Source: a virus | Lineage: Duplodnaviria; Caudoviricetes | IMG/VR virus record: IMGVR_UViG_3300042866_000779 | Coordinates: 1-61,391 of that record | Length of the DNA stretch: 61,391 bases | Strand: one strand, 5' to 3' | In this document: one piece after another, positions 1 through 61,391 of the stretch | How the letters are laid out: each line of letters begins with the position of its first letter | Position numbering within the stretch: the stretch's first letter is position 1 | Translations under genes and position numbers: made by a program | The notes under the pieces: model-generated | Databases searched by the model: none | Told to the model about the DNA's origin: nothing | The model's input: only the letters and a program-made list of their open reading frames with translations

Positions 1-127
1 TCCCTCTGGCTGGAACGTCCGGGGCTGTTGGGCCCGGGAGATTCCGGGTGGGAGGAACGTCAGGCGGCGGAAGGTTCCTGCCAGAAGGGGGCGGCGGAAC
101 ATCCGGCGGCGGCGATAGATTGCGACC
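1..127. repeat. Terminal direct repeat, copy 1 (identical to 61265-61391); circular-assembly overlap
   Basis: 127 bp exact match between the two ends; an ORF reads in frame across the join. Confidence 0.95.
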
Positions 128-217
128 GGGAGGTACAGACGGCGGGCCACTACCACCCGGAGTCATAGACGAAGGGCCGGTCAGCCATTTGAGTGCATTG
201 CGGATTTGCTGACTCAT
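1..217 (-). CDS. 5' part of a junction-spanning Pro-rich putative internal virion/ejection protein (join 217..1, 61264..60147; ~444 aa)
   Basis: ATG at 217 overlaps the stop of 214..2718 (ATGA). Reads MSQQIRNALKWLTG...PPPDVPPP...GAALAAGGGVLGYVIDA-MNGGGNQ in frame into ORF 60147..61187. Confidence 0.8.
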   Translation of the reverse strand, partial: MSQQIRNALKWLTGPSSMTPGGSGPPSVPPGRNLSPPPDVPPPPSGRNLPPPDVPPTRNLPGPTAPDVPARG

Positions 218-2718
218 CGGTTGTAGCTCTGAAGGATTTGGGTGTGGGGATTGACTCGCATCTCAAAGTTCTGGAGTGCCCGAATCCGATCCTCAGGCTT
301 GGCACCAAGGTCTTGACCCATCGGGCCACCGGGAGGTCCGTAGGGGACGTAGCCACCGGGACCATCAGGGCCACCACCCGGAGGGAACGGTGGGTCCATT
401 TGTCCCCCACCACCAGTCGGCGGTCCACCGTTGATCGGCGGCTCACCTCCCTGCCTCAGAAATTCGTAGCCCAAGATGCCGCCACCAACCACACCAGCCC
501 GCTTGGCCCACTTCTTCCAAGCTGGCTCTGGTGTCGGGGCGGGCTTCTTCACCTCAAACTCAACGTCGATTGGCTCGTTGTTGAGGTCGAGGTCCCTGTT
601 CCGGGGAGGCAGAATCTCGTCAGCATCAATGGGAGTGGCAGAGGCAGCCAGCTTGTTGGCTTGCAGGTCGGCCACCTCGGTCGGCTGCCGGGTCGGGATC
701 ACTGCCCCGGCGTTTGGGGTTACAGACCCGGTTTCAGGGTCGTTGGTACGCATGGAGTTGATGCCGCTCATGGAGTCGAGCCGCTCTGCCAGCCGCAGCC
801 GTCGCTGGAGGTCTTCAATCTGTGCGGCCTTCGCCGCCGCAGCACGGGTGCCCGGTGCCTCGGGCTCGTTGGATTCCATCAAGGCCCGTAACTGTTGGCG
901 AAGAACGGAGGACCGCTCAGTCTCGCCGCCAGCCCTCTGGAACATTCGCCGCTGTTGTAGGTCTGAGTCACTGACAACCCGGTTCTCCCGGTTGTAGGCA
1001 GCAAAGGGCTGTTTGTCCTGATACTCACCCGGCTTGTTGCCCGGAAGTTCCTTGGTCTTGGTCCGGCCCATGCCAGTGCGGTCACCAAGGTCACGGCCAC
1101 GGGCAAAGTTTGGCTCCACCTCTTCAGTCGAGATCGGTTCGCCGTCACCACCCACCCTCTGTTTGTGGAGGTCGGCAAGGTCATCGGCATCAACGTCCTC
1201 GCCAATCTCCATCCCGGGCTTGCCGGGAGCGACACGCGACTTCGGGGCGGGAGCCTCGCCACGCACGTTCGGAGTGCCAAGGCTGGGGACGTTGGCTGGG
1301 TCCTGACTGGTGGCAACACCTTCGCCAACACCACCAGCCGGGGCCGCAGGCTCACTCGTACCCGGGCGGGCACTGGGCTTGTAGTTTTCGCCCCAGCCTT
1401 GATGCCCGAAAATATCCTCAAACTTGCGGGCAAGGGAGGCAACAGCTTGCTCCTGCATGAGTGCCCGCTCGGCAGTCTTGGTGGAACGAACCGTGTCGCT
1501 CATGTTCTGCCGCATCATGCGACCGGCGGCAGCTTCAGTCATCTCGCCGGGGGGCGGCATATACATCCCCTGATTGCCAAGCCCCGGGCTGGTACGTTCC
1601 GTGATGAAATCGTCATCGTAGTTGTAGCTCTGCAACATCTCTGTCGCATCGGCCCGCTCACGGGCTGTGACCGGCGTGACGTTCAGACCCTCCTGATCCA
1701 CGCTCTCCACAAACGCACGGGCAAAGTCTTCAGCGGAGTTGAATTGCTGGTTGGGGTTGGCGAACTCCCCCTTCTTCACAAAGCTAAACGCCCGCAAGGC
1801 ATCGCTGTGGTCGGCAGGCCGGACGCTCGTAACGTGTCTCTTCATTTTGCTGCCGGTGTTGCCGGGAGCAAAGACGCTCGGGTTGTCTTGCTGGACATCC
1901 GCCGTGTCGTACATCAGCGGATCGTCTGCCCGCTTGCTGTCGATTACACCGTGAGCATTGCTGGTTTCCGCCATCCGGTGCATGAGGCGTGTGGCTTCTT
2001 GCTGCGGAGTCTGAGTGCCAGCGGACAGGGCTCGACCGGGCTTGCGATTGCCGGGGGTGTTGGCGGCATCGTCATAGATAGGGCCAACAGGCAGACCTTC
2101 TTTGGCACGTTCGATGGAACGCTTGGTCTGACCGTCGAGGTGGACGTTCTCATGCTTCACCCGGAAGCTGCCGTCCTTATTCTCCTTGATCTCTTCGTCG
2201 CTGCGGAATCCGGGCCGGTCATACAGTTGCCGTCCTTCCTCTGACTGCTTGTCAGGCCGGAAGGTCTTGGGTTCCATATCGGCTTCTGCACTCACCAAAT
2301 CAAGTCGCCTGCCACCGCCCGGGGTGACTGGCTTGTTGGTGATCCATGACGGGTCTGGGTCCACCTTGTTGAACACCGCATCAACGAGCATCTGGCCCTC
2401 GGGGGTCAGGCTGATTGCCTTGGACGGGGACTGTGGGTCGCGTGTCTCTCTGGCAATGGATGCCATGAGGTTGGCCTTGGCCCGGGGCGACAAGCCATCC
2501 ACGATCTGACGCAACTGGGAAAGGTCTTCGGGTGCGCCACTGTAGATGAGGTTACGAACCACGCTGATTGGCAGCCCATCGTCCGCGTTGTTCAGGGTTG
2601 TATTCGGGCTCTGGGCGAGGGGCTTGCGCAGAGCGACATCACCCGTCTTCAAGGACGGGGCATCGGGAGCGTTGGCTCCGCTGAGTGCCTTGAGTGATTT
2701 GCGGATTGTCTCGCTCAT
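214..2718 (-). CDS. Large low-complexity putative internal virion/ejection protein (834 aa)
   Basis: Long ORF downstream of tail genes; Gly/Pro-rich with a C-terminal hydrophobic AGVVGGGILGY segment; function inferred from position. Confidence 0.6.
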   Translation of the reverse strand: MSETIRKSLKALSGANAPDAPSLKTGDVALRKPLAQSPNTTLNNADDGLPISVVRNLIYSGAPEDLSQLRQIVDGLSPRAKANLMASIARETRDPQSPSKAISLTPEGQMLVDAVFNKVDPDPSWITNKPVTPGGGRRLDLVSAEADMEPKTFRPDKQSEEGRQLYDRPGFRSDEEIKENKDGSFRVKHENVHLDGQTKRSIERAKEGLPVGPIYDDAANTPGNRKPGRALSAGTQTPQQEATRLMHRMAETSNAHGVIDSKRADDPLMYDTADVQQDNPSVFAPGNTGSKMKRHVTSVRPADHSDALRAFSFVKKGEFANPNQQFNSAEDFARAFVESVDQEGLNVTPVTARERADATEMLQSYNYDDDFITERTSPGLGNQGMYMPPPGEMTEAAAGRMMRQNMSDTVRSTKTAERALMQEQAVASLARKFEDIFGHQGWGENYKPSARPGTSEPAAPAGGVGEGVATSQDPANVPSLGTPNVRGEAPAPKSRVAPGKPGMEIGEDVDADDLADLHKQRVGGDGEPISTEEVEPNFARGRDLGDRTGMGRTKTKELPGNKPGEYQDKQPFAAYNRENRVVSDSDLQQRRMFQRAGGETERSSVLRQQLRALMESNEPEAPGTRAAAAKAAQIEDLQRRLRLAERLDSMSGINSMRTNDPETGSVTPNAGAVIPTRQPTEVADLQANKLAASATPIDADEILPPRNRDLDLNNEPIDVEFEVKKPAPTPEPAWKKWAKRAGVVGGGILGYEFLRQGGEPPINGGPPTGGGGQMDPPFPPGGGPDGPGGYVPYGPPGGPMGQDLGAKPEDRIRALQNFEMRVNPHTQILQSYNR

Positions 2719-2993
2719 GCGTCTTCCTTCTTCTTCCGGCGGAATGGCAGGTCTTTCTCGTCACCCAGATCGTCCTTCATCACCTTCGGGGTCTTCGGCT
2801 TGCCGTTCTTGCTTTCCTTCAGGTCGGCAAGGGCATCGGACTCCTCTTCATCCTTCTCGGCGTGAGACTCCTTCTCCTCGTCCGTCTTCTTTGCGTAGGG
2901 AAGTTGGTTACGGACCAGACCATTCAGAACCTTCCGAAGCTGTTTCGGTGTGAGGTCATCCAGATCAAGGCCGCTAATCGCTTGGTGGCTCAT
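2715..2993 (-). CDS. Hypothetical charged protein
   Basis: AGGAG SD; stop/start overlap with the next gene. Confidence 0.7.
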   Translation of the reverse strand: MSHQAISGLDLDDLTPKQLRKVLNGLVRNQLPYAKKTDEEKESHAEKDEEESDALADLKESKNGKPKTPKVMKDDLGDEKDLPFRRKKKEDA

Positions 2994-3002
2994 CGAACTC
3001 TC

Positions 3003-3464
3003 CTAGGCAAGGCCCTTGCCCAACATGGCAAGACGCAGCCGCATCTGTGCCTGATTACGAGCGTTTGCAATCGACGCTCTGTTGGTTTGGTTGTTGAATC
3101 TGTATCCAAATCCTGCATCGTTCGCGTCAGACATCTGGCCGTAGTCAAAAGCCATAGCCCCCTGTCGGAGCATCTGGTTGTCGAACCTCGCCTGACTGTT
3201 GAACTGTTGATCTTCGGCCTCAATGCCAGCACCTTGCTGTCGGCCTGCGGCGTCGGCGGCAGCCTGTTGCTGGTTGGCGTACATGGCCTGACTGGCACCG
3301 GCAGAAAAGCCGCTGTTGCCAGTGTTCATGGTGTCGCGGGCTTCTGTCTGCCCCTTCTGCTTGGCACCGGCATAGACGTTGGCCTTCTGCGACTGGGTGG
3401 CAGCATCGGCAATCAGCTTGGGCTGGCCAATCCTGAAGCGGACGTTGTTGTCTGCGCTGTACAT
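3003..3464 (-). CDS. Q/A/N-rich putative ejection (pilot-like) protein
   Basis: Composition and position resemble podovirus ejection proteins. Confidence 0.55.
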   Translation of the reverse strand: MYSADNNVRFRIGQPKLIADAATQSQKANVYAGAKQKGQTEARDTMNTGNSGFSAGASQAMYANQQQAAADAAGRQQGAGIEAEDQQFNSQARFDNQMLRQGAMAFDYGQMSDANDAGFGYRFNNQTNRASIANARNQAQMRLRLAMLGKGLA

Positions 3465-3466
3465 GG

Positions 3467-3883
3467 CTACCCAATCATTCCGATAAGGCCGGTCTGCCAG
3501 TCGCTCTGCAACCCGATCTGTTGCTCAAGCAGCTTGGCAGCGAGGGAAGACTGTTGGTTACGCTGGCCCATCAACTGCTTGTAACGCCCCATCTGAGCCT
3601 GCCGCCATTGCTGGTGCATCTGCTCACCTTGCTGCATTTGCTGATTGCCCATCTGTGCGTTCGACTTTGAAATGTCTCGGTCAGCTTGGGCGGCACTGGA
3701 GAAAGCCATGCCCTTGGCGTAATCACTGACGGCCCGGTCCCCGGTGGCAGTGCCAGTGTTCGGGGTAAATGCAGACCCCTGAAGCAAGCTCTGCTTGATG
3801 GACCCAGCATTAATCCCCTGCCCATTGCTGGGCATCTTGGGGGCAGACGAGGTTGTGGGTGCTTGTGGTAGTGGCGACTTCAT
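3467..3883 (-). CDS. Q/M-rich putative ejection protein
   Basis: Composition; tight operon spacing. Confidence 0.55.
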   Translation of the reverse strand: MKSPLPQAPTTSSAPKMPSNGQGINAGSIKQSLLQGSAFTPNTGTATGDRAVSDYAKGMAFSSAAQADRDISKSNAQMGNQQMQQGEQMHQQWRQAQMGRYKQLMGQRNQQSSLAAKLLEQQIGLQSDWQTGLIGMIG

Positions 3884-3886
3884 GGA

Positions 3887-4489
3887 TTACCCCAGCATTG
3901 AGCGGGCTAGGGGGCTCTGGTACGGGTGCGGGGTGCGCTTGCCGTTTTGGATTCGGTAGCCACCCAAGCCTGCCATCCCCAAGAGCGAACGGTTGCGGGC
4001 CTGACGGGCTGCATCCTTCTGCTGGAAGCCACCACCGAATCCTTCCTGCGGTTCAGCCTGTGCCCGCTGGTTGGCACCCTGCTGCCGCAGGGACTCCATC
4101 TCGTATTCGTGTTGGCGGTCCCGCTCGTTCTCTGCCAGCTTCCTGCGGTTAGCCATCTCATTGCCAATGGCTGCGTTGGTGGCAGCGAACATACCCTGTT
4201 GGGCACCGAAGTGGGCGGCAGCTTGCGGGTGCATTGCGGGAGCCTCGGGTGCTATTTGCTTTGGGGCACGGGGGGCTTGCTGCTGGGCAGGGCGGGCCCC
4301 TTGGTTACGCTCCTTGGCAGCTTGCTGAACCATTCCCTGCTTAAAGGCAGCCGCCCCGCCCTGTTTCCAACGGGCATCCATATCCTCGTACATCATCTTC
4401 TGGGCTTCTTCGGGATCGTCCGAATACATATCAGGGGTTACACCCTGAGAGCGGAAGGCCAGACCGTAATTGAAGTTTGGGTATGCCAT
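3887..4489 (-). CDS. Q/A-rich putative ejection protein (likely start MAYPNF at 4489)
   Basis: ATG lies 4 nt after the CGGGACATAAATA motif. Confidence 0.6.
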   Translation of the reverse strand: MAYPNFNYGLAFRSQGVTPDMYSDDPEEAQKMMYEDMDARWKQGGAAAFKQGMVQQAAKERNQGARPAQQQAPRAPKQIAPEAPAMHPQAAAHFGAQQGMFAATNAAIGNEMANRRKLAENERDRQHEYEMESLRQQGANQRAQAEPQEGFGGGFQQKDAARQARNRSLLGMAGLGGYRIQNGKRTPHPYQSPLARSMLG

Positions 4490-4493
4490 ACCG

Positions 4494-4506
4494 TATTTAT
4501 GTCCCG
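4494..4506 (-). promoter_or_regulatory. Putative late promoter motif CGGGACATAAATA, copy 1
   Basis: Exact 13-mer seen three times, each upstream of a late gene. Confidence 0.6.
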
Positions 4507-4512
4507 CTCGAC

Positions 4513-4932
4513 TCAAACTGAAACGGTACTTTGGACTTTTCTCTCAGCCAGCCGGATTGCCAGCGTAACCAACCCCCTCCCGGCCATCCTGACAAACGGC
4601 AGTCCACGCTTCTTGGCTTCTTCCTCTAGCCAATCAACCACTGTATCCACGTTCTCCCTAGCCCATTGGCATCCCATCATGTCTATGTGGGCAGCCTTGG
4701 TGTTACAGGAACAGTCGGGTAATGCTTCGATGCCAATGCGGCTCAGAAGAGACTTGAGCATGGTCCCGGCTAGGCAGGTCTGGGGCTCACGCTCACGGGG
4801 GTAGCTTTCGTGAGTTTCGTCTATGGCCCAGAAGGGGCCGTCTTGGCTGACCACGCAAGGCATCACCTGTTCTAGGACGTAGCCACGCTCGTTGCAGCGG
4901 GCGATCAGGTGCTTCTTGTGGCAGGTAATCAC
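4513..4932 (-). CDS. Cys-containing hypothetical protein (tail-associated?)
   Basis: ORF with CSC motif in the tail operon; overlapping start/stop. Confidence 0.65.
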   Translation of the reverse strand: MITCHKKHLIARCNERGYVLEQVMPCVVSQDGPFWAIDETHESYPREREPQTCLAGTMLKSLLSRIGIEALPDCSCNTKAAHIDMMGCQWARENVDTVVDWLEEEAKKRGLPFVRMAGRGLVTLAIRLAERKVQSTVSV

Positions 4933-5342
4933 GGCAATGGGTTATCCCGGCTGGCTGGTTCAGCCTTGGGGCAGCCCAGAAAATACTGCCAAGCCGTGCC
5001 ATTAGGTCCGGTCACCGTGACCCTGACCTTCTTGACCCCCTGAGGTTTTCTGAATGTCAGGGTCCTCTGGCCGCTCACATCTCCGGTGTCAACGAACACC
5101 TGACCGTCAAGGGACTCAATCTTGTAGGCGTCAGGAATGGTGTAGGAGTTGTAGGTAAAGTCCACATCCCCTTCCCGGCTTGGCATTCCGTACTCGTTAA
5201 CCGTCACGCCCTGCCCGCCGGAACTGGCTGACGCTCCGCAGGGGGCCTCGCAGCAATCGCAGTCAGCCGGGTTCTCGGTGACCACAAACCTGCCGTTCTT
5301 CAGAAGGAGCTTGCCGTCCCGCTGGAGGAAGGTCTTGGCCAT
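4929..5342 (-). CDS. Cys-rich beta-domain hypothetical tail protein
   Basis: CDCCEAPC motif; operon context. Confidence 0.6.
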   Translation of the reverse strand: MAKTFLQRDGKLLLKNGRFVVTENPADCDCCEAPCGASASSGGQGVTVNEYGMPSREGDVDFTYNSYTIPDAYKIESLDGQVFVDTGDVSGQRTLTFRKPQGVKKVRVTVTGPNGTAWQYFLGCPKAEPASRDNPLP

Positions 5343-5971
5343 TACGGGCAGTCCTGCGGGGGCATGAAGACCTCAATGGCATCCAGCCTTCGGTCTAGTG
5401 CCTTGATGGTTTTCTCTGCCGTGTCGAGGCGGGCCTTGATCCTGCCCATCTCCTTGGCTTGCTGCTTGATAATGTTGCACAAGGAAGCCTGACCAAACCC
5501 CTGAAAGTTGTCGCACTTAGGCTCCTCGGCGGGCTTGTTCTCTAAGCCTTTGAGCCTCTTGAGAATGTCACTTAGAACCCGGGAATCGACCCCGGCACCT
5601 GCGGCCCCGGCAGCACCAGCTTCACCCGCAGCACCAGCCTCTCCCGCTGTCCCGTCTAATCCTGAGGTGCCGTCTGCCCCGGTGGCTCCGTCCACCCCTG
5701 AGTAACCAGACTGACCAGCGATGCCGTCCTTGCCAGCTTGGCCATCCTGAGCCGGTTGCTCGGGGGCACGAAAGTTGTTTTGGAACCTTCTGGATCGGGC
5801 GGTATTGGAGTCAATAACCCGCTCGTTGTCCGTGTTGCTGGTGCTACTGGAACTGGAGGATTCCGCTAAGGACAGGAGCCGCTGGCCAATGTCGTTGGCA
5901 TGACCGGCTGGGATTCCGCCCTGAGTGAGCAGTGCCGCGATCTCTTGCGCTGCCCGGGAGCTAATTGGCAT
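5342..5971 (-). CDS. Collagen-like (G-X-Y) plus coiled-coil protein
   Basis: GQAGKDGIAGQSG...GEAGAAGEAGAA repeats and C-terminal heptads. Confidence 0.75.
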   Translation of the reverse strand: MPISSRAAQEIAALLTQGGIPAGHANDIGQRLLSLAESSSSSSTSNTDNERVIDSNTARSRRFQNNFRAPEQPAQDGQAGKDGIAGQSGYSGVDGATGADGTSGLDGTAGEAGAAGEAGAAGAAGAGVDSRVLSDILKRLKGLENKPAEEPKCDNFQGFGQASLCNIIKQQAKEMGRIKARLDTAEKTIKALDRRLDAIEVFMPPQDCP

Positions 5972-8880
5972 CAGTCACCCCCGGCGGCAACCACACCCGC
6001 AATGTCAATGCTGTGAAGAACCACTGGCCCAGCGTCTGTTTGCTGTCCGTAGAGTCGGGCAGATACATGGGAGTCTGAGCCGTAGAAGTCAGTGATCGTT
6101 TTGCCTGAGAAAAGCGCACGGGCAACACCGTGGGACTCGGCCTCTTGGTGGGGCAGCTTGACCATATCCACTGTGGAGGCTGGTTCGTCAGTCTGGTGGA
6201 CGAATCCTACTCCTCTGTCCCGCATGGCCACGTTGGCACGGGGCACGTTGGACCCGTTGTAGAAGTTAGCCAGCTTCAGCACGGAGGTCGAGCCTGTTGG
6301 GCGGTAGACCACTGAGATGTTTCGGCTCCCTTGCTGTGCCCCGGTCTTGGATGTCTCGTCCGTTTCGTAGGAGAGGTTGCCAGTGCGGAATGAGTAATCA
6401 ATGGGGATGCCGTCATCGGTCAGGCCGGTAGAGAAGACATGGAGGTACTCTTCGCTTGCAGTGACGGTCTGGAGTGAGCCGTCGCTTGTCCTGACCTGAG
6501 TGGCAGACGAGAACGTATATGGGTATTGCTCCAGCCAAAAAGACTTGGAGTCTGGGTCATAGACAATCTGCCTAGTTGGGAACGTGCCTTCGTCCCCAGT
6601 GAAGCTGACATGGATACGGATAACCCCCTGATCCTTGTCAGCCCTGAGGAAGAACCACTCCCTTTTGGCAAAGTCGATGGTCGGCTGGCCCGGGTCGGTG
6701 TTGCTTCTGAACAGCGTGGAGATGGCAGCCGACAAGTCTTCGACCTGCCCCTGCGGATCAAGCGTGTAAATCCCGCAATCGTCCAGAACGTATGCCGTCC
6801 CAAGCCAGATGTCCCAGCACCTCTGATTCAGGCAGCCACGGTAGGCCACCAGCGAGGATGTTGCATCCAGTTCGGGCCGTTTGACGAAGTTCAGTCTGTG
6901 GCAATGCCGGGACTGCATCACCATCAGGGCTCCCGCATATGGGATAAGGGCCGTGATGTAGTCCGTGTCTCTCAGGTTGGTCTGAAGGACTAGCTCATTG
7001 ACTTCGGGAATGGCCTCGGGCTGGTCGGCCTCGGAGTACATGAGGGTGTTGGGCCGCTTTCCCGTGGTGTCTACACCTACGAACGTGCGGTCCTGAAAAA
7101 CCACCCCAACAGCCATGTCTGTCGGTGCCACACCAAAGCGATTGGCGTTGAGCCTGCCGTCCGAAAGCAGGATCGGCATACCTTCAAAGTCTGCTCGGTC
7201 GGCATTCGTCAGGTCATAGTCCGAAAGCGTGTCGGTGAATGAGTCCGATCCAATGGGCAGCTTGGCCACCCGGAAGAGCGTGATGGCCTGATTGCTGGTG
7301 GATCGCCATAGCTCCACATGAGTGGCCTGTGCAGCGGAGGGGATGTTGCTCCAAGCAATCTGCTTGGCACAGTCGCCGCAATCCACTTCGTTGACCGGGG
7401 ACAGGTCTGAATAGAGCGGCCCGCCTTGCTCTTTGGTCAGGCTCTCGTCCACAAATCTGTAGAAGCACTGGTATTTGCCACGGAAGTTAGGCCGGACGAT
7501 AGCCAGTGCCGTAGCCCCACCCACATCTCCGCTGGTGTCTATCAGCTTGGGGGGAAACAGATAGAGCTTGTTGGGCTGGGCCAGCTTGAGCTTGGTGACC
7601 CGCCCCTCGCAGTCCACCTCGGTGTTGATTATGTCGCCGTCTTCGGTCTGGAAGATGGGCGGGGTGAGGTAGCCAGAGCCGCCCTTGGTTACGGTTGTCT
7701 TGATCTTTCTTTGCTTGTAGGGGCTGGCGTCGATAATAGTGAGCTTGTCTGGGGCCTTGGCGTTGTAGAGCGTGATCCCTTCGGCAACCACTTGGCACTG
7801 CTGCGGCGGCAGGTCGCAGCGGGGGCCATTAAACCCAGCCCCGGCCTGAAACGCACTGGCTGTCTTGATCGTTGCCTTCACCACATCGTCTGGCTTATAG
7901 CCCTGCCCAAAGTCGTAGACCTGAACCCGCACCCCAAAGCCGTCGAGGTCAGTGCCATCAGAGTTTTGCTTGTAGCAGTTGCCGTCGTAGAGGCCGTCAA
8001 TCCAGAAGATGGCCTTAGCACCAGTCCCAGAGCCACCTACGGCAGGCACGATGATGCCCTTGCCTTCCCGGGCATACTCATTAAGGCAGAGCCAGAACCA
8101 TGTCGGTAGCTGCGAAATCTCCCAGTACACGATTCCTGTCTCTGGGTCACCCTTGGCCGCACCAGTCTCTAGCTCTATTGCCGCAGCCGCCCCTGTCCCC
8201 GTAGCTGGGCCATTGGGGGTGTCAGTGAGCTTGACGCAGGGGGCTTTCGTGTAGCCAGACCCACCGTCTGTGACCTCTATCTCAGAGACTTGGGCATCGG
8301 CAATGCGGCTGATTGCCTTGGCCTGCCTGCCCCCAACACCGGGCTCTCCAATGTAGACAGAGGGCGGGATGTTGTACCCATTGCCAGAGTCAATGATGTC
8401 GATGCGGGCGATGTAGTAGGACTGAGTGGAGTCGATAACGATGGTCGGCTTGGTCTTGGGGGCATCCAGCCCAACTGGCCGTACCTTGCCATCGGAGGTG
8501 CGGACCAGCCCTCGCTTGCCATAGCCTTGATAGACGTAGACTTCCCCTCGCCTGCCTTGAGCAAACGAGACAGGGTGCTGACCGGAGAACTGCCCCTTGT
8601 AGATGATGCTGTTGGTAGCCGTGCCGCCTATGCCGCTGACCTCGACAATGTTCCCGTCATCGTCTTGGCCAAGGATTTTGTCGGTCTGGCCTGAGCCAAC
8701 CGAATAGCCCCACATTTCAATAAGACGGTCGGGGGTGTTGGCGATCTTCTTGGAGCCGCCCCGAACAGTGAGTTGGCCGGGGGTCAGGCAGGTCATGTTG
8801 ACTTGCTCAACAGCCCCACCCGGCGGGAGAAGGTAGCGGGAGAAAGCCGGGACCCAGCCCTTGAATTGATTGATCTTCAC
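5971..8880 (-). CDS. Putative tail nozzle/stabilisation protein (P22 gp10 or T7 gp12 position) with inserted GxGY repeats
   Basis: ~970 aa following the adaptor gene; beta-propeller-like segments (LMYSEADQPE, ITALIPY, RGCLNQRC); GTG start overlaps the upstream stop. Confidence 0.6.
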   Translation of the reverse strand: MKINQFKGWVPAFSRYLLPPGGAVEQVNMTCLTPGQLTVRGGSKKIANTPDRLIEMWGYSVGSGQTDKILGQDDDGNIVEVSGIGGTATNSIIYKGQFSGQHPVSFAQGRRGEVYVYQGYGKRGLVRTSDGKVRPVGLDAPKTKPTIVIDSTQSYYIARIDIIDSGNGYNIPPSVYIGEPGVGGRQAKAISRIADAQVSEIEVTDGGSGYTKAPCVKLTDTPNGPATGTGAAAAIELETGAAKGDPETGIVYWEISQLPTWFWLCLNEYAREGKGIIVPAVGGSGTGAKAIFWIDGLYDGNCYKQNSDGTDLDGFGVRVQVYDFGQGYKPDDVVKATIKTASAFQAGAGFNGPRCDLPPQQCQVVAEGITLYNAKAPDKLTIIDASPYKQRKIKTTVTKGGSGYLTPPIFQTEDGDIINTEVDCEGRVTKLKLAQPNKLYLFPPKLIDTSGDVGGATALAIVRPNFRGKYQCFYRFVDESLTKEQGGPLYSDLSPVNEVDCGDCAKQIAWSNIPSAAQATHVELWRSTSNQAITLFRVAKLPIGSDSFTDTLSDYDLTNADRADFEGMPILLSDGRLNANRFGVAPTDMAVGVVFQDRTFVGVDTTGKRPNTLMYSEADQPEAIPEVNELVLQTNLRDTDYITALIPYAGALMVMQSRHCHRLNFVKRPELDATSSLVAYRGCLNQRCWDIWLGTAYVLDDCGIYTLDPQGQVEDLSAAISTLFRSNTDPGQPTIDFAKREWFFLRADKDQGVIRIHVSFTGDEGTFPTRQIVYDPDSKSFWLEQYPYTFSSATQVRTSDGSLQTVTASEEYLHVFSTGLTDDGIPIDYSFRTGNLSYETDETSKTGAQQGSRNISVVYRPTGSTSVLKLANFYNGSNVPRANVAMRDRGVGFVHQTDEPASTVDMVKLPHQEAESHGVARALFSGKTITDFYGSDSHVSARLYGQQTDAGPVVLHSIDIAGVVAAGGD

Positions 8881-9944
8881 TGGATGGGATTCCCGCAAGA
8901 GTCGTATACAGTGTCGGCGTTACCGCCAAACACATCAGCGGGCACGGGGCAGGTTCCAGAAGCATTGGGGCCACCAAAGGGCCGGTTAGGCACACCCTGA
9001 TCCACTCCCGGTCGGAGATACCAAAGGGCGGTGTAACCACCCCCGGCACCAGTCCCTCCGTTATCCCTTCTTCCAGAGAGAGGGGCCACAGCATCAGACT
9101 CAAAGGCCATTCGGAGATCACGGCCGTAGATGCCTGTTGCTCCTTCAATGTTTTTACCCATCAGCCTAGCCAGCCAGACTTCTGCACCTGACAACAAGGC
9201 CGTGTACATCCCGGGCGACAGATCAAGGTAGTCGGTGATGACGTACTTGGTGCCCGCCGGGTACTTCATTAACCCCGCTGGACTGCGGGCATAGAGTGAA
9301 ACTCCGTTGTTCACCCCGTAGATCAGGCCCTCGTCTGAGTAGGCATTCATGCCGGTCAAGGGCTCAGGGTGTCGCTTGGGGTCTGCGCTGACTCGGAGGA
9401 CTGAGCCCACCATCAGGTTAGTGAAAGTGGTGTCATCACCTACCACATCCACTCCATTCCAAGAGATCGTGCCGCCCCGGGTCTGGGGCTCCCAGCCGGT
9501 GTAGCGGAGGTCCCTCGGTCGGCGGCGGTAGCTGACAGTCACGCAGGTGTCACTGGCCCAGCCGTTGTAGATGCACAGATCGAACCTGTCCGGCACCAAG
9601 ATCGAAGGCAGGATGGTCCAAGCGATCCGGGTGAATCCCCGGAACTCGGATTGGATCAGTCGGCCCCACTCGGTCGGCCTGAGATACTCTGCCACGATCC
9701 CCGTCTGCGGAAGCATGAAGGCATCTACGGACTGGACTCCCCACGGCAAGGCATGGCGGGAGATGGTGTTCTGGCCGCAGAGGTGAATCTCCTCTTCAGC
9801 CTGATACCACCGCCAATCCCTGACGGCAATCAGGTCGCGGTAGGCATGGAATACAGACTGGCGAAGTACACGATGCTCTTGGTCCTGAGCCCCGCCGCCC
9901 ACGGAGTCCATCAGGTACTGCACTGCTTCTAAGGCCGTATACAT
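8877..9944 (-). CDS. Putative head-tail adaptor/tail tubular protein
   Basis: Helical N-terminus with AYRDLIAVRDWRW, typical of adaptors; position before the nozzle gene. Confidence 0.55.
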   Translation of the reverse strand: MYTALEAVQYLMDSVGGGAQDQEHRVLRQSVFHAYRDLIAVRDWRWYQAEEEIHLCGQNTISRHALPWGVQSVDAFMLPQTGIVAEYLRPTEWGRLIQSEFRGFTRIAWTILPSILVPDRFDLCIYNGWASDTCVTVSYRRRPRDLRYTGWEPQTRGGTISWNGVDVVGDDTTFTNLMVGSVLRVSADPKRHPEPLTGMNAYSDEGLIYGVNNGVSLYARSPAGLMKYPAGTKYVITDYLDLSPGMYTALLSGAEVWLARLMGKNIEGATGIYGRDLRMAFESDAVAPLSGRRDNGGTGAGGGYTALWYLRPGVDQGVPNRPFGGPNASGTCPVPADVFGGNADTVYDSCGNPIQ

Positions 9945-9953
9945 GAAATCCCC

Positions 9954-12491
9954 TTAGCTGCTGATGGCCGTGCCTGCCCCGATGGCAATGAAACTGTTAT
10001 TGCCAAAAGCCACGCCATTCCAGCTAGAGCTAGATGGCAGGGACTGTTGAGCCCATGTAATCCCGTTGGCAGAGTTGGCTGCCGTAGACGAGGTGCTGGC
10101 CACCGCTACGAACTTGCCATTGCCGTAGGTCACCGCTGACCAGCTTGCGGAGGTTGGCATGGTGGTCTGAGCGAAGGCAATCGTGGCAGTGGTCAGTGCC
10201 GCAGCCGGGGTGGGTGTATAGAAAGCCACATTCCCAGTACCCACTACTGCAAAGTTGGTGCCGCCAAACGCCACGCCTTGGGCAACAATCGCTGCCGGGA
10301 AAGTCTTGAGAACCCAAGTTATTCCGTCCGCACTTGCCAGATACTGGTTGGTGGCACCGGCTGGGATCAGTCCCGTGGCTACCATGAGTGGGCTGTTTCC
10401 GCTGCCGGTGGCAACGGAGGTGATGGAGGAGAACGTGGCGGCAACCTGTGCGGCAGTGAAGCCCGTGGTTGAGGTGTTTGCTGGGTTGCTGGCAGTAATC
10501 ATTCCCGTGATGGCAGGGCAGGCAGTCCAGTTTATGCCGTCAGTGCTGTGGGCGGCACGGATGACCCTCACTGCCGTCAGTGCTGTCCCAACGTAGTAGT
10601 TGGTGGTCGTTGACCAGAACGCCACGAACCTGCCAAAGCCAAATCCAAAGGTGACGCCGCCCGTGTCATTGGTGTTTGCGAATGGCCTTGTGCGGCTGAC
10701 CCAGTTCTTGCCATCTGAACTGGTGAAGTAAGGGTTCGTTATCGCCGTGAGAGAGGAGGCTGCCACCCAAGTGCCGTTCCCAAAGACAGGGCGGCTGGCA
10801 ATGGCAACACCGCTGGGAGTCCAAGCCGCACCATCCACGGACCATGCCCCAGAGCCTGTGATAAACAGCCCATTGGAGAAGTTGATCCCTTGGGAACTCC
10901 CGGTGCTTCCCCCGGCAATCCACGATGAGCCGTCAGGGATGGGCCTATTGGTCACAGTCAAGGCAGCAATCAGGCTGTTGGTCTGCCCAAGGGTGGGAGT
11001 GCCAGCCACGCACCGATACCGCTTGCCATTGTCCGCAAGCACAGGAGTAAACGTGTAGGTGTTTGTGCCAGCCCCGGCGATGTCAGTGAACGTAGCCCCG
11101 TTGTCAGTAGATACCTGCCACTTGAAGACAATCGGGCCTTCCGTGGACTGGGCATTGGCGGTAAAGGTCGCCTGCTCTCCAGCAAATGCAGCCGTGGCCA
11201 CTGGGTTCAGGGTGAACGAAGTGGTCTGAGTAACCTGAGGATTAGGAAGAACGAGATTCAAGACTTGGTTTGGGGGAGTCCCGGTGATGGTGGCACTGGC
11301 AGCCCCGGTGGTGATCGTGCCGATGGTCAGGCTGTTGACGGCGGGCTCGGCAGGAGCGGGAAAGCGGAAGCTGATGGTCTGGGCAGGGGCCACGCCAGTG
11401 AGCGTGACAAGCGGATCAGAGCCAGCCGTGCCGGAAGTGACGGTGCCAACAGTCAGGGTATTGGGCGGGCCAGCCGGACCTACAGGACCCACATCTCCCT
11501 TTACGCCTTGGCTTCCAGTGTCGCCCTTAGGCAATACAAGACTCAAGGTCTGGTTGGGGGAAATGCCTGTCAGTGCGGCTTGTGCGATTGGGCCACTAGA
11601 AACAGTGCCGATAGCCAGTGTGGTGGGCGGGCCGGGTAACCCAACAGGGCCGGTGGGTCCAACGTCGCCTTGAACTCCAGCCGGTCCACGAAGCGGACCT
11701 ACGTTCACCCAGCTAGAGCCCGTCCACAGAACACCGTCACCAACAGACGCAGGGCCAATGCTTGAGGAAGGGGCACCCGTCAGAGAGCCAGTCGTGCCCA
11801 AGATGTACAGGTCATTGACCGCTGGGGTTGGGACAGGGGGAAAGGACGAGGCTGTTCCCTTGATGACAGCACTGGCTCCGATGTCGCCTTTGGGTCCAGT
11901 GTCGCCTTTATCGCCCTTAATTCCCTGACTCCCGGGGCTTCCGGCTTCACCCTTCTCTCCTCTAGGAAGAACAAGGCTAATAGTCTGGTCGGGGGCATTT
12001 CCGGTGATGGTGGCGGCAGCGTTTACCCCGGCCACCACCGTGCCGATCTTCAGGGAGTTGGTGGCCCCGGGTAGCCCGGTGTCACCTCGGGGGATTACGA
12101 AGTTCAGCTTCTGGCTGGGGGCTTCTCCCGTCAGGGTCACGCTGGTGATCGGGCCGCTGGCAACAGTGCCGATAGACAACACGGTGGCTGGACCGGCTGC
12201 ACCAACAGAGCCTTGCTCACCACGTTCGCCGCGAGGACCCGGTGGACCAAAAGGACCCGCCACGCCTTGGGGACCGGGCTCACCCGGCACACCAATGCTC
12301 ATCTGATAGGCCAAGTTCTTGTAGGGGGTCTTGCCATCCCCAACCTTGAACCGGCCTGTATCAGTCTCGTGGGCACACTCGCCTAGTCCCAGCACAGGGT
12401 TGGCCGTAGCCCACTCCATAGCAGGGCGGCTCACCATCCTGAATGGGGAAGTGGCGGGCTGGTAGTCGCATGTACTGGGCACGAAGGCCAT
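9954..12491 (-). CDS. Tail fibre: Mtd-N/hyaluronidase-like N-terminal domain, collagen repeats, Ig-like domain, BNR-like repeats
   Basis: WATANPVLGLGECAHETDTGRFKVGDG; G-X-Y runs; FKWQVSTDNG...YRCVA; SxDGxxW repeats. Confidence 0.8.
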   Translation of the reverse strand: MAFVPSTCDYQPATSPFRMVSRPAMEWATANPVLGLGECAHETDTGRFKVGDGKTPYKNLAYQMSIGVPGEPGPQGVAGPFGPPGPRGERGEQGSVGAAGPATVLSIGTVASGPITSVTLTGEAPSQKLNFVIPRGDTGLPGATNSLKIGTVVAGVNAAATITGNAPDQTISLVLPRGEKGEAGSPGSQGIKGDKGDTGPKGDIGASAVIKGTASSFPPVPTPAVNDLYILGTTGSLTGAPSSSIGPASVGDGVLWTGSSWVNVGPLRGPAGVQGDVGPTGPVGLPGPPTTLAIGTVSSGPIAQAALTGISPNQTLSLVLPKGDTGSQGVKGDVGPVGPAGPPNTLTVGTVTSGTAGSDPLVTLTGVAPAQTISFRFPAPAEPAVNSLTIGTITTGAASATITGTPPNQVLNLVLPNPQVTQTTSFTLNPVATAAFAGEQATFTANAQSTEGPIVFKWQVSTDNGATFTDIAGAGTNTYTFTPVLADNGKRYRCVAGTPTLGQTNSLIAALTVTNRPIPDGSSWIAGGSTGSSQGINFSNGLFITGSGAWSVDGAAWTPSGVAIASRPVFGNGTWVAASSLTAITNPYFTSSDGKNWVSRTRPFANTNDTGGVTFGFGFGRFVAFWSTTTNYYVGTALTAVRVIRAAHSTDGINWTACPAITGMITASNPANTSTTGFTAAQVAATFSSITSVATGSGNSPLMVATGLIPAGATNQYLASADGITWVLKTFPAAIVAQGVAFGGTNFAVVGTGNVAFYTPTPAAALTTATIAFAQTTMPTSASWSAVTYGNGKFVAVASTSSTAANSANGITWAQQSLPSSSSWNGVAFGNNSFIAIGAGTAISS

Positions 12492-12493
12492 GA

Positions 12494-12664
12494 TTACTCC
12501 TCTGTTTCAACCGCAATGCTCCGTGCCTTCGCACACTCGGCCTTGACCGCAGCCAGTGCCGCATCTTGCTCGGCTGCGATCGTTGCTTCTTCTTCTCGCC
12601 GCTTCTTCATGTCTTCAAGCATGGCGGCACGGTCGGCGGCTTCCTGGTCGATTTCGTCAGACAT
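12494..12664 (-). CDS. Small acidic helical protein (56 aa, MSDEIDQEAADRAAML...), possible fibre chaperone
   Basis: Read manually; AGGAG SD; fills the gap between fibre genes. Confidence 0.6.
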   Translation of the reverse strand: MSDEIDQEAADRAAMLEDMKKRREEEATIAAEQDAALAAVKAECAKARSIAVETEE

Positions 12665-12673
12665 GGCGAACTC

Positions 12674-14080
12674 CTATAGGGCTGTAAGGGCTAATTTCTT
12701 CCAAGCGGTTCCGGTACGGATGTAGAGGAAGTTTTCATCCCACCGCATTGAGCCAGCCGCCGCAGCGGTTCCGGCGGTCGGGGTGCTGGCAGAGCCGCCG
12801 ATCACGGCGGGGCTGGGGATCGACCCGTTTGCGAAGGCGTGAGCCGTGCCGCTGGAGGTGATGTTGCCCACGACTTCCAGCGGGCCGCGTAGCATTGTGT
12901 CGCCGCCGACCTCTAGCTGATGGGTGGGCGTTGACCAGTTGAACCCAAAAAAGCATTCAGCGGAGCCTAAGGGAATGTAGCATCCTGTTTTGCTCGTGAG
13001 CCGGAAAATCGAAGACTGTGTGTTGCGCCCCTGAACAGTGAATTCCCAAGACGAATCACCGTCGGTGTCGCCTGCCATCTGGTCAGTCACAGCGGAGACG
13101 ATGAGGCTGCCGTACCCGACGCCGCCGCCTTGAAAAGCAATGGCGCCGAGCCTGTCGCCCGCCTTTACCATTTGTGGCGAACTTTCGGCTCCCCTCCACC
13201 GACGCAGCCGGATGGTGCTTCCGCTGATTGGCGTGTCGCTGTAGGTGAAAAGGCTTGACGCCGCCATGCCACCGGATCCGGTGCCGACAACGCTGACGCC
13301 ACCCTTCGCGTCCACTGCGGCACTTGGCCTGACGATTAGCTGACCCGTCATCGTGTCCCCCGCCATCTCCACATAACGAGCATCCCCCTGAGTTTGAGTC
13401 AGGGCACCAACTTGGGCAGCGGTGGGGAGCGGGTGAACGTGATCGGCGCGGGAATAGGTAGACAGAGAGCCCGTGTCAGCAGTAGCTGCAAGTGCAAGCG
13501 GAGCGGTGGAAGCCGGTAGCGGGGGGGATGCTGGGGTTGTCCAAGCCAGTTTCCCGTTGGCATAGGCCGTAAGAACCTGCCCGTTCGTGCCGCGAGTTGT
13601 GGGGTAGTTGTTGTCTCCAATGGTAATTGTTGACGCAGCCAAGCCGAGTGAAACATTGTTGGTGGCATGGTCGCTGAAAAAGACTGCCCTAGACGCCCCA
13701 CCCATGCCTGAGGTAATCCGCAGTTGTCCGGCGGCAGGGGCGGATATTAAGTGGTAGTCAGTTGCATTACCGAGCGTAACAGAAGTGGGAGTAATGGCCC
13801 CAAGGGAAATCGTAATGGCAGGGGTGGTGGCATCCGTGTCAACAGTGCCGCTAACGCCATTGGCTGAGACAACACTTACTTTAGTAACCGTGCCGCTACC
13901 CCCAACAACAGTAGGGGTATAGATCAAGCCGTCTGTGCCAAGGCGAGAGGCATTGTTGGCATCTAGGGAAACAGCCGTGGGTCCCGGCACACCAGCATCG
14001 CCCTTGGCTCCATCATCGCCCTTAGGGCCTTTGATAGAGTGCCAAGTTGCGCCGTCATAAACTTGAACGTCTTTAGCCAC
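12674..14080 (-). CDS. Tail fibre protein
   Basis: Short collagen segment, YSRADHVHP and GDTMTG fibre motifs. Confidence 0.75.
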   Translation of the reverse strand: MAKDVQVYDGATWHSIKGPKGDDGAKGDAGVPGPTAVSLDANNASRLGTDGLIYTPTVVGGSGTVTKVSVVSANGVSGTVDTDATTPAITISLGAITPTSVTLGNATDYHLISAPAAGQLRITSGMGGASRAVFFSDHATNNVSLGLAASTITIGDNNYPTTRGTNGQVLTAYANGKLAWTTPASPPLPASTAPLALAATADTGSLSTYSRADHVHPLPTAAQVGALTQTQGDARYVEMAGDTMTGQLIVRPSAAVDAKGGVSVVGTGSGGMAASSLFTYSDTPISGSTIRLRRWRGAESSPQMVKAGDRLGAIAFQGGGVGYGSLIVSAVTDQMAGDTDGDSSWEFTVQGRNTQSSIFRLTSKTGCYIPLGSAECFFGFNWSTPTHQLEVGGDTMLRGPLEVVGNITSSGTAHAFANGSIPSPAVIGGSASTPTAGTAAAAGSMRWDENFLYIRTGTAWKKLALTAL

Positions 14081-14604
14081 TATGCCACCTTGTTAGTGCT
14101 GACTGGTTGTGGGCCACGCATGACGAACTCGCCCAGCGGCATGGTGCCGATGGCGACTTCTCCGGTGCGGTGGTATCGGGTGTGATCTGCCTTGGTTGGA
14201 AACACCCAGAGGTTGTCTGGGCTGTTGTTTTTTTGGTCGTTGTCGCAGTGGTGAACTGTCTCGTCCGCTGTGAGCTTTCGGCCAAGAATCGTTTCTGCCA
14301 TAGCACGGTGGGCCTGAACTCGCTTGCCGTCCACGGTGACCTTGAGGCAGGAGCGACCAGACCACTTGGCCTGCATGGGGGTGAACTGGTCTTTCCGTTT
14401 GGCTGCGATCTTGGCGTTTCTCTCAGGGCGGTGCATTGGAAGTGCTTCGATGCCATGCTTCTTCATCAGCCTCTGAACCTGCGACTGGCCACACCCAAGC
14501 TGGGCTGCCATCTCCCTCTGGGACATCCGGCGATCATGGTGCATCTCACGGAGTTGCTCTGCGGTAACATGAACTTTTGGGCTTGATGGCGACCAATCTC
14601 TCAT
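14080..14604 (-). CDS. HNH homing endonuclease with N-terminal HTH
   Basis: MSQREMAAQLGCGQSQV HTH; AHRAMAE...VHHCDNDQKNNSPDNL. Confidence 0.85.
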   Translation of the reverse strand: MRDWSPSSPKVHVTAEQLREMHHDRRMSQREMAAQLGCGQSQVQRLMKKHGIEALPMHRPERNAKIAAKRKDQFTPMQAKWSGRSCLKVTVDGKRVQAHRAMAETILGRKLTADETVHHCDNDQKNNSPDNLWVFPTKADHTRYHRTGEVAIGTMPLGEFVMRGPQPVSTNKVA

Positions 14605-14684
14605 TGCTCTTCCTCCAAGGGGGGCGGTGGCATTTCCACCAGCGTACCCCCCTGATTCTTGGGGTTTGTTAGGAACCCCCTCGC

Positions 14685-15152
14685 TCAGGGGTCCACCCAG
14701 ACATCGCCCGCCGCAGCCGTGGCTGGCTGGGAGTTCTGGACACTGACCTTGATGGATTTGCCATCCTCACCGGCCTGACCGTCCACGCCGGGGGCACCAT
14801 CGGCACCATCGGCACCGTCATTACCGGCATCGCCCTTATCGCCACGTTCGCCCTTGGGGCCACGGATGGGGCCAACGTCTTCCCATGCAGTGCCCGTCCA
14901 CACCAGACCGGAGCCGGGTTGAGTGCCGGGAGGGAAACCACCCGGAACCGGATCGTCAACGATGTACATATCACCCGTAGCCGGGGTGGCGGACGGCGGG
15001 TAGACGGTGGCCGTGCCCTTGATCGTTACGCCACTGCCGTCTTTGCCGTCATCGCCCGGGTCGCCCTTGAGGCCCTGAGGACCTTCAGGACCTTCGGGGC
15101 CGACAATGCTGACCCAGCGTGTGCCGTCATAGATATATGCGTTCTGTGCCAT
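14685..15152 (-). CDS. Short collagen-like fibre segment protein
   Basis: G-X-Y repeats; shares a module with 9954..12491. Confidence 0.8.
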   Translation of the reverse strand: MAQNAYIYDGTRWVSIVGPEGPEGPQGLKGDPGDDGKDGSGVTIKGTATVYPPSATPATGDMYIVDDPVPGGFPPGTQPGSGLVWTGTAWEDVGPIRGPKGERGDKGDAGNDGADGADGAPGVDGQAGEDGKSIKVSVQNSQPATAAAGDVWVDP

Positions 15153-15175
15153 CTCCGCTCACCTTTCTCTAGGGG

Positions 15176-15379
15176 TTAATCTTTAATCCAAACGTCGCCC
15201 AGTTCTGCGGTTGCAGGCTGGGAAGGTTGTTTACTTACAGAGATGGACTTGCCGTCATCTCCACGGTCGCCTTTATCTCCCTTGGGCCCTTGGGGGCCGG
15301 GAATGTTGCTGCCGCCACCACCACTGCCAGTGGCAATGATCTTCCACTCACCACCATCCCAGTAAGCGATGTTTGCCAT
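15176..15379 (-). CDS. Very short collagen-like fibre segment protein (start MANIAYWDG)
   Basis: GPQGPKGDKGDRGDDG; C-terminus paralogous to 14685..15152. Confidence 0.7.
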   Translation of the reverse strand: MANIAYWDGGEWKIIATGSGGGGSNIPGPQGPKGDKGDRGDDGKSISVSKQPSQPATAELGDVWIKD

Positions 15380-15383
15380 AGTC

Positions 15384-16352
15384 TTATTCCAGTACCAGTG
15401 TTTCGCCGCCCTTGGCAGTGCTGGCAGACCGCCAGACGGCAAGGTCAACTTGATTGGCAACGAGCCGGGTGGCCCCATCACAGTTCGCTATCACCACACC
15501 AGCCGGATGCTTGGAGCGGGCTGACAGCACCTGCAACTCCCAATCCCCCTGCGATAGCGTAGTACATCCGGCTGGCCTGCCGTTCAGGGCAGTCGGATAC
15601 CTAACAGTTTCCTCGCAGGCAGTGCTGTTAGGAGTGAGCCATGAGGTGTATGTTTGCCCGCCGTTTGCAAAAGAGACATCAGAAGGTGGCCCCTGCCATG
15701 AGTCCTCTGGGCCTGTGACAGTTGTTTCGGACAGCAACATCGTCTTGGAGAGGCCGTCTGTGACCTGTGCGGGCTTGACTCCCACCACCATAGTGAAAGG
15801 GGCACCGCCGTGGGCAACGCCGGACTTGGTGGCCTGACCGTAGTTGGTGTTGCCGTAGTTGCAGACGTAGTTCATGCGAACCCTAGCCCAGCGATCCAAG
15901 TCCCATTCGTTCTTCTGGAGCCCGATGTCAGAGGGGCAGGCCATGAATGACAAGGCAAGCATTCCCCTGCGGGCCTCTTTGTTGGCCTCGTTGGTGAAGT
16001 TCTTGTCCTGATCAAACCTCTTGATGGTGGCCTCTGACTCAATGTAGGGCAGGACGTAGCTCAAAAAGCCATGATCGTGATGCCAGCACAAATCCCCGTC
16101 TATCACCGGACTCCTCCTCGCCAGATTGGCATAGCTGCCGTCATAGCACTTGGTGCCACGGGGAAATGTCTTAAGGGCAGACTCATGGCTTAGGCAGGCC
16201 AACGCCAACTGCTTGAGGTTGTTGGTGCAGGTAGTTCTACGGGCCGACTCACGGGCGGCTTGGATGGCCGGGAGGAGCAAGCCAACGAGGGTGCCGATGA
16301 TGGCAATGACCACCAGCAACTCAACGAGGGTGAATGCTTTTCTGTTTTGCAT
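15384..16352 (-). CDS. DUF1559 (SBP_bac_10) prepilin-type N-terminal cleavage/methylation protein with H-X9-DG motif
   Basis: KAFTLVELLVVIAIIGTLVGLLLPAIQAARESARRTTCTNNLKQLALA; ACPSD; DGLSKT; SKHPAGVVIANCDG. Confidence 0.92.
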   Translation of the reverse strand: MQNRKAFTLVELLVVIAIIGTLVGLLLPAIQAARESARRTTCTNNLKQLALACLSHESALKTFPRGTKCYDGSYANLARRSPVIDGDLCWHHDHGFLSYVLPYIESEATIKRFDQDKNFTNEANKEARRGMLALSFMACPSDIGLQKNEWDLDRWARVRMNYVCNYGNTNYGQATKSGVAHGGAPFTMVVGVKPAQVTDGLSKTMLLSETTVTGPEDSWQGPPSDVSFANGGQTYTSWLTPNSTACEETVRYPTALNGRPAGCTTLSQGDWELQVLSARSKHPAGVVIANCDGATRLVANQVDLAVWRSASTAKGGETLVLE

Positions 16353-16354
16353 TG

Positions 16355-17170
16355 TCAGTAAGCTGCCTTCCATCGAATGCCAGAGAAGTTGCATTCGTTA
16401 GAGTTCAGGCCGGGGCTCACCTTGATGTCGCGGTTGGTGTTGTGAACAGTGCAGAATCCGTAGGTGACGGCAGTGCCTTTATTCCGAATCGCCAGAGGGT
16501 ACATGGCCTCAAGTTCTGCAAGCGGGAACTGAGGAGGCATTCGGAGCGGCACCCACTCGTTAATGGCAGTGACGAACGTCAGTGTGCCCTTCAACTCAAT
16601 GAACCCGCCAAGCATTCGGGCTTGAATCTGCGTTGAGGTCGTTTCCTTCGTGCCTTCCATTCGGATGATCGGTGTCCAGTCAATGTCTGCCGGTGGTGCC
16701 TTGGTGCCACCTACCAGCATCAGCTTCACCTCGTCCAGCACAGACTTCTTGAAAGCGGCCAAGGCTGGGTCGTTGATCGACGGCGAGGCAATCGGGCTGA
16801 TTACAGCCAGCTTGTCATCGACCTGCTTGCGGGAGTACAGCATCAAGGCCATTTGGTTATCAAAGTCGGCCTTTGAAAACGCTTGGTCGATCCGCATGAA
16901 GCGGTCATCGGCCTGCTTCTGGGTGTAAACGTCAGCCCTGTAAGCGAACTGGCCAACGTCCACAAGTGTGAGGAACTTGCCGTCGCACTCAGTCTTCGTG
17001 TAGGTCTTGGTCTTCTCCGCATACGTTGCGGCGACAATTTGCTGCGTGGCTTCAAGTGCGGTTGTGGTGGCATACTTGAAGTCTGTTTCGCCCTTCGTGT
17101 AGGCATCTACGGACGGGGCACTGGTATTGCCAGAGGGAAAGACGTTGGGGAAGAGGGATGGCCTTGTCAT
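16355..17170 (-). CDS. Putative tail fibre/receptor-binding protein
   Basis: YTKxExD repeats; C-terminal domain paralogous to 17170..19404. Confidence 0.65.
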   Translation of the reverse strand: MTRPSLFPNVFPSGNTSAPSVDAYTKGETDFKYATTTALEATQQIVAATYAEKTKTYTKTECDGKFLTLVDVGQFAYRADVYTQKQADDRFMRIDQAFSKADFDNQMALMLYSRKQVDDKLAVISPIASPSINDPALAAFKKSVLDEVKLMLVGGTKAPPADIDWTPIIRMEGTKETTSTQIQARMLGGFIELKGTLTFVTAINEWVPLRMPPQFPLAELEAMYPLAIRNKGTAVTYGFCTVHNTNRDIKVSPGLNSNECNFSGIRWKAAY

Positions 17171-19404
17171 TAGTAAGCCGCCTTTACCTTGATGCCGGTG
17201 AGGAAAATGTCGTTGGCTCTGGATGCTGTGTCGAAGCCTAAGTTGGCACTGAGTGAACTAAATGTGACATAGGCCGCAACTGCCACACTGCCGGAAGTGA
17301 CCCTTGCGGCGGCGGGGACACTGGTATTGAGTTCGGCAAAGGGGAAACCCACAGGAAGTCGGCAAAACGACTGATCGCCCGTCGTGCCGCTTGGGTATGA
17401 GAGGGTGCCTCGCAACTCAATCACACCACCAATCATTCGGGCCTGTGCGGTTGGGTGATCTCCGCTGCCGAAATTACGGCAAGCTGTCCAGCCAATGTCC
17501 GCAGGGGGTTGTTTCGTTCCACCGGCAAGCATCAAGGCCACGGCATCAAGGATGGACTTCTTGAGTGCGGCGTTGGATGCGTCGTTGATGTTGCTCGTCG
17601 CCGCCGACTTGGACTCAAGGCTCTTGATCCGGGTGTCGAGGGCCGCAGTGGTTGTCGTGGTTGCCCTTGTGGACTCAAGGGTATTAATGCGGGCGTCGAG
17701 TGCAGCGACCGTGACAGTTGTAGAGAACTGGCTGGTGTCGATAGCCGGGAAGAGGGTATCAAGGTCGGACTTGTAGACGAGGTATTCGTTCGTCAGCCCC
17801 ATGGTGAGGACAAGACGCTCACCGTATCCCTCTCCGCTGTCTGTGTAGGCCAGAGCGACAGGAGGTAGAGCCGAGTCACCAAACCCAACCGCCTGAGCCA
17901 CAACGGTCTTGGCGAGAAGGTTCTGGGTGTTGTCCGACTTGGCAGCATACCGATCATCGGATTCAGGCCGCGTGTAGATGCTGTCGAAGACTGCTTGAAG
18001 CTGGGTTGTGATGAGCGTGGTCGTGGAGATCGGGGCATAGCCAGACAGGTCAGACAGGTAGGCGACCGTGTTCTCGGGCCCGCCAGCCACCTGAGTGATG
18101 AGCCGGTCACCGGCAGCACCCATGCCCAGTTCGTTGAGATCAAAACCCCCGGCCTGAAGATTCGACACTGAAACGTCTTGGCTAACCAGCGCGGCAATGA
18201 TGTTGGCTGAAGTGAACTCGTCGCCATGAACAAGGGTGTGAATGGCCTTGCCGTCATTCCAATTCAGTCGCCAGTGGTCACCTTCTTTGGCCGGAGTCAG
18301 AGATAAGCCGCCCTTCCATGCAATCGGGGAGTTGGCATCCCCTGTCAGCGACACCATGGAGGGTTCAATCTCAACGTCCCGAATGGCATCCAGAACGTCG
18401 ATCTGGCCAGTTCCGATGTCAGTGCCCAGATTGGACACGATCTCTTGGAGAGAGGTGATCTGACCCAGAAGCACATTGTCGTTGGCAATGGAAAAGTCCT
18501 TGTCGGCTTCCAGCTTGGCATCGACTTCGGACTTGGTGTAAACGTCATCTTTCTGGACAACCGTTTCAAACCCCTGATTCAGGAGCCGGAAATACTCTCT
18601 GAACTCAGACTCCAATGTGCCGTACTGGCCTTGAAAGGCAGCAAACTCAGACTGATCGGCCTTGCCAGCAACGAGCCCGTTTACCTCCATGATGGAGTTC
18701 ATCAGGGTGGTGCTAAGAGTTGCCACCGTGGTCTGGTCGGCCTTGAGTGCCAGCTTGGCTTCAGTCTGGATGCCGATCTGTTCCGCGACGAAAGGGATTT
18801 GGTCGGCAACGCTCTGCACCCCAAGGTTGGCATCGTCCACGCCTTGCTGAAGAACTGCGACCTTGGCATCCACCTCTGGCTTGGTGTAGTAGCTGGACAG
18901 GTCAACCGTGCCACCGCTACCGACCAGCTTGAAGATGTCAACGATCTCCGGGTCGCCAAACGGCTGATCCAGCCTGTCGCCCTTGACCCTAAACCACTTC
19001 CCGTCAGCATTCTGCGTGACAATCATTGACGGGTTTTCGGGGGTGGGCAGGCCCGCCGAAGACTTGACGATCTGGGCAACCGACTTGACGGCACCAGTGA
19101 TCGTAATGGTTGTCTGATATTCTCCACGCAAGACAGCAACAAGAGAGCCGTTGTCTGGGTAGTAATGCAATCCATTGGACAGGACCGCAAAAGAGTCTTC
19201 TAGCTCTTGCGGGGTTGGGTCACCGGAGAGCGGCACAGGGGGCGACCCAGCGTGGACAGTGATGGCGGGTTCGCCGCCTCCTGCTGGCAGATTTGCAATC
19301 AGGGCATCTACTTCAAGGTCGGTGTAGACCCCCACGATCCCGTTGGTGAAACGGGCTGAGTCCGGGTAAACCTTGATCGGGGCCGGTCTGGCTGGGGATG
19401 GCAT
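17170..19404 (-). CDS. Putative tail fibre protein with coiled-coil segments
   Basis: DLSSYYTKPEVD, LALKADQ and YTKSEVD fibre motifs. Confidence 0.7.
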   Translation of the reverse strand: MPSPARPAPIKVYPDSARFTNGIVGVYTDLEVDALIANLPAGGGEPAITVHAGSPPVPLSGDPTPQELEDSFAVLSNGLHYYPDNGSLVAVLRGEYQTTITITGAVKSVAQIVKSSAGLPTPENPSMIVTQNADGKWFRVKGDRLDQPFGDPEIVDIFKLVGSGGTVDLSSYYTKPEVDAKVAVLQQGVDDANLGVQSVADQIPFVAEQIGIQTEAKLALKADQTTVATLSTTLMNSIMEVNGLVAGKADQSEFAAFQGQYGTLESEFREYFRLLNQGFETVVQKDDVYTKSEVDAKLEADKDFSIANDNVLLGQITSLQEIVSNLGTDIGTGQIDVLDAIRDVEIEPSMVSLTGDANSPIAWKGGLSLTPAKEGDHWRLNWNDGKAIHTLVHGDEFTSANIIAALVSQDVSVSNLQAGGFDLNELGMGAAGDRLITQVAGGPENTVAYLSDLSGYAPISTTTLITTQLQAVFDSIYTRPESDDRYAAKSDNTQNLLAKTVVAQAVGFGDSALPPVALAYTDSGEGYGERLVLTMGLTNEYLVYKSDLDTLFPAIDTSQFSTTVTVAALDARINTLESTRATTTTTAALDTRIKSLESKSAATSNINDASNAALKKSILDAVALMLAGGTKQPPADIGWTACRNFGSGDHPTAQARMIGGVIELRGTLSYPSGTTGDQSFCRLPVGFPFAELNTSVPAAARVTSGSVAVAAYVTFSSLSANLGFDTASRANDIFLTGIKVKAAY

Positions 19405-19407
19405 GGG

Positions 19408-20526
19408 TTACTCTTCGATTACTGGGACTAGGAATCTCTTGCCGCCGACCATCACATAGATGCCGCCCACCATGTAGGGCTGGGTAAGCTCCATGCCGTC
19501 TGCTGACAGGCCGATGATCGTGCCATCAAGTTGCTGGGTGATCGGGGCGTCGTTGTAGGTAAACAGCGGAGTGGGGTCTGCTCCGGGTGGAGCGGCCGGT
19601 GCTTCGATCAGCGGGAACAAGTACCGCTTGCCGTTGACCATTACCGGGACACCACCAACCATGTAGGGCTGGTGAATCTCTTGGCCGTCAGCCGACAGGC
19701 CGATGGGAAGGCCGTTGGGCTGTTCAGCCACCGGGGCACTGGCATAGATCGGCGGGTTCGTGTTGCTGAACGGCAGGTTGGTGGTGACGCCAGAGTCACC
19801 GTTCGGCATTACCCAGAGAGTGCCCTTAACCTTGGGGTCTGGCGGCTGGGTGTCGGAGACAATCACTGGCTCAGAGAAGTACCAGTTCTCGTCATCCGCA
19901 TCAGAGCGGAGGAAGCCATCGGAGGTTGGCGGGGGCAGTTCAAAGCCGCCGAAGTATTCCGGCTCCCCGTCAGCCCTCAAGGGGCTAATGGTGCCGCCAT
20001 ACTTGATCCCGCCGGACACGCTGAGTACACCACCAATCGTGGTGCTAGAGCCGACATTCAGCTTCCACAGCGAGGTGTTGCTACCAGAGTTGGCTATCTG
20101 GCCGCTCTTCAGGGCGGCTTCTAAGCGGGCAACGTAGTCCTGAATCGGGTAGTTGGTGCTGGGGTAGGCCGCAATGGAGTTGGGGGCAATGTAGTCAGGC
20201 CCCCCCGTGTAAGGCGGGTTGCCAAACGTGAACCCCGTGGAGTCGATGTTGCCACTGGCAACGCCACCGCCACCACCACCCTGACCGTCTACCAGCCACG
20301 GAAGCTGGGACCACTTCAGCCAACCGTCACCGATCTTGAGGTTGGGGCCAGAGGTGGCACCAATGACGTAACCCATCTCACCAGAGGCAAGGATTGGGTC
20401 GTTCTTGGCCCAGTTTTCAGCCGTATCTTGGCGTACCCTGATCTTCCAGTAGCCCCGCTCATCGGAAGCGCAGTTGGATTGGGTGCTAGGCGTGTGGCAG
20501 GGAATGGCTGGGGAACAGTCGGCCAT
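19408..20526 (-). CDS. Tail-associated protein with Mtd-N-like domain and duplicated C-terminal module
   Basis: RQDTAENWAKNDPILASGEMG...LKIGDG; two IGLSADGxExxQPYMVGG repeats. Confidence 0.7.
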   Translation of the reverse strand: MADCSPAIPCHTPSTQSNCASDERGYWKIRVRQDTAENWAKNDPILASGEMGYVIGATSGPNLKIGDGWLKWSQLPWLVDGQGGGGGGVASGNIDSTGFTFGNPPYTGGPDYIAPNSIAAYPSTNYPIQDYVARLEAALKSGQIANSGSNTSLWKLNVGSSTTIGGVLSVSGGIKYGGTISPLRADGEPEYFGGFELPPPTSDGFLRSDADDENWYFSEPVIVSDTQPPDPKVKGTLWVMPNGDSGVTTNLPFSNTNPPIYASAPVAEQPNGLPIGLSADGQEIHQPYMVGGVPVMVNGKRYLFPLIEAPAAPPGADPTPLFTYNDAPITQQLDGTIIGLSADGMELTQPYMVGGIYVMVGGKRFLVPVIEE

Positions 20527-20542
20527 GCAGAGTCTCCTGCAC

Positions 20543-20555
20543 TATTTATGTCCCG
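20543..20555 (-). promoter_or_regulatory. Putative late promoter motif CGGGACATAAATA, copy 2
   Basis: Intergenic; followed 4 nt later by AGGAG and then the ATG at 20526. Confidence 0.6.
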
Positions 20556-20574
20556 GCCAGCCGAAACTGAACCG

Positions 20575-21114
20575 CTACTTGCTCCGCTTCCATGCTGGTG
20601 AGTGCTTTTCCTTCACCTGCCGGACAGCCTCTTGGCGGGTCAGCTTGGGGTCACTTGCCATCGCTTGCTTGGCCAGCTTGTTCACAATCTTGGGGTTGAG
20701 GGCGGCACGAACCGGCTCGACCTCATGGCCCTCGACGTTACAGATGCCACTCACGTTGAGGTTGCGGGCCTTGGCTACTCGCTTGATGTCGGACACAGAG
20801 TCCACCCAAGCACTGGGGTCCATGTGCCCACGCTTGTCTGCAAGCCCGCCCAAGTAATACTTTCCGCTCACGTTGATCCCAGCCGCCTTGGCTTCACGGG
20901 CCATCTTCTTGGCCATTCGGGGCGGCAGCCCGTCCATCCAGTTACCGTCGAGCCGTCCCTGCATGAAGGCCCGGTCGGTGCCTTGGGTGCCCGGGGGTTG
21001 CTGAAGAGCCGTCATCAAGGCCCAACGCTCCCCGTAACCCATAGCCAAGACCTTCTTGTAGTGGTCCTGAACGTGCTTGGGTGCGTTCTTGATCTCAAAC
21101 GGAAGTTCGATCAC
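20575..21114 (-). CDS. Hypothetical basic protein downstream of portal
   Basis: ORF overlapping the portal stop. Confidence 0.7.
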   Translation of the reverse strand: MIELPFEIKNAPKHVQDHYKKVLAMGYGERWALMTALQQPPGTQGTDRAFMQGRLDGNWMDGLPPRMAKKMAREAKAAGINVSGKYYLGGLADKRGHMDPSAWVDSVSDIKRVAKARNLNVSGICNVEGHEVEPVRAALNPKIVNKLAKQAMASDPKLTRQEAVRQVKEKHSPAWKRSK

Positions 21115-23207
21115 GGCTGCATCTCCGGGGGAATGGGCTCAGGGGGCGGAACCTCCCCGCCGCCCGCCGGGGCCGGGGAGGCGGCATCGGCTGGTCCAGC
21201 GGGCGGCTGGGGGGGTTGAGGTGGCGGCGGCTCAGGGATCATGTAAGGAGCGAAGTCAACGTCGATGGCCTCGCAGTAATCCCTCAGGAGTGCATTCATC
21301 GGCCCCGGCATCCCCTGCATTACAAGGGGCTGGAGGACTGGGCCCAACGTCTGGAGAGCGATCTGGAGAGCTTCGATCCGCCCAGCTTTGTTTGGCTTCC
21401 TCGCGCTACCGGCCTCAATGCGGTAGTCGTAGTTCATCGCAAGCTGGCCCAAGCTCACCTGTTCCTGAAGGCTCTTCCAGACAGACGCACCGATGGGGCC
21501 AAGCACAGGAGCGATGTCCTGCTCTTGGAGTAACCAACGGGCTGCCAGAGCTTCACGGCGGGCCAGCATGGACATAGCGTCCTCCAGCGCGTTCGCCATA
21601 TCGTCTGGCCTGACCGAAATCTGTTCCGACTTCACCTGCGCTTCTGCGGCTGACCTATAGGAATTTCTGGTCATACCGTAAGTGAGTTCGGTCAAACCGA
21701 CCCGCTTGTCGAACATCTCCGAAACGGCTTGGACAATTTGCCATAACTCAGGCGTGACCTGAGGAAGCTGGAGGACAGACACGATGTCATTCACCGACCG
21801 GCCCAGAGTCTCGGACAACTCCAGCATGGAGAAGCCGGACTGTTCGTGCCGCAGCAACTGATCCTTGATGTCATCTCCAGCCGCCTTGCTCACGCCCACC
21901 AGAGTCTTGGACGAGATCATCACCCGGGTAGCAAGGAAAGAAAGTGCCCAGTTCAGGAATTTCAATTCCGGCATACCCGGTTTCATGTGACTGATCGGCC
22001 ACACTGACCCGGGCTTTCGGTGGAACTGGAGCGGAGTGAACGGCCACCCGTTGTGATCCGCAAAAAACGGGATTGGCCAGCGGGTCCGGGTGAACAAGCT
22101 GTTGGGAAGACCTGTCTCGTCAGGCTCCTCCATTGCCACTTCTTTGGGGCAATTCAGGGGGAAATCCACACCCTCTGCCACCACCAGATAGCAGTTCGGG
22201 CCCAGCCCATCGAACATCTGGGCGAACTCTTTGGGGGCTCCCTTGAGCGTGTGACCGAATCCCGTCTTGGAGTAGATTTTCCAATAGACGATCAGGTCGT
22301 TCGTCTTGCCGTTCTTCTTCTTCATCTTGTAGCCACGGTCTTCTTCCATAGACCGGGCGACGAAGCTCTCCATGTGCCCCTTCAGTTCGGCACGATCCAA
22401 GCCGTACTTCTCGGCCACCTCGGCAATCGGGTGAACGCATCGGCGGGCGCACCACAGGATGTCTTCCTGTTCGTCAGCGTCCGGGTCCAGAAGCAGGTTG
22501 TCCACGGAATCATGGAAGGAGCCGATGAGCCCAACCGGCGGGCCGTCCTCGCCGCCCATCTCAATCAGTTCGGTCCACCAGACACCCATCCCCTTGAGGA
22601 TGCCCTCGTCCACCACCTTGCGAGTGTGTTCCTTCAAGTTCAACTGGCCGGGGGTGTAGTTCAAATAGGCACTGACGATCTCGGAGAAGGCATCCCGCTG
22701 CTTCTCGACCATGCCGATCTGTTGGCTGGCCTGAACGTACTGCTCGACCTCCGGGGGCAGCATCGGCTGACCAGTCATCGGGTCCATCTGAGGCGGCTGG
22801 CTTGCATCAATGCCAACAGCCTCAGGCGGGACGGCAGGGAACTTCTTGGCTGTAACCGTCCGCACAGGGTTGCGGGCATAGATAACTGAGCCAATGAGCT
22901 TTACAGCCTCAAACGCCCGATTCACAGTCATCCGAAAGCTGGGGGGAGAAATCTTGGAGTAAGGGGCCGCACCCTCTTTCCAGAAGAAGTTCTCCCCACC
23001 GTCGAAGAAGTTCATCGCTTCCCGGGCATCCTCGGAGAAAGCCTTCTTTGCCTTGCGGGCAAGCTCCAGCTTCTTGAGCCAGCCGGTGGAGATGCTTCTG
23101 AGGGCATCTTCCATCTGCCTCTGGGGGACCACATCCGGCGGCGGATCAGCCAGTTGGCTGGGGTCACCACCGGCCATCGGAACGTCTGGGTCAAGGTTCT
23201 CGTCCAT
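21111..23207 (-). CDS. Portal protein (P22-like size and position)
   Basis: ~700 aa close downstream of TerL; GVWWTE, RSAAEAQVK and IEAGSARKPN segments; Pro-rich tail. Confidence 0.75.
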   Translation of the reverse strand: MDENLDPDVPMAGGDPSQLADPPPDVVPQRQMEDALRSISTGWLKKLELARKAKKAFSEDAREAMNFFDGGENFFWKEGAAPYSKISPPSFRMTVNRAFEAVKLIGSVIYARNPVRTVTAKKFPAVPPEAVGIDASQPPQMDPMTGQPMLPPEVEQYVQASQQIGMVEKQRDAFSEIVSAYLNYTPGQLNLKEHTRKVVDEGILKGMGVWWTELIEMGGEDGPPVGLIGSFHDSVDNLLLDPDADEQEDILWCARRCVHPIAEVAEKYGLDRAELKGHMESFVARSMEEDRGYKMKKKNGKTNDLIVYWKIYSKTGFGHTLKGAPKEFAQMFDGLGPNCYLVVAEGVDFPLNCPKEVAMEEPDETGLPNSLFTRTRWPIPFFADHNGWPFTPLQFHRKPGSVWPISHMKPGMPELKFLNWALSFLATRVMISSKTLVGVSKAAGDDIKDQLLRHEQSGFSMLELSETLGRSVNDIVSVLQLPQVTPELWQIVQAVSEMFDKRVGLTELTYGMTRNSYRSAAEAQVKSEQISVRPDDMANALEDAMSMLARREALAARWLLQEQDIAPVLGPIGASVWKSLQEQVSLGQLAMNYDYRIEAGSARKPNKAGRIEALQIALQTLGPVLQPLVMQGMPGPMNALLRDYCEAIDVDFAPYMIPEPPPPQPPQPPAGPADAASPAPAGGGEVPPPEPIPPEMQP

Positions 23208-23545
23208 CACTTCCCCCCGTATCTGCGACAACAGTACCACTGACCGCTTGGGCCTTGTGCGTAACCAACGTCAACGTCCGGCATACCGCTGTTGGCAAAG
23301 CAACAGTTCCGGTAGGCAGCGTCAGGAGAAGAGCCCATGCCCAACCCCTCTGGGCCAGAGTTACCACCAAGGTGCTGGAGCCGCCCCATGCGGGCACAGG
23401 CTTCAGCCACACCCTGAGCGGTGTTGGTAGCCGCCCTGACCATGTTCTGGACCGGCTGACCTTGCTGGTACTGGCGACGGGGCTTTGCGTGAGCCACCCC
23501 CGTCAAGATCAAACACATCGTGAAAGCCGTAAGAAGGCGACTCAT
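23207..23545 (-). CDS. Secreted small Cys-rich CAP-like protein
   Basis: Signal peptide MSRLLTAFTMCLILTGVAHA; H..GG..EG.G...CC...GYAQG..WYCC. Confidence 0.6.
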   Translation of the reverse strand: MSRLLTAFTMCLILTGVAHAKPRRQYQQGQPVQNMVRAATNTAQGVAEACARMGRLQHLGGNSGPEGLGMGSSPDAAYRNCCFANSGMPDVDVGYAQGPSGQWYCCRRYGGK

Positions 23546-23922
23546 TCGGCCACCTCCACTTCCACCTTGGGCGGGCGACCGGGGCCACGGCGAACAGGCT
23601 CCTCCACAGGGGTGCGGGCCTCGGCCATCTTGAGCTTTGTCAAGAAGCCACGGATTTCCTTGAGGGTTTCGGTGTGCGGATGCAGCGTGAAACAGCCCCA
23701 CTGGGTCCAGTTACCGGCCATCTCGTTCTCTTTCCAGAACGGATCATCCTTGTAACGAACCGACTTCTTCTCAACGAAACCGGAGTTCTCTGAGAACACC
23801 AGTACGGAGATGGTTTCCCGGCCCTTCTGAATACACCACCCCAAGCTGGGTGGAGAAGAATTCAGCGGATCGTCATGCCAAAAGACCTGATCACCAACCG
23901 CCACCTCGGGCATCGAATACAT
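23542..23922 (-). CDS. Hypothetical protein with C-terminal RRGPGRPPK (AT-hook-like)
   Basis: GGAGG SD; operon context. Confidence 0.65.
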   Translation of the reverse strand: MYSMPEVAVGDQVFWHDDPLNSSPPSLGWCIQKGRETISVLVFSENSGFVEKKSVRYKDDPFWKENEMAGNWTQWGCFTLHPHTETLKEIRGFLTKLKMAEARTPVEEPVRRGPGRPPKVEVEVAE

Positions 23923-23985
23923 GGTTGCCTCCAATGTAAAAAGGGACTGGCAGTAGCGTATCGGTCCCTTGTGGGCGGGCAATGG

Positions 23986-25647
23986 TTACGCGACGTAAGT
24001 TTGTGTCGTGTAACTCGCAGGTGTCAGATACACCACGCTGGCATCTTCGCCCCTCGCTTTGCGCCTGCGGGCTATCCAGTCTTCCCACCATGCCTTCTCT
24101 GCCTTGGCTTCAGGCTTGTGGTACTTCATTTCCGCAGCCATGAGGTAACGCATACAGTCCATTAAGTGGGAGACAGACCGTGGGTGCGGCTTGTCGAGGA
24201 CGATGCTGTGACCACCCACCACTGTTGACTGCCGCTTGTACCGCTTGATCTCTCGGATGAAGTTGGGCATGGCACCTTCAAGGACCCGGAGGTAGGGAGT
24301 TCCCTTCGACCGGATGTGCATGGCATTACGGACGCTCTCTATGCCAGCCATGATGTCATCGCTGCCGTGCATGAAAGACGAGCCGGTGGCCTTTGACCGC
24401 ACCCCCAGTAACTCAAGCTGCTCCGCGTACTGTTGGCCCGGGGACTTTCCACCGCCAATGTCTGTCAGGCGGGCACCATGCGAATCTATGATAAAGGCGT
24501 AAAATTGGGGCTGCCCTGCCAGCTTGTTGGCGAACTTCTCGGCAAATACCACGGCGGAACAGTTGGGGATGTACAGTTCGTCATAGAGGAGAACGAAGTC
24601 CCCAGACGGTGGGATGGCCGCGAACATCACCGCACAGATGGCATGGCCCGGGTCGATGGCCGCATACCTGCACCAGTCTGCGGGAATCTGGCCGTCAGGC
24701 AGTTCCTTGCGGGAAAAGCCGTGGACTCCCATGTTGAAACTGCCGTACATGAGAACGGAGTCGAAGGTGAACTCACCCTCCGCTCTCATCCTCAGGACTT
24801 CCTCGCCCTGTGCGGCCCACTGTTCCACAGCTAGGGCACGGGCTTCCTTGGAGATGTGTTCGTTGTCGAGGAACCGCAGGACGAACTTCTTGGGGTTGTC
24901 ATGCCCTTCCTCTGCCGCCTTGTCAGCCCGTTCGCACAGGCCAAAGAGCGCGTCATTCTTGGAGTGCGGGGTTGCCGACCACACCAGCCGCCCTTTGTAG
25001 TCAGCAAGACGAGCTTGTAACTCAGCCAGCCAAGTGCTTTCGGAAGCCAAGTCCTCGTCAATCCAAGCAAGATGGGCACGGTAGCCCTGTGGAGGATCAC
25101 CCTCAGACGAGAAGAAGTAGATTTGCCATCCGTTGGTCAACTCGCAGGACTGCATATACCCTGCGGACTTCAGAACCCAGCTAATGTTCTTGATCATCCG
25201 GGGCGGAATCAGGGGCGGGGAGGGCTTGGCCTCGGACTCCCGGGCCTTGTCCGCAACCGGGTCATACGCCCGCCACTCTTTAGTATCGGGGTCTTGGATG
25301 ATCTTAAATGCCCCTGCCTTGAATAAGCCCCTCACGCACACCATCCCGATGTGCCGCCAGTCGGCCCCCACAACCACCGCTGTGCCGTTTTCCTTCGGGT
25401 ACTTCCCTTCAATGGGGTGCGTCCCGGTTACAGCCCACGCGAACTCCAGCATGGCAGCCGTAGTCTTGCCGCTCCGATTTCCCCCCAGCACAACACGCTC
25501 TGAAGCCATGCAGTCATGGAAGGGTTGCTGGTTGGCATTGGGTCGATAGAGCCTGACAGACTCAAGCTGGCGGGATGCCAACTCCCTCTGTAGGTCGAGC
25601 ATCTCCTGTCTGGAGTGCTGCGAGACATTATCAAGAGGGTTCGCCAT
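23986..25647 (-). CDS. terL: Terminase large subunit
   Basis: Walker A GGNRSGKT, Walker B WIDE, motif III SATP, RuvC-like nuclease IDPG...HLMDCMRY. Confidence 0.93.
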   Translation of the reverse strand: MANPLDNVSQHSRQEMLDLQRELASRQLESVRLYRPNANQQPFHDCMASERVVLGGNRSGKTTAAMLEFAWAVTGTHPIEGKYPKENGTAVVVGADWRHIGMVCVRGLFKAGAFKIIQDPDTKEWRAYDPVADKARESEAKPSPPLIPPRMIKNISWVLKSAGYMQSCELTNGWQIYFFSSEGDPPQGYRAHLAWIDEDLASESTWLAELQARLADYKGRLVWSATPHSKNDALFGLCERADKAAEEGHDNPKKFVLRFLDNEHISKEARALAVEQWAAQGEEVLRMRAEGEFTFDSVLMYGSFNMGVHGFSRKELPDGQIPADWCRYAAIDPGHAICAVMFAAIPPSGDFVLLYDELYIPNCSAVVFAEKFANKLAGQPQFYAFIIDSHGARLTDIGGGKSPGQQYAEQLELLGVRSKATGSSFMHGSDDIMAGIESVRNAMHIRSKGTPYLRVLEGAMPNFIREIKRYKRQSTVVGGHSIVLDKPHPRSVSHLMDCMRYLMAAEMKYHKPEAKAEKAWWEDWIARRRKARGEDASVVYLTPASYTTQTYVA

Positions 25648-26287
25648 GTGGGACCTCCACAAGGCGGCTCATGTTCATGGCCTGCTCTATCTCGGCCACG
25701 GGAATCTGGTTGGCCTGAATCATCCCAGCCGGGATTTCCACCTCAGTGGACTGGTTCAGGTAGTCCAGATTCTTCTGGGACTCCGCAGCCAGAGCAATCT
25801 TCTGGGCAAGCCGTGCCTCTAGCTCGTCATCGGTCATCAAGCTGACCGGCTTCTGGACTGCCCCGCTATCCGCCACGTTGTTCGTGAGCCTGACCACAGT
25901 CTCCAGAATGCTGGTGCGGATACGCCCGCCCGGTGGGGCTGAGTGGTAGGTGTGGGCCAGTTCGTTGGCCAGACCGTTGACACCACCAAAGAGTCCGTAG
26001 ATCGACTCCAGCAACTCAGTGGAGTGGGGGATGTTGCTGCCGCCCTTGCGGACAAGCGGGGCCTGCATGAACGCTTCCGCCGCCCGCCGGGAGGTTGTCT
26101 CAATCTTCTGCCGGTGCTTGACCAGCTTGTAGCAGGCTTTGCAGATCGGCTGGAGAGTGTGCTGGGTTCCGGGGACAAGAGGCCACCTGCGACGGTCGAG
26201 CGGCTTGACGATGCCACACGCCTCACAGGCACGGCTACTTGCTATAGGGCCGTCAGGCTGAACGTCTGGGATGTCCACTTCTTCCAT
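25631..26287 (-). CDS. Putative terminase small subunit with N-terminal Zn ribbon
   Basis: Directly upstream of terL; CxxC...CxxC; LMTDDELEARL motif. Confidence 0.55.
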   Translation of the reverse strand: MEEVDIPDVQPDGPIASSRACEACGIVKPLDRRRWPLVPGTQHTLQPICKACYKLVKHRQKIETTSRRAAEAFMQAPLVRKGGSNIPHSTELLESIYGLFGGVNGLANELAHTYHSAPPGGRIRTSILETVVRLTNNVADSGAVQKPVSLMTDDELEARLAQKIALAAESQKNLDYLNQSTEVEIPAGMIQANQIPVAEIEQAMNMSRLVEVPHGEPS

Positions 26288-26290
26288 GCT

Positions 26291-26506
26291 TCACCTATCA
26301 AGCTGGAGGGAAGACGCGCTTGGGTCAGGTCTGATTCCCGCAGCCATCTTCTGGAGCTTCACAAGAGGGCTCTCTTCCTCAGTTGGCTGACCGTCCTGTC
26401 GGGCCATCAGGTCGCCAACAGACTGACCAGTGAGGAAGTTCCCCAGCCCAGCCACCGCATCAGATGGCAGGCGAGAGTCGAGGAGTTTTCGGATGATGTC
26501 GCTCAT
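26291..26506 (-). CDS. Small hypothetical (possible internal head) protein
   Basis: MSDIIRKLL N-terminus; overlapping start. Confidence 0.6.
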   Translation of the reverse strand: MSDIIRKLLDSRLPSDAVAGLGNFLTGQSVGDLMARQDGQPTEEESPLVKLQKMAAGIRPDPSASSLQLDR

Positions 26507-26856
26507 TCGATCCCGTTCTCTCTTCCCTTGCGGCGGGCATACTCCTCGTCTGTTTCCTGTCGGAGAAAGCCGTAGCCGCCGTTGTTGTTCTTCTTGGGGG
26601 GGGCCTGCATCTCTTGGATGTATGGGCCATCATTCGGCTTGGGGACGTAAGGCCCTCGCTCAAGAAGCGGGCCGGGAGTCACATTGCCAATCTTGAACGG
26701 CATGTTCTGGATGAAGTCGCCTGCCGCATCTGCCGCACCTGCCACTTCACCGCCAAGGCCCTGCATCAATGCCCTGATGCGGTCTTCTGGCGACTGCCCT
26801 TGGGCTTGCAGGTACTGCTGGCGGCGGCTGGGCCCCATATCAGGTGTCATTGGCAT
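26503..26856 (-). CDS. Hypothetical protein (possible internal head protein)
   Basis: AGGA SD; PEDRIRAL motif shared with 214..2718. Confidence 0.6.
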   Translation of the reverse strand: MPMTPDMGPSRRQQYLQAQGQSPEDRIRALMQGLGGEVAGAADAAGDFIQNMPFKIGNVTPGPLLERGPYVPKPNDGPYIQEMQAPPKKNNNGGYGFLRQETDEEYARRKGRENGIE

Positions 26857-26940
26857 GGTTGGTGTTCCTGTGAAAAGATGGCGGGTCCGGCTCCCCGGGG
26901 GACCATGCGCCGGTAGCATGGCCCCCCGGGGTGATGCGAA

Positions 26941-27354
26941 CTACTTGCTGTAAGCCTCGCGGACAGCCTCTTCAGCACCGGCCTCAAACTCTGCATTGGC
27001 CTCTTTCTTGGCAGCACGGGCAGCCTTCCGGTCGGCCTTAGCTTCCGCGATGGTGGCCCTTTTGACCTTACGGGCAGCCTTCTTGGCGGCATGGACACCG
27101 ACCGGGCCGCTGCCGCCGCCTTCACCAACCACCACCTCTTCGGTGACGGTGACGTTGCCGGGGCCATCGACCTCGACCTTTTCCTTCACGACGATGCCGG
27201 GACCGACAACGACTTCCTGATCGACCTCGACAGCCACGGGGGCAGCCGGGGTCTTCTTGGAGCCATGGCAGCTACCAGCCTTGGCCGGTTCGACCACGGG
27301 GATGGCCAGACAGCCAAGCAGGAGGGCGATTGCAAACACGATGTACTTCTTCAT
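26941..27354 (-). CDS. Secreted hypothetical protein (Val/Glu-rich then Lys/Ala-rich)
   Basis: Signal peptide MKKYIVFAIALLLGCLAIPVVEPAKA; GGAG SD. Confidence 0.7.
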   Translation of the reverse strand: MKKYIVFAIALLLGCLAIPVVEPAKAGSCHGSKKTPAAPVAVEVDQEVVVGPGIVVKEKVEVDGPGNVTVTEEVVVGEGGGSGPVGVHAAKKAARKVKRATIAEAKADRKAARAAKKEANAEFEAGAEEAVREAYSK

Positions 27355-27379
27355 GGGAGTTACTCCGGGGGGAAAGGGA

Positions 27380-27823
27380 CTATCTGAAGACTTGGGTCCA
27401 CATAGGGCCACGGGCCCCACGCGCATAGCCAGCACCGATCTCGGTGTACCGACCATTTAGTATGTTTGCTCTGTGCCCCCGGCTGTTCATCCAGACTTGG
27501 ACTACTTCGCTGGGGGACTTCTGATTCCACGCTACGTTCTCTCCGTACCCCATCTTGGAATGGTGCATTCGGGAGTTGGATTGAATAACGGACCATTGGT
27601 GGGCGTCGGCCATCATCTTGCTGTTTACCTTCAACGGCTGAAGCCCTCTTCGGGTTCGCTCTAGGTTTGTCAGCCTTACTACCTCAACCTCAAACTGATT
27701 GCCGACAATGAGCTTGGTGACGATCTTCGGGGGCGGGGCAGGGGGCGGGGCCACAAACCTCTTGATCCCGTATAGGGCGAAGAGGACGAGAGCCGCTCCA
27801 AATAGTCCTTTCGCCCACCTCAT
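27380..27823 (-). CDS. Membrane-anchored CAP (SCP) domain protein
   Basis: LTNLERTRRGLQPL...GENVAW...WMNSRGHRANIL...IGAG...WTQVF. Confidence 0.9.
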   Translation of the reverse strand: MRWAKGLFGAALVLFALYGIKRFVAPPPAPPPKIVTKLIVGNQFEVEVVRLTNLERTRRGLQPLKVNSKMMADAHQWSVIQSNSRMHHSKMGYGENVAWNQKSPSEVVQVWMNSRGHRANILNGRYTEIGAGYARGARGPMWTQVFR

Positions 27824-27826
27824 CGT

Positions 27827-28090
27827 TCAGTCCTTCTTGGGCTTCTCTCCGTAGACGAGGGCGAACACTAGGTCTTTGGTGGAGTCGGAAGCCACTGTGC
27901 AGCCCTCTTTCTCCAGCCTGTTCTTCAACTGGAGCAACTGCACCACGGTGTTGATCTGGGCATCCTCTTGGATGGAGTTCTTGTAGAGAAGGCTTTTGAT
28001 CCACAGGACTGCACTTCCTACCACCGCCGGGGATGCCAGCAACAACACGCCTACCAAGAGGATCAGGCTCTGTGGGTCGGTCAGGCTCAT
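27827..28090 (-). CDS. Small membrane protein (holin-like candidate)
   Basis: N-terminal hydrophobic helix and charged C-terminus. Confidence 0.5.
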   Translation of the reverse strand: MSLTDPQSLILLVGVLLLASPAVVGSAVLWIKSLLYKNSIQEDAQINTVVQLLQLKNRLEKEGCTVASDSTKDLVFALVYGEKPKKD

Positions 28091-28878
28091 TTGTCATTCC
28101 CTTTGACTATTTGGTCAAACCGCTCAGATTGCCAGTTAATGAAGTTCTTGAGGTGATGGAGGTCCGGGTACTCAGGGTCCCGCTTTTGAACCACCGCCAG
28201 CATCACCCGACAGTAACGCTCCATCTCTCTGGCGAAGTCTTCTGTCTCTTTTCTTTTATCCCACCCCAACTGGCGGCGGGCAATCGTTCCTACGATGTAG
28301 GCATTCCACTCGTCCAACAGATATGCAGGGCTCTTATTCCAGTCTTTGCGTTGCTCCACCATGTAGAGCTTGAAGATAGGGCCACGCTGATCCTTGGGAA
28401 CTGAGTTGGCTACCTCTTCGATGGTGACCTTGGGGTGCTTGAGAACTACTCCCTTGCCATTGCCCAGATAGATGCCGTGCTTGATCGTGCTGGCGTGAAG
28501 CCGGTTGGAAGCCCCGTGGGCCATCTCATGGGCCCAAGTCACCAGATCACCGGGTTCAGTTGGATCAGCCCAGTAGTGAGGGTTCTCCAGTCGGCAGTAG
28601 AGGTCAGTCAGAATCTCGCACTTCTGCGGAGTGGGCTTCCTGAGGGGCGGGCAGACGTTGGTAACGAAGGACAGGTCCGGCTTTGCCAGCACCGACACAG
28701 TTTTAGGGGTAGTCGGGATCGGGTCTGGGGGCCGGACTTGTGTTGGGACCTTGATCGGATACGGCTTAAATGGAACTGGCTGGCGGGGAGTTTTGGGCTC
28801 TTCCCGCCAGCCAGCAATGATCGTCAGCACACCAACCAGAATGGCCAACCGCCCAGCGATGGTTGCTAGGGATGCCAT
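28087..28878 (-). CDS. Signal-anchored putative zinc metallopeptidase
   Basis: N-terminal TM; HEMAH plus downstream YLLDEWNAY. Confidence 0.6.
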   Translation of the reverse strand: MASLATIAGRLAILVGVLTIIAGWREEPKTPRQPVPFKPYPIKVPTQVRPPDPIPTTPKTVSVLAKPDLSFVTNVCPPLRKPTPQKCEILTDLYCRLENPHYWADPTEPGDLVTWAHEMAHGASNRLHASTIKHGIYLGNGKGVVLKHPKVTIEEVANSVPKDQRGPIFKLYMVEQRKDWNKSPAYLLDEWNAYIVGTIARRQLGWDKRKETEDFAREMERYCRVMLAVVQKRDPEYPDLHHLKNFINWQSERFDQIVKGNDK

Positions 28879-28886
28879 TCTCCCGG

Positions 28887-29417
28887 TTAGGCAGCCGAAT
28901 GGCCGAAGCCGGTGTTGAGGAGCGTCCGCACCTTGCCGTTGGCAGGGGCCGAGATCACAACCCCGATGGCATTGGCAGCCGTCCCGGTCGCCGCAGCACC
29001 AGCCGTCGCCGTCACGAAGGCACCAGCCGCAAGGGTGGCCGCAGTCGTGACCGCAGCCGGACCCGAGACAACCAGCCAGAAGACATCGCCATTGGCGACA
29101 CCAACCGGCGGCAGGTACTCGTCCACGACGCCCAGCGGGGCATCAGCAACCGCCGCAGCCACACCGTCCACCTCGTCAAGGATGGCAGCCTTCTTGAACT
29201 TGACCACCGCGCCGGGGAGCAGGGGAGCCCCACTGGTGTTGCGGACAGCCACGCAGGTGACAGGACGATTGCTCAGGAAGACACCGGCATTGCTGGTCCG
29301 GGGATCAGTGTCGGTGAACACCTTCACGGAACCCGTTACAGCACCGCCCTGTTCGGGGACAGTAACACCAAGAGTCTGACCCCGGCCAAACCAAGGATCG
29401 CTATTCAGAATGGGCAT
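28887..29417 (-). CDS. Putative capsid decoration/cement protein
   Basis: Ala/Gly/Val-rich beta protein directly after the MCP gene. Confidence 0.6.
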   Translation of the reverse strand: MPILNSDPWFGRGQTLGVTVPEQGGAVTGSVKVFTDTDPRTSNAGVFLSNRPVTCVAVRNTSGAPLLPGAVVKFKKAAILDEVDGVAAAVADAPLGVVDEYLPPVGVANGDVFWLVVSGPAAVTTAATLAAGAFVTATAGAAATGTAANAIGVVISAPANGKVRTLLNTGFGHSAA

Positions 29418-29447
29418 GATTGCTCTACTTTCCTAGGGGTGCTGGGA

Positions 29448-30581
29448 TCAGGCAATGGCCTGCAACTTGAAGAAATTACGCGGACTTTTCAGCTTGATGT
29501 TGCCAAGAACGCTCACGACGTACCTGTACGCCTGTGTATCCTCATTATAGAATGGTCCCTCGCTTGTCAGGAGGTTCCCTTCCATGCAGTACAGTTCCAT
29601 GTTGGCGATGGACAGACCGTACCCAGTGTTCAGAGGTACACTGTATTCGGTCGTGATGTCCACACCGTCCTGCTGGAATGCGTCCTTAAATCCGTACAGC
29701 TTCAGGCCCGTGTTACTACTGATGAGGGCCCGCTCCTTGGAGTCGAGCTTGTTCATGTAGTCGATGTACAACTTCCGATCAAGGACAACCATGTCGATCT
29801 GGCTCTCCTTGGTATCATTACGCTTGGCCTGTTGAATGCCCTCGCGCACAGCCTGAACGCACTGATCCTGCCATGTGAAGGAGTCAGCACCAGCGGAGTT
29901 CTTTCCCTTGAAATACTTGCTGGTGTAGTTCACCACGATTGGCGACCAGTGGTCATATTCCGGGTCGGCAACACCGTTCGGCCACGAACCCTCAAGCTGC
30001 GAACCAGCCACAGCACCAAGGCCCGTGTTCAGACCAGCGTAGTTGTCCGCAGGCCAGCCGAAGGGATCGTCAGCGTTGGCAGCCCGCTTGGTGCCGTCAA
30101 CGATGCTGACCGTACCATCGACCGCGAACATCGACTCAAGACCGTGGAAACGAAGTTCGTTACCCGCCTTGTTACCGTCGATGTAGATTTCCTTTGCGAG
30201 GTGCTGGCTCATCGACTCTTCCAGTCGGGTCGCCATACCACCGGCCACGTTGATGAGTGCAGCCTGACCGCGATTTTCGAGCATTTCACGCTTGAAAATC
30301 GAGTCCGTGACCTGATAGCCACGGTACGGGAGGGTCGCGGTCGAGAAGAGATTCTGTCGAGCGAAGACTCGCGGAGTCTCACCGTTGTTACCACTCACGG
30401 GCTGGTTCCGCATACGGACCTGCCAGTTGAGATTAAGACCTGCACTGTTCATCACCACATTGCCGGAACCTTCCAGCATGGCGAAGACCTTGAAGCGACG
30501 GAACGTGGTCTGTTCAGTCTCCCGAAGGTAGTTCTGGATGGTAGTCTGAATTACCCGGGCCCAGTCAGTGCTATTAGCCAT
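29448..30581 (-). CDS. Major capsid protein
   Basis: 377 aa following the scaffold gene; EMLENRGQAALIN...EIYIDG...FHGLES pattern. Confidence 0.8.
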   Translation of the reverse strand: MANSTDWARVIQTTIQNYLRETEQTTFRRFKVFAMLEGSGNVVMNSAGLNLNWQVRMRNQPVSGNNGETPRVFARQNLFSTATLPYRGYQVTDSIFKREMLENRGQAALINVAGGMATRLEESMSQHLAKEIYIDGNKAGNELRFHGLESMFAVDGTVSIVDGTKRAANADDPFGWPADNYAGLNTGLGAVAGSQLEGSWPNGVADPEYDHWSPIVVNYTSKYFKGKNSAGADSFTWQDQCVQAVREGIQQAKRNDTKESQIDMVVLDRKLYIDYMNKLDSKERALISSNTGLKLYGFKDAFQQDGVDITTEYSVPLNTGYGLSIANMELYCMEGNLLTSEGPFYNEDTQAYRYVVSVLGNIKLKSPRNFFKLQAIA

Positions 30582-30595
30582 TTGGCTCTCCTTGG

Positions 30596-31657
30596 TCAGA
30601 TGTAACCGGCGGCATTAAGGTTTTCCGCCAACATTTGTTCAAACGTCAGTTTCTGCTTCGGCTGTCTCGGATCGTTGTTGGCGGCACCGGCTGACCGGCT
30701 TGGATTCCGGCTGGCTTCACGGCGCAGATAGTTCATGTTCTGGGCGGCAAGGTCTTGAGGTGCTGGTGCTTGGGGCACTGGGGCCTGCTGCACTGGCTCC
30801 GCTTGCGGCGGCTGGGGCTGATACTGCGGCTGGGGAGGAGCGGATTCTTGAGCGTACCGTTGCCGGAACAACTCAAGCTCGACCTTCTCAACTGCGTAAT
30901 CAGCCCGGGGCTTACCGGGCGGAATACCTTTTGACATTGCTTCGTCAACATATTTATGGAGTAGTAAGCCCGCTGGTGAAACGCTACCTGTGTTTTGGTC
31001 GAACAACCAATCGGCGTTTTCCTTCTCAAAGTTGGTTACAAAGCTCTCCCGATCACGGGACTCAAGCTGTTGCTGAACGATCTCTTGTGCCTGTTTTTGA
31101 GCCAATTCAGCAACCATTGGACCAAGGGCATCCTCGGGATTGCTCAGGAACTTCTGGGCAAAGTCAGCCCGATAGTTCTGCCACTCAGAGAGAGCCAGCT
31201 TCGCGTCATACGGAGCGTCCGGGTGGATTACATCCCGGCCATTCTCGTCCTTGGTGAGGTAACGCTTGTAGGAATCCTTCAGTTCTGGAGGGTTCCACCA
31301 CTTCTTGGCCTGAGGGGCAGCTTGCTGGGGAGCCTGCTGCTGGGGCTGTTGAGCTTGCTGCTGCTGGGCAGCCATCCATTTCTCAAAGTCAGGCCGCTTG
31401 GAGAGGTACTCCTGAGCAATCGGCATAATCGAAACGTATTGCTGCAACTGTCGGGAAGCAGCTTGCTCACGCTGCATCGACTGATACAGGCTTGCCGCTA
31501 TTGCCCGATCATCCTGCCCTTGGAACTGGGGCAGTTGCTTGAAACCGTCCCACGGCGAGTATGCGACTTCAGCCTGTGGGGATTGTTCCGGCTGCGGCTC
31601 CGCAACAGGAACATCATTCTCAACTGGAATGGAATCTTGCTCAATGTCTTCTGACAT
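30596..31657 (-). CDS. Capsid scaffolding protein
   Basis: Acidic, Q/P-rich, helical; immediately upstream of the MCP gene. Confidence 0.65.
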   Translation of the reverse strand: MSEDIEQDSIPVENDVPVAEPQPEQSPQAEVAYSPWDGFKQLPQFQGQDDRAIAASLYQSMQREQAASRQLQQYVSIMPIAQEYLSKRPDFEKWMAAQQQQAQQPQQQAPQQAAPQAKKWWNPPELKDSYKRYLTKDENGRDVIHPDAPYDAKLALSEWQNYRADFAQKFLSNPEDALGPMVAELAQKQAQEIVQQQLESRDRESFVTNFEKENADWLFDQNTGSVSPAGLLLHKYVDEAMSKGIPPGKPRADYAVEKVELELFRQRYAQESAPPQPQYQPQPPQAEPVQQAPVPQAPAPQDLAAQNMNYLRREASRNPSRSAGAANNDPRQPKQKLTFEQMLAENLNAAGYI

Positions 31658-31720
31658 GGTGGCCTCCATTTAAGAAGTAAGACCACCGAATTGTGTCAAG
31701 GGTCTGGCGGCGGGCAATAG

Positions 31721-33082
31721 TTACTTGGAGATTAATCCGCGCAACCAACTGCCAGCACCATAGGCAGCATTGCCAGCCGGTGCGATTGCGTTACCCATTT
31801 TGGTTACAGTTGTCTGGGGGCGAACGATCTGGCTGTTGAGGTTTTCCAGCACCTTGAACGATTGGTCGCGGGTTTTATCACGCTGTTGCTGATCGGCTTC
31901 CCACTTGCTGTTGCTGCGGGTGTCACCACCAAGTAACTCAGCACCTAGCTCAACTGCGTTGGTTACATCAGCCGCCTCGTCCTTGATGTGGTGGGCAATT
32001 CTGCCGCCCGCAGTGGGATTGGCGACAAGGTTTTTGGCAATGTCATCGGCTGTACTCTGGGCAAATTTCGCCACGCCGGGGACTCCGGTCCTTGCAGCGG
32101 CACCAGCCACACCCCGAACTGCATTGGGAATGGCCTTGTGGGAACCAACGAACCCAGTGCCGTCGAGCATTCCGTTGCCGAAACTGAGAGCCGCGTTGAT
32201 CAAGGGCTGGATATATGGGACTTGACCCTTCATGTGTTCTGGAAGGATTCTGTTTCCGATGGCACCCCGAAAGGTATCCCCGGCACTCATCCCCTCTGAG
32301 CCGTACCAAGCATTCTGACCTTGCTGGATCAGACCGTCATTGCCCCTCCAGCCATTGTCCTTGGCCAATACAGGGTTGGTGCGGAAGAAGTCGGAACCCT
32401 GCGAACGAACTGCCGCATTACCCATAGCCGCAGTTGGGTCTGTAGTTCTGAGGATCGCCGTCCCAAGTTGGCTCATGCCGTCCGAAACCACTCCACCCAT
32501 CTTGGTCGTGAAGCTGCCAACGAAGTTCTCGGGGTTCCAAAGCTCCTGAACACCACCTTCTGGGATGCCGGGGAACATGGTGCCGGGGCCGGAACCCGGG
32601 ATGTAGGCGTGAGTCCGGCCTACCTGTTGTGCGTAATTCTTGGCATAGCCCTCATTCAGCTTGCTTGGAGTGCCGCCAGCCCATGCTGCCGCGCTGGGGA
32701 GCCAACTGTTGTCCGCTTGCTGCGGGGCAATGGAGTCATAGAGCCGGTTGCGGTTCTCAAGCTGGTCGAGGTACTGACCTCCCGGCGAGAACTCGTAGGA
32801 CTCCGGGGTCCTGCCAAGAGCTTTCGATTGCTCGGGAGTCCAGCCCTTCCCGGTATACCCACTGAGCATCTGATCCTGAAGGGCCCGCTCATCGTCATCT
32901 TGAGGCTGGTAGCTCGGGTGGCCCACCTGCCGGTAATACTTGAAGTCATCAAGCTGCGGGTGCTGCTTGCCAGCCGCGTGGGCAGCCGCCATAGCTTCGG
33001 CATTGAATCGAAGCTGTTGCTCCGGGGGCAACCGGGCAATGTCTTGGGCGTAAGCGTGGCGAAGTGCTTCTTCAGGTGTCAT
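31721..33082 (-). CDS. Putative internal virion protein
   Basis: Gly/Ala-rich long ORF in the late operon. Confidence 0.55.
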   Translation of the reverse strand: MTPEEALRHAYAQDIARLPPEQQLRFNAEAMAAAHAAGKQHPQLDDFKYYRQVGHPSYQPQDDDERALQDQMLSGYTGKGWTPEQSKALGRTPESYEFSPGGQYLDQLENRNRLYDSIAPQQADNSWLPSAAAWAGGTPSKLNEGYAKNYAQQVGRTHAYIPGSGPGTMFPGIPEGGVQELWNPENFVGSFTTKMGGVVSDGMSQLGTAILRTTDPTAAMGNAAVRSQGSDFFRTNPVLAKDNGWRGNDGLIQQGQNAWYGSEGMSAGDTFRGAIGNRILPEHMKGQVPYIQPLINAALSFGNGMLDGTGFVGSHKAIPNAVRGVAGAAARTGVPGVAKFAQSTADDIAKNLVANPTAGGRIAHHIKDEAADVTNAVELGAELLGGDTRSNSKWEADQQQRDKTRDQSFKVLENLNSQIVRPQTTVTKMGNAIAPAGNAAYGAGSWLRGLISK

Positions 33083-34314
33083 GCGAGTAGGGCCGTTCGT
33101 AGGCTGGGATTGGTGGCACCAGTCTTGAAGTTCATGTCCTTGATGTCATGCAAGCCGTCTTTCCCGGCGGCATCAATGATCTCTTGCAGCTTCTCCATTG
33201 CCTTGTCGTAGCCGTGGGCGGGCTGGTCGAACTGCCGGTGGCCCGGGAGGTTGATCATGGGATCGGCACCCGTGGCCTCGTAATGCCGGACGTAATCAAT
33301 GAAGTTGTCCGCTGTGTTCTTGTTGAGCCCGATGTCCCGCATTCCCGGGTTGACCGTTTCGGTCTGACGCTTCAGGTGAAACATCAGGTTGCTCAACTCT
33401 GTCCCGTTGCTGCCCAGATAGGCGGATTTGGGGCCAAGCTCCCGCTGCCTGTCAGTTACGGCTGGGCGAAGAGCTTGAAACTGCCGCCACTTATGGGATG
33501 GATTGACACCATCAAGGATTGAATGGATTGCTTCATGCTGACCGACATTGAAGCCGTCCCTGTCCATGCCGCGACCGACCGTGTACGGGTCCATGAAAGC
33601 ATTGTGGTAAAGCTGCTTGTTGATCGCAGAAGCGAACCCCTGACCACCGTCCATATTGGCAAAGCTCTCGGGGGTTAGCCCTCGGAACATGAGCCACTTA
33701 CGCTTCCATTCCTTTTCAAGGTCGCCTAGGTGGTACACGGCAGCATCGTCGCCCATGCCGTCCGTACCGTCCGGGTGGTTCCTGTCCCTGATTCTGGTGA
33801 GTACACGGTCGCTCTGGGCCCGGTCACCAGTGATCCCGTCGAGCAACCTCCACGGGGAGGTGCGGGTGACTGCCGTGTCCATGCTGTGCCCCATTGCCTC
33901 AGGGGCGCGGCTATCCAGCCCTGCGGCAGTGCTGAGATAACCTTTGTACCGCACCGTTGGGGCACTTCCGGTGAGGGTGTTGTTCAGCTTGTTCGTGTAG
34001 TTATGGTTCTGGGTGAGATCGTCCCAGATAACGTCGTTTGCCAAACGCGCCGCCCTGCCAGTTCCAGTGTTCTCCACGGCATCCGTTGTGGCCCCAAACG
34101 GCATCAGCGGCCACGAACCGTAATCCTTCGTGTCCTGAATGTGCTGTTGGGTGCCAGCAATGGTGTGGGCATCCGCTTTCTGGATGTTGGCGGGATGCGG
34201 CGTAAGCCCGCTGCCAAAGGCACCCTCAAGATTGGCCCGCCGAATAGAGCGGGCAGCATCATCGGGAATGCGGTACGGGAGGGCCCCCACCAGCTTCCTG
34301 ATCATCTCTGCCAT
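33079..34314 (-). CDS. Hypothetical protein with HExxH (zincin-like) motif
   Basis: VGQHEAIHSIL...E; GGAGG SD. Confidence 0.55.
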   Translation of the reverse strand: MAEMIRKLVGALPYRIPDDAARSIRRANLEGAFGSGLTPHPANIQKADAHTIAGTQQHIQDTKDYGSWPLMPFGATTDAVENTGTGRAARLANDVIWDDLTQNHNYTNKLNNTLTGSAPTVRYKGYLSTAAGLDSRAPEAMGHSMDTAVTRTSPWRLLDGITGDRAQSDRVLTRIRDRNHPDGTDGMGDDAAVYHLGDLEKEWKRKWLMFRGLTPESFANMDGGQGFASAINKQLYHNAFMDPYTVGRGMDRDGFNVGQHEAIHSILDGVNPSHKWRQFQALRPAVTDRQRELGPKSAYLGSNGTELSNLMFHLKRQTETVNPGMRDIGLNKNTADNFIDYVRHYEATGADPMINLPGHRQFDQPAHGYDKAMEKLQEIIDAAGKDGLHDIKDMNFKTGATNPSLRTALLA

Positions 34315-34332
34315 CAGACTCGCCCTCCGAAA

Positions 34333-34476
34333 CTACTTTTGATTGCGCTCACGCCACTCTTTCCAACGGAACGCAAGCTCGGCAATCCCACCTACGAGCG
34401 CAACGCCACCAATGACAAAAGCGAGGTAGCACACCATCGCGTATGTCAGGTCAACGGCAAAGCGGGCAGGGTCCAT
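34333..34476 (-). CDS. Small single-TM protein (47 aa, MDPARFAVDLTYAMVCYLAFVIGG...)
   Basis: Read manually; ATG 4 nt after late motif copy 3. Confidence 0.6.
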   Translation of the reverse strand: MDPARFAVDLTYAMVCYLAFVIGGVALVGGIAELAFRWKEWRERNQK

Positions 34477-34480
34477 GCCC

Positions 34481-34493
34481 TATTTATGTCCCG
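34481..34493 (-). promoter_or_regulatory. Putative late promoter motif CGGGACATAAATA, copy 3
   Basis: At the head of the whole late arm. Confidence 0.6.
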
Positions 34494-34696
34494 GCTGGCG
34501 GATTTTGCTCCGCTTCCTTGGCCTTGCGATTGGCCCGGTACTGCCTCATGTAAGCCGCCTTCTGATCCTTGAAAGCCTTGTAGGCAAGAGGGTCCTGCTT
34601 CAGCACCCGGCGACGTTCGTGATAGCCACGGCGACCGGACTCTCGGTCAGCATCAGTGTTGATAGCGAGATAGGCAGCGGACCTGTGCAAAGGCAT
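34484..34696 (-). CDS. Small basic hypothetical protein
   Basis: GGAG SD; Arg/Lys-rich. Confidence 0.5.
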   Translation of the reverse strand: MPLHRSAAYLAINTDADRESGRRGYHERRRVLKQDPLAYKAFKDQKAAYMRQYRANRKAKEAEQNPPAGT

Positions 34697-34859
34697 GGGG
34701 AATCTCCATGAGGGGGAAGACGAACCTACGTTGATTACAAGCACCCTCAGGGAGGCGGGCAATCCTTTGATCGCGTAACTATTGCCCGCCGCGTAACTCA
34801 TGCAGATAATGCGGTTTCAGGCTGAGTTAGTTCACTTCGCTGTATATGGGGACACAGAC

Positions 34860-35006
34860 ATGATTTCCCCAGAGGAGCGGGCCGCACTCCTAGCAGCGTT
34901 CGATGACCCCGTGCCCCTCCACGATCACCCCTTCATCAAAGCCCTCCAAGAGAGACTGCCATGCACCCTAGTCAAAGAACTGCCCCAAAAGGAGAAACCC
35001 CAGTGA
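34860..35006 (+). CDS. Small hypothetical protein
   Basis: GGGGA SD; coupled to the next ORF. Confidence 0.5.
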   Translation: MISPEERAALLAAFDDPVPLHDHPFIKALQERLPCTLVKELPQKEKPQ

Positions 35007-35272
35007 ATGATCCAGTGGCATGGGCCGTGACTATTGGCCCGCCTGACGATGTGTCGGTGTACGAGGCTTATGCAGCCCATCAGAAGGAAGAGGCAGTAGC
35101 AATGGCCGATGAGTGCAGGTTTGGCGACAAGGACAAGCCGCTGCCTCTGGCTCCGCTCTACTTCCAGCCCACCCTCACCGAAGAGGAGCAGGAGGCGGTT
35201 GCCGTTGCGATTGTGGGTTCGCTTCCGGGTCGCGCCGCCACGCTCCGCAAACTCTTGGAGAGGATGAAATGA
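35003..35272 (+). CDS. Hypothetical protein (PVAW...PLY, TLTEEEQEAV motifs)
   Basis: AGGAG SD; GTGA overlap. Confidence 0.65.
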   Translation: MNDPVAWAVTIGPPDDVSVYEAYAAHQKEEAVAMADECRFGDKDKPLPLAPLYFQPTLTEEEQEAVAVAIVGSLPGRAATLRKLLERMK

Positions 35273-35792
35273 CGGCTTTCTGTCAGAGCGTGACGGGAAA
35301 CGGTCAGGACTGTGACGGGAAACTGGCAAGTAACCAACATTCCCAAAGTTGGAAAAGTTTCAGGGGGTGAACTAACAGATATACGCTCACACGCGGGGGG
35401 GGCTCACGGGGCCCGCATGAGCCCGCACAGGCCCGCGATTCTTCGCCCGCCCGCCCCTAGCCGCGACCGCCCGCAGCCCCGCAGAACCGCAGCCACGGCC
35501 CCACACGGGCATTCCCGGGCATGGGCATGGCGTGGCAGTCCCGGTTGGCCCTTGGAACCGAGGGCCAACCTCCCCCATTTCTGGGGGTTTTTCGGCTGAC
35601 CTTCACCATCTTCACCACTTTGGTGATGATTGGCAGTGGCCTTGGTGATGATCGGTTTTCGGCGGCTTCCGGCGGTCTGGTCTGGCCTTGCTTGCGCGGT
35701 TCCTTGCACGGGCTGCGCGTTTGCGGTCATGGGCCCGCGCTGTCTTCCCCGCCCTCGCGTGTGCGCTGTCTTTCGTGTGTGTGTGCGCCCGG

Positions 35793-35821
35793 AATCCCCG
35801 GAGGGGATTTTGAGCCTCTGG
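35793..35821 (+). promoter_or_regulatory. GGA-triloop hairpin + AGCCTCTGG element 1
   Basis: AATCCCC-GGA-GGGGATT-TT-GAGCCTCTGG. Confidence 0.85.
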
Positions 35822-35880
35822 TTGTTGTCGGCAACGGCCAGTGTGGTCGATGCGGCACAGCACACTCAGGGAGCAACGTC

Positions 35881-36084
35881 ATGCACACAGTCGAGCAGTA
35901 CGTCAACGGGGAGTTCTTGGTGGCGGCATGGTTCACCGACATTCAGGACGCATATGAGTTCGCCAACAACATCGACGGGCTGGTCATTCCGAAGGAAATG
36001 ACCGACGAGGGGGCGATTGCCAACCGGCGGCTGGATTTCATGGAGGCCGCTTGCGGGTGGTTCTGTGCGGCTGACGAGCGGTGA
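35881..36084 (+). CDS. Early hypothetical protein
   Basis: CACAC-AGGGAG leader then ATG. Confidence 0.7.
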   Translation: MHTVEQYVNGEFLVAAWFTDIQDAYEFANNIDGLVIPKEMTDEGAIANRRLDFMEAACGWFCAADER

Positions 36085-36101
36085 GCCTCACACACACGCT
36101 G

Positions 36102-36130
36102 AGTCAGGGGACCTGACTTTGAGCCTCTGG
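36102..36130 (+). promoter_or_regulatory. GGA-triloop hairpin + AGCCTCTGG element 2
   Basis: AGTCAGG-GGA-CCTGACT-TT-GAGCCTCTGG. Confidence 0.85.
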
Positions 36131-36136
36131 TTGGTG

Positions 36137-36182
36137 GCGGTGGCTGATCGGCAGCCTGACGGGTTCGATGCCCGTTCACCGC
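36137..36182 (+). ncRNA. tRNA-like mini element 1 (acceptor-like stem, D-like arm, T arm; no anticodon arm)
   Basis: GCGGTG/CACCGC; GCTG-ATCGG-CAGC; GACGGG-TTCGATG-CCCGTT. Confidence 0.7.
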
Positions 36183-36222
36183 ACTGGTTCGATTGTTCGA
36201 TTCACACACTGAGGGTGCTGAC

Positions 36223-36474
36223 ATGACAACGGCTGAATTCAAGGCGGAAATGCGGGTTGAGCGTGAGGAACTGTGCGTCGAATGGGGCTTCGCCAACCGA
36301 TTCACGGCGATGATCTTCCAGTGGGTCTGCGACGATTTCAACCGGATCGACTACCCGGACCTTGACGAGGCTTCCGAGGCCATTCGGGAGTACGTCATCC
36401 ATGTGAAGAAAGTGCCTGCCTACCGGGTGCGGCACGTTGACTTCCACGAGATTGCACTGTGCCTGCGAGGCTAG
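36223..36474 (+). CDS. Early hypothetical protein
   Basis: CACAC-GAGGG leader; stop abuts hammerhead 1. Confidence 0.75.
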   Translation: MTTAEFKAEMRVEREELCVEWGFANRFTAMIFQWVCDDFNRIDYPDLDEASEAIREYVIHVKKVPAYRVRHVDFHEIALCLRG

Positions 36475-36525
36475 GCCGAAACCGGGGAAACCCGGTCGCA
36501 CCGTAATGCGGTGCCTGACGAGGCC
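36474..36525 (+). ncRNA. Type II hammerhead ribozyme 1 (predicted cleavage after C36497)
   Basis: GGCC-GAAA-CCGGG(GAAA)CCCGG-TC-GCACCG(TAATG)CGGTGC-CTGACGA-GGCC. Confidence 0.93.
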
Positions 36526-36562
36526 GTTCGTCCCCCTGATTGGTCGATGGGGTAACTCGACT

Positions 36563-36600
36563 GCCTCCCGGTGGACGTTCCATCGGGGGGCTTTTCTTTT
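36563..36600 (+). terminator. Intrinsic terminator-like hairpin + U tract upstream of ORF 36623
   Basis: GCCTCCCGGTGGA/TCCATCGGGGGGC then TTTTCTTTT. Confidence 0.55.
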
Positions 36601-36622
36601 CTTCACGCGAAGGATCACACCC

Positions 36623-36892
36623 ATGCTGGTGCCTGACTACAACCAGATGATCGACGTTTTCCCGGGCGAAACCTATGAGGTTCTCATGCCCTATTCCGAA
36701 GTGTGTATGCACATGGGAATCGCGGGGACCGTTCGACGGATTCTGGTCCGCGAAGCGGGGCGGGGCGTTTACCTGCTGAACGATGACCTGACAACGGGCC
36801 CGCACATGACGAGCGGCGAGGCCGGGATTCTGGGTTGCTCACACAGCCACCCATACACCTACGGGTTCAAGTACCAGTCCCCCCGTGCGTAA
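36623..36892 (+). CDS. Early hypothetical protein
   Basis: AAGGA SD; ATG at 36623. Confidence 0.7.
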   Translation: MLVPDYNQMIDVFPGETYEVLMPYSEVCMHMGIAGTVRRILVREAGRGVYLLNDDLTTGPHMTSGEAGILGCSHSHPYTYGFKYQSPRA

Positions 36893-36919
36893 CCAACGGA
36901 GTTGGTTTTGAGCCTCTGG
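36891..36919 (+). promoter_or_regulatory. GGA-triloop hairpin + AGCCTCTGG element 3
   Basis: AACCAAC-GGA-GTTGGTT-TT-GAGCCTCTGG. Confidence 0.85.
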
Positions 36920-36924
36920 ATGGC

Positions 36925-36974
36925 AGCGGTTGGCTGACGGAAGCCACACCCCGGTTCGACTCCGGGGAACCGCT
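36925..36974 (+). ncRNA. tRNA-like mini element 2
   Basis: AGCGGTT/AACCGCT; GGCT-GACGGA-AGCC; CCCCGG-TTCGACT-CCGGGG. Confidence 0.75.
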
Positions 36975-37011
36975 CTGGGTTCGGGTTCGATCACACACAA
37001 GGGGCACCATC

Positions 37012-37221
37012 ATGCTGGGCGAATATCCCGTGGCGGTTCGTGACGCGGTGACTGAGGCGAGGGCGACGAAAGAAACCCGCTATGTGATCCAGATGGATCA
37101 CGGCGACGGGCGGGCTTTCACATTCTGCGACGAGCAGTATCTCGACGGGCCGGAATACAACGCTTTCGACGGTGTTGTATGGGCGACCGTCTTCCCCGAT
37201 GGGGAAATCTGCCGGGAGTAA
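37012..37221 (+). CDS. Early hypothetical protein
   Basis: CACACACAAGGGG leader; stop just before hammerhead 2. Confidence 0.7.
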   Translation: MLGEYPVAVRDAVTEARATKETRYVIQMDHGDGRAFTFCDEQYLDGPEYNAFDGVVWATVFPDGEICRE

Positions 37222-37224
37222 CCA

Positions 37225-37276
37225 AGCCGAAACCGGGGCAACCCGGTCTGCCAGTAACGCTGGCACTGACGAGGCT
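37225..37276 (+). ncRNA. Type II hammerhead ribozyme 2 (predicted cleavage after C37248)
   Basis: AGCC-GAAA-CCGGG(GCAA)CCCGG-TC-TGCCAG(TAACG)CTGGCA-CTGACGA-GGCT. Confidence 0.93.
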
Positions 37277-37301
37277 ACACACTCACAACGGGAGCCATTC
37301 A

Positions 37302-37658
37302 ATGGCACAGCAATTGGACGAATTCACGCGGCAATTTCTGGAAACCGCACTGTGGTCTTCGACGGACTTGGAAACCGACAAGCCGCTGGATGACACGCAT
37401 GACATCGAAGACTTTGCCCCCGCTACGTTGGCGGAACTGGTCGCGGATTGCAAGGCTTTTCAGGCCGACAACGCTGCCGACATTGCCGCCGATCCGATCC
37501 GGGCTGGACACGATTTCTGGCTGACGCGGTGCGGCCACGGGGCGGGCTTTTGGGATGGCGACTGGCCGCACGACGCTGGAAAGCGACTGACGGCAGCGTC
37601 CAAGGTCTACGGCAACGTGGACTTGTATGTGGGTGATGACGGGCTCGTGTATGCGTAA
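37302..37658 (+). CDS. Phage early hypothetical protein (GHDFWLTRCGHGAGFWD motif)
   Basis: GGAG SD; motif I recognise from other phage hypothetical proteins. Confidence 0.8.
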   Translation: MAQQLDEFTRQFLETALWSSTDLETDKPLDDTHDIEDFAPATLAELVADCKAFQADNAADIAADPIRAGHDFWLTRCGHGAGFWDGDWPHDAGKRLTAASKVYGNVDLYVGDDGLVYA

Positions 37659-37685
37659 TCAACGGAGTTGATTCTGAGCCTCTGG
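37657..37685 (+). promoter_or_regulatory. GGA-triloop hairpin + AGCCTCTGG element 4
   Basis: AATCAAC-GGA-GTTGATT-CT-GAGCCTCTGG. Confidence 0.85.
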
Positions 37686-37690
37686 TATTC

Positions 37691-37739
37691 GACGGTTGTG
37701 GTTCGGCCACCGTCCGGGGTTCGATGCCCCGGAACCGTC
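37691..37739 (+). ncRNA. tRNA-like mini element 3
   Basis: GACGGTT/AACCGTC; GTGG-TTCGG-CCAC; CCGGGG-TTCGATG-CCCCGG. Confidence 0.75.
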
Positions 37740-37773
37740 CTGTGTTCGATTGCCCACACTTGGAGACACGACG

Positions 37774-38169
37774 ATGCACACGCCAAACATTCCGCAGAAA
37801 ACTCTCCCGCACCAGTTCATGGTGTGCGATGACGGCACCCTGAATAGGGTGGTCAAAGTCGATGGGGGGCTGTCGCTGGTGGAGGTCCGGGGGAATTACA
37901 AGCGGCACCACCGGGAAATCAAGACGGTGGCTGACCTGAAAGCCTGCCTGCGGGCTGGGAAATACGCATGGCCCGGTGGCTATGCCTGCTACTTCATCAC
38001 CTCTGACGGTGCAGTCCTGTCCTTTGAGGCAGTGCGGCGAGAGTTTGCGGTGGTCGCCTATGCGGTGAAGGCCCACCACAACAGCGGCTGGCGGGTGGTG
38101 GGGCTGGGATGCACCGCAGAGGATGACGAGGCCCCGGTCTGCGACCACACCGGCAAGGAAATCGACTGA
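37774..38169 (+). CDS. Phage hypothetical protein (YAWPGGY motif)
   Basis: GGAG SD; AWPGGY...DG...CDH motif. Confidence 0.75.
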   Translation: MHTPNIPQKTLPHQFMVCDDGTLNRVVKVDGGLSLVEVRGNYKRHHREIKTVADLKACLRAGKYAWPGGYACYFITSDGAVLSFEAVRREFAVVAYAVKAHHNSGWRVVGLGCTAEDDEAPVCDHTGKEID

Positions 38170-38239
38170 CGGCATCCAACCACCCCGCTCTGCGGAGCGG
38201 GGACATTGGGGATCGTTGGTTACACACACGAAAGGGGGC

Positions 38240-38437
38240 ATGGATTTTATGAACACGGGATCAGTGGTTTTTCTGGCCCTCTTGTTCGTCTGGTTTTTTG
38301 GCGACTGGTTCTATAGGGATGGGCTGGCAAACGGGTTTTACAACTTAGCCAGCTTTGGGTTTTGGGTTTTCTTTTTTGGCCCCCTCTGGTGGGTCGGATG
38401 GATTGCTGTAGCACACGCCATCATTCACACGTTTTGA
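38240..38437 (+). CDS. Small aromatic-rich membrane protein
   Basis: Two hydrophobic segments; AAAGGGGG SD; start 38240 or 38249. Confidence 0.6.
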   Translation: MDFMNTGSVVFLALLFVWFFGDWFYRDGLANGFYNLASFGFWVFFFGPLWWVGWIAVAHAIIHTF

Positions 38438-38458
38438 CACACACGAAAGGGATCGACC

Positions 38459-38851
38459 ATGAAATTCGACCGGAAATTCAACAAGTATGTTTGCGTTGGG
38501 GACACGATCAAGGCAGACATCACCGACAAGTTGCAACTCGTTGCCACTCTCGTCTTCGACGGCGACTGCAACCCGCAAAACGAGGGCTGGTATGACGAAG
38601 CCGACGTTGAGCGGTGGAAGAATGACGAGTGGCATTTCGTGGGGGTTGTGCTGTCCGTTCAATCGCACGACGGCACGATCAACAAACAACTCGGCTCCCT
38701 CTGGGGAAACGAGGCCAACCTCAGGGAAGACAACGACCACTTGACGGACGTTGCCAACGAGTTGATTGACGAGCGGGAAATCGTGGCCGCACTGCGGGAG
38801 ATTTACGAGCCCGTAACCCGGGCGATTAATACTCTCACACGCACAGCCTAA
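38459..38851 (+). CDS. Early hypothetical protein
   Basis: ACACACACGAAAGGGA leader. Confidence 0.75.
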   Translation: MKFDRKFNKYVCVGDTIKADITDKLQLVATLVFDGDCNPQNEGWYDEADVERWKNDEWHFVGVVLSVQSHDGTINKQLGSLWGNEANLREDNDHLTDVANELIDEREIVAALREIYEPVTRAINTLTRTA

Positions 38852-38874
38852 CGGAGTTAGGCACGAGCCTCTGG
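38846..38874 (+). promoter_or_regulatory. GGA-triloop hairpin + AGCCTCTGG element 5
   Basis: GCCTAAC-GGA-GTTAGGC-AC-GAGCCTCTGG. Confidence 0.85.
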
Positions 38875-38894
38875 TTGGTATCGGTTGGATGACG

Positions 38895-38926
38895 GCCCCG
38901 GCAATTTCGCCGGGGCTTTTCTTTTT
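38895..38926 (+). terminator. Terminator-like hairpin in the leader of ORF 38951
   Basis: GCCCCGGC-AATTTC-GCCGGGGC-TTTTCTTTTT. Confidence 0.6.
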
Positions 38927-38950
38927 CACACACACAAGGGGACCGCAACG

Positions 38951-39325
38951 ATGGCAAGCGACAACTACACCGAGAACATGGCCGACATTTTCGAGTGCCC
39001 CCGGGAAAGGCGGATGGTGCTGGAAATCCTGAAGGCATGGGAGTCCGGCGGGCTGCCGAAGGACTTCGATGACAGGGGCGTGAAGCTGGCGTTCAACCGC
39101 AGTAGCGGCAACGTCTTCCTCGTCAACGAGGAATATCAGGTGGCAATGGTGGAGGGGCTCTGTCTGGAGTCCTTCTACTCCAGCCCATACGAGGGCAAGG
39201 AGGGGTTCTTCACGGACCTGCTCTCCGAATACCCGGATATGCACCGCGAGGATCAGGAGTGGTTCCGCGACATCGCAGAGGCGACCGGCAAGGAGGACTT
39301 GCTGCCCGCCTTGGATGACGAGTGA
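38951..39325 (+). CDS. Acidic phage hypothetical protein
   Basis: FNRSSGNVFLVNEEYQVAM motif; stop just before hammerhead 3. Confidence 0.75.
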   Translation: MASDNYTENMADIFECPRERRMVLEILKAWESGGLPKDFDDRGVKLAFNRSSGNVFLVNEEYQVAMVEGLCLESFYSSPYEGKEGFFTDLLSEYPDMHREDQEWFRDIAEATGKEDLLPALDDE

Positions 39326-39327
39326 CA

Positions 39328-39381
39328 GGGCGAAACCCGGGGCAACCCGGGTCTGGCAGTGACGCTGCCACTGATGAGCCC
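39328..39381 (+). ncRNA. Type II hammerhead ribozyme 3 (predicted cleavage after C39353)
   Basis: GGGC-GAAA-CCCGGG(GCAA)CCCGGG-TC-TGGCAG(TGACG)CTGCCA-CTGATGA-GCCC. Confidence 0.94.
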
Positions 39382-39400
39382 ATTACACAAGAGGTGACCG

Positions 39401-39646
39401 ATGACGAACGAGGACAAAGCCAAGCTGTTCCGCATCGTGCGGGACCGACTGAACTGCGGGAAGGTTTGGGGCAAGCGGAAGCACGTTGAGTCCGCGATCT
39501 TCGACGCCCACAACGGCAGGCCCGATGGGTTGCTGGTGACCAACGAGAATATGTACCTGTTCCGGCAGTACCGGAACGGGGTGTCGCCGTCGCCTGCCAA
39601 GCTGGTGAACGAGGCACTGGCATGGAAGGAAGGAGGTGCAGCATGA
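39401..39646 (+). CDS. Early hypothetical protein
   Basis: GAGGTG SD. Confidence 0.7.
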   Translation: MTNEDKAKLFRIVRDRLNCGKVWGKRKHVESAIFDAHNGRPDGLLVTNENMYLFRQYRNGVSPSPAKLVNEALAWKEGGAA

Positions 39647-40104
39647 AGCGGTATCAGGTGCGGTTCCACCTTGGGAAAGGTGAGAACCACGGGAAATGGC
39701 AGGTTAAGAGCATGGCAGGGGTGCGGTACTACGATCCCGCTGCCGTGAGCCTGACCCTGTTGGATTGCCAACTGCGGAATCAACCCGCGACGGCAAAGAA
39801 GGTCTATGAAGGTGCGAACAAGTCGGTCTGTGCGTGGATCGACTGCAATGAGGTGCTGGTCGAGGGGCCAAGCACCCCGACAGGATTGCCGGTGTCCTAC
39901 AACCCCCGGATTGCACCGCACTGGCGGAGCTTTTGCGGGGAGAACATCGACGGCAAGGGGTTCAACTTGCTGCGGTCCAACTGGATTCAGCTTGTCTACA
40001 CGGGAGAGCGGACGATCACGGTCGGCGGTCTGGTGCAGCTTGCACCACCGGCTGATGAGCGGGAGGAAGAACTGCGGATGACCCGCATGAGGAGGGAGCG
40101 ATGA
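39643..40104 (+). CDS. Early hypothetical protein
   Basis: AGGAGGT SD; ATGA overlap. Confidence 0.75.
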   Translation: MKRYQVRFHLGKGENHGKWQVKSMAGVRYYDPAAVSLTLLDCQLRNQPATAKKVYEGANKSVCAWIDCNEVLVEGPSTPTGLPVSYNPRIAPHWRSFCGENIDGKGFNLLRSNWIQLVYTGERTITVGGLVQLAPPADEREEELRMTRMRRER

Positions 40105-40334
40105 GCCACACCACGACGATGATGGACATGACCCGGGGTGAGCTTTCCATCCTTGCCACCGCTCTTGAGAGAGAGTGGCAGCGGACTGGCAAGCTGTGGA
40201 CCGATGGTAACCGGGACGGTTGGTATGACGAGAAGGCGAAGGAGCGGGTGGCCGTCCACCTGCATGAGACTGAGCGGCTTTTCAACAAGGTCAACACACG
40301 CATCAAGGAGATTGACAATGGCAGTGCCACATGA
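40101..40334 (+). CDS. Hypothetical protein
   Basis: GGAG SD; ATGA overlap. Confidence 0.65.
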   Translation: MSHTTTMMDMTRGELSILATALEREWQRTGKLWTDGNRDGWYDEKAKERVAVHLHETERLFNKVNTRIKEIDNGSAT

Positions 40335-40596
40335 CAGACCCACGTTCGATCAGATCATGCACTCGCTCAAGGTTTCTGGCGAGTGCGGCGACGTTCTTTG
40401 CACCCATGCGGCAGAGGAAATTGAGCGGCTTCAGGCTTTGGCAGGGGCTGCCCCTGAGTTGCTGGCTGCGGCAAACGAACTGCTTGCCAACGCCACGCGG
40501 TTTGGGTTTGTGGGCGAGGATTACTCCGCACTGCCTGTCATTCATGAAGCAGTCGTGAGGCTGTCAAAGGCTTGCCGGAAGGCAGAAGGGGGGTGA
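40318..40596 (+). CDS. Hypothetical protein (AAPELLAA motif)
   Basis: AAGGAG SD. Confidence 0.7.
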   Translation: MAVPHDRPTFDQIMHSLKVSGECGDVLCTHAAEEIERLQALAGAAPELLAAANELLANATRFGFVGEDYSALPVIHEAVVRLSKACRKAEGG

Positions 40597-40621
40597 CGCA
40601 TGAACTGGTAACGCACACACG

Positions 40622-40650
40622 GCTCTTCGGAGAAGAGTTTTAGCCTCTGG
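40622..40650 (+). promoter_or_regulatory. GGA-triloop hairpin + AGCCTCTGG element 6
   Basis: GCTCTTC-GGA-GAAGAGT-TT-TAGCCTCTGG. Confidence 0.85.
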
Positions 40651-40660
40651 TTGGTATCTG

Positions 40661-40693
40661 ACCCCCGGCAATTTCGCTGGGGGTTTTCTTTTT
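40661..40693 (+). terminator. Terminator-like hairpin in the leader of ORF 40712
   Basis: ACCCCCGGC-AATTTC-GCTGGGGGT-TTTCTTTTT; near-copy of 38895. Confidence 0.6.
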
Positions 40694-40711
40694 GACACAA
40701 GGGGATTCGAC

Positions 40712-41125
40712 ATGGCGACGAGCGACATCATTTCGGCAGTGGCGGCTGGCCAGACTGTGACCAAGGCCAAGCGGGTTGGACGGGGCAAGGCTGCGGTCGA
40801 GGTGACCATCACCCGGACGGCACCTGAGGTGAAGGTGGTGGACGAGACAGTGAAGGAGGAGCCGGTCAGCTACAGCAACAAGCTGCCGGTGGACGAGGGC
40901 AAGGTGAGGACCGACATCCTCCCGGGCCTTGCTCTGATCCGGTACTCCCGGGGTTATTCGGTGCTGGAGCAGAAGGGAAAGACCTACAGCGGGGCGAAGA
41001 CCAAGCTGCGACGGGTGCTGTACCGCGAGGACCTGATTGCCACTGCCAACGCTTTGCTGGCCGAAGCGGAGGGGGCCCTGTCCTATGACGAGGCCCACGG
41101 CAATGCGGATGCCGTGCCCTTCTAG
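40712..41125 (+). CDS. Early hypothetical protein
   Basis: ACACAAGGGGA leader; stop abuts hammerhead 4. Confidence 0.75.
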   Translation: MATSDIISAVAAGQTVTKAKRVGRGKAAVEVTITRTAPEVKVVDETVKEEPVSYSNKLPVDEGKVRTDILPGLALIRYSRGYSVLEQKGKTYSGAKTKLRRVLYREDLIATANALLAEAEGALSYDEAHGNADAVPF

Positions 41126-41179
41126 TCCGAAACCGGGAGCCCTGCCCGGTCTGGCCGTGATGCGGCCACTGATGAGGAC
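41125..41179 (+). ncRNA. Type II hammerhead ribozyme 4 (predicted cleavage after C41151)
   Basis: GTCC-GAAA-CCGGG(AGCCCTG)CCCGG-TC-TGGCCG(TGATG)CGGCCA-CTGATGA-GGAC. Confidence 0.93.
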
Positions 41180-41201
41180 ACATTCACACAGGAGCCATTC
41201 A

Positions 41202-41819
41202 ATGGCAACGACAACGAGCATCTTGAGCGACACGATCATGGCACAGGCGAAGGCTTTCAAGGAGGCCCGGTCGCGGTTCGATGAGCAGTTCATGGACTGG
41301 TCCCGGGGCATCCCGCCTCTGGCACCGGAACACTTCTGGCCGATGGTCGATGAGTTCCGCAAGGTGGTGGTGGACACCAGCCGGTACGGGACTGGCCCGG
41401 TGGGTGAGGCGGCGGCGAATGAGTTCATCCGGCTGGCTGCGGTGAACGGCGGCGACATTGCTGCGGCTGTCCACTTCGCCCTGTCGTGGCGGCACTACAC
41501 CCGAAGGGCATCTGCCTGCGGCGACAAGTGCGAGTTCGACTGGATGCGTGGCGACGATAGCTACGGTGACCTGATGGATGCCCTGCCCCTTGCTGGCCAG
41601 CGTGTCAACGAAACGCTGGGGCTGGGCAAGTTCGATTCGCTGAACCACTTCAACAAAGAGGTGGGCAATGCCTGCGAATGGGCAGCGGAGGGTGAAGATC
41701 GCAGCAGGCTGAAGAAGATGGTGCTGTCTGGCGAGAGCTACTTCGCATCCTCTCTTGAGGAGGCAGCACAGAAGTGGGTGGTGATTGAGTCCCGCAACTA
41801 CGGAAAGGGAGGTGAGTGA
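41202..41819 (+). CDS. Early hypothetical protein
   Basis: AGGAG SD; ATG at 41202. Confidence 0.75.
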   Translation: MATTTSILSDTIMAQAKAFKEARSRFDEQFMDWSRGIPPLAPEHFWPMVDEFRKVVVDTSRYGTGPVGEAAANEFIRLAAVNGGDIAAAVHFALSWRHYTRRASACGDKCEFDWMRGDDSYGDLMDALPLAGQRVNETLGLGKFDSLNHFNKEVGNACEWAAEGEDRSRLKKMVLSGESYFASSLEEAAQKWVVIESRNYGKGGE

Positions 41820-42046
41820 TGGCCAAGAAGAAGCACCACCCCGACTACGATCCCGAAGTCGAGGCGGGTTCCGTGTACCTACAGAAAGAGGTGGCAGTGC
41901 AGTTGATGCTGGCGATTGGGTACTCGCTCAAGCACAACAAGGGGATGGACAAGCTGGACGAGCAGCGGTTGTTAGTGGCGGGGACAGTGATCAACAACGT
42001 GTTCGCATTGATTCCCCCACCCAAGAAGAAAGCGAGGAGCAAGTGA
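41819..42046 (+). CDS. Hypothetical protein
   Basis: GGAGGTG SD; TGATG overlap. Confidence 0.7.
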   Translation: MAKKKHHPDYDPEVEAGSVYLQKEVAVQLMLAIGYSLKHNKGMDKLDEQRLLVAGTVINNVFALIPPPKKKARSK

Positions 42047-42357
42047 GGACAACGATGACTCTGGTGCTGGCACTGGTAGCTGGCACCACGTTCGGTCAGT
42101 ACCCCTACGTCCAACCGGGATGGGGGTACTGGAACAAGGCGGAAGCCATGCGACAGCAAGCATGGCAGAACCAACAGTGGCAGCGGGATCAGTGGCAGCG
42201 TGAGCGTGACTACCTGTGGGGTGGTGACTCTCTCGACTACGGGCAGCGGGCAGCCAACCTTCGCAAGACAAAGGAGGAAGCGAGGTCGCTGCGATTGCAG
42301 AACGACAGGATGGAAAGCCAAGGCAACCCATACCTGAACAATCCGTTTGAACGATAG
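42043..42357 (+). CDS. Secreted Q/W-rich hypothetical protein
   Basis: Signal-like MTLVLALVAGTTFG; GAGGA SD. Confidence 0.6.
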   Translation: MRTTMTLVLALVAGTTFGQYPYVQPGWGYWNKAEAMRQQAWQNQQWQRDQWQRERDYLWGGDSLDYGQRAANLRKTKEEARSLRLQNDRMESQGNPYLNNPFER

Positions 42358-42358
42358 C

Positions 42359-42387
42359 TTGACGATGTACGCATGTATATGTAGACT
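42359..42387 (+). promoter_or_regulatory. Sigma-70-type promoter TTGACG-N17-TAGACT with an imperfect palindrome in the spacer
   Basis: Near-consensus -35/-10 with a 17 bp spacer; TGTAC-N4-GTATA at 42366-42379. Confidence 0.7.
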
Positions 42388-42397
42388 CACGGGCACA

Positions 42398-42426
42398 AGG
42401 TAACGGAGTTACCTCTAAGCCTCTGG
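42398..42426 (+). promoter_or_regulatory. GGA-triloop hairpin + AGCCTCTGG element 7
   Basis: AGGTAAC-GGA-GTTACCT-CT-AAGCCTCTGG. Confidence 0.85.
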
Positions 42427-42511
42427 TTAGTAGCAGCAACAACAAGGACAGACCCCGGCAGCCACTTCGGCTGACCGGGGTTTGTTCGTTTACCCCCAAA
42501 GGAAATGTGCA

Positions 42512-43381
42512 ATGACCCCCCTCAACGGTTCGATTGTCGAGCGTGTCCGTAACTTCTTCCCCGATGTGACCAAGCAGGTCTTGTACTCGGGTGACATGAA
42601 GCCGACTCCCCACATGGGCCTGTTCCGCAATGACACGGGAGCTTGCTTCGGTCCTGCGGTCAGTGCCAACTACGAGCTTCACACCACCGATGACATCTGT
42701 GCCTTGGTGGAGGCGAGTGAGCCAGTGCTGGGTGAGTGCGGCGACGTTCAGTTGGGCTTCAGAGATGGTCACTATGTGTCCATCCAGCCCACCAAGGACC
42801 ACCTGATTACCGTTCACAAGAACGACACGGTGTTCCCCCGGCTGATCGTCACGGCCCGGTACGGGCAGGCTTTCACCGCCACCATCGGGTTGTTCCGGGT
42901 GGTGTGCGGCAACCTCGCCATCTTCCAGAAGGTGGCGGGCACTTCGGTGCGGATCAGGCACACCTACTCCCTTCGCTCCAAGATGGAGGACCTCATTGAG
43001 GACTTCCACTCCCTGCGGAGCGGGGTGGGCAACCTTGAGGTAGCCATCAAGGAGATGGCTGACCGCAGGGTGCGGCTGGCTGACTTCCTTGACGGCATCT
43101 ACGGCACCCCGGACGAGGGTGCTACGGAGCGGTCGATCACCATGCACCGCAACCGGACGGAGCAGATTGTCCGGCGGCTGATGCGGGAGCAGGTGGCACT
43201 CGGTGAGCAGACCCAACTCAACGAGGTCAGTGCGTGGGCTGCGTTCAATGCGGTACAGGGATTCATCCAGCATGACTCCCGCCGCAAGGGCAAGCCGGGT
43301 GATTTCGACCGGGCCATCATGGCTCTGACGGACCCGAAGGTTCTTCAGGCCCAGCACTTGGCTCTGACGATGGCGGTCTAG
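42512..43381 (+). CDS. DUF932/DUF945-like phage/plasmid protein
   Basis: LFRNDTG..FG.VS.NY; LFRVVCGN; IRHT; SAWAAFNAVQGFIQH. Confidence 0.75.
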   Translation: MTPLNGSIVERVRNFFPDVTKQVLYSGDMKPTPHMGLFRNDTGACFGPAVSANYELHTTDDICALVEASEPVLGECGDVQLGFRDGHYVSIQPTKDHLITVHKNDTVFPRLIVTARYGQAFTATIGLFRVVCGNLAIFQKVAGTSVRIRHTYSLRSKMEDLIEDFHSLRSGVGNLEVAIKEMADRRVRLADFLDGIYGTPDEGATERSITMHRNRTEQIVRRLMREQVALGEQTQLNEVSAWAAFNAVQGFIQHDSRRKGKPGDFDRAIMALTDPKVLQAQHLALTMAV

Positions 43382-43453
43382 TTCATCGGGGGAAGGGGCG
43401 GCGGCTGGCTCGTTGCTGGTCGCCGCCCCGCCCTATTTCAAGGGAGATGAAAC

Positions 43454-43798
43454 ATGGCGAAGTATGAGTTCACCACTGCGGCTGGTAATCGCATTGTTGA
43501 GAAGTGCCTGACGCTTAACAAGGAGAAGTGCTTTGGCTGCATCCCGTATGAGTACGTCGATCAGTACCTGCGGGACGAGGACTATCGCAGTGAGTACGCA
43601 GTGACAAAGTTTGTGGAGTGGCTGAAGGTCAACTCCAAGAGCAGTTCGTCTGCTGTGAAAGTGCTGGGATTGGTGGCTTGCGGCATGGCAGACGAGTTAG
43701 TCCGCGACAAGAGCTTCATCGGCAATGTGGAATCCTTCCACGCTGCCATGACGCATCGGTTCGGAGTGCATGAATCCAACGTAGTGAAAGAGGGGTAG
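43454..43798 (+). CDS. Hypothetical protein
   Basis: GGGAG SD. Confidence 0.7.
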   Translation: MAKYEFTTAAGNRIVEKCLTLNKEKCFGCIPYEYVDQYLRDEDYRSEYAVTKFVEWLKVNSKSSSSAVKVLGLVACGMADELVRDKSFIGNVESFHAAMTHRFGVHESNVVKEG

Positions 43799-43803
43799 TA
43801 ACC

Positions 43804-44121
43804 ATGCAACCACTCATCAGGCTTGATAGCTACCGGGTTAGTGAGCGGGTTGTCCTTCGTAAGGGCACCCGGTTTCGTGCGACGGGAGGACCGCTGTTCC
43901 GGCTGGCCAGTGGGGAGGAGGTGAAATTGGGAGCGAAGGGTCCCTTCACCTTCCTCGCCTTCACCAAGCGTGGATCATGCGAGGTGATCGAAGCACTCGA
44001 CAAGGATGGATCGTTTGTGCCCATGCACATCAAGGGCAGAAGGAGAAAAGTGACCGGCGAGATTGTGACCAAACCGTACCAGATCAAAGGCACCATCAGA
44101 AAGAAAGGCAGAGTTCGATGA
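43804..44121 (+). CDS. Basic hypothetical protein
   Basis: GAGGGG SD. Confidence 0.7.
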   Translation: MQPLIRLDSYRVSERVVLRKGTRFRATGGPLFRLASGEEVKLGAKGPFTFLAFTKRGSCEVIEALDKDGSFVPMHIKGRRRKVTGEIVTKPYQIKGTIRKKGRVR

Positions 44122-44549
44122 TCGTCAGCAACACCCCCAAGGAGATGACCATGAGCGAGTTCGACAAGGAAGTCAGGGCCCTGCGTGGCACGGTCGAGGC
44201 CAAGTCCATACCCAAGCGGAAGGGACAATGCACCCCGGCGGAATGGGCCATGAATCTGGACTACCAGCTTGGGCAGGGGCGGATTCGGCGGCGGCGGGAG
44301 AGGCAGCGTCTGGCCCGTGCCAAGGCCAAGCGGGCTGTGGCCAAGCCGGTGGTGGTGAAGGTGCCCGCTGACAAGGCTGTGGCCAAGCCCAAGGCAAAGC
44401 CTGCCGATTCCCCGTCCGCAATAGCTGTGCTGGCTGCCTGTGCAGTGGACACCAACAGCCTTGTCCTGCTGAAGGTGGCGAAGACTTTGGCCGGTGACAA
44501 CAAGGATGTCATCGGGCTCCTGTCCCTGATCGAACAGTTGATGCTGTAA
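44118..44549 (+). CDS. Basic hypothetical protein
   Basis: ATGA overlap; alternative start after AAGGAG. Confidence 0.6.
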   Translation: MIVSNTPKEMTMSEFDKEVRALRGTVEAKSIPKRKGQCTPAEWAMNLDYQLGQGRIRRRRERQRLARAKAKRAVAKPVVVKVPADKAVAKPKAKPADSPSAIAVLAACAVDTNSLVLLKVAKTLAGDNKDVIGLLSLIEQLML

Positions 44550-44577
44550 CCCACACCCCCAGAGAAAGGAGTCGGCA

Positions 44578-44748
44578 ATGTACCTGCATCGCTATCGGGA
44601 AGGTCTGACCAAGGAAGAGTCGGAGGTTGTGCGCAAGCTGCGGCTCAAGGGCTATGCGATTGTTGTCCTCAAGGCGGGGGCACTGCAACGAGGGGCGGTG
44701 GAAGAGGCCATGCGGAAGGCCGCGAAAAGAAAGGAGGTGGTCACATGA
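44578..44748 (+). CDS. Small basic hypothetical protein (MYLHRYREGL..., 56 aa)
   Basis: Read manually; AAGGAG SD; ATGA overlap with the next ORF. Confidence 0.6.
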   Translation: MYLHRYREGLTKEESEVVRKLRLKGYAIVVLKAGALQRGAVEEAMRKAAKRKEVVT

Positions 44749-45005
44749 CCGCATTGATTGAACTGGCCTATGTAATCTACTGGTGCCGCTCGTTCTATCC
44801 TGCACTGGAGAGTGCGGAGGTGTACAAGCAGCGGCTGTGGGTTACAGCCGGGATGATCGCGGTCCTGTCGGTGGCCAACCACCTGTCCTCCAAGGAATTG
44901 GGGGCGGTGGTGTCTGGCTGGGCGATTGCCATTGAACTGGCGAGTGTGGTTCTCAACGTGATGAACCTTGACGATAGACTCTTTCCCCGGAAGGAAACCT
45001 ACTGA
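44745..45005 (+). CDS. Small membrane protein
   Basis: AGGAGGT SD; hydrophobic segments. Confidence 0.65.
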   Translation: MTALIELAYVIYWCRSFYPALESAEVYKQRLWVTAGMIAVLSVANHLSSKELGAVVSGWAIAIELASVVLNVMNLDDRLFPRKETY

Positions 45006-45211
45006 TGGAACATGACCCATACGATGAGCATCGCAGCCTGCCCAAGGTGGATTACGCCAGCCTTGAGTACCGGCTGTACCGGCTGGCATCAGCCTGTTAC
45101 GCCTACCTCGACGCGAACGATCCCAAGCAGGCGAGGCTCAAGCAACTGTGCAATGACCTGCCTCAGGAGTACGAGGAACGATCCATGCGAAACCACAAGG
45201 AGCGCAACTGA
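45005..45211 (+). CDS. Hypothetical protein
   Basis: TGATG overlap. Confidence 0.6.
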   Translation: MEHDPYDEHRSLPKVDYASLEYRLYRLASACYAYLDANDPKQARLKQLCNDLPQEYEERSMRNHKERN

Positions 45212-45213
45212 CC

Positions 45214-45450
45214 ATGCCCAACACCGCAGTAGAATTGACCGAGAGACAGGAAGAAATCCTGCGTTACGTTGCCAGCCATGTCGAACTGAATGGGTTCCAA
45301 CCCAGCTTCAGGGAGATGATGGATCGGTTCAAGATCAGGAGCCTGAACGGAATCACCTGCCACCTCAAGGCTATGGAGAGGAAGGGTGTCATCCAGTGTA
45401 ACTTCAATACCTCCCGTGCAATCTCGTTCAACTGGAAGGAGTGGCTATGA
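45214..45450 (+). CDS. Stand-alone LexA-type winged-helix DNA-binding domain (no peptidase domain)
   Basis: LTERQEEILRYV...GFQPSFREM...SLNGITCHLKAMERKGVI. Confidence 0.85.
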   Translation: MPNTAVELTERQEEILRYVASHVELNGFQPSFREMMDRFKIRSLNGITCHLKAMERKGVIQCNFNTSRAISFNWKEWL

Positions 45451-46283
45451 AGGCATACATCTACACCCGTGTCTCAACTGTGGATCAGAACCTGACCCCG
45501 GAGTGGCAGGCCAGCGTGTGCCAGACCTACTACGAGACAAGCCTTAAAGACAAAGGCTATGAACTGGCTGGTGTGTTCCATGACCACGGTGTGTCAGCTT
45601 GGAAAATCAACTGGCGTGACAGGCCAAAGGGCAGGGAGTTGTTCAACTTGGTCAAGCCGGGGGACATCATCATTGCCCCCAAGCAAGACCGTGTGTTTCG
45701 TTCAGCCCGGGACAAAGAGAACACCATCCACTACCTTCAGCAAGTGGGGATCGACATTGCGATTCTTGACGCAATGCTGGACACCACTACCGCACCGGGC
45801 AGGTTTGCCGCCCGCATCATCGCAGCGGGGTGCGAGTTTGAGAGTGACACCAAAAGCGAGAGGCAGAAGGCTGCCCACTCTGTTCGGAAGATTCACAAGT
45901 TGCCCATGAAGAAACGCCCACCGGCTGGGTGGAAGTGGGACCGGGCGATTGATGAACTGGTCCCAGACTGGGACGAGCGGCGATTGCTGGCCATGATCTA
46001 TGACCTGAGGGATCGCGGCATTCAGACAGTCGCTGGCTCTGCCCGCACCCTCAAGGACAACGGGGTCAAGCGTGACTGCGGCTACGGCTACAACAAGGCG
46101 TGGCTGTGCCGTGCATACGGCAGCTTCTTGAGGAACTTCCCCCCGGAAGGATTCACCAAGTCCCGTGGCAACACCAAGGTGGCAGTGAAAGCTGGGCGGG
46201 TTAGGTCCTCTTTGTCTCGTGCTGAACGCGAGAGAATCCTGCGCTCGACCGAAGTCGCCCCAGTTTTGCGGCCATCAACTTAG
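45447..46283 (+). CDS. Serine recombinase (resolvase family)
   Basis: YIYTRVSTVDQ; DHGVSA; RPKG; DRVFRS; EFESDTKSER. Confidence 0.9.
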   Translation: MKAYIYTRVSTVDQNLTPEWQASVCQTYYETSLKDKGYELAGVFHDHGVSAWKINWRDRPKGRELFNLVKPGDIIIAPKQDRVFRSARDKENTIHYLQQVGIDIAILDAMLDTTTAPGRFAARIIAAGCEFESDTKSERQKAAHSVRKIHKLPMKKRPPAGWKWDRAIDELVPDWDERRLLAMIYDLRDRGIQTVAGSARTLKDNGVKRDCGYGYNKAWLCRAYGSFLRNFPPEGFTKSRGNTKVAVKAGRVRSSLSRAERERILRSTEVAPVLRPST

Positions 46284-46755
46284 CCACCTGCCGGGTGCTG
46301 ATCCCCTTGTCCCTTGCCATCTGCCGGATGCTGGTGCCCTCAATAACGTGTTCCGTAATCCACTGCCGGTCCTCGGCAGGCAGGGCATGGAGGGCCACCA
46401 GCATCTCGGCGGGTGGGCCCTCATCTTCCCGGGCTGGAAGCCTTCTCTCTATGACTTCCAGCGTGACCCGGTAGACGCTCCTCGACAGGGCACCAAGCCC
46501 ACCATTGGAGCGTATCTCTGACCTGCAACTCTTCAGTAACTCATGCAGGATCGCCCGTGAAAAGTAAGCACTCATCCCCCGCGAGGGATCGTAGGTGCGG
46601 GCAGCCATCACGCAAGCCAACCGGGCGGCAGACTCAAGTTCTTCCCTATCTACCACCTCCCGCAGACACGGGTAGGACTCAAGGAAATAGTGCAGGCACG
46701 GAGGGATTAACTCCAGTGCCCGCTCTGCGTAACCCTGCTGGTCTTGGTTGAGCAT
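46201..46755 (-). CDS. Sigma-70 family (region 2 + region 4) sigma factor-like protein
   Basis: EELESAARLACVMAARTYDPSRG (region 2); LHALPAEDRQ...GTSIRQMARDKGIS (region 4 HTH). Confidence 0.75.
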   Translation of the reverse strand: MLNQDQQGYAERALELIPPCLHYFLESYPCLREVVDREELESAARLACVMAARTYDPSRGMSAYFSRAILHELLKSCRSEIRSNGGLGALSRSVYRVTLEVIERRLPAREDEGPPAEMLVALHALPAEDRQWITEHVIEGTSIRQMARDKGISTRQVAKLMAAKLGRLRSSAGFSRVQHETKRT

Positions 46756-46757
46756 GA

Positions 46758-46940
46758 TCACATTCGTGCATGGGTTGCCTCCCGCCACACGCGACTGCAA
46801 TGGACTTCATAGCAGTCCTTACAGCGGACATCTTCCGTTGTTACACCATAGGGGTCAACAGTGACGGTAGCCTTGGCACCACAGTCCACGCACTCACCAC
46901 GGGCAGGGGCTGGGCCTGTCTCTTCGACGGGCATAGGCAT
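46758..46940 (-). CDS. Small Zn-finger protein
   Basis: CVDC...CKDC. Confidence 0.55.
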   Translation of the reverse strand: MPMPVEETGPAPARGECVDCGAKATVTVDPYGVTTEDVRCKDCYEVHCSRVWREATHARM

Positions 46941-47235
46941 ACTCCTCTATCTTCTTGCGGGCAATCTCGGGGGCCACCTCCAGCACAGCGCAGGCATCCT
47001 CAAACGTCACGGTGCCCACCCCTCCCTGCATCCACCTCTCCGCTGCCGTCCAAGCGTCACGCTGGCACATCCCAAAGCTCTTGTCTGAGTAATGATCAAG
47101 GCCACGGGCTTGCCTGAAAAGGTTACGCGACTCCTTGATGCGGGCAGTGGCATCGGCCATGAGCCCCACACAGAGGAGCCGCCAGCCCCCAGTCACAGTC
47201 AGGTCATCCAGATGCTTTGTCTCAACGTCGCTCAT
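46894..47235 (-). CDS. Hypothetical protein (possible transcription regulator)
   Basis: TFEDACAVLEVAPE motif. Confidence 0.6.
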   Translation of the reverse strand: MSDVETKHLDDLTVTGGWRLLCVGLMADATARIKESRNLFRQARGLDHYSDKSFGMCQRDAWTAAERWMQGGVGTVTFEDACAVLEVAPEIARKKIEEYAYARRRDRPSPCPW

Positions 47236-47500
47236 TGGCACTCCCTTCAAGATCGACCAACATCAAACAGTTCGCCGCAGCATGGGCGGCATGGGGCTCC
47301 GACCTGTCCCCGGCCATCCACAACACCAAGTGGCGAATGGCATGATTGACCATCTCTTCTTTGGGCAGCCCCCTCCAGTTGTCATCTCCATAGCGGGCAG
47401 CCCCCTTCGCCATAGCCTCGGCCACAGCCTGTAATCCAAGGGGAGGGATCAAGTCGAACCGCTCTCGGACTGCCCCTCTCTTGGCTCCGTTGGCATACAC
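47222..47500 (-). CDS. dATP/dGTP diphosphohydrolase-like (DUF5664); start uncertain
   Basis: GAKR...RFDLIPP...GAARYGDDNWRG...HAIRH...HAAHAAAN. Confidence 0.75.
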   Translation of the reverse strand: MYANGAKRGAVRERFDLIPPLGLQAVAEAMAKGAARYGDDNWRGLPKEEMVNHAIRHLVLWMAGDRSEPHAAHAAANCLMLVDLEGSANERR

Positions 47501-47829
47501 GCGGAGGTCACCATCCGCGAGATTGCCAGCCAGTCCACAAGCCGCATGGTGACCAGCCACTCCGTGCGATTCTTCTTGTGTGCCACCACTGCAAGCTTGT
47601 GACCGGCCTCCCGAACGGCACGTTCCATTACTGGATGGATGGACAAGGCTTCTACTGCCTTGCTCTCCAAGAACAGACCGGGCATCTCCTCCACCAAGAC
47701 ATCGCTTGTCTCGCCTGCCCCACAGTATTGCTGCGACCTTCTTGCTGACTCCCATCCCATAACCTCCTTGAGTTCCTGCGCTAATAACCTCTCGGCTCTT
47801 GCCCCCTTGGCTCGACTATTCAGTGGCAT
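47449..47829 (-). CDS. Holliday junction resolvase, Hjc/PD-(D/E)XK type
   Basis: NSRAKGARAER...SDV...LESK. Confidence 0.8.
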   Translation of the reverse strand: MPLNSRAKGARAERLLAQELKEVMGWESARRSQQYCGAGETSDVLVEEMPGLFLESKAVEALSIHPVMERAVREAGHKLAVVAHKKNRTEWLVTMRLVDWLAISRMVTSACMPTEPREGQSESGST

Positions 47830-48076
47830 GGCCACCCTCCCTCTCTCGCTTTGCCATTTCCTTCTTCAGCCACGCTGGCAGCTTCGGCTTGTAACCCATG
47901 AACAGGTATCTGTGCTGCACCCGCAGGGTCCCGTTGGTGACCGGCCTCAGAACGTGCTGGTAGGTAAACCTCCTGCCCTCAACGGCATAGGTCAGGTACT
48001 CCACGATGTCCTCGTCTTGCAGCTTCTCGGCCCGCCCGCACAGCGGACCACCCACATAGACAACCCGGCGTTTCAT
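47816..48076 (-). CDS. Hypothetical protein (YVGGPLCG motif)
   Basis: GAGGGG SD; ATGA overlap. Confidence 0.65.
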   Translation of the reverse strand: MKRRVVYVGGPLCGRAEKLQDEDIVEYLTYAVEGRRFTYQHVLRPVTNGTLRVQHRYLFMGYKPKLPAWLKKEMAKREREGGHATE

Positions 48077-48387
48077 GCGTCCCCCTCTTTCTTGAATGCC
48101 CCGCCCGGGGTCATGTGCCCCTTCCGATCCTTGATCTCCTCGTAGGCCGCAGCCAGACACACCGGCAGCGTCAGCCCCGACAGCTTGGCAAGGATGATCA
48201 GCACCACGGTGCAGTCACCGATGCCGTCTATCACCCCAGCCTCATCGTTCTTGATGATGGCATCGGCCAACTCCCCCACCTCGGACACCAGCTTGAGAGC
48301 CTGAGCCTTGGCATCAGAGTGGGTGATGATCTGCCGGTCGGCAGCCCACCTCTCGGTCTGTTCAATCAGGTAATCCGTAGACTTCAC
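48073..48387 (-). CDS. MazG-like nucleotide pyrophosphohydrolase
   Basis: WAADR..QALKLVSEVGELADAI...DGIGD...AYEEIKDRKG. Confidence 0.88.
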   Translation of the reverse strand: MKSTDYLIEQTERWAADRQIITHSDAKAQALKLVSEVGELADAIIKNDEAGVIDGIGDCTVVLIILAKLSGLTLPVCLAAAYEEIKDRKGHMTPGGAFKKEGDA

Positions 48388-48458
48388 GGCATCTCTCCTT
48401 GGGGTTAGGGCAGCGGAAACGATCTGTTGCTTGACTGCCATGCAGCGGTGTAGGCACA

Positions 48459-48893
48459 TCACTCTCTCTCCATGACCATGAATGGGGCTCGGGATGTCAG
48501 GAGTCGAGCGTTCTTCTCACGCTCCTCGGCCACCCATTGGGGCAGGGGCTTGGGGTCCTCCTTGAGTCCGGCCCGGTGAAGCAGCTTGGCCAGAAACTCA
48601 AGGTCGAACATCTCTTCCCCGTCCTCTTCCAGCTTGGCCGTGAGGATGTGGCCCAGCGTCAACTCACGCCGGGAATCCCCGTCATGGTGCAGCCGGTGGC
48701 AGTCCTCACAAACGGGTAAAAGATTCCGGTGATCGTGAGGATCAAGGCCGCGCCGCCCCACGATGTGGTGCAGGCAGATGGTCTTCCCCCACCGCTTCAC
48801 ATACTTGGGGTGCCAGCACACGGCACACCTCTCTGCCATGAGGGCATAGGCTTCAAGCTGGCGGCGGATGCGGTCGCTCTTCTTGCTGGGCAT
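48459..48893 (-). CDS. HNH endonuclease
   Basis: CAVC...LHHIV...NLLPVCEDCH. Confidence 0.8.
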   Translation of the reverse strand: MPSKKSDRIRRQLEAYALMAERCAVCWHPKYVKRWGKTICLHHIVGRRGLDPHDHRNLLPVCEDCHRLHHDGDSRRELTLGHILTAKLEEDGEEMFDLEFLAKLLHRAGLKEDPKPLPQWVAEEREKNARLLTSRAPFMVMERE

Positions 48894-48895
48894 GG

Positions 48896-49084
48896 TTAGT
48901 TCCCCAGCTTGGCAGCTTGCCGTGGAGTCAGGCCGATGCGACCACCGAAGTCACTCGTCCATCCCAGCTTGGGGATGATGCCCTTGGTGATCTCAAGGTG
49001 GCACTCCATGCACTTGGGGACGTTGACCCCATCCTTCTCTTCGTGCCAGACCTCTGCCTTATCGCCGCACTTGCACTTCATCAT
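48896..49084 (-). CDS. Small Zn-finger protein
   Basis: CKC...CMECH; AAGGAG SD. Confidence 0.6.
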   Translation of the reverse strand: MMKCKCGDKAEVWHEEKDGVNVPKCMECHLEITKGIIPKLGWTSDFGGRIGLTPRQAAKLGN

Positions 49085-49146
49085 GGTTCTCCTTGGTGTA
49101 TTGAAAGCCGGTTTTGATGGCCCGGGTCCGGCAACCGGGATGCAAA

Positions 49147-49497
49147 CTAGAAAGCGTCATCGAAGGCGGCGGTCGATGCAGCCTGTTGCTTCTGCCACTT
49201 CTGCCAGCCATTGCCCGGGAGGTAGCTGCCGTCCTTCCCCTTGCGACGGGGGAACAACTTGTTGCCAACTCGGGTCTGCCCGAAACCAAGGGTGGCACCA
49301 CAGTCCTTACAGACCATTTCGTGGTACACGTTCCCGTCCCTCTCACGAACTGCGGGCACGGTATTGGGACTGTCGCAGGCACCACACACGCTGTTGCTGA
49401 ACACCTCGACGGCATTGGACAGTTCAGTGAAACACTCTTTCACATCGCTGCCCTCCACCTCAATCTCCATCCGATCTGTCTTGTGTCGAATCTTCAT
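49147..49497 (-). CDS. Zn-ribbon protein with acidic-aromatic tail (possible ssDNA-binding protein)
   Basis: CGAC...CKDC; C-terminus FDDAF resembles SSB tails. Confidence 0.6.
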   Translation of the reverse strand: MKIRHKTDRMEIEVEGSDVKECFTELSNAVEVFSNSVCGACDSPNTVPAVRERDGNVYHEMVCKDCGATLGFGQTRVGNKLFPRRKGKDGSYLPGNGWQKWQKQQAASTAAFDDAF

Positions 49498-50036
49498 CGA
49501 CCTGCCTCCTTGGGAAACTCACTGGGAGTAATGACAGGTTGCCCACCAACCCAGCAAATGGATGGACCTGTGTATGTGTAATCACCTTCATCGAACGGGC
49601 ATTCTTCAGCGTCACCATCGGCACGGTCGAACTCTGTCAAGAGCCGAAGATAGTCAGTGCCAACGATGTCGATGCCTGCCTGCATGACGGCAACTTTCTC
49701 TTTAGCTTTCTGCCTCTGCCGGTCGGCACGAACCAATGCCTTCCTGTGTTTCTTGTCGCGGTTCTGTTGCTTTGCTGATGGGGAAAAAGCCCTTGAGTAA
49801 TCGGATGTAACAAGCCCACGAAAACGAAGCTCTTGCATTACATAGGGAGGGCAGTGTGTCATGTTCTCAAGGCACCACAGTAGGTAGCCATCGTCAACTT
49901 CTGACACCGGACAGTGCCGGTACTTCCCGAACCCCATTACCGCGTCGGCCACCCTGTTTTCTTGGGCAATCCTTCTCTCAACCATCTTGTCCTTGGCTGG
50001 CCTTCCACCGTCAGTGGTAACCCTTACCCTTGTCAT
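49494..50036 (-). CDS. Protein with a DUF3820-like (FGKY...YLxW) motif
   Basis: MGFGKYRHCPVSEVDDGYLLWCLEN; GGAGGT SD. Confidence 0.65.
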   Translation of the reverse strand: MTRVRVTTDGGRPAKDKMVERRIAQENRVADAVMGFGKYRHCPVSEVDDGYLLWCLENMTHCPPYVMQELRFRGLVTSDYSRAFSPSAKQQNRDKKHRKALVRADRQRQKAKEKVAVMQAGIDIVGTDYLRLLTEFDRADGDAEECPFDEGDYTYTGPSICWVGGQPVITPSEFPKEAGR

Positions 50037-50386
50037 TTCAACCTCCCTTGTTGACTGTTTACTAGTGCCCACAACCCACACTGGGTAGACCCGGAGTGAG
50101 CGGGTGAACAGTGACTCCACCCCGGAGGGTAAAGTCACTGAACAAGTCGGGCATCCCCGTCGTTTCGCTTGTTCACAGCGGGTGGCATAGGATTACGGGG
50201 AGCCACCATCGTTCGTCACGATCTCCTGCCCCGAAGTGGCGGGCACTTGCCTGCGTCAGCCGCTGAGTCACCAAACGTCTGCTATCCACTCCACAGATTT
50301 CTCTGTGTTTACTCCACCGTTTTGGCCGCAGCCCCGAAGGCTGGTGGAAACACCTCTGCCCCTCAGTGGGCTATGTACTACCAGCG

Positions 50387-50917
50387 TTACCCTGCCTGTG
50401 ATTTTTGGGCAAGGGTTCGGTCAAAAGATTTTTTTATTTCCAGCGTGTCGAGTGACAGCAACTCGGACTGCGGAACGAAGTAGGCGGGAGGCCGATTGTT
50501 GGGGGCTCTCTTCCACCGCTCCTGCTTCGCTGCCTTGCCCAGAATCCAACCGTGGATGACGTACTCAGGCATCATGCCGGTGACCAGCACGAAGCAGTCA
50601 GTGTCAGAGTCAGCTTCACGAACGATCAGCTTGTAGTCATGGCTACTGCTGGTCCGTATCTGGAGTTCACCAACGTCGCCACGGGAGTAGGTGTTGACGG
50701 CACCATCCCAGTACAGGTTCAACGCTTTGGCTGCGGCCATCTCCCCGCCAGCACCCTCGGCATCGACACCCCAGACCTCTAGGCCGCTCAGTCCGTAGGC
50801 TGGCTTAGAGCCCTTGGCCCTACTCAGGACGGTTCTCCTGACCCCGGTGTAGGCAGCCAGCATCATCTCCTGCGTGGACAGGGTGACCTTGATAGGCGTG
50901 TTGCTGCGGCTCACCAT
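50387..50917 (-). CDS. Phage hypothetical protein (nuclease-like fold possible)
   Basis: GAGGEMAAAKAL...DVG..QIRT...IHGWI motifs. Confidence 0.65.
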   Translation of the reverse strand: MVSRSNTPIKVTLSTQEMMLAAYTGVRRTVLSRAKGSKPAYGLSGLEVWGVDAEGAGGEMAAAKALNLYWDGAVNTYSRGDVGELQIRTSSSHDYKLIVREADSDTDCFVLVTGMMPEYVIHGWILGKAAKQERWKRAPNNRPPAYFVPQSELLSLDTLEIKKSFDRTLAQKSQAG

Positions 50918-52488
50918 GAGGCCACCCCCCGCTCTTCAAGGGCCTTCATCCGCCGGTCCACTTCCTGCCTGAAGGCGACCGTCCACATGGCGTTCAGCTT
51001 GGCATCCCTGAGGGCCCACTGGAGCCAACTCAGAGGGATGGCCGGGTCCCGTAGGGGGCGACGTTTCCACTTTCCAAAGGGAACGTAGTAGCCCTTGATC
51101 TTGGGGGTCTTAACGTCCGGCCTGTCGAACAGGTCCCGGGACCGGGAGTCGAAGGTGACCCCGACCACACAGGACTTCCTCCGCTCCCGCTCGGCCTCCC
51201 GCTCCAGCCGCTCCATCTCCTTGAGGGCATCAAGCTCGGCCTGAAGGGCAGCGTCGAGTTCATCCAGCGTCACCTCCTCGTCAGCCTTGTCCTCCTTGAT
51301 TTTGTCGATGATCTCCTTCGGGCCCGCCAGCAACATATCTATGGCAGTGACCGGGGAGTGGAACCGGCTGGTGTTGGTGATGTCGTGGAAATCCCATGTC
51401 GGCTTGGCACTGGCAGCGATGGCAGCCAGCCTCTCCTCTGCCGTGTTCAGTCCATCCAGAGTCCCCGTCAGTGCCCGTGTGCCTCTGCCTAATCCTTGGA
51501 GGAACGTGCCCTTGTGTTTGGTGGGGGCGGCATTGAAGATTTCATTGACCATTGGGCAATCCCATCCGCGACCAAGCACACGGCAGTTGGTGATCAGCGT
51601 GTTCTCGCCGGACTCAAACTTCCTGATCTCAAGGTCGCGCTCCTCGGGTGGTTGCTCACCCCACACGCACGACACCTTCAATCCATAGCGGTCCACCAGC
51701 ATCTCTCTGATGGCCTTGGCTTGGGGCACAGACCGGCAGCGGATCACCCCGTGGGATTTCTTGTGGTGCTGGAAGACAAGCTGGCAGATGTCATTCCTGA
51801 CTGCCTCGGACATGAGGATGCCGTCGATCTCATGAGGCAGGAAGTCAACCTTGGTCTTGGACAGTTCATCGAAGTTGATCGACCGCACCGTGTGGACGGT
51901 GACCCTTGGCTTGACCAGCCAGCCCTGTGAGAAAGCCTCGGACAGTTCCATGCTGTAGGGGCAGGATGTGTAGAAGCCGAACAGCGGGCTTTTCTTGTCG
52001 GCGCGTTGGGGAGTCGCGGTTACTCCCAGCACCCGTGCCCCGGCGGCAATGAACTCCTGCATCATCTCCCTGAATTTCACAGAGAAATGGATGTCGCATT
52101 CGTCAATGATGATCAGGTCAACGTGCCCCACGAACCGCTTGTAGCGACCGTCACTCTTGAGGGTCTGGTGGGTGGCCACGACCCACTCATCACCCGGGTC
52201 AGCCTTGAGCATGGCCTGTTCGACACTGGCAACCCGGCCCCGGAGCCTGCGGATGGTGGCAACGGTCTGCTTGTTCACATTGTCTTGACCCGACACCACC
52301 ATCACCCGTGCCCCTTCGCGGGGCAGGGCGACGAACGTGGTGGTTTTGCCGACACCCGTAGGCAAGACGAGAAGGACCGCTTGGTTCCCCTCCCGAAATG
52401 CCTGCCGGATGGCGACGATGGCTTCCTTCTGGTAGGGGCGAAGGACTTCAGTGTCGAACAGGGGAAGGAAGACTTGTCCTTTACGCAT
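50911..52488 (-). CDS. SF2 DEAD/DEAH-box helicase
   Basis: LRPYQ, LPTGVGKT, IIIDECD, TATP, LGRGWDCP, QGLGRGTR. Confidence 0.92.
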   Translation of the reverse strand: MRKGQVFLPLFDTEVLRPYQKEAIVAIRQAFREGNQAVLLVLPTGVGKTTTFVALPREGARVMVVSGQDNVNKQTVATIRRLRGRVASVEQAMLKADPGDEWVVATHQTLKSDGRYKRFVGHVDLIIIDECDIHFSVKFREMMQEFIAAGARVLGVTATPQRADKKSPLFGFYTSCPYSMELSEAFSQGWLVKPRVTVHTVRSINFDELSKTKVDFLPHEIDGILMSEAVRNDICQLVFQHHKKSHGVIRCRSVPQAKAIREMLVDRYGLKVSCVWGEQPPEERDLEIRKFESGENTLITNCRVLGRGWDCPMVNEIFNAAPTKHKGTFLQGLGRGTRALTGTLDGLNTAEERLAAIAASAKPTWDFHDITNTSRFHSPVTAIDMLLAGPKEIIDKIKEDKADEEVTLDELDAALQAELDALKEMERLEREAERERRKSCVVGVTFDSRSRDLFDRPDVKTPKIKGYYVPFGKWKRRPLRDPAIPLSWLQWALRDAKLNAMWTVAFRQEVDRRMKALEERGVASW

Positions 52489-52706
52489 CAGGCACCTTCC
52501 TTTCTTCGCCGCTCCTCACGCTCTGCCTGTGCTTGCAGCTTTCCGTATTTCCCGACCAGTTCTTCTCGCAGAATTACATACTCAGGGGGCGCGTCGATCC
52601 CGATCCGCACGGCCCCCCCGCTCGACACGTTGATCACCGTAATCTTGATGCCGCCCGGTTCGATCACGATGGTCTGATTCACCCTTCGTCCTAGTACCAG
52701 CATCAC
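52488..52706 (-). CDS. csrA: Carbon storage regulator CsrA-like RNA-binding protein
   Basis: MLVLGRRVNQTIVI...VRIGIDAPPEYVILREEL. Confidence 0.9.
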   Translation of the reverse strand: MMLVLGRRVNQTIVIEPGGIKITVINVSSGGAVRIGIDAPPEYVILREELVGKYGKLQAQAEREERRRKEGA

Positions 52707-53254
52707 TCACCTCCATGCGTAATTGGTTCGATCCCCAAGACTCCATCCACCGACTGCTTTCGCGGGCGACCACGCCGCTTCTTCACTGGAGCATCCGGCT
52801 GGCTGCCTGATGGATGTCCGTGTCCTGCCTCTGGGCGTACCTCCCCACCCAACGCTGGCCCCACTCCCGCTCCGACCACTGGGACTGGACGAACTTGATC
52901 CTCTCCGCGAAGTCCTCTGGGATCGGGCGCAACTTCCCGCTCCTCGCTGACCGGCGTTGCTGGATGAACGCGGACTTCAGTTCGTGGAACCGGCACTGCG
53001 GCATCCGGTTGCGAACCTCCATGAACTCCAGTCCCTGCGACACCAGTTGGCTCAACAGCAACTCGTCCTCGTCCGTCATCTCGCGGAAGTAAGCCATCGA
53101 AGAAGTTCTCCGCTTGGGTGTCCAAGGCCCGCTGCATCGTTCGCAACTCAGCGAACACCAATGGCAGCACCTTCATCAGCACGTTGGGCAAGTCATTGAG
53201 GGTGGCCTTGCACAGGTAACCCTCAAGCTGGTCTATGTCGCTCTGGCTAAGCAC
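52703..53254 (-). CDS. Hypothetical protein with C-terminal KKRRGRPRK AT-hook-like motif
   Basis: GGAGGAGG SD; stop overlaps the csrA start. Confidence 0.6.
   Translation of the reverse strand: MLSQSDIDQLEGYLCKATLNDLPNVLMKVLPLVFAELRTMQRALDTQAENFFDGLLPRDDGRGRVAVEPTGVAGTGVHGGSQPDAAVPVPRTEVRVHPATPVSEEREVAPDPRGLRGEDQVRPVPVVGAGVGPALGGEVRPEAGHGHPSGSQPDAPVKKRRGRPRKQSVDGVLGIEPITHGGE
52783..53097 (-). CDS. Nested alternative-frame hypothetical protein
   Basis: 104-aa ORF with protein-like composition (PEDFAERIKFVQSQWSERE). Confidence 0.45.
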   Translation of the reverse strand: MAYFREMTDEDELLLSQLVSQGLEFMEVRNRMPQCRFHELKSAFIQQRRSARSGKLRPIPEDFAERIKFVQSQWSEREWGQRWVGRYAQRQDTDIHQAASRMLQ

Positions 53255-53942
53255 TGACCACCTCCTCCTTTGGGAGAAGGGCACCGAACTGGCGGCGCAG
53301 CTTGGCCATCTCGTCAGCACTCAGGTCGCCGCTCTCGACCATCCCGTCGGCCTGACCCATGACCTTGGCCAACTCGGCGGGCAGCTTGACCAGCGTCTTG
53401 CACTTGGCTTCCACCCTCCTGAACAGATCGTTCTTGGGTGTCTTGGGTGCAGGGGCAGGGTCCTTCTCCTTGGCCACCTCGGCGTTGACCTGAGAGTGAG
53501 CTTCCTCGGCTTGCTCAAGGTCTTCGGCACCAACGCTCCAGCCACCGGCAAGCTGCAAGAAGAGTTGCTTCTTGGTGTAGGTGGACGCAGCCTCAAGGGA
53601 CTGGTTGTCCTCCCTGCGGTTGCCGTTCTTGTCGATCATGTCCCGCATAGGGAGGACGCACGACAACCACTCTCCCGTGTTGTGCATCAGCCGTCCGACC
53701 ATGACCAACTCGGTGCCCATGTAACCAGTCTGAAACACCGGCATGGGGAAGCCGTGCTTGTTCAGGGCAGGGAGCAAGGCCACGCAGATGTCGCCCAGAG
53801 TCGAATAGTCAAACTTGCCGTACTCATTGCGGCCCGTCTTCCTGATCGGCTTGTACTCCATCTGTGCCTTTGCCAACGCAGTTACTAACTGCTTGGTTTC
53901 CGGGGAAGAAGTGACGCCGCGAATGTAGTTGTCGATTTCCAT
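53247..53942 (-). CDS. erf: ERF-family single-strand annealing protein
   Basis: LVTALAKAQ...K.G.N....Y..L.DI...L.KHG; LMHNTGEW; ASTYTKK. Confidence 0.85.
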   Translation of the reverse strand: MEIDNYIRGVTSSPETKQLVTALAKAQMEYKPIRKTGRNEYGKFDYSTLGDICVALLPALNKHGFPMPVFQTGYMGTELVMVGRLMHNTGEWLSCVLPMRDMIDKNGNRREDNQSLEAASTYTKKQLFLQLAGGWSVGAEDLEQAEEAHSQVNAEVAKEKDPAPAPKTPKNDLFRRVEAKCKTLVKLPAELAKVMGQADGMVESGDLSADEMAKLRRQFGALLPKEEVVSA

Positions 53943-53945
53943 GTG

Positions 53946-54449
53946 TTACTCCCTTGTTACTATTCGACCTGTGAAAAACAAAACCCACGACCGCTCAATC
54001 TCTTGCTCTATCTCCTGCGCCAATCGAAGCTCGTATGCAGCACTTGCCTCTTCTGGTGTGTTGAAGCGACCTAGCTCCAGATACTTGCCGCCACAGTTCA
54101 TGCGGGCGACAAAGCGGTTGCGGTCACGCCGAACTCCGCGAGGCAGGGAAGTCGCTCGACAGCGCATTGGCCTGTTCAGTTGCTGCAATCTCGGAGTGGC
54201 CGGACGCAGGTTGCACAAGCGGTTGTCTGAGCGGTTTCTGTTGATGTGATCGACAGACAGCGGGGCGTCAGGGCATCGCCCGAATGCCAACTCAAACACC
54301 AGCCTGTGCTGGTACAGGAAAGGTGGCCTCTTGGTCCCTCTCGGCACCCAGACCGGGGAGTTCAGGTAGCCTGTTGGAAGCGCGTACCAGCGGTGCTGGC
54401 TAACGGCTGACTCAAAGGCCGGGTCAACAAGAAAGCTGGCTGCCTTCAT
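53946..54449 (-). CDS. HNH-AP2 homing endonuclease
   Basis: HRLV...VDHINRNRSDNRLCNLR; RGV...LGRFNTPEEASAAY. Confidence 0.9.
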   Translation of the reverse strand: MKAASFLVDPAFESAVSQHRWYALPTGYLNSPVWVPRGTKRPPFLYQHRLVFELAFGRCPDAPLSVDHINRNRSDNRLCNLRPATPRLQQLNRPMRCRATSLPRGVRRDRNRFVARMNCGGKYLELGRFNTPEEASAAYELRLAQEIEQEIERSWVLFFTGRIVTRE

Positions 54450-55405
54450 TCCACTCGGCCCTCACTTGAGGAGGATGGGCCACCGGGAATAAAGAGTTCG
54501 TTAACCTTGCCGTAGCCGTCTTCTAGCCAGTCACCCAATGCGCGGCGACGAGCAATGTCAGTGAGAAGTTCGTCCAGCCGACGCCTGCTCTGCTCCCTGA
54601 ACCACTCTGGCAGGGTGATGACCTGCGTCAGATAGGGCTCGACGGTCTGGGTGACCACGAACACCATCGGGGGCTCGGCCAGACCGGCCACCACTGCGCC
54701 TTGACTGTATAAGGCATCGCTGATTCCGTACCCGTAGGTGCGGACGGAGCGGGAGAAGTCCTTGAGGATGTTGACCTCGGAGGTGGACTTCCAGTCAACG
54801 AGTCGCCCGCCCTCACAGATGGCATCCGGTCGGCAGCGGACCTTCACCCCGGCAGTTGATTCCCAGCGGATGCTCACCTCTTGGTGAACGATGGATTCCT
54901 GAAGCTCGACGGCTGCGGGGTTCCGGTCGAAACCGTCCTTCATCCGGCCAAGGGTTTCCCCCATGTCAGGGGAGAGGATGATGGCATCCGGGGCCAGCGT
55001 GGCCAGCCATTCCTTGGTTGCCTTTTTTGTTGACAACCCCCCACTGGCGGTACAATGTTCTTCAGGGGCAGTGACTGCCCTCTCCGCGAAGAGGTCGGAC
55101 CCAATTTCGCGGAGGGTGTGCCACGCTCTGCCTAGCTGTAGGGCCTGCGACTTGGAGTCGGAAGTCCTGCCAAGCTCCACCGCATTGAAGAAGCGGGTGG
55201 CTGACTCTGCCAGCTTGATCTGGGTAGAGCCGAGATGAACCTTGTCGCCGTGATAGAAGGCGAGGGGCTCATCGAAGAGGACATTGGCAAGATAGGTAGC
55301 TTGGGAAGCTAGCACTCTACCAACTGAGTTACGCCCGCGTTCCACGGCAGCGTAATCCTTGCAGTCGGCAGAAGCAATGCGACCCTCCAAACTGGAGGAA
55401 GTCAT
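54446..55405 (-). CDS. RecE-like PD-(D/E)XK exonuclease (DUF3799)
   Basis: LGRAWHT; EVSIRW; RCRPD...DWKST; YGY...ALY. Confidence 0.85.
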   Translation of the reverse strand: MTSSSLEGRIASADCKDYAAVERGRNSVGRVLASQATYLANVLFDEPLAFYHGDKVHLGSTQIKLAESATRFFNAVELGRTSDSKSQALQLGRAWHTLREIGSDLFAERAVTAPEEHCTASGGLSTKKATKEWLATLAPDAIILSPDMGETLGRMKDGFDRNPAAVELQESIVHQEVSIRWESTAGVKVRCRPDAICEGGRLVDWKSTSEVNILKDFSRSVRTYGYGISDALYSQGAVVAGLAEPPMVFVVTQTVEPYLTQVITLPEWFREQSRRRLDELLTDIARRRALGDWLEDGYGKVNELFIPGGPSSSSEGRVE

Positions 55406-55556
55406 GAGGGTTAACAGTCCTTTGTTTTCAAGGGAAAAAGCTGGGGAGCAACGCGCCCCCCAAAGTGCGGAGCCTCTTAGAGGGGGAGGTGGCAAATCCC
55501 CCACTGCGTGGCACGGTTGGTCACGCCCTGAGGCGGGCAACACGGAAGGAGGAGCG

Positions 55557-56402
55557 ATGCCACTGACTTCGATTGTTGATGAGTACGTTGATAGCCGTGA
55601 CCTGTGCCACAACTACAGACGGCATCTGATGCGAACTGCTGAAAGCATGGCATCATTTGGCATAACCTCCGTGGCCGACTTGACTCCTCAACGGGTCACC
55701 CGTTGGCTCGACTCTCTGGCCTGTTCAAGGGCCACGAAGTCGAACTACCGGAGGCAAGCACTGACGATAATTCGTGCAGCACTTGGCCCCGGTTGTGCGA
55801 ATTTTATCGAAGGTGTTCGGCGTGTCAAGTATTCGGTTCCACCTCCAGTTGCGTGGTCGGAAAAAGAATTGGAGAGGTTGCTGGCGGCTGCCGACAGCAT
55901 GAAGAGAACGCTTGCTTCAGGTTGCCCAGCCTCCCTGTTTTTTCGTGCGTGGATATTGACGGGCTACTTCACAGGTCTGAGATTTTCGGACGAGCTACAC
56001 CTGAAGGTGAGCCAGCTTCGCGGCGACCGGCTGCACCATGTCATCAGTAAGACATCGCAGCCCTACGTCAAGGTGTTGAACCAAGAGGTGGTCGATCTCC
56101 TGAGGCAACTGGCGGAACACCCCGCCAACGTGGACGGCAAGACGTTCTTCTCTTGGGCACTGAAGGAACACTGGCTGCGGGTCTGGTTCCGCCGCCTCTG
56201 CAAGCAGGCCGGTCTGGAGGGCACACCCAAGTGGCTGAGAAGGAGCGGGGCCACGGCTTGCGAGGCTCAGAGTCCCGGGTCAGCCAGCCGCTACCTCGCG
56301 CACCGATCCCCGGAATTGGCCCTCAAATACTACGTCGATGCCAGCTTGCTGCCGGATGCCATGCCCACCCCGCCACGGCTACAGCATAAAAGGGTTTCCT
56401 AG
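55557..56402 (+). CDS. Tyrosine recombinase/integrase
   Basis: TGLRFSDE; K; KWLRRSGAT; LAH; KYY; AGGAGG SD. Confidence 0.88.
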   Translation: MPLTSIVDEYVDSRDLCHNYRRHLMRTAESMASFGITSVADLTPQRVTRWLDSLACSRATKSNYRRQALTIIRAALGPGCANFIEGVRRVKYSVPPPVAWSEKELERLLAAADSMKRTLASGCPASLFFRAWILTGYFTGLRFSDELHLKVSQLRGDRLHHVISKTSQPYVKVLNQEVVDLLRQLAEHPANVDGKTFFSWALKEHWLRVWFRRLCKQAGLEGTPKWLRRSGATACEAQSPGSASRYLAHRSPELALKYYVDASLLPDAMPTPPRLQHKRVS

Positions 56403-59400
56403 ATCACCGACGGCTTGAGCCTGCTTGGCCTTCCTCGCCTCTTGCCGCATCTGCCGGTCGAGCCGGTAGAGAAGGACATCCTCGGGGTTGGCGTATGGCA
56501 GCAACTCCTCGGGAATGTACTTGGACTCAAATTTCTTGATTGCTGGTGAGTCGGAGAGCATATCCCCCAGTTCCCGGCTGGCATCCATGCGGGCCGCATC
56601 TTCAGAGATATTGGTCACCTTCATGCCGGTCAGGGTATTGAAGGCATTTTGCCCCAGCCGCGCAGACAAGCTGGGCACCCGCTCATCGTCCATGAGCCGG
56701 TTGAGTAGCTGGAGGGCCCGGGGTGCGTGGGGCACGAAGTCCAAGAGCATATTGCTGCCCTTGAGCAAGCTGTCGGTGGTGGAGTATGGGTCCACCCCAA
56801 GCTCTCGCCCGATCTTCTGGATGGTCGGCTCAAATTCCGCCATGCTCTTGCCGGTGTGCAGGTTCCGCCCGCTGAGTAGCTCCACCCCGTCGCGGATCAG
56901 CGGGTGCATGAGTTGGCTGGTGGTGTCGAGGAACGTGTTGTAGGCACTGTCCCCGTACTTAACGCCACCATCAAGCCCCTGCTTGACGTTGACCATGTTG
57001 ATCAGCGAAGAACCCGGAACATCGAAAGAGTTAATGAAGCTGTTGACCCCTTCGGTCTTGGGTGCCAGCGTGTCGATCACACTGCCCAGCCCGGGAACAT
57101 CTCTCAGTCCCTCAAGAGAGAAGCCAATGCTCTCTTTGATTTGCTTGGGGATGTAGCTGTCATCAGGGTTGTCGAGCGAGGTTCCCTTAGTAAGGGCATC
57201 CGGCCCTCTGAGAGCAACCTGTGTGTAGGCACCACCCGGATGCTCAAACATCTTGGCAGCCACCCACGCACCAGTCCTACTGGAATAACTCCAGAAGGGT
57301 ATGAAGCTCTTCACGAACCGTTGCTCAAACCTTGTTAGTGAACCGAAGTCCACCTGACTCGCCGCTGTTCTACGCGCCGCCTCTTGCGGACTCACGCCTT
57401 GGAGAAGGAGTGCTGCGTAACCTCCAAGTCGATTGATGCTGTCGGTAGCGTCACCTTGCTTGGCACCCCACCGCAGGATCGGGTCAGTCAGTTGCCGATC
57501 ACCGATGTATTCGCTGAAGGACTCTCCGACTGGGATGCCCATGCCCCGCTTGCTGGCAGCCACACCCGGGATGTCATTGGCAAAGTTGGTCGCAGCCCCA
57601 GCGAATCTCCTGAGCGGGGCCATGACCTGTGCTGTGAGTGGATTGAGTTCTGAGTAGGGAGCGTATCGCGGGCTGAGAGGCATCCTGCCCCGCAGTGCAT
57701 CACCCAACTGATAGCCCACGGTGGTGACAGGTCGTGCCCCGGGAAGAGCGGAGTCGAGGAGTGATTCGCCGGTCTGGCTTCCAGTCCACCGGGCACCAAC
57801 GTCTTCGATGCGGCGACCGCTGAGAACCCCAGAGGCACCAAGATCGTCTCGGAAGGCGGCGATGGCAGCGTCTATTCCCTGCGTTTGAGCCACCCCCTGA
57901 TACCTCGGCATCTTGGATACCATCGGACCCAGCCGGTCAAGCTGGCCCTGCATCAAATACTTGGCAGCGGAGTATCCATTAAGAAGGTCTACCGGATTGC
58001 CTACCTCAATGAAGTTGGAGATGGCCCCTGAATAGCGGTCCCTCACAAATCGACTCGGAAAGCTGAGAACCGATGACTTCCATAGGTTGGTGAGATCATC
58101 CATAAATTTGCCCATCACACCCTGCACCTCGGGCTGGGCGTAATAGTCAGCGATGCGATTGAATCTCTGCACCAGCCGCTGATCAATCGACACGTTGGCG
58201 AGGTCAGCGATGTCGATGGGTGGCTGGCCAGCCGCCGCCAGTCGAGCATTGATCCGCTCCAGAATCTGGTGCTTGGCACCAATAGCATTGGCAACAGGGG
58301 GCAGGCCGGACGCAAGCTGGGGCATGGTCTGCCCAAGGTTTGCGGGTCCATAGGGCACACCCGGAACTGGGCCATGCTGCGGCAGGGATGGGGTCCGCAG
58401 GTCAAGCTGTTGCAGCGTCCGGTTCATGGAGTCATGGCGACCACCCGGCACGTTCAGGTAGTTGTCATGGACTGCGGATGCACCCAGTGCGTCATACATG
58501 ACCCGGGCCCGCTCCATCGCACGTTCGCGGCCACGCACATAGCGTGATGCGTCCTCGGTGAAGTGCTGATCGAACAGCCCTCTCCCCGCATCCCGGGCTT
58601 GCTGGGTCATGGAGCGGATGTCGCGGGCCAGCTTGACGGCATGGGCACGGGAGTAGGTTTGCTGACCGGGGCCCACCATTCCATTGATGGTGTTGTAGAT
58701 GTGGTCCGCAGCCAGCCCGTCATTGGCAGCATTGAGGACACGGGCATCACGGGACAGGTCATTGATCGTCTGCGTTCCACCCGGAACCTGATATGCGGCA
58801 TCGCGGGCGATCTGATCACCCGTCATCACGCTCCAGTCCTTGCCCTTGCCGCCCATCTGGGGCAGGCCAGTGCGGTCGAATACATCCTTGTCCACGCCAC
58901 GGGGGAAATACTCTGTTCCGTATGCGTCCCGTAGCTCACCATCACCCAGACCGGCGCGGCGGCTGCGGTCAAGGTAATCAGAGGCCGTCGCCTTCCACTT
59001 GGTGACGAAGCTGTCGAGGTTGTTGCTGGTGACCAAGCTCTGGTCTGCGGTACTGGCAGTGCCCTCAATGACGTTGCGAACAGCGTTGGAGATGGCAGGG
59101 TTGCGGAACACACCCGGAGAACGCTGCTGCAACTCCCGCATCATCTGGGTAGTCCAGCGGCCAGACCTTGCCAGAGCCGCCTTGTCACCTCGGACAAAGC
59201 TCTTAGCCAGAATCTGATCACCCTCGTCCACCGCCCCAGCCACGCTGTCACCAAACATGGTGCTGGCAGAGACAAGGTGGCGACCGGGGCCGGACCAGCG
59301 GATTGCTTGACCAGTCCTGTCAAGGAGTGCGGCAGACCGGGCACCACCCAGAGCGTCAGGAATCTGGCCCGCTATGGACCCACCCAGAAACTTGGGGAGA

Positions 59401-60143
59401 GCAATGCCAACATCATTGTAGAGCCTGTCACCAGCTACCTCATCGAAGCTCGTCTTGTAGTTCTTCTGGAGCCATTGCTCGACCCCTTCCCGTGCGGCAG
59501 TGGGATCAGCCTGAGCATCCACCAGTTCCCTGAGGGTGGTGTTCCTGCCAGCCGTTCTCTTCCCAATGATCGGGCGGGAGAGAAGGTCATCGTCTGTGAG
59601 CCGGTCGAGCCCGTGATTGAAGTTCTCTTGGAGGGAGCGGGTGGCATTCCTCGCGTAACCAAAGTCGCCAAGCTCATCAATGTTGCGGGCACCAGTGGCA
59701 AGGTCATCCGCCAGCCGCCGCCCAGCCACACGGGTAACGTCATCCGCCAGCCCCGCAGCCTTGGCCGCAAGGGATGCCTTCGATGCAGCACCACCGCCAA
59801 ACGTCACAAGGTTGAGGGGATCGGTGCCGATGCCCAGACCAAGCTCTGCCAGCGGTCGGCCCCACCCACCAAGAGCATCCTCGCTGGGACGCATCCCAAA
59901 GTCTTCAAGCGTGTCCCCCGGGGAGGAGAACGTCCCGATGGGCTGCCCTCTGGCAATGTCCAGAATGGTGGCACCGGGGACGTTGATCAGGTCTAGCAGC
60001 TTGCTGACCGTGGGGCGGGTGCCACGGGTCAGCTTCTCTAGGGCCTCATCCCTCTGCCAAGCTGGGAGTGCAGACGTAGCGGGCTTGTCATCCGGCAGAA
60101 ACGGATTGCTGCCCGCATCCATGAACGGATCACGCCAAGCCAT
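56379..60143 (-). CDS. Large internal virion/ejection protein (1254 aa)
   Basis: TDPLNLVTFGG; EYFPR; DFGSLTRFEQRFVKSFIPFWSY motif typical of large podovirus ejection proteins. Confidence 0.7.
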   Translation of the reverse strand: MAWRDPFMDAGSNPFLPDDKPATSALPAWQRDEALEKLTRGTRPTVSKLLDLINVPGATILDIARGQPIGTFSSPGDTLEDFGMRPSEDALGGWGRPLAELGLGIGTDPLNLVTFGGGAASKASLAAKAAGLADDVTRVAGRRLADDLATGARNIDELGDFGYARNATRSLQENFNHGLDRLTDDDLLSRPIIGKRTAGRNTTLRELVDAQADPTAAREGVEQWLQKNYKTSFDEVAGDRLYNDVGIALPKFLGGSIAGQIPDALGGARSAALLDRTGQAIRWSGPGRHLVSASTMFGDSVAGAVDEGDQILAKSFVRGDKAALARSGRWTTQMMRELQQRSPGVFRNPAISNAVRNVIEGTASTADQSLVTSNNLDSFVTKWKATASDYLDRSRRAGLGDGELRDAYGTEYFPRGVDKDVFDRTGLPQMGGKGKDWSVMTGDQIARDAAYQVPGGTQTINDLSRDARVLNAANDGLAADHIYNTINGMVGPGQQTYSRAHAVKLARDIRSMTQQARDAGRGLFDQHFTEDASRYVRGRERAMERARVMYDALGASAVHDNYLNVPGGRHDSMNRTLQQLDLRTPSLPQHGPVPGVPYGPANLGQTMPQLASGLPPVANAIGAKHQILERINARLAAAGQPPIDIADLANVSIDQRLVQRFNRIADYYAQPEVQGVMGKFMDDLTNLWKSSVLSFPSRFVRDRYSGAISNFIEVGNPVDLLNGYSAAKYLMQGQLDRLGPMVSKMPRYQGVAQTQGIDAAIAAFRDDLGASGVLSGRRIEDVGARWTGSQTGESLLDSALPGARPVTTVGYQLGDALRGRMPLSPRYAPYSELNPLTAQVMAPLRRFAGAATNFANDIPGVAASKRGMGIPVGESFSEYIGDRQLTDPILRWGAKQGDATDSINRLGGYAALLLQGVSPQEAARRTAASQVDFGSLTRFEQRFVKSFIPFWSYSSRTGAWVAAKMFEHPGGAYTQVALRGPDALTKGTSLDNPDDSYIPKQIKESIGFSLEGLRDVPGLGSVIDTLAPKTEGVNSFINSFDVPGSSLINMVNVKQGLDGGVKYGDSAYNTFLDTTSQLMHPLIRDGVELLSGRNLHTGKSMAEFEPTIQKIGRELGVDPYSTTDSLLKGSNMLLDFVPHAPRALQLLNRLMDDERVPSLSARLGQNAFNTLTGMKVTNISEDAARMDASRELGDMLSDSPAIKKFESKYIPEELLPYANPEDVLLYRLDRQMRQEARKAKQAQAVGDLGNPFML

Positions 60144-60146
60144 TGA

Positions 60147-61264
60147 TTACTTCCAGCCGGGAAAGAGGAAGTCAGGGACAATCCAGTCGCGGACAGTGCC
60201 CAGTGGGCCAAGCTGCTCGTTGCTCTGGGCCCACGTTGCGTTCTTATTGAAGATGCGCTGGTAGTGCTTCTGGTTCTCGGGAGTGTCAGCCGCCCCCGAA
60301 TACTTCAGGAATTGCTGGTAGTTCATGTGGCCAGCGACTTGCTGAAGTTCAGACTGTTCCTCAGGGGATAGCTGGCCCAGCCGACTGCCCATGTCCTTGA
60401 CGATGGTCTGGTAGTGGTTCTCAACCCCAGCCTTTGCGGCCTTCGGATCACCACCAGCACCCTGCGTATAGAACGCTTCAATCGCAGCCTTGCGGGCAGG
60501 CCCCGGCGGCATGGCCTGAATCTCTGCCATGTTCTTTTGCACAGACTGGGCAACCGTCTGGGGTGGCGGCTTCTGCCCAGCCATCTCAGCCTTGGCCTTC
60601 TCGCTGGCAGAGTGCTGGTCAGTCATGTTCTTGGCGGCATAGAGGAAGCCCGGTCCATACCGCTGCGAATACATGGCCGCAGCCGCGCTGGCAGAGGCAA
60701 TGTCACCACGGGCAGCGTGACGCTGGACATCCTCCATAGCCATCACATACCCACGGTCCACACCCATCTGGCTGGCCACGTTCTGTTGCTTGGCCCGGTT
60801 CTGGATGTTCACCGAAATCTGGGCAGCCTTCTGGGCATCCAGATGATCGGTCAGAGCGCGGGTAGCAACAGCCCTCGCGGAGTGGGCAGACCCGGGAGCG
60901 TTGGTGTTGGCCTGATCGTAGGCAGCCACCATGTCTGAATACAGCTTGGGGTTCTGTGCGATCTCCGCACCGTACCGGGCAGCTTGCTGCTTCAGGAACA
61001 TCTTCCGCCGCCAGTGGTCGGGCACCCCGGAAGCATTGCCGCCCGGTGCCGTCATGCCGCTGCCGTAGTCTCGGAAGCCAGCCGCCAGTAGCTGATCTTG
61101 AGTGGCGGTTTTGGGATCAATCGGCGGCTGTGGCTGCGGAGCCGGGGGCTGCGGGGGAGGAGGGGCCTGATTGCCACCTCCATTCATGGCATCAATAACG
61201 TACCCAAGAACGCCACCACCTGCGGCAAGGGCAGCACCAGCACCAAGTGCAGCACCCCACCCAT
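60147..61264 (-). CDS. 3' part of the junction-spanning putative ejection protein (starts at 217)
   Basis: Open frame continues upstream across the 127-bp overlap. Confidence 0.8.
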
Positions 61265-61391
61265 TCCCTCTGGCTGGAACGTCCGGGGCTGTTGGGCCCG
61301 GGAGATTCCGGGTGGGAGGAACGTCAGGCGGCGGAAGGTTCCTGCCAGAAGGGGGCGGCGGAACATCCGGCGGCGGCGATAGATTGCGACC
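61265..61391. repeat. Terminal direct repeat, copy 2
   Basis: Identical to 1-127. Confidence 0.95.

What the first reader, a model, noticed from the sequence alone, without database searches (positions are those of the whole stretch)
35793..42490. Candidate undescribed system: early genes built from repeated RNA-processing cassettes (hairpin element, tRNA-like or terminator-like leader, ORF, hammerhead ribozyme)
Seen: most intergenic gaps in 35.8-42.5 kb are filled by one of a few recurring parts in fixed order. Two clean units read GGA-hairpin/AGCCTCTGG > tRNA-like mini-RNA > ACAC+SD > ORF > hammerhead (36102-36525 and 36891-37276). Two more read GGA-hairpin > terminator-like hairpin > ORF > hammerhead (38846-39381 and 40622-41179). 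So in four of four cases the hammerhead closes the first ORF after a GGA element. Inference: the phage cuts its early transcripts into individually stabilised mRNAs, using self-cleavage plus possibly host tRNA-processing enzymes. The same parts may act as homology for shuffling early genes. I do not know of this combination being described, but I could not search the literature.
Basis: partly seen in the sequence, partly recalled or inferred. Interest (0 to 1): 0.93.

Follow-up and report, generated by a model that had tools for sequence, protein, structure and literature searches.

The report
Phage early genes punctuated by RNA modules
A 61-kb phage separates its small early genes with three recurring non-coding parts (hammerhead ribozymes, stripped-down tRNA look-alikes and a phage-specific hairpin signal), which probably cut or control its long early RNAs and also serve as the joints where related phages swap genes.

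Summary
The window is a complete 61,391-nt phage genome. Its plus-strand block 35.8-42.5 kb carries exactly seven copies of a 7-bp hairpin with a GGA triloop, then 3 nt, then AGCCTCTGG. It also carries three tRNA-like minihelices and four type II hammerhead ribozymes. All four hammerheads follow the first ORF after a GGA element, but three of the seven GGA units have no hammerhead.

Five related phage records keep the same parts, with compensatory stem changes. The ORFs between the parts are replaced exactly at the part boundaries. A sister clade lacks all three parts.

The hammerheads and tRNA-like parts fit RNA cutting, by self-cleavage and by host RNase P/Z respectively. No RNA data were available to test this.

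The GGA element is no known ribozyme or sigma-70 promoter. It shares the CGGAG hairpin core of N4 promoters, but on the opposite strand. Its 9-mer is specific to each genome, which suggests a phage-encoded reader. I favour an RNA-level boundary or read-through signal.

Ribozyme-flanked phage genes and gene-shuffling regulatory cassettes (PeSLs) are already published. This is therefore a new variant of known kinds, not a new category.

The parts
35793..35825 (+). GGA element 1: hairpin 35793-35809, 9-mer 35813-35821. It is the first element of the early block and has no ORF upstream on this strand.
   Evidence: R1 48.7 bits
35881..36084 (+). ORF g1 (67 aa). It is followed directly by GGA element 2, with no hammerhead.
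36102..36134 (+). GGA element 2. Its closing pair is G-C rather than C-G.
36131..36199 (+). tRNA-like part 1. The acceptor/T-arm minihelix spans about 36137-36183, followed by a CUGGUUCGAUU trailer.
   Evidence: fold; alignment; R2 73.6 bits
36223..36474 (+). ORF g2 (83 aa), the first ORF after GGA-2.
36474..36526 (+). Hammerhead 1 (type II). Predicted cleavage is after C36497. Its stem II overlaps the last base of the g2 stop codon.
   Evidence: R3 77.0 bits. Not listed by Rfam at E<=10.
36527..36622 (+). Leader C: a small hairpin plus a terminator-like hairpin (36563-36601), upstream of g3 (36623-36892).
   Evidence: The same leader follows a GGA element instead of a hammerhead in G003/G004.
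36891..36923 (+). GGA element 3. The TAA stop codon of g3 lies in the stem.
36920..36989 (+). tRNA-like part 2 (minihelix about 36926-36974).
   Evidence: R2 84.5 bits
37012..37221 (+). ORF g4 (69 aa).
37225..37277 (+). Hammerhead 2. Predicted cleavage is after C37248.
   Evidence: Rfam 31.1 bits; R3 77.7 bits. 100% identical over 84 nt in G001 between unrelated ORFs.
37302..37658 (+). ORF g5 (118 aa, phrog_1915, function unknown).
37657..37689 (+). GGA element 4.
37686..37756 (+). tRNA-like part 3 (minihelix 37691-37740).
   Evidence: R2 61.3 bits. Weak mascRNA-menRNA match of 22.7 bits, E 0.53.
37774..38169 (+). ORF g6 (131 aa). It is followed by a covarying hairpin leader (38170-38236), not by a hammerhead. 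g7 (38240-38437) and g8 (38459-38851) come next.
38846..38878 (+). GGA element 5. The TAA stop codon of g8 lies in the stem.
38894..38927 (+). Terminator-like hairpin plus T tract, between GGA-5 and the ribosome-binding site of g9.
38951..39325 (+). ORF g9 (124 aa).
39328..39382 (+). Hammerhead 3. Predicted cleavage is after C39353. It is followed by g10-g13 (39401-40596).
   Evidence: Rfam 29.0 bits
40622..40654 (+). GGA element 6. It carries the only G.U pair seen, at the stem base.
40660..40695 (+). Terminator-like hairpin plus T tract, before g14.
40712..41125 (+). ORF g14 (137 aa).
41125..41180 (+). Hammerhead 4. Predicted cleavage is after C41151. It is followed by g15-g17 (41202-42357).
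   Evidence: Rfam 32.3 bits, E 0.0016
42359..42387 (+). Sigma-70-like promoter candidate: TTGACG, 17 nt, TAGACT, in an AT-rich patch. It ends 10 nt before GGA-7.
   Evidence: Conserved in G002 (TTGACA-17-TAGACT) and G003/G004 (TTGACG-17-TATCGT).
42398..42430 (+). GGA element 7.
42453..42491 (+). Terminator-like hairpin plus T-rich tail, before g18 (42512-43381, DUF932).

Best explanation
The rightward early block is read by the host RNA polymerase as long RNAs. Interchangeable RNA modules at ORF boundaries divide these RNAs into gene-sized units.

(1) Type II hammerheads cut themselves after GUC. The upstream ORF then ends in the GNRA-capped stem III with a 2',3'-cyclic phosphate. The downstream RNA begins with a 5'-OH directly on the stem I hairpin.

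(2) tRNA-like minihelices (acceptor stem + T arm + one small hairpin) recruit host RNase P at their 5' side and RNase Z or E at their 3' side, as tRNAs do in mitochondrial 'punctuation' and as mascRNA does for MALAT1.

(3) The GGA element (7-bp hairpin, GNA triloop, genome-specific 9-mer, UUGG) is an RNA-level boundary signal read by a phage-encoded factor. It marks the start of each unit, caps the end of the upstream message, and controls passage through or use of the structure that always follows it (tRNA-like part or intrinsic terminator).

Because the modules are conserved while the ORFs are not, they also act as the homology at which the phage's Erf/exonuclease recombination swaps single genes.

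Shown here: presence, structure, covariation, order, clade restriction, and ORF replacement at module edges.
Inferred: every cleavage, the enzymes involved, the RNA-level action of the GGA element, and its protein partner.

My sub-confidences:
- Hammerheads are real ribozyme genes: 0.9.
- The tRNA-like fold is real: 0.85.
- RNase P cuts the tRNA-like part: 0.55.
- The GGA element acts in RNA: 0.6. This splits roughly evenly between read-through control and end protection or processing.
For: Hammerheads:
- 4 of 4 have an intact core and a three-stem minimum-free-energy fold.
- 8 of 17 pairs show double changes across 8 copies.
- 10 hits of at least 49.9 bits occur only in the W clade.

tRNA-like part:
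- The acceptor stem abuts the T arm, and G53, U54, U55, C56, A58 and C61 are invariant.
- 9 of 13 pairs are compensatory.
- All 14 hits of at least 61 bits lie in early blocks.
- 13 of those 14 start 29 nt after a GGA hairpin, with a fixed 5-6 nt between the 9-mer and the acceptor stem.

GGA element:
- 231 of 231 stem cells are paired, and 7 of 7 pairs show double changes.
- All 42 hits of at least 34 bits are on the sense strand of the gene they precede.
- The 9-mer is uniform within a genome and differs between genomes: W AGCCTCTGG, G001/G005 RCCCTCTGG, G003/G004 CCCTGTTGG, G002 CCCAGTT...
- The same HNH gene cassette carries the 9-mer of whichever genome it sits in.
- In 3 of 7 W copies an intrinsic-terminator-like hairpin stands between the element and the next ribosome-binding site, with no room for a promoter.
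- GGA-7 lies between a conserved sigma-70-like promoter and such a terminator.

Interchange of modules at homologous positions:
- W hammerhead 1 corresponds to a GGA element in G003/G004.
- W hammerhead 2 corresponds to a tRNA-like part in G002.
- W hammerhead 4 corresponds to another hairpin module in G001/G002/G004 and to nothing in G003.

Shuffling:
- W and G001 share hammerhead 2 plus its leader at 100% over 84 nt, and GGA-4 plus its tRNA-like part at 94% over 127 nt. The ORFs on both sides give no blastn match (ORFs read).
- An Erf-like annealing protein and a PDDEXK nuclease are encoded.

Precedent: the 2011 paper drew the same inference for ribozyme-flanked prophage genes (PMC3088659).
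Against: - There is no RNA evidence at all.
- The hammerheads score below Rfam's gathering cut-off: 29-32 bits against 37, with one copy not listed.
- I saw no loop-I/3'-tail pseudoknot, which the 2011 paper reports for most type II examples and found critical for fast cleavage in those it tested (inspection only).
- The tRNA-like parts lack D and anticodon arms and an encoded CCA. Cutting by RNase P is assumed from shape.
- If RNase P cuts 6 nt after the 9-mer, it would remove the GGA hairpin from the downstream message. This sits badly with a 5'-protection role.
- Seven to eight GGA copies per genome is unlike known processive antitermination sites.
- Terminator-like hairpins also occur without a GGA element (after hammerhead 1, and after the terminase gene).
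- A C-GNA-G triloop is best known as an unusually stable DNA hairpin and as the N4 promoter core, which hints at DNA-level action.
- Only 1 of 231 stem cells is G.U.
- No candidate binding protein was identified.
- All relatives are close (terminase 75-94% identical), so many counts are not independent.
Confidence: 0.45

Rival explanations
1. The GGA element is a phage-specific promoter. A phage-encoded or phage-modified polymerase or factor recognises the hairpin and the 9-mer and starts each unit there. The hammerheads and tRNA-like parts then only trim these transcripts.
For: - The element stands at the head of every unit, including the first (35793), and is always co-oriented with the genes.
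- The genome-specific 9-mer is the pattern expected of promoter/polymerase co-evolution.
- A free-standing HNH gene in the late region of G004, G005, L271, L272 and L290 brings its own copy.
- The hairpin core CGGAG, with a 5-7-bp stem and 3-nt loop, is the same as in N4 virion-polymerase promoters (PMC4496689, PMC13492108).
- PeSL cassettes combine a stem-loop with a promoter.
Against: - In N4 the GGA loop is on the template strand and transcription starts 5' of the hairpin on that strand. Here GGA is on the mRNA-sense strand, so an N4-type start would run antisense to the ORFs.
- No RNA polymerase or sigma factor was found. The largest ORF is 1254 aa and has no Pfam, PHROG or PDB match. In all, 30 ORFs were scanned against PHROGs and 20 against Pfam, 12 of them against both (38 different ORFs).
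- The six bases either side of the hairpin do not resemble -35 and -10 boxes (inspection). The promoter scan placed no site inside an element.
- Three copies would fire straight into a terminator 20-45 nt downstream.
- GGA-7 already has a sigma-70-like promoter 10 nt upstream.
Confidence: 0.2
2. The GGA element is specifically a nut- or rrn-boxB/boxA-like antitermination site. A phage protein bound to the nascent hairpin plus 9-mer lets the polymerase read through the terminator that follows. This is a sharper form of part (3) of the best explanation.
For: - The layout ORF-hairpin-box-terminator-ORF occurs at GGA-5 and GGA-6, and promoter-hairpin-box-terminator-genes occurs at GGA-7. The same is seen in all relatives.
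- Hairpin-then-linear-box is the 5'-to-3' order of rrn boxB-boxA, which lies just after the promoter (PMC10250234).
- The loop is purine-rich.
- Phage-specific variation recalls N/boxB specificity in lambdoid phages (recalled).
Against: - 3 of 7 W copies precede a tRNA-like part, not a terminator.
- There are many copies per genome.
- The 9-mer only loosely resembles boxA (recalled consensus GCUCUUUA) and differs between phages.
- No arginine-rich N-like protein was sought or found.
- The terminator after hammerhead 1 has no GGA element of its own in W.
Confidence: 0.25
3. The GGA element acts in DNA. It is a strand-specific hairpin recognised as single-stranded DNA for recombination, priming or cassette mobility, or it is a selfish small repeat with no role in expression.
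For: - C-GNA-G triloops are exceptionally stable in DNA (the listing of PMC13037366 covers mini-hairpin DNA of GCGNAGC type; the rest is recalled).
- There are almost no G.U pairs (1 of 231).
- Alternating purine-pyrimidine tracts often lie just upstream of the hairpin.
- The elements coincide with recombination breakpoints.
- They are restricted to one young clade and absent from the sister clade.
Against: - Position and orientation relative to genes are strict, and the spacing to the tRNA-like part is fixed.
- The stem arms vary freely, so a sequence-specific recombinase is unlikely. The only recombinase is a small serine resolvase-type protein.
- No HUH or tyrosine recombinase was detected among the ORFs scanned.
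- The loop and 9-mer are under strong constraint on one strand.
Confidence: 0.1

Closest known systems
Hammerhead ribozymes flanking single genes in prophages and phages (Perreault et al. 2011, PMC3088659)
   Same: Both involve type II hammerheads in intergenic gaps of phage gene blocks, with the same inference that long phage transcripts are processed into gene-length mRNAs (passages read). I also found arrays of 5-11 hammerhead-like sites by regex in unrelated viral contigs (L196, L206, L242).
   Different: Here the hammerheads sit only after the first ORF of a unit and alternate with two other module types. No loop-I/tail pseudoknot is evident. The scores are below the Rfam cut-off.
PeSL cassettes of T4-like phages (Arbiol et al. 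2010, PMC2839356; Comeau et al. 2014, PMC4122927)
   Same: Both are repeated composite intergenic motifs with a stem-loop. They flank small early ORFans and act as homology for insertion, deletion and replacement of single genes (searches compared).
   Different: PeSLs contain a consensus sigma-70 promoter and a terminator stem-loop. The present joints contain ribozymes, tRNA-like parts and a hairpin plus 9-mer with no sigma-70 boxes.
tRNA punctuation of mitochondrial transcripts, and the MALAT1/mascRNA 3'-end (recalled; listings; Rfam RF01684)
   Same: In both, a tRNA-shaped element inside a long transcript would be cut by RNase P and RNase Z. This releases the upstream RNA, whose end is capped by a structure lying just 5' of the cut.
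   Different: The parts here are not tRNAs (no D or anticodon arm). They score only 22.7 bits against mascRNA, whose gathering score is 42.5. They are in a phage, and their processing is untested.
N4 virion RNA polymerase hairpin promoters (PMC4496689, PMC13492108)
   Same: Both have a 5-7-bp stem and a 3-nt loop with a central purine. The CGGAG core is identical, and the stem sequence is free as long as pairing is kept (searches compared).
   Different: The strand is opposite relative to the genes. A conserved 9-mer lies on the far side of the hairpin. No virion polymerase gene is present. The early block is internal rather than at a genome end.
Lambda nut and rrn boxB-boxA antitermination sites (PMC10250234)
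   Same: Both combine a hairpin and a linear box in the nascent RNA, placed after a promoter or an ORF and before a terminator.
   Different: There are seven to eight copies per genome, half of them with no terminator downstream. The box sequence is different and phage-specific.
T7 early-region RNase III sites (recalled)
   Same: In both, an early polycistronic RNA would be cut between genes into individually stable messages ending in hairpins.
   Different: The cutters would be ribozymes and RNase P/Z rather than RNase III. The 7-bp hairpins are too short to be RNase III substrates.
Theta (HDV-like) ribozymes next to phage tRNAs (PMC10879173; search listing and start of abstract only)
   Same: Both show small ribozymes and tRNA-shaped RNAs used together in phage transcripts.
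   Different: Theta ribozymes are linked to real suppressor tRNAs. Here a different ribozyme class and non-decoding tRNA mimics separate protein genes.

Membership tests
Hammerhead ribozyme, type II (Rfam RF02276) | Catalytic core: CUGANGA, GAAA, A15.1-U16.1, and a cleavage triplet ending in H. | tested here: met
   4 of 4 window copies and 8 of 8 aligned copies.
Hammerhead ribozyme, type II (Rfam RF02276) | Three stems, with I and III closed by loops and II open. | tested here: met
   3 of 4 minimum-free-energy folds show all three stems. The fourth shows stems I and III only, and its input range cut off the first base of stem II. The consensus fold agrees.
Hammerhead ribozyme, type II (Rfam RF02276) | Stems supported by compensatory change. 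| tested here: met
   8 of 17 pairs show double changes. Stem III is invariant and so uninformative.
Hammerhead ribozyme, type II (Rfam RF02276) | Score at or above the family gathering cut-off (37 bits). | tested here: not met
   Scores were 32.3, 31.1 and 29.0 bits. The copy at 36474 was not listed at E<=10.
Hammerhead ribozyme, type II (Rfam RF02276) | Loop I to 3'-tail pseudoknot, reported for most type II examples. | tested here: inconclusive
   None was seen by inspection of the loops (URAYG) and tails. No dedicated computation was run.
Hammerhead ribozyme, type II (Rfam RF02276) | Self-cleavage. | not testable with these tools
   This needs in vitro transcription or RNA end mapping.
tRNA / tRNA-like element (mascRNA type) | 7-bp acceptor stem stacked directly on a T arm with a GGUUCRANNCC loop. 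| tested here: met
   13 consensus pairs with no base between the two helices; the T-loop bases are invariant in 10 of 10 copies.
tRNA / tRNA-like element (mascRNA type) | D arm, anticodon arm and anticodon. | tested here: not met
   ARAGORN found 0 genes. A single 3-5-bp hairpin takes their place.
tRNA / tRNA-like element (mascRNA type) | Rfam mascRNA-menRNA gathering score (42.5 bits). | tested here: not met
   One copy scored 22.7 bits, E 0.53. The others were not listed.
tRNA / tRNA-like element (mascRNA type) | Cut by RNase P and RNase Z. | not testable with these tools
   Inferred from shape only.
N4-type DNA hairpin promoter | 5-7-bp stem, 3-nt loop with a central purine, and a C-GGA-G core. 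| tested here: met
   33 of 33 aligned copies. The loops are GGA (28), GAA (3) and AGA (2) (N4 data).
N4-type DNA hairpin promoter | The hairpin with the GGA loop lies on the template strand, and the start site is 5' of it on that strand. | tested here: not met
   The GGA loop is on the strand that carries the ORFs, ribosome-binding sites and ribozymes.
N4-type DNA hairpin promoter | A virion RNA polymerase is encoded. | tested here: not met
   No ORF exceeds 1254 aa. That ORF has no Pfam, PHROG or PDB match, and no RNA polymerase family was hit in any scanned ORF. A very divergent enzyme cannot be excluded.
nut / rrn boxB-boxA antitermination site | Hairpin plus linear box in the RNA, upstream of a terminator. 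| tested here: inconclusive
   True for 3 of 7 window copies (38846, 40622, 42398). The other four precede tRNA-like or other leaders.
nut / rrn boxB-boxA antitermination site | boxA consensus bound by NusB/NusE. | tested here: not met
   The 9-mer differs from the recalled consensus and varies between phages. The host's own boxA is unknown.
PeSL (promoter-early stem-loop cassette) | A repeated intergenic motif that flanks ORFans and marks indel and replacement breakpoints. | tested here: met
   In W versus G001, homology ends at or within a few nt of module/ORF edges at 36205, 37014, 37223, 37306, 37650, 37776 and 38165.
PeSL (promoter-early stem-loop cassette) | Contains a consensus sigma-70 early promoter. 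| tested here: not met
   Only 2 promoter-like sites were found in 34800-43500 (1.8 expected from shuffles), and neither lies inside a GGA element.

The most novel reading that the evidence does not exclude
This phage clade has evolved a three-part 'insulator grammar' that makes every early gene a self-contained, swappable expression unit. A hairpin plus 9-mer would be read by a clade-specific, co-evolving phage protein, either a short-range antiterminator or a site-specific endoribonuclease. tRNA mimics would hand the transcript to host RNase P/Z. Hammerheads would cut after the first gene of each unit. The three act as interchangeable RNA 'punctuation marks'. If so, it would be the first tRNA-style punctuation of bacterial-virus mRNAs and a natural counterpart of synthetic ribozyme insulators.
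Probability: 0.3. Interest if true: 0.8.

Novelty: new variant of a known kind. Interest (0 to 1): 0.6.

Why it matters
If the cuts are real, this compact natural system uses three different RNA devices, one of them borrowed from host tRNA processing, to decouple neighbouring genes. That would explain how rapidly shuffled early genes stay expressible in any context.

It gives directly testable cleavage coordinates.

The hairpin/9-mer signal changes between sister phages, which offers a handle for finding its reader protein.

The parts could also serve as gene-insulation tools.

It extends the PeSL idea that conserved regulatory joints drive phage mosaicism, from promoter/terminator cassettes to RNA-processing cassettes.

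Tried and rejected
- Rfam at gathering thresholds found nothing in the whole window. At E<=10 over 35000-43500 the GGA element matched no ribozyme or other family. It is therefore not a known self-cleaving class.
- ARAGORN found no tRNA or tmRNA.
- An exact scan of viral contigs for the W form of the GGA element returned 116 or more stretches (80 listed), each listed one with a single match. I took these as chance and did not study them.
- A scan for the tRNA-like pattern returned 66 stretches. I used only those from relatives (L130, L160, L161) and did not examine the other 63.
- A scan for the hammerhead stem III returned 56 stretches, and all 56 were scripted. My regex saw hammerheads in 31 of them. 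A GGA hairpin of at least 6 bp on the same strand appeared in 5 (L130, L161, L228, L233, L205), four of which belong to the W clade.
- More distant kin lack all three parts. This covers two DUF932 relatives at 40% identity (L269, L270) and five complete genomes of a sister clade with about 53% terminase identity.
- A search for a complement of each genome's 9-mer found no syntenic, co-varying partner, so a trans-RNA guide is unsupported (the output was long and was read only for non-self hits).
- G.U usage as a test of RNA versus DNA action was uninformative (1 of 231 stem cells). The rows were chosen by requiring 7 pairs, though W's seven copies had been found from the 9-mer alone.
- A sigma-70 promoter inside the element, an ECF-type promoter, an integron attC-like site, a serine-recombinase site, a Chi-like site and an upstream small ORF were each considered by inspection. 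All were dropped because the stem arms are not conserved in sequence or the motifs do not hold across genomes.
- No RNA holder was listed for 35500-42800.
- No prophage relative of the terminase was found in genome contigs, so the host remains unknown.
- Supplementary files of PMC3088659 (alignments, figures S1-S8) were not seen. They may already contain hammerheads like these.

Full report
WHAT THE WINDOW IS

The window is a whole virus record of 61,391 nt with direct terminal repeats, rated 100% complete. GC content is 59%.

Genes on the minus strand of 1-35.4 kb include tail proteins, a portal, a large terminase and a major head protein. Genes on the minus strand of 50-61 kb include a helicase, an Erf-like annealing protein, an HNH endonuclease and a PDDEXK nuclease.

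Between these two regions lies a plus-strand block of small, mostly unknown ORFs, from 35.8 kb to about 50 kb. It contains a DUF932 protein and a small serine recombinase.

No RNA polymerase or sigma factor was hit among the ORFs scanned: 30 against PHROGs and 20 against Pfam, 12 of them against both (38 different ORFs). The largest ORF (1254 aa) has no Pfam, PHROG or PDB match.

The host is unknown.

THE OBSERVATION

The exact 9-mer AGCCTCTGG occurs seven times, all on the plus strand within 35813-42426. Each copy lies 3 nt after a perfect 7-bp hairpin with a GGA triloop, and is followed by TTGG or a near variant.

Four type II hammerheads have an intact core and fold as three-way junctions. 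Stem III carries a GNRA loop in three of the four. Rfam scores three of them at 29-32 bits, below its 37-bit cut-off, and does not list the fourth.

Three tRNA-like parts fold as a 7-bp acceptor stem stacked on a T arm, plus one small hairpin. ARAGORN rejects them as tRNAs.

Four canonical terminator-like hairpins lie on the same strand.

All four hammerheads close the first ORF after a GGA element, with a chance expectation of 0.006. However, GGA-1, GGA-4 and GGA-7 have no hammerhead after their first ORF.

Nearly every ribosome-binding site is preceded by an ACACAC tract.

RELATIVES

Protein and pattern searches recovered five related records, G001-G005, three of them complete (100% by CheckV's estimate), plus fragments. 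I built covariance models from the copies and searched up to 774 kb of sequence.
- GGA element: 42 hits of at least 34 bits, all in this clade. The next best hit scored 16.9 bits.
- tRNA-like part: 14 hits of at least 61 bits. The next best scored 19 bits.
- Hammerhead: 10 hits of at least 49.9 bits. G002 has none.

Five complete genomes of a sister clade (terminase about 53% identical) have none of the three parts. Two more distant DUF932 neighbours also lack them. The system is therefore young and restricted to one clade.

STRUCTURE IS SELECTED

In the GGA hairpin, 231 of 231 cells pair and all 7 pairs show double changes. The rows were chosen for pairing, but W's seven copies were found from the 9-mer alone.

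In the tRNA-like part, 9 of 13 pairs are compensatory and the T-loop bases are invariant. In the hammerhead, 8 of 17 pairs are compensatory and the core is invariant. One G001 copy tolerates an insertion of about 45 nt in the stem III loop.

GRAMMAR

In every genome a GGA element is followed within about 50 nt by a structured leader. This leader is a tRNA-like part (13 of the 14 tRNA-like hits), a terminator-like hairpin, or another hairpin. An ACACAC tract, a ribosome-binding site and an ORF come next.

All 10 of 10 hammerheads lie after the first ORF of such a unit. These counts include homologous copies and are not independent.

Modules replace one another at homologous positions:
- The leader that follows hammerhead 1 in W follows a GGA element in G003/G004.
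- The site of hammerhead 2 holds a tRNA-like part in G002.
- The site of hammerhead 4 holds a different hairpin module in G001, G002 and G004, and nothing in G003.

This interchange is the best internal evidence that the modules do related jobs at the RNA level.

SHUFFLING

Between W and G001 the non-coding modules are conserved. Hammerhead 2 plus its leader is 100% identical over 84 nt, and GGA-4 plus its tRNA-like part is 94% identical over 127 nt. In contrast, g4, g5 and g6 are replaced by unrelated ORFs, g7, g10 and g13 are absent, and an extra GGA-tRNA-like-ORF cassette is present. Homology ends at the module/ORF edges. G005 lacks g1 plus GGA-2.

With Erf and a PDDEXK nuclease on board, recombination at these joints is the natural cause. 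This matches the PeSL concept.

THE GGA ELEMENT

The 9-mer is uniform within a genome and differs between genomes, while the adjacent stems drift freely. A free-standing HNH gene next to the terminase carries the 9-mer type of its resident genome in both G004 and G005. One recently imported segment in G003 still carries the foreign type. This pattern points to a genome-encoded reader.

The loops are GGA, GAA or AGA, mostly closed by C-G. This is the same CGGAG core as the N4 P2 promoter hairpin. In N4, however, that strand is the template and transcription starts 5' of the hairpin. Here the strand is the mRNA sense, and no such polymerase is encoded.

GGA-7 sits 10 nt after a conserved sigma-70-like promoter and about 25 nt before a terminator. 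GGA-5 and GGA-6 also sit just before terminators, with no room for a promoter. This resembles the nut and rrn boxB-boxA layout.

The hairpin often contains the stop codon of the upstream ORF, which suits a 3' cap. None of these readings explains everything, so I keep the function open between read-through control, end protection or processing, and a phage-specific promoter. The odds are given in the explanation sections.

WHAT IS KNOWN

- Ribozyme-flanked phage genes, with the same processing inference (PMC3088659).
- PeSL shuffling cassettes.
- N4 hairpin promoters.
- rrn and lambda antitermination boxes.

Full-text searches for 'tRNA punctuation' with 'bacteriophage', and for tRNA-like/RNase P/intercistronic/phage, returned no listed paper that by its title or abstract start describes tRNA-like punctuation of phage mRNAs (listings only). 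These searches cover only the held library.

VERDICT

Overall it is a new variant of known kinds. The hammerhead part is already known. The tRNA-like punctuation and the GGA/9-mer signal are new. All cleavage and control steps remain to be shown.

Noticed in passing
window 35590-35670: The divergent gap between the late and early blocks holds repeated 7-mers: TTCACCA twice, and TTGGTGA twice. TTGGTGA overlaps the complement of TTCACCA, so the two pairs form an inverted arrangement. They look like operator or iteron sites. The repeat region varies between relatives, while flanking blocks such as TTTCGGCTGACC are conserved.
   Followed up: partly
L262:4529-5360 (G004); L263:1325-1365 minus strand (G005); L271, L272, L290: A free-standing HNH endonuclease gene next to the terminase gene, absent from the window, is preceded by its own GGA element. 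The 9-mer of that element matches the resident genome's type.
   Followed up: partly
window 43809-43880, minus strand: A weak hammerhead-like match (21.2 bits, E 0.002) lies antisense to the early genes. Its stem I has only about 2 bp, so it is probably not functional.
   Followed up: no
L251:11470-11567 (G001) = L228:2346-2446: The homologue of hammerhead 3 carries an insertion of about 45 nt in the stem III loop and a fully covaried stem I, yet keeps the core.
   Followed up: partly
L242, L206, L196 (unrelated viral contigs): These contigs hold dense arrays of 11, 9 and 5 hammerhead-like sites within 4-10 kb, found by my regex. They have no GGA hairpins.
   Followed up: no
window 38170-38236; L251 about 12750-12850 (G001); L254:3481-3545 (G002): Two further recurring leader modules were seen. 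Each is a covarying hairpin followed by GGAUCG..GGUU(CGA) and ACACAC. The same GGUUCGAU motif also trails each tRNA-like part. Its role is unknown.
   Followed up: partly
window 38874-38905 compared with 36920-36945: The leader after GGA-5 begins like the 5' part of tRNA-like part 2 (CGGTTGG.TGACGG) and then continues into a terminator hairpin. This suggests a chimera formed by recombination inside a module (by eye).
   Followed up: no
window 45447-46283 (+); 53247-53942 (-); 54446-55612 (-): These positions encode a small serine recombinase (resolvase N-terminal domain), an Erf-like annealing protein and a PDDEXK (DUF3799) nuclease.
   Followed up: no
window 23930-23990, minus strand: A terminator-like hairpin with a T tract sits 15 nt before the next late gene's ribosome-binding site, just after the terminase stop codon. 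Such hairpins directly upstream of start sites are therefore a general habit of this phage, not only of the early block.
   Followed up: no

Follow-up and report, generated by a model that had tools for sequence, protein, structure and literature searches.

A covarying hairpin-and-box element at the heads of early gene cassettes in an uncultured phage, tentatively read as a promoter-type signal

What is the role of a short hairpin that recurs between genes with ever-changing arms, always followed by the same word? The question is raised by IMG/VR record IMGVR_UViG_3300042866_000779, the complete 61-kb genome of an uncultured phage (all 61,391 nucleotides are called the window below), in which a block of small genes contains seven such elements. 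The first-pass annotation left a choice between a hairpin-dependent early promoter, a CsrA site and a recombination site. We believe that the elements most likely mark the start, or the terminator-proofing, of transcription of each early gene group.

Anatomy and placement of the element

Each copy consists of a hairpin (7-bp stem, GGA loop), a 3-nt spacer and the box AGCCTCTGG. The box matches exactly at seven positions, all on the plus strand (35813, 36122, 36911, 37677, 38866, 40642 and 42418); allowing at most one mismatch gives 31 matches in the window, these seven being the exact ones. The search for GGA-N10-AGCCTCTGG returned the identical seven sites and none on the minus strand, while 100 dinucleotide-preserving shuffles gave a mean of 0.01 and a maximum of 1. 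Each stem has seven pairs, Watson-Crick throughout save a terminal G-T in copy 6, and with DNA folding parameters 7/7 copies form the expected hairpin (-3.9 to -5.9 kcal/mol). The first-pass description of seven hairpin-plus-box elements, with stems that differ but always pair (one terminal G-T), a constant GGA loop and a 3-nt gap to the box (7/7), is thus accurate. Its further claim, that structure is selected rather than stem sequence, agrees with the alignment of 21 copies from the window and three relatives: 147/147 cells are paired, all seven pairs have changes on both sides, and the pairing or covariation score was matched by 0/500 shuffles; slid controls were only 29-48% paired. The covariance model made from these copies, scanned over the window, found only the seven (44.6-52.6 bits; runner-up 14.6 bits).

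All copies lie on the plus strand. The first of the array, copy 1 (35793..35821; AATCCCC-gga-GGGGATT-ttg-AGCCTCTGG), stands about 200 nt past a terminator-like hairpin (35572-35587) and 59 nt ahead of the ATG at 35881; no sigma70-like promoter was found between that hairpin and the copy. Copy 2 (36102..36130; AGTCAGG-gga-CCTGACT-ttg-AGCCTCTGG) has a G:C closing pair and is followed by a tRNA-like leader (36136-36183). The same order is seen in copy 3 (36891..36919; AACCAAC-gga-GTTGGTT-ttg-AGCCTCTGG; leader 36925-36974), the first 2 nt of whose hairpin are shared with the TAA stop of the upstream ORF, and in copy 4 (37657..37685; AATCAAC-gga-GTTGATT-ctg-AGCCTCTGG; leader 37691-37739), whose hairpin is overlapped by the upstream stop codon and whose leader gives a weak mascRNA-like Rfam match (22.7 bits, E 0.76). 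These three leaders start 5 nt downstream of the box, as the first-pass annotation had noticed; their tRNA-like nature and the hammerhead ribozymes described below were absent from it.

The remaining copies have terminator-like hairpins with T-runs between element and ribosome-binding site, within 11-37 nt (3/7). Copy 5 (38846..38874; GCCTAAC-gga-GTTAGGC-acg-AGCCTCTGG), with the upstream TAA stop inside its 5' arm, precedes a GC hairpin and T-run at 38894-38917, and copy 6 (40622..40650; GCTCTTC-gga-GAAGAGT-ttt-AGCCTCTGG), the sole one with a G-T pair, another at 40660-40685. Copy 7 (42398..42426; AGGTAAC-gga-GTTACCT-cta-AGCCTCTGG) follows a sigma70-like promoter, TTGACG-17-TAGACT (42359-42387), which ends 10 nt 5' of the hairpin; downstream are a hairpin and T-run (42464-42481) and a DUF932 gene (42512-43381).

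All seven copies lie between genes, point the same way as these and precede the next start by 59-92 nt. The element heads gene cassettes, whose inner genes are separated by type II hammerhead ribozymes or tRNA-like structures. Hammerhead-like ribozymes lie on the plus strand in cassettes 2 (36474..36532; 23.0 bits against an Rfam gathering value of 37, with a full core), 3 (37225..37283; 31.1 bits), 5 (39328..39385; 29.0 bits) and 6 (41125..41185; 32.3 bits); that of cassette 2 is followed by a terminator-like hairpin at 36563. The relative G001 has a tRNA-like or hairpin structure in place of the cassette 6 hammerhead. Since the two kinds of separator interchange between genomes at sites where the element is absent, the element is a kind of signal distinct from those that cut RNA.

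Relatives, the genome-specific box and gene exchange

A search for the motif in related phages, proposed by the first-pass annotation, found four close relatives with 4-8 copies each and perfectly covarying stems. The set of five complete genomes (the window, G001, G002, G003 and G006) contains 34 copies. The stem is always exactly 7 bp, with one G-T in 238 pairs (one in 168 across 24 distinct hairpins). The loop is GGA, GAA or AGA, being G-R-A in 32/34 copies; the closing pair is C:G in 31/34, a purine stands 11 nt from the loop centre in 33/34, and the upstream stop codon overlaps the stem or lies inside it in 11-13 of the 34. All copies are co-oriented with the downstream gene, at a distance of 49-100 nt.

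The variation of the loop bears on the CsrA proposal, in which the phage CsrA would bind the loop GGA in early mRNA leaders, leading to shut-off or stabilisation. GGA in a hairpin loop is the CsrA consensus, the phage has a CsrA gene (52488-52706, minus strand; Pfam E 4e-16), and GGA was seen by eye in 5/7 of the downstream Shine-Dalgarno regions. The gene is present in 4/4 element-bearing relatives tested and absent from G004, itself without the element; this co-occurrence is confounded by phylogeny because it rests on one distant genome. However, 5/34 copies, among them 3/4 in G002, have GAA or AGA loops in genomes with CsrA at 86-89% identity, and the hairpin is some 70-120 nt from the Shine-Dalgarno sequence, beyond the bridging range of CsrA. 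The invariant genome-specific box and the fixed 7-bp stem would also be left unexplained. The claim is weakened accordingly and, given these GAA and AGA loops in relatives with a retained CsrA, we consider such a site very unlikely.

The 9-mer box is alike inside one genome and divergent across orthologous copies despite common flanks and stems: AGCCTCTGG seven times in the window, GCCCTCTGG five times and ACCCTCTGG three times in G001, CCCTGTTGG six times and ACCCTCTGG once in G003, CCCTGTTGG eight times in G006, and CCCAGT... four times in G002. This uniformity within a genome and divergence from phage to phage is the pattern of phage-specific promoters. The divergence between sister phages was not mentioned in the first-pass annotation. 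A sister clade of five genomes has a fixed 15-mer, CCGCTGCGGAGTCTG, at the same positions (8-14 one-stranded copies each); in 15 kb of one of its genomes, 0 sigma70-like promoters were found against 2.6 expected. The phage sigma-like protein does not track the box, which counts against a promoter-type reading: its identity is 88% in G002 (different box) and 81% in G001 (similar box), and in the sister clade it is 68-75% among genomes with the invariant common motif.

A hairpin followed on one strand, at a fixed 3' distance, by a conserved single-strand word is also the form of oriT nic sites and G4-type priming signals, which the element resembles. A single-strand DNA transaction site of this kind, where the conserved stretch on the 3' side of the hairpin would serve G4-type priming (hairpin plus CTG) or nicking by an HUH-type nuclease, is hardly probable in our opinion. 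CTG occurs within the A- and B-type boxes but is missing from those of G002; Pfam and PHROGs searches of the ORFs brought up no recognisable HUH nuclease, relaxase or primase, and the 7-8 sites are tied to gene starts and leaders, which favours expression over replication.

The relatives have also exchanged genes while keeping the element-plus-leader and hammerhead intergenic regions, with homology blocks at 37650-37776, 37223-37306 and 36917-37014. They contain an insert of about 765 bp made up of the element, a leader and an HNH endonuclease gene, which starts 3 nt ahead of the hairpin, directly after the TerL stop; the boundary being at the element, the mobile gene brings its own copy. One could propose that the primary role is recombination, the element being a cassette boundary (PeSL-like homology patches, or a site for the serine recombinase or the ERF system of the phage) at which early genes are shuffled. 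The phage has genes for a resolvase-type recombinase, ERF and a RecE-like exonuclease, and PeSLs of T4-like phages act likewise, in so far as portions of PMC2839356 and PMC4122927 describe them. We nevertheless regard such a role as improbable: the arms vary and the structure alone is kept, a poor fit to a dimeric recombinase site, and shuffling driven by homology has no need for a hairpin, a fixed loop or a strand bias. We take gene swapping at the elements as more probably a by-product of regulatory linkers being conserved than as what those linkers are for. As to the recombination-site claim, features of a recombinase-type site were not found, but the element-plus-leader modules do serve as conserved linkers for cassette swaps.

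A promoter-type signal or an RNA leader

We tentatively prefer to read the element as a phage-specific promoter-type signal, recognised as an extruded DNA hairpin plus box, at the head of early cassettes. The coding strand of the perfect inverted repeat (7+3+7, with a G-R-A loop closed by C:G) would be extruded as a hairpin or kept in that form; the phage-variable box directly 3' of it would be read in a sequence-specific manner by a factor differing among sister phages (we presume a polymerase, a sigma-like or an injected factor). RNA would start either at (or just past) the purine that stands 11 nt away from the loop centre or a few nucleotides beyond the box. From such a start every cassette transcript would therefore open with a short common leader and then a stable 5' structure, in some a tRNA-like fold that RNase P probably trims and in others a GC hairpin with a U-run; hammerheads or tRNA-like structures would cut the transcript between genes. 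The position at cassette heads, the co-orientation in 34/34 copies, the HNH cassette with its own copy and the sister-clade 15-mer at equivalent positions argue for this reading. The near absence of G-T pairs, the constant stem and the stop codons in or at it point to the DNA level.

Facts on the other side are the terminator-like hairpins past copies 5-7 and the family of copy 7, in which the sigma70-like promoter (9-10/12 matches) is kept in all five genomes, its end 10-11 nt 5' of the hairpin; in this family the hairpin would belong to the transcribed leader, and a further promoter would be superfluous. These facts suit a near-equal rival, possible though somewhat less so: the transcribed hairpin and box act in nascent RNA, as in a lambda nut site or an rrn leader, where a phage-specific factor loads onto RNA polymerase and allows read-through of the hairpin-plus-U-run structures before early genes. 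In a variant the element is a cleavage or stability site, its hairpin shielding the upstream mRNA at the 3' end. The promoter of copy 7 puts the hairpin at about +4 of the RNA, with the terminator-like hairpin some 40-65 nt on, and 6/7 copies have no recognisable upstream promoter. Besides the terminator-like hairpins of copies 5-7 there is the one at 36563, after the hammerhead, which leaves no space for a further promoter and must therefore be read through. The bipartite form with a genome-specific box fits a phage-specific RNA-binding factor, and long phage transcripts cut by hammerheads are a pattern described in part of Perreault 2011 (PMC3088659).

Against the RNA leader, G-U pairs are nearly absent (1/238), though the adjoining RNA structures tolerate and use them, and ribosomes terminating at stop codons that overlap the stem or lie inside it would open a hairpin made of RNA. 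Moreover, 7-8 copies per genome exceed the needs of processive antitermination, no N-, Q- or NusG-like gene was recognised, and the element is retained beside tRNA-like processing signals, which make a second processing site redundant.

The hairpin-dependent early promoter of the first-pass annotation remains, tentatively, the best single reading by position, HNH cassette, box, Watson-Crick stems and an N4-like loop rule and spacing; it is weakened by the failure to find an RNA polymerase gene, the inverted N4 polarity and the sigma70-like promoter near one copy. No RNA polymerase was found by Pfam (10+10+10+48 ORFs) or, among the matches listed (25 of 79 families), by PHROGs (10+48 ORFs); two large unknown proteins gave no PDB relatives, a profile of the 1254-aa family gave none either, and a T7-type motif B was looked for and not found.

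Comparison with known systems

Lambda-type nut sites and rrn leaders combine a boxB hairpin with boxA, have a purine-rich loop, stand ahead of terminator-like structures and occur in phage-specific variants. The element shares the bipartite form (a conserved linear word next to a short hairpin whose loop is rich in purines), the leader position upstream of terminator-like structures and the phage-specific variants. It differs in its 7-8 copies per genome, its variable but strictly Watson-Crick stems, the variation of the linear box rather than the hairpin, and the want of a recognised N or Nus-type gene. CsrA/RsmA sites likewise expose GGA in the loop of short hairpins within mRNA leaders, and the phage has a CsrA gene; they are not characterised by a strict 3-nt loop or an additional invariant box, and here GGA is replaced in 5/34 copies.

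PeSLs of T4-like phages, as far as portions of PMC2839356 and PMC4122927 go, are small repeated regulatory modules among ORFan early genes of a hyperplastic region and serve as linkers for gene insertion, deletion and swapping, which is the likeness. They are built from a sigma70 promoter of consensus type and a terminator stem-loop rich in G/C, whereas here a sigma70-like promoter is near 1/7 copies, the conserved word does not resemble sigma70 sites, and the AT-rich hairpin has a fixed triloop of purines and lacks a U-run. Promoters of the T7 group (phage-specific 17-23-bp words) are near-identical within a genome, divergent between sister phages, and placed upstream of genes, with a 5' stem-loop leader after them; the same holds for the sister-clade 15-mer. 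They have no hairpin component, and here no single-subunit RNA polymerase was found.

A further comparison is with the N4 early promoters P1-P3. According to the portion of PMC4496689 dealing with the virion RNA polymerase, extrusion requires a 5' G and a 3' A in the loop and a C:G closing pair; the central purine is read and +1 is 3 nt past the 7-bp stem. The hairpins in the N4 sequence are GTTGC-gaa-GCAAC, AAGAAGC-gga-GCTTCTT and AAGCTGC-gga-GCAGCTT. The likeness includes a 5-7-bp stem, a 3-nt 5'-G-R-A-3' loop, C:G closure, several copies preceding early genes and, by the same partial account, non-conserved stem bases that need merely pair; the distance from loop centre to start is fixed there at 11 nt, and the element has a purine at that place in 33/34 copies. 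N4 has a 3500-aa virion RNA polymerase, for which no counterpart gene was found here, and in its promoters some stem bases are conserved (-8G) and an A-tract stands ahead of +1, in place of which there is here a 9-nt genome-specific box after the hairpin. The claim of opposite polarity is confirmed by the N4 sequence itself: its GGA/GAA loops are on the strand opposite the early genes, the purine loop being on the template strand, and here they are on the coding strand. Because of this and of the missing polymerase gene, the element is not a member of the N4 type; on the present analysis, the elements look like a mirror image of the N4 hairpin promoters.

Genome organisation and anatomy of the element

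The virus record is complete in IMG/VR (61,391 bp, terminal repeats present), and its genes lie in three blocks. Block 1 (214-34,801, - strand) encodes virion and packaging proteins, including a collagen/Mtd_N tail fibre (9954-12491, -), a P22-like portal (21111-23240, -), TerL (23986-25662, -) and the major head protein (29448-30581, -). Block 2 consists of about 30 small genes on the + strand, from 34,860 to 46,283; among 20 early proteins, DUF932 only passes the Pfam cut-off. Block 3 (46,201-61,366, - strand) carries replication and recombination genes, with a DEAD/ResIII helicase, a RecE-like exonuclease, ERF, MazG-type enzymes, two HNH proteins, CsrA (52488-52706, -) and a sigma-like protein, the last a weak match (Sigma70_r4_2, 21.7 bits, which does not reach the cut-off of 25.7).

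The + strand also encodes a LexA DNA-binding domain standing alone (78 aa, 45214-45450) and a serine recombinase (45447-46283); given the integrase-type PHROG match of the latter, the phage may be temperate. Among the virion genes lies one for a DUF1559 pseudopilin-like protein with an N-terminal methylation motif (15384-16394, -). The DUF1559 family is typical of Planctomycetes; this protein hints at a planctomycete host, and the uncultured 61-kb lineage probably infects Planctomycetes. No tRNA gene and no Rfam family was found at threshold in the window. We found no cultured relative, the top TerL identity in the phage collection being 27%, and no prophage relative among genome contigs queried with DUF932 and the major capsid protein. 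A second repeat, GTAACnATTGCCCGCC, is present in intergenic regions of the virion operon (23974-23989, 28275-28290 and 31709-31724, all -) and, on both strands of the divergent region (34754-34790), as an inverted pair. This repeat may serve the sigma-like or the LexA-like protein as a late promoter or operator. Most start codons of the early block are preceded by a CACAC(A) tract and then a G-rich SD (AAGGGG, CAGGGAG, ACGGGAG).

The box AGCCTCTGG occurs exactly seven times in the window, on the + strand only (35,813-42,426), and the pattern GGA-N10-AGCCTCTGG, with a chance expectation of 0.01, gives the identical seven sites. All seven copies (copies 1-7, starting at 35793, 36102, 36891, 37657, 38846, 40622 and 42398) have the same layout: two arms that pair over 7 bp around a GGA loop, then three nucleotides and the box. 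Folding with DNA parameters gives the expected hairpin in 7/7, and a covariance model run on the window returns seven matches at 44.6-52.6 bits, the next best being at 14.6 bits. We therefore consider the seven hairpin-plus-box elements described in the first-pass annotation to be real. No Rfam match was found over the element at E up to 5. Alternating purine-pyrimidine tracts, GTGTGTGTGCGC and CACACGCACA, abut most of the hairpins.

A TerL search gave 79 related loci, and the motif search in related phages that the first-pass annotation had proposed proved productive: four more complete or near-complete genomes (TerL 75-94% identical) carry the element, in 8, 4, 7 and 8 copies. With the window this makes five genomes and 34 copies. 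Copies entered the tally if their stems paired throughout and their box was a listed one, and on that basis 34/34 have seven pairs per stem; the same copies are the covariance-model matches, one copy in the relative G002 scoring only 14.2 bits. There is one G-T pair among the 238 stem pairs, the closing pair is C:G in 31/34 copies, and a purine occupies the third spacer position (11 nt from the loop centre) in 33/34. Over 21 copies, 147/147 cells are paired and all seven pairs show double (compensatory) changes, far above the shuffled and slid controls; the earlier claim that structure rather than stem sequence is kept can thus be upheld.

The claim of a CsrA binding site has lost ground. The loop is GGA throughout the window, which encodes CsrA, and in 29 of the 34 copies, but GAA occurs in three and AGA in two, in relatives that also encode CsrA (G-R-A holds for 32/34), and CsrA binding would leave the box unexplained; we regard this reading as very improbable. 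Several other candidates were rejected. An intrinsic terminator does not agree with the terminator scan, from which the seven 7-bp stems are absent; the one row that overlaps an element (35802-35819) describes another stem, of 5 pairs, over the 3' arm and box of copy 1. Most stems are AT-rich and have NNN and the C-rich box behind them, whereas a terminator has a GC-rich stem plus a U-run. Mimicry of the 16S 3' end (anti-SD), by CCUCU behind a hairpin with GGA loop, does not hold for the boxes CCCTGTTGG and CCCAGTTGG; pairing of the box with the downstream SD and a loop-box pseudoknot are both inconsistent across copies. In a CRISPR-like repeat the stems would not differ and the "spacers" would not be genes, as they do and are here; for an attC-like site, AAC/GTT is present in some stems only and there is no tyrosine integrase.

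Variation among relatives and in the sister clade

As a rule the box has one form per genome and differs between genomes: it is AGCCTCTGG in the window, GCCCTCTGG and ACCCTCTGG in G001, CCCTGTTGG in G003 and G006, and CCCAGT... in G002 (these four being the element-bearing relatives). It changes in concert between genomes without a compensating partner, and orthologous copies have common flanks and often common stems despite their differing boxes. Copies within one genome keep distinct stems, so blanket gene conversion is unlikely; the simplest inference would be that sister phages differ in a reader specific for the box sequence. A single ACCCTCTGG copy in G003 falls in a stretch that matches the window at 93.7% identity, which suggests recent import of a cassette.

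The early block is mosaic, most of its small genes being missing or replaced in relatives; the short homology blocks that are retained are element-plus-leader modules and hammerhead regions. An insert of about 765 bp, composed of an element, its leader and an HNH endonuclease gene and flanked by CGTAAC repeats, stands directly after the TerL stop codon in G006 (44529-45300), in the related genome G007 (locus L219, 2510-3280) and in eight fragments (the search in fragments matched in 9/18); it is absent from the window at 23702-23985. Cassette shuffling at the element linkers is real, in that intergenic modules are kept while genes are replaced, and this would favour site-specific recombination as the role of the element; however, conserved arms are lacking, and by analogy with the PeSLs of T4-like phages the shuffling is more likely a by-product. 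Over viral contigs, CGGAG-N9-AGCCTCTGG gave at least 116 scattered single matches, which is at chance level.

The hairpin element is missing in five genomes at about 53% TerL identity, where the top covariance-model scores are 13-17 bits. Each of these sister-clade genomes (G004 as locus L240, G005 as L211, and G008-G010) carries 8-14 copies of a 15-mer, CCGCTGCGGAGTCTG, on one strand per genome for all but two of the 61 matches. The copies examined, in G004 and G005, have a stop codon upstream and are followed by a GC hairpin with a T-run, an RBS and a start codon. The 3' part of the 15-mer, GGAGTCTGG-TT, resembles TGAGCCTCTGG-TT of the window. In 15 kb of one sister-clade genome no sigma70-like promoter was found, against 2.6 expected, and there were no Rfam matches. 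The 15-mer is the same across the five genomes, while their sigma-like proteins are only 68-75% identical.

Leaders, ribozymes and cassette heads

All seven copies are intergenic, with the next start codon 59-92 nt downstream. In copies 3 and 4 the first two hairpin bases are shared with the TAA that ends the upstream ORF, and in copy 5 the upstream stop codon lies within the 5' arm. Leader structures close behind the box had been noted in three copies, and this is borne out: in copies 2-4 a tRNA-like fold starts 5 nt past the box (36136-36183, 36925-36974 and 37691-37739, +; in relatives, loci L205, L206 and L207). It comprises an acceptor-like stem of 7 bp, a small hairpin and a T-arm whose loop is always GGTTCGA, with compensatory change in 9/13 pairs (n=11, four genomes); behind it come loose GTTCGAT repeats, one or two in number. 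These leaders were not called by ARAGORN; one shows a weak likeness to mascRNA (22.7 bits, E 0.76). They are probable RNase P/Z processing signals. In copies 5-7 the box is followed by a GC hairpin with a T-run, the sequence of which is related to the T-arm hairpin.

Four type II hammerhead-like ribozymes (36474-36532, 37225-37283, 39328-39385 and 41125-41185, +) score 23-32 bits, below the Rfam gathering score of 37, and have complete cores (GAAAC / GUC / CUGAnGA), with predicted GUC cleavage sites at about 36501, 37252, 39357 and 41152. They lie directly 3' of stop codons, in element-less intergenic regions within the early cassettes, giving the order element, element, hammerhead, element, hammerhead, element, element, hammerhead, element, hammerhead, element. 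The alternation is also seen in relatives, which have one or two hammerheads each, with none in G002 and none in the sister clade. Phage hammerhead arrays that flank genes have been published, with the proposal that they cut long transcripts (PMC3088659). Between the genes that enclose the window's hammerhead at 41125-41185, G001 has a tRNA-like/hairpin structure without an element (about 32775-32860, L205). Ribozyme and tRNA mimic are thus exchanged at one gene-pair position, and both would then be interchangeable RNA-cutting signals; the element, to judge from sequence, is a signal of a different kind and stands at the cassette heads.

Two further non-coding regions should be mentioned. The intergenic region 38170-38239 (+) is conserved in three relatives and has neither element nor hammerhead; its hairpin is CCCCGCTC-tgcg-GAGCGGGG, the centre of which, CTGCGGAG, recalls the sister-clade 15-mer. 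Ahead of copy 1 lies a 520-nt non-coding stretch (35272-35793) with a terminator-like hairpin at 35572-35587; the blocks conserved there in all five genomes are TTTCGGCTGAC and, twice, GCGCTGTCTT.

Promoter or RNA signal, and the comparison with N4

We put first, with tentative confidence, the reading of the element as a DNA-level, promoter-type signal. We do so because the element heads cassettes, at copy 1 with a terminator-like hairpin before it and no other promoter in view; because the mobile HNH gene carries its own copy; because the box is genome-specific; because the sister clade has a hairpin-less 15-mer in promoter-poor DNA; because stop codons fall inside the stem; and because the N4 loop rule and, as far as the sequence shows, the N4 spacing are obeyed. 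It is further suggested by the stems being strictly Watson-Crick and of fixed length, whereas neighbouring RNA structures use G-U: the G-U share of predicted leader pairs is about 13% (a rough control, since MFE pairs include chance ones), and G-U types are also present in the tRNA-like stems. On the other side, the searches gave no polymerase, the polarity is the reverse of that in N4, differences in the box are not mirrored in the sigma-like protein, three copies have a terminator-like hairpin behind them, and the copy-7 family (copy 7 and its orthologues) has a conserved sigma70-like promoter just upstream. The hairpin-dependent early promoter suggested at first reading is thus supported in part: placement, box and N4 loop rule speak for it, the negative polymerase search and the inverted polarity against it. 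Two possible readers were rejected: sigma54, ECF or sigma70 hexamers inside the element do not fit in spacing and the arms are variable, and the divergence of the phage sigma-like protein does not follow the box.

The copy-7 promoter leads to the main rival, an RNA-leader element (nut-like antitermination or processing), which we consider possible if rather doubtful. This promoter (42359-42387, +, 9/12 match) has the form TTGAC[G/A]-17/18-TAGACT/TAGGAT/TATCGT and ends 10-11 nt before the hairpin in 5/5 genomes; it would place the hairpin at the RNA 5' end, as in lambda PL-nutL. The position of a nut site, with a promoter upstream and a terminator downstream, fits the sequence in the copy-7 family; before the other copies there is no recognisable promoter, the sigma70-like match being none or at most 6/12 in the other six. 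An N-like antiterminator gave no family match among the early proteins, where small proteins without a family abound. A terminator-like hairpin at 36563 follows a hammerhead with no element between, so that polymerase must read through such structures anyway; this removes one objection to the promoter reading, and antitermination also fits. The spacer of the copy-7 promoter contains palindromic, operator-like GTATAC/TGTA repeats. A DUF932 metagenome scan added three further copy-7 variants and two distant contigs, and nothing more; in the distant low-GC contigs L246 and L247 a DUF932 homologue has a perfect TTGACA-17-TATAAT without the element.

Returning to the promoter-type reading, a more specific form of it would be a second, independent kind of hairpin-dependent phage promoter, made of an extruded non-template-strand hairpin and a phage-specific box and served by an unrecognised polymerase or an injected factor; we think this unlikely. 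Supercoiling would extrude the hairpin on the non-template strand, as the mirror image of N4, and in the sister clade the linear 15-mer would do the same job, parallel to the T7-versus-N4 split within one phage lineage. One candidate reader would be a conserved 1254-aa protein (56379-60143, -), whose gene lies beside virion genes, with the recombination genes on one side and, across the record ends, the tail genes on the other. The protein is kept in both clades, at 28% identity to G005, and has no Pfam, PHROG or PDB relative; its nearest named Protein Atlas clusters carry LPD38, a domain of unknown function. The PDB search gave no relatives for it, for the 24-member profile of its family or for an 834-aa protein. 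Pfam and PHROGs scans of 78 ORFs (for PHROGs, among the matches listed) yielded no RNA polymerase gene, and a T7-type motif B was looked for and not found.

Full-text searches, with few subscription journals covered, turned up nothing like the element outside the N4 work among the entries listed, and the mechanism may well be new. If the promoter reading is true, it implies an unknown transcription machine or factor; if the element acts as RNA, it would be a new multi-copy nut-like or processing signal. Either way the boxes that differ among sister phages and the hairpin-less 15-mer of the sister clade make a natural experiment, and the hammerheads and tRNA-like structures that punctuate the early region make the logic of phage early-gene cassettes directly testable.

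To our knowledge, the only phages with hairpin-dependent promoters are the N4-like ones, and these carry a giant virion RNA polymerase; the N4 mini-hairpin rule and, as far as the sequence shows, the N4 spacing recur here in an unrelated phage lineage with no recognisable polymerase and with inverted polarity. That the polarity is opposite to N4, as first stated, is correct: the hairpins in the N4 record (GTTGC-gaa-GCAAC, AAGAAGC-gga-GCTTCTT and AAGCTGC-gga-GCAGCTT) are all on the - strand ahead of + genes, whereas in the window the GGA loops and the genes are both on +. The N4 promoters are described as template-strand hairpins with a stem of 5-7 bp and a loop of 3 nt, pairing being sufficient for non-conserved stem bases; extrusion requires a loop 5'G and 3'A plus a C:G closing pair, the polymerase reads -11A/G, -10G, -8G and +1C, and +1 is 3 nt past a 7-bp stem (PMC4496689). 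Rightward, 3 nt past the stem, the coding base of the element is G in 26/34 copies and A in 7/34, so the template base is C in 26, as far as sequence goes. Leftward firing of the N4 type was rejected: +1C is present in just 15/34 copies, such firing would be antisense, and the conserved module runs rightward to the ATG.

Like the PeSLs of T4-like phages, the element flanks ORFans and marks gene-swap breakpoints; a PeSL has a consensus sigma70 promoter within the repeat, whereas in the window a sigma70-like one lies near copy 7 only. Given its inverted polarity and the negative search for an RNA polymerase gene, the element is not a member of the N4 promoter family; we file it with phage-specific early regulatory cassettes, here with an N4-like hairpin. 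N4 promoters and the window elements nevertheless share the stem, loop and closing-pair rules and, as far as the sequence shows, the spacing rule, with the purine-loop hairpin on the template strand in N4 and on the coding strand in the window, and by this analogy the element may work like an N4 promoter.

Follow-up and report, generated by a model that had tools for sequence, protein, structure and literature searches.

The window, by which we mean the whole stretch of 61,391 nt that was analysed, represents the complete 61.4-kb sequence of a lake-water tailed phage and encodes portal, terminase, tail fibre and helicase genes. An accessory or early gene block occupies its + strand at about 35.8-46.5 kb; a 4.7-kb part of it contains four hammerhead ribozyme motifs, each flanking one to five genes (Table 1). 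The gene block is split by strong terminator-like hairpins, one of which begins 38 nt past hammerhead 1, and these may limit the extent of polycistronic transcription. The start codon downstream of hammerhead 2 is situated inside a small hairpin (GCCAU/AUGGC), and the same hairpin is found at 41202. The operon carrying the ribozymes also has a second kind of intergenic element, which is specific to the lineage and bears tRNA-like or terminator tails.

Table 1. Ribozymes, adjoining genes and terminator-like hairpins in the + strand gene block of the phage
Feature	Coordinates	Strand	Remarks
Gene upstream of hammerhead 1	36223..36474	+	83 aa; no family match
Hammerhead 1, type II	36474..36525	+	descriptor scan; predicted cleavage after C36497
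Terminator-like hairpin and T-run, between hammerheads 1 and 2	36563..36600 (hairpin 36563-36591)	+	13 pairs, 9 G-C
Gene upstream of hammerhead 2	37012..37221	+	69 aa; no family match; no homologue in the L234 locus
Hammerhead 2, type II	37225..37276	+	descriptor scan; predicted cleavage after C37248
Gene downstream of hammerhead 2	37302..37658	+	118 aa; phrog_1915; no homologue in the L234 locus
Terminator-like hairpin and T-run, between hammerheads 2 and 3	38894..38927 (hairpin 38894-38917)	+	9 pairs, 8 G-C
Gene upstream of hammerhead 3	38951..39325	+	124 aa; 97% identical protein in L234
Hammerhead 3, type II	39328..39381	+	descriptor scan; predicted cleavage after C39353
Gene downstream of hammerhead 3	39401..39646	+	81 aa; missing from the L234 locus
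Terminator-like hairpin and T-run, between hammerheads 3 and 4	40660..40695 (hairpin 40660-40685)	+	10 pairs, 7 G-C
Gene upstream of hammerhead 4	40712..41125	+	137 aa
Hammerhead 4, type II	41125..41179	+	descriptor scan; predicted cleavage after C41151
Gene downstream of hammerhead 4	41202..41819	+	205 aa

The motifs were sought with a descriptor that demands CUGANGA, GAAA, the pair A15.1-U16.1 and a base other than G at H17, with at least four pairs in stem I, three in stem II and four in stem III. Applied to both strands of the 61,391 nt, it returned exactly four matches, all on the + strand; 200 dinucleotide-preserving shuffles gave two. These are the four complete type II hammerheads that the first-pass annotation had reported, and its cleavage positions, 751, 2105 and 1798 nt apart, agree with those of the scan. 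At every site the order is stem II 3′ strand, GAAA, capped stem III, UC, capped stem I, CUGA(C/U)GA and stem II 5′ strand, which is the type II permutation, with loops capping stems I and III and stem II open. The catalytic core is complete in all four (CUGANGA, GAAA, A15.1-U16.1, G10.1-C11.1 and C17 at the cleavage site). From hammerhead 1 to hammerhead 4, stem II is paired as GGCC/GGCC, AGCC/GGCT, GGGC/GCCC and GTCC/GGAC, stem I reads GCACCG, TGCCAG, TGGCAG and TGGCCG, each with its exact complement, and loop I reads TAATG, TAACG, TGACG and TGATG; the covariation of both stems and the TRAYG loop had likewise been described correctly.

Comparison with the Rfam type II models had been proposed as a check. 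RF02276 (Hammerhead_II) lists three sites, with 32.3 bits for hammerhead 4, 31.1 for hammerhead 2 and 29.0 for hammerhead 3, and these align across the full model (1-66); none of the four sites is matched at the gathering score, the cut-off being 37 bits, and hammerhead 1 is absent from the listing even at E≤10. Core, helix order and open stem II are the same in RF02276 and in the window; the alignment departs in loop I, which has 5 nt where about 10 are expected, and in the 3′ tail, which is off consensus. The low score reflects how the model is built, with a long loop I and a pseudoknot tail in its expectation, and does not reflect on the core. A covariance model, R1, trained on three of the sites with hammerhead 3 left out, recovered the latter at 63.9 bits, the next best scores in the window being 21.2 and 19.7 bits; hammerhead 1, a training sequence, scores 79.9 bits with it.

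Loop I and the 3′ tail show no detectable pairing at the four sites (best complementarity 3, 1, 2 and 3 nt), and because loop I comprises 5 nt and this complementarity is 1-3 nt, the tertiary contact for fast cleavage at low Mg2+ that is present in many type II hammerheads was not identified in them. Relatives behave according to loop length: those with a short loop I show no excess of loop/tail complementarity (2.11 vs 2.03 ± 0.06 in shuffled pairings), whereas those with a long loop do (4.68 vs 3.48 ± 0.09). In this respect the phage differs from the type II hammerheads covered in the available text of PMC3088659, which gives a pseudoknot for most of them; the same source puts the pseudoknot at about 40% of hammerheads overall, which makes this feature typical, not defining.

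The pairing seen in the window extends to a wider viral family. Among 150 aligned viral relatives, 97.5% of the cells pair, as against 68.6% in shuffles and 28-46% in slid controls, and changes on both sides occur in 14 of the 16 pairs, figures to be read with the proviso that the loci were fetched by a pattern fixing stem III and that the alignment was fitted to the model. The stem III core is found with identical letters in at least 117 viral contigs. Hammerheads also cluster in the family: 31 of 74 loci have two to eight of them, always on the same strand (31/31) and with a median spacing of 644 nt, the spacing being irregular and the gene content inconstant.

The ribozymes are placed at gene junctions. 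The upstream stop codons end at 36474, 37221, 39325 and 41125, that is, with gaps of -1, +3, +2 and -1 nt to the ribozymes, so the earlier statement that each starts at or just after a stop codon holds: the first base of hammerheads 1 and 4 is the final base of a TAG, and hammerheads 2 and 3 begin 3 nt past a TAA and 2 nt past a TGA, respectively. Downstream, the next start is 25, 19 and 22 nt away for hammerheads 2, 3 and 4. Hammerhead 1 is an exception, its next start being 97 nt off with a terminator in between. Of the 150 relatives, 116 start at -4 to +10 nt relative to a stop codon that closes an open frame of 60 codons or more (antisense control, 13/150); in 116, an ORF of 50 codons or more, its start preceded by a Shine-Dalgarno sequence, begins 10-60 nt downstream (control, 6/150). 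All four ribozymes of the phage fit the stop side of this rule and three fit the start side, hammerhead 1 failing there.

A position this close to the stop could also mean that the ribozymes are conditional, down-regulating switches: ribosomes ending the upstream gene would block folding, and cleavage would serve as a readout of poor translation or of timing and leave one product open to decay. Stem II has 4 bp, and the stop codon overlaps its 5′ strand or lies 0-3 nt from it, a distance that falls inside the footprint of a terminating ribosome. In minimum-energy folds of the native context the open stem II forms at one of the four sites (hammerhead 2); at the other three its 5′-proximal strand folds onto the end of the upstream ORF, so that the two compete. 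Moreover, RNAs with a 5′-OH are decay substrates in hosts with RNase J. However, neither a sensor domain nor a conserved alternative fold was found, and the closed hairpins predicted on both products point to protection and not to decay; regulation of this kind seems improbable to us.

Comparison with the locus L234 reveals what is kept when genes are exchanged. The orthologue of hammerhead 1 (5237-5288 in L234) differs by one base in loop I. Hammerhead 2, the leader and ATGGC, together the 84 nt at 37223-37306, match L234 with 100% identity, while neither of the two adjoining genes has a homologue in the L234 locus; the junction is thus better conserved than the genes it joins. The counterpart of hammerhead 3 (7898-7994 in L234) keeps the core; its stem III loop is enlarged by a 46-nt insert, and its stem I, though of different sequence, is fully paired; in a metagenome variant the 5′ half of hammerhead 2 is joined to yet another paired stem I. 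The position of hammerhead 4 is taken in L234 by an unrelated imperfect hairpin, and since L234 does without it, hammerhead 4 can be considered dispensable at its junction, as judged from this comparison. In 27 within-locus paralogous pairs, homology begins at the 5′ end of the ribozyme, with 5 nt or less upstream in 21, and it continues for 16-60 nt downstream in 16. In 146 between-locus pairs it is confined more closely (≤5 nt upstream in 130, ≤5 nt downstream in 115). Each ribozyme hence appears to move together with the leader of the gene that follows it.

Such conservation invites the idea that the ribozymes act mainly as DNA, as junction repeats for homologous recombination of gene cassettes, RNA cleavage being secondary or neutral. 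Hyperplastic regions of T4-type phages, with their promoter/stem-loop cassettes, offer a comparison for recombining junction repeats. In line with a recombinational role are the exchanged genes around hammerhead 2, the stem III core shared letter for letter across contigs, and the fact that metagenome contigs lose homology to the window at 37306, 39341 and 41123, although these joints come from contigs placed at 80% likeness, one of them with a short side of 23 nt. Yet a recombination repeat needs neither an intact 13-nt catalytic core nor compensatory changes in stems I and II, nor strict strand or stop/start placement; and between loci the homology is mostly the ribozyme alone, so that some 50 nt whose stems vary would have to serve as the substrate, and a poor one, for recombination. 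Relatives are, furthermore, described as cleaving in vitro and in vivo in the available text of PMC3088659 and PMC8782182. A chiefly recombinational role is consequently regarded as unlikely.

The first-pass annotation had also raised the possibility of circular mRNAs, the fragments between ribozymes having the ends that RtcB ligates. Ligation could fall to the RtcB of the host or to a reversal of the hammerhead reaction. The predicted ends, 5′-OH and 2′,3′-cyclic phosphate, are RtcB substrates by established chemistry (PMC8782182, as far as its available text goes), and the stem II halves of hammerheads 1 and 2 could form three of four pairs over an end-to-end junction. Several findings leave the proposal poorly supported. 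A strong terminator-like hairpin with a T-run is present in all three inter-ribozyme intervals, so an RNA with two ribozyme-made ends requires read-through. In the intervals 37248-39353 and 39353-41151 the stem II halves of the successive ribozymes mismatch next to the core, which disfavours ribozyme-assisted end joining. A search of the phage genome for an RtcB gene gave no match, and 10 of 14 control genomes were positive; an enzyme supplied by the host could nevertheless act. According to the available text of PMC3088659, neither circles nor spliced RNAs, both of which Perreault et al. had considered for such clusters, could be detected. Lastly, the irregular spacing and varying gene content of the family are unlike the unit-length repeats of viroid-like circles. 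In viroid-like RNAs and retrozymes, matching ribozyme copies bound a unit-length RNA whose ends rebuild one ribozyme; the window departs from this in its unequal lengths, in the mismatches of two of the three intervals and in its terminator-like hairpins. Circularization is accordingly held to be highly improbable.

Two familiar systems cut a polycistronic RNA at gene junctions and thereby give each message defined ends with hairpins and a leader independent of upstream sequence: T7 early mRNA is processed in this way by RNase III, and engineered ribozyme insulators, RiboJ among them, act likewise. The likeness is a functional analogy only: in the lake-water phage the cut would be made by RNA and not by a host enzyme, and it would be natural and not designed.

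Closer precedents exist, and that hammerheads are already known in phages, as the first-pass annotation had stated, is borne out by them. Perreault et al. (2011) described clustered hammerheads flanking single genes in prophages; these cleave both in vitro and in E. coli, and the role proposed for them was processing into single-gene mRNAs (PMC3088659, available text). Those clusters and the one presented here have in common, on the same textual basis, a single strand, close-set ribozymes of type II, varying genes or short blocks between them and the same proposed role; the phage differs in that its ribozymes fall under the Rfam cut-off and in that its operon also has tRNA-like elements and terminator hairpins. 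In Desulfovibrio vulgaris, cyPhyRNA-seq showed in vivo cleavage by three type II hammerheads in the vicinity of phage-like genes; the available text of PMC8782182 places them next to hypothetical or phage-like genes, two of them close together, and reports cleavage during in vitro transcription as well. D. vulgaris is a cellular, cultivated organism, unlike the phage, and the two are likened by description. The window therefore adds a clear further case to an arrangement known from phages and is not a new kind of system.

The four motifs are probably functional type II hammerheads that make hairpin-capped single-gene mRNAs co-transcriptionally, a reading drawn from sequence. Once the polymerase has passed a gene junction, the ribozyme would fold and cut itself between stem III and stem I, at a predicted position about 23-27 nt past the upstream stop and about 50 nt ahead of the next start. 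Given the type II order, both predicted new ends would be closed hairpins: the upstream mRNA would terminate with a 2′,3′-cyclic phosphate on the G+C-rich hairpin of stem III, and the downstream mRNA would carry its 5′-OH directly on the stem I hairpin, followed by a short unstructured CA-rich leader, a Shine-Dalgarno sequence and AUG. Hammerhead 1 suits this simple leader model poorly, because a terminator and not a gene comes directly after it. The 5′-OH itself might shield downstream mRNAs, which is plausible but would depend on the host; in Bacillus, RNase J1 degrades the RNA that the glmS ribozyme leaves with a 5′-OH. The hairpins predicted at both new ends would make a sturdier argument for protection. 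Ribozyme and downstream leader together would form a portable junction module, as is seen in part in its conservation while flanking genes are exchanged. Cleavage in vivo would uncouple adjacent genes, giving each its own hairpin-capped message with a fixed, context-independent leader, and gene-by-gene differences in message stability and translation may thereby become possible.

A descriptor scan of both strands (CUGANGA, GAAA, A15.1-U16.1, H17 not G, and minimum stem lengths) returned exactly four sites, all on the plus strand; these are the four type II hammerheads that the first-pass annotation had read from the sequence, with the same predicted cleavage positions (see table). In 200 dinucleotide shuffles, the descriptor gave two matches in all. 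A looser descriptor (stems of 3, 3 and 5 pairs) returned the four known sites and one odd minus-strand motif, and had no match in 100 shuffles. The observation of four hammerheads is correct and far beyond chance. Their placement at or just after a stop codon also holds, the stop codons of the upstream ORFs ending at -1, +3, +2 and -1 nt relative to the first ribozyme base at sites 1 to 4. In the Rfam search proposed along with these claims, Hammerhead_II (RF02276) at E-value thresholds listed three of the sites at 32.3 (41125), 31.1 (37225) and 29.0 bits (39328), all below the cut-off of 37, while at gathering thresholds nothing was reported in the window and the site at 36474 was absent from the RF02276 listing in either case. 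The printed alignments give the reason: RF02276 expects a loop I of about 10 nt and a conserved 3′ tail, whereas the copies in the window have a 5-nt loop I and unrelated tails. A covariance model (R1) was trained on hammerheads 1, 2 and 4, as MAFFT had misaligned hammerhead 3; it recovered the copy left out at 63.9 bits, with the next matches in the window at 21.2 and 19.7 bits.

Coordinates of the RNA elements and selected genes (window positions unless L234, a related viral contig, is named)
Feature	Position	Strand	Remarks
Hammerhead 1	36474-36525	+	cleavage predicted after C36497
Hammerhead 2	37225-37276	+	cleavage predicted after C37248
Hammerhead 3	39328-39381	+	cleavage predicted after C39353
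Hammerhead 4	41125-41179	+	cleavage predicted after C41151
Second element	35787-35833	+	
Second element	36096-36142	+	tRNA-like minihelix next
Second element	36885-36931	+	tRNA-like minihelix next
Second element	37651-37697	+	tRNA-like minihelix next
Second element	38839-38886	+	terminator-like hairpin next
Second element	40615-40662	+	terminator-like hairpin next
Second element	42391-42438	+	terminator-like hairpin next
tRNA-like minihelix	about 36136-36183	+	intergenic, right after second element
tRNA-like minihelix	about 36925-36974	+	intergenic, right after second element
tRNA-like minihelix	about 37691-37739	+	intergenic, right after second element
Terminator-like hairpin	36563-36600		13 pairs and T-run at 36563-36591
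Terminator-like hairpin	38894-38927	+	9 pairs and T-run at 38894-38917
Terminator-like hairpin	40660-40695	+	10 pairs and T-run at 40660-40685
Terminator-like hairpin	42464-42481		
DUF932 protein	42512-43381	+	E 1.6e-17; directly after last repeat-plus-terminator element
Serine recombinase	45441-46283		end of plus-strand block
Largest ORF, 1254 aa	56379-60143	-	no match in PHROG, Pfam or PDB
Imperfect long hairpin	L234 9210-9275		core CTCCCGTG ... CACGGGAG, then GGGGTTCGATG stretch

The two weaker R1 matches are of different kinds. The minus-strand motif at 43814-43876 (19.7 bits) lies antisense to the start of a plus-strand ORF and has GAAA, CUGAUGA and a GUA cleavage triplet intact, with a stem III of 7 bp closed by a loop of roughly 30 nt, a stem I of 3 bp with a 4-nt loop, and a stem II of 3 bp; it has no counterpart in L234 and may be a degenerate or atypical hammerhead copy. 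The plus-strand stretch at 41059-41095 (21.2 bits), within ORF 40712-41125 and 66 nt before hammerhead 4, has matching stem II strands; as GAAG and AUGACGA replace the core and stem I is absent, it was rejected as a ribozyme and is either chance or a relic.

Relatives of the window hammerheads are frequent. The exact pattern for this stem III subtype occurs in at least 117 IMG/VR contigs, and an R1 search of 80 of these loci together with the window (771,703 nt) yielded 170 matches at E<=0.001. Among the best 150 of the 170, standard pairs fill 97.5% of pair cells, compared with 68.6% in column shuffles and 28–46% with slid partners, and both-side changes are seen in 14 of 16 pairs, in an alignment that was fitted to the model and whose stem III was fixed by the fetching pattern. 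Two to eight copies are present in 31 of the 74 loci represented, in each of the 31 they lie on the same strand, and their median spacing is 644 nt; the cluster in the window is therefore typical of a widespread arrangement. The packing of stop codon, ribozyme and start codon is a family-wide rule within the sample of the best 150 of 170: in 116 members the first base falls between -4 and +10 nt from a stop codon that closes an open frame of 60 codons or more (13/150 antisense), and in 116 an ORF of 50 codons or more opens 10–60 nt downstream, its start preceded by a Shine-Dalgarno sequence (6/150 in the control). In the window, the next start follows at 25, 19 and 22 nt for sites 2 to 4; at site 1 it is 97 nt away, with a terminator after the ribozyme.

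By their loop I the family members fall into two classes, 142 of the 150 having been parsed (the other eight had no stem I of 4 or more pairs that the parser could find). In 62 of the 142, loop I exceeds 5 nt; in this class, loop-tail pairing amounts to 4.68 nt versus 3.48 ± 0.09 nt in shuffled pairings and reaches at least 4 nt in 90%, which agrees with the pseudoknot described in the accessible text of PMC3088659. The other 80 have a short loop, mostly U-N-A-N-G, and show no loop-tail signal (2.11 vs 2.03 ± 0.06 shuffled). All four hammerheads of the window belong to this class, and the U-N-A of their loop would be compatible with a U-turn pattern. Judged by sequence, the four belong to a subclass of type II hammerheads with a short loop and no pseudoknot, which the Rfam threshold misses; members of this kind would thus be overlooked by routine annotation.

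The best-supported mechanism is mRNA processing at gene junctions, which is probably what the ribozymes do. The order of elements in type II puts the predicted cut between two closed hairpins. The upstream product would have its 3′ end about 23–27 nt past the stop codon, made up of the stem III hairpin plus one base with a cyclic phosphate; the downstream product would carry its 5′-OH on the base that opens the stem I hairpin, and from there run through CUGANGA, the released strand of stem II, a CA-rich spacer and the Shine-Dalgarno sequence to the AUG. Terminal hairpins protect against 3′ exonucleases and against 5′-end-dependent entry of RNase E or J. They would make a sturdier case for mRNA stabilisation than the 5′-OH alone, which the first-pass annotation had put forward, because the effect of a 5′-OH depends on the host RNases. 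A rival reading, in which the ribozyme is a conditional switch, has its basis in stem II, which is only 4 bp long and abuts the stop codon; the predicted minimum-energy fold in native context has stems I and III at all four sites and stem II at site 2 only, so that folding is likely to be sensitive to ribosomes terminating upstream.

The second functional proposal of that annotation, circular mRNAs formed from the fragments between the cuts, is very improbable. Each interval holds a strong terminator-like hairpin with a T-run, and the stem II halves that would meet across the joined end pair at three of four positions in the first interval and leave a core-adjacent mismatch in the other two. 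RtcB was not found in the phage genome, although a host enzyme could act in its place, and circular or spliced products were considered for such clusters and went undetected, as far as the accessible text of PMC3088659 reports.

A close relative is L234, a 63.6-kb IMG/VR contig with 77–92% nucleotide identity over much of the block. The counterpart of site 1 has one loop change, that of site 2 is identical, and that of site 3 has 46 nt inserted into the loop of stem III, with a stem I that differs and is fully paired. At the position of site 4, L234 has an unrelated imperfect hairpin, in sequence terms a natural swap of the ribozyme for a plain structured spacer. Seven genes of the window (37012, 37302, 37774, 38123, 39401, 40331 and 41819) are without a homologue in the 16-kb L234 locus, and the junction elements between them are 94–100% identical; at 37223-37306, identity is 100% over 84 nt, from just past the stop codon to five bases within the next ORF. 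In metagenome contigs (four DNA sets, X16, X19, X22 and X24, compared at 80% likeness and giving mosaic variants only), homology breaks at 37306, 39341 and 41123, and a chimeric hammerhead combines the 5′ half of site 2 with another paired stem I; such joints, including one with a 23-nt side, are possibly from other phages.

Among paralogous copies of the family, 27 within-locus pairs have non-overlapping flanks; the shared homology of these pairs begins at the ribozyme 5′ end, extending no more than 5 nt upstream in 21 and 16–60 nt downstream in 16, while pairs from different loci mostly have the ribozyme alone in common; 10 of the 150 members, which lack 300-nt flanks, were left out, as were same-locus pairs less than 720 nt apart, because overlapping flanks gave false 100% matches. 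Sites 2 and 4 have a leader and a small AUG-containing hairpin in common: the translation-initiation region GGAGCCATTCAATGGC is identical at 37290-37306 and 41190-41206 (plus strand), its AUG is predicted to lie within a 5-bp hairpin (GCCAU/AUGGC), and it is 100% conserved in L234, there before a different gene. Taken together, the L234, metagenome, paralogous-pair and shared-leader data suggest that the unit kept and copied is the ribozyme plus its downstream leader. The repetition of this unit within genomes argues for a function in the service of the downstream gene and hints at a natural equivalent of the engineered ribozyme insulators.

Seven intergenic plus-strand copies of a second element are found in the same block, each lying 66–99 nt upstream of a gene start; after four of the seven come a single gene and, next, a hammerhead. 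The element consists of a 6-bp hairpin with a GGA loop and, after a spacer of 3–4 nt, (G/A)AGCCTCTGG(T/A)T; the seven stems are all different and fully complementary. At 38383 there is a possible hairpin-less copy of the motif. L234 has eight copies, with C before CCTCTGG in all eight versus G in all seven window copies; a concerted change of loop and motif between the two genomes failed once all copies were listed, as only this base differs consistently. A pseudoknot could form between the loop, (C)GGAG or (C)AGAG, and CUCU(G) in the motif. When a model was trained on the 15 copies (7 window, 8 L234), it recovered just these and had no match in L235–L237 or in 80 further loci with hammerheads, so that the element is specific to this lineage rather than a regular companion of hammerheads. 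The exact pattern had no match in the viral loci compared with it, and its matches in viral contigs at large (at least 116, all single-copy) were set aside as consistent with chance, the pattern having 14 specified bases. Inspection by eye for a sigma-70 or sigma-54 promoter in the motif led to this reading being dropped; a consensus scan showed no excess of promoters, with 4 matches where 3.6 were expected. The element may act as RNase P/Z punctuation, as a nut-like site for antitermination or as a promoter specific to the phage.

Three copies are followed by tRNA-like minihelices, in which an acceptor-like stem of 6–7 pairs stacks upon a hairpin whose loop, TTCGA(T/C)N, is invariant; there is also one extra hairpin. 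RNAalifold predicted 13 pairs from seven copies (window and L234), with both-side changes in eight of them; ARAGORN called no tRNA, and mascRNA-like Rfam matches were sub-threshold (22.7 bits in the window and 32.8 bits in L234, cut-off 42.5). It is possible that the minihelices are RNase P/Z processing sites. The stems of the terminator-like hairpins after three further copies (38839, 40615 and 42391) resemble the T-arm-like hairpin, and two of these hairpins, at 38894 and 40660, are 92% identical over 37 nt (CCCCGGCAATTTCGC(C/T)GGGG and a T-run). As the four terminator-like hairpins divide the block into segments, antitermination or internal promoters must exist.

A more comprehensive reading, which we offer tentatively and regard as rather unlikely, makes the plus-strand block a fully punctuated operon assembled from portable junction modules. 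Between 35.8 and 42.5 kb, almost all non-overlapping gene starts are preceded either by a hammerhead with its standard leader or by the lineage-specific element, that is, the 6-bp hairpin with GGA loop, CCUCUGG and then a tRNA-like minihelix or terminator-like hairpin. The tRNA-like pieces would serve as RNase P/Z punctuation, by analogy to mitochondrial transcripts or MALAT1/mascRNA, and the hammerheads would be its protein-free equivalent, with both kinds of module conserved and the genes between them swapped. If true, self-processing RNA junctions would be the plug-and-play sockets of a hypervariable accessory region of the phage.

The genome that carries this block is a single 61,391-nt contig of 59% G+C with direct terminal repeats, classed as virus and estimated to be 100% complete. 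Among the large genes of the minus strand are matches to phage portal, large terminase, tail, tail-fibre and DNA helicase families, and ERF and PDDEXK-like recombination domains are also present. The plus-strand block (about 35.5–46.5 kb) consists of small ORFs almost devoid of family matches; around the ribozymes, PHROGs and Pfam mostly gave no family, the sole matches being phrog_1915, phrog_18452, phrog_5644, a sub-threshold L5 gp82, DUF932 and the serine recombinase, and the flanking genes are not paralogous to one another. Conjugative plasmids commonly carry DUF932 in their leading regions, beside anti-restriction genes, and the DUF932 protein fits an accessory or anti-defence role of the block. 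The 1254-aa protein was considered as a phage RNA polymerase and dropped, since Pfam, PHROG and PDB gave no match and its Atlas neighbours (1117–1222 aa) are unnamed viral proteins, with LPD38 in the nearest named cluster; a PDB search with an 834-aa protein was likewise without match. The 24 listed runs containing 36000-42600 are all lake-water or freshwater metagenomes, none of them RNA. A megablast of 34000-44000 against a phage database gave no match. The nearest cultured phages by TerL tblastn, of Arthrobacter and Pelagibacter, are only 22–27% identical and give no usable clue to the host; TerL found no relative among genome contigs, and the three MAG contigs matching a strict short-loop hammerhead pattern do not point to a host.

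Type II hammerheads are common in bacteria, and several of them often flank single genes or short gene blocks of varying identity in prophages, according to the accessible text of Perreault et al. (2011, PMC3088659), where three such clusters cleaved in vitro and one in E. coli. Olzog et al. (2021, PMC8782182), in the portion available, describe three type II hammerheads that lie near phage-like genes and cleave in vivo. The arrangement and both functional ideas of the first-pass annotation are, by these texts, already in the literature, and adjacency to stop codons or type II members with short loops may already be documented in Figures 3 and S1–S5 of Perreault et al. The biological role of hammerheads is still called undefined in the available parts of a 2019 review (PMC6765202) and a 2026 paper (PMC13725137), and literature from 2012 on retrieved under 'type II hammerhead' held nothing on function in phages. 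While no new category is opened, the window is a clean natural test case for the role of phage and bacterial hammerheads: a complete phage genome with four ribozymes placed precisely between a stop codon and the next gene, a Shine-Dalgarno-led start within 19–25 nt after three of the four, and a close relative in which two have hardly changed (one not at all, the other in a single loop base), one is remodelled and one is replaced by a plain hairpin.
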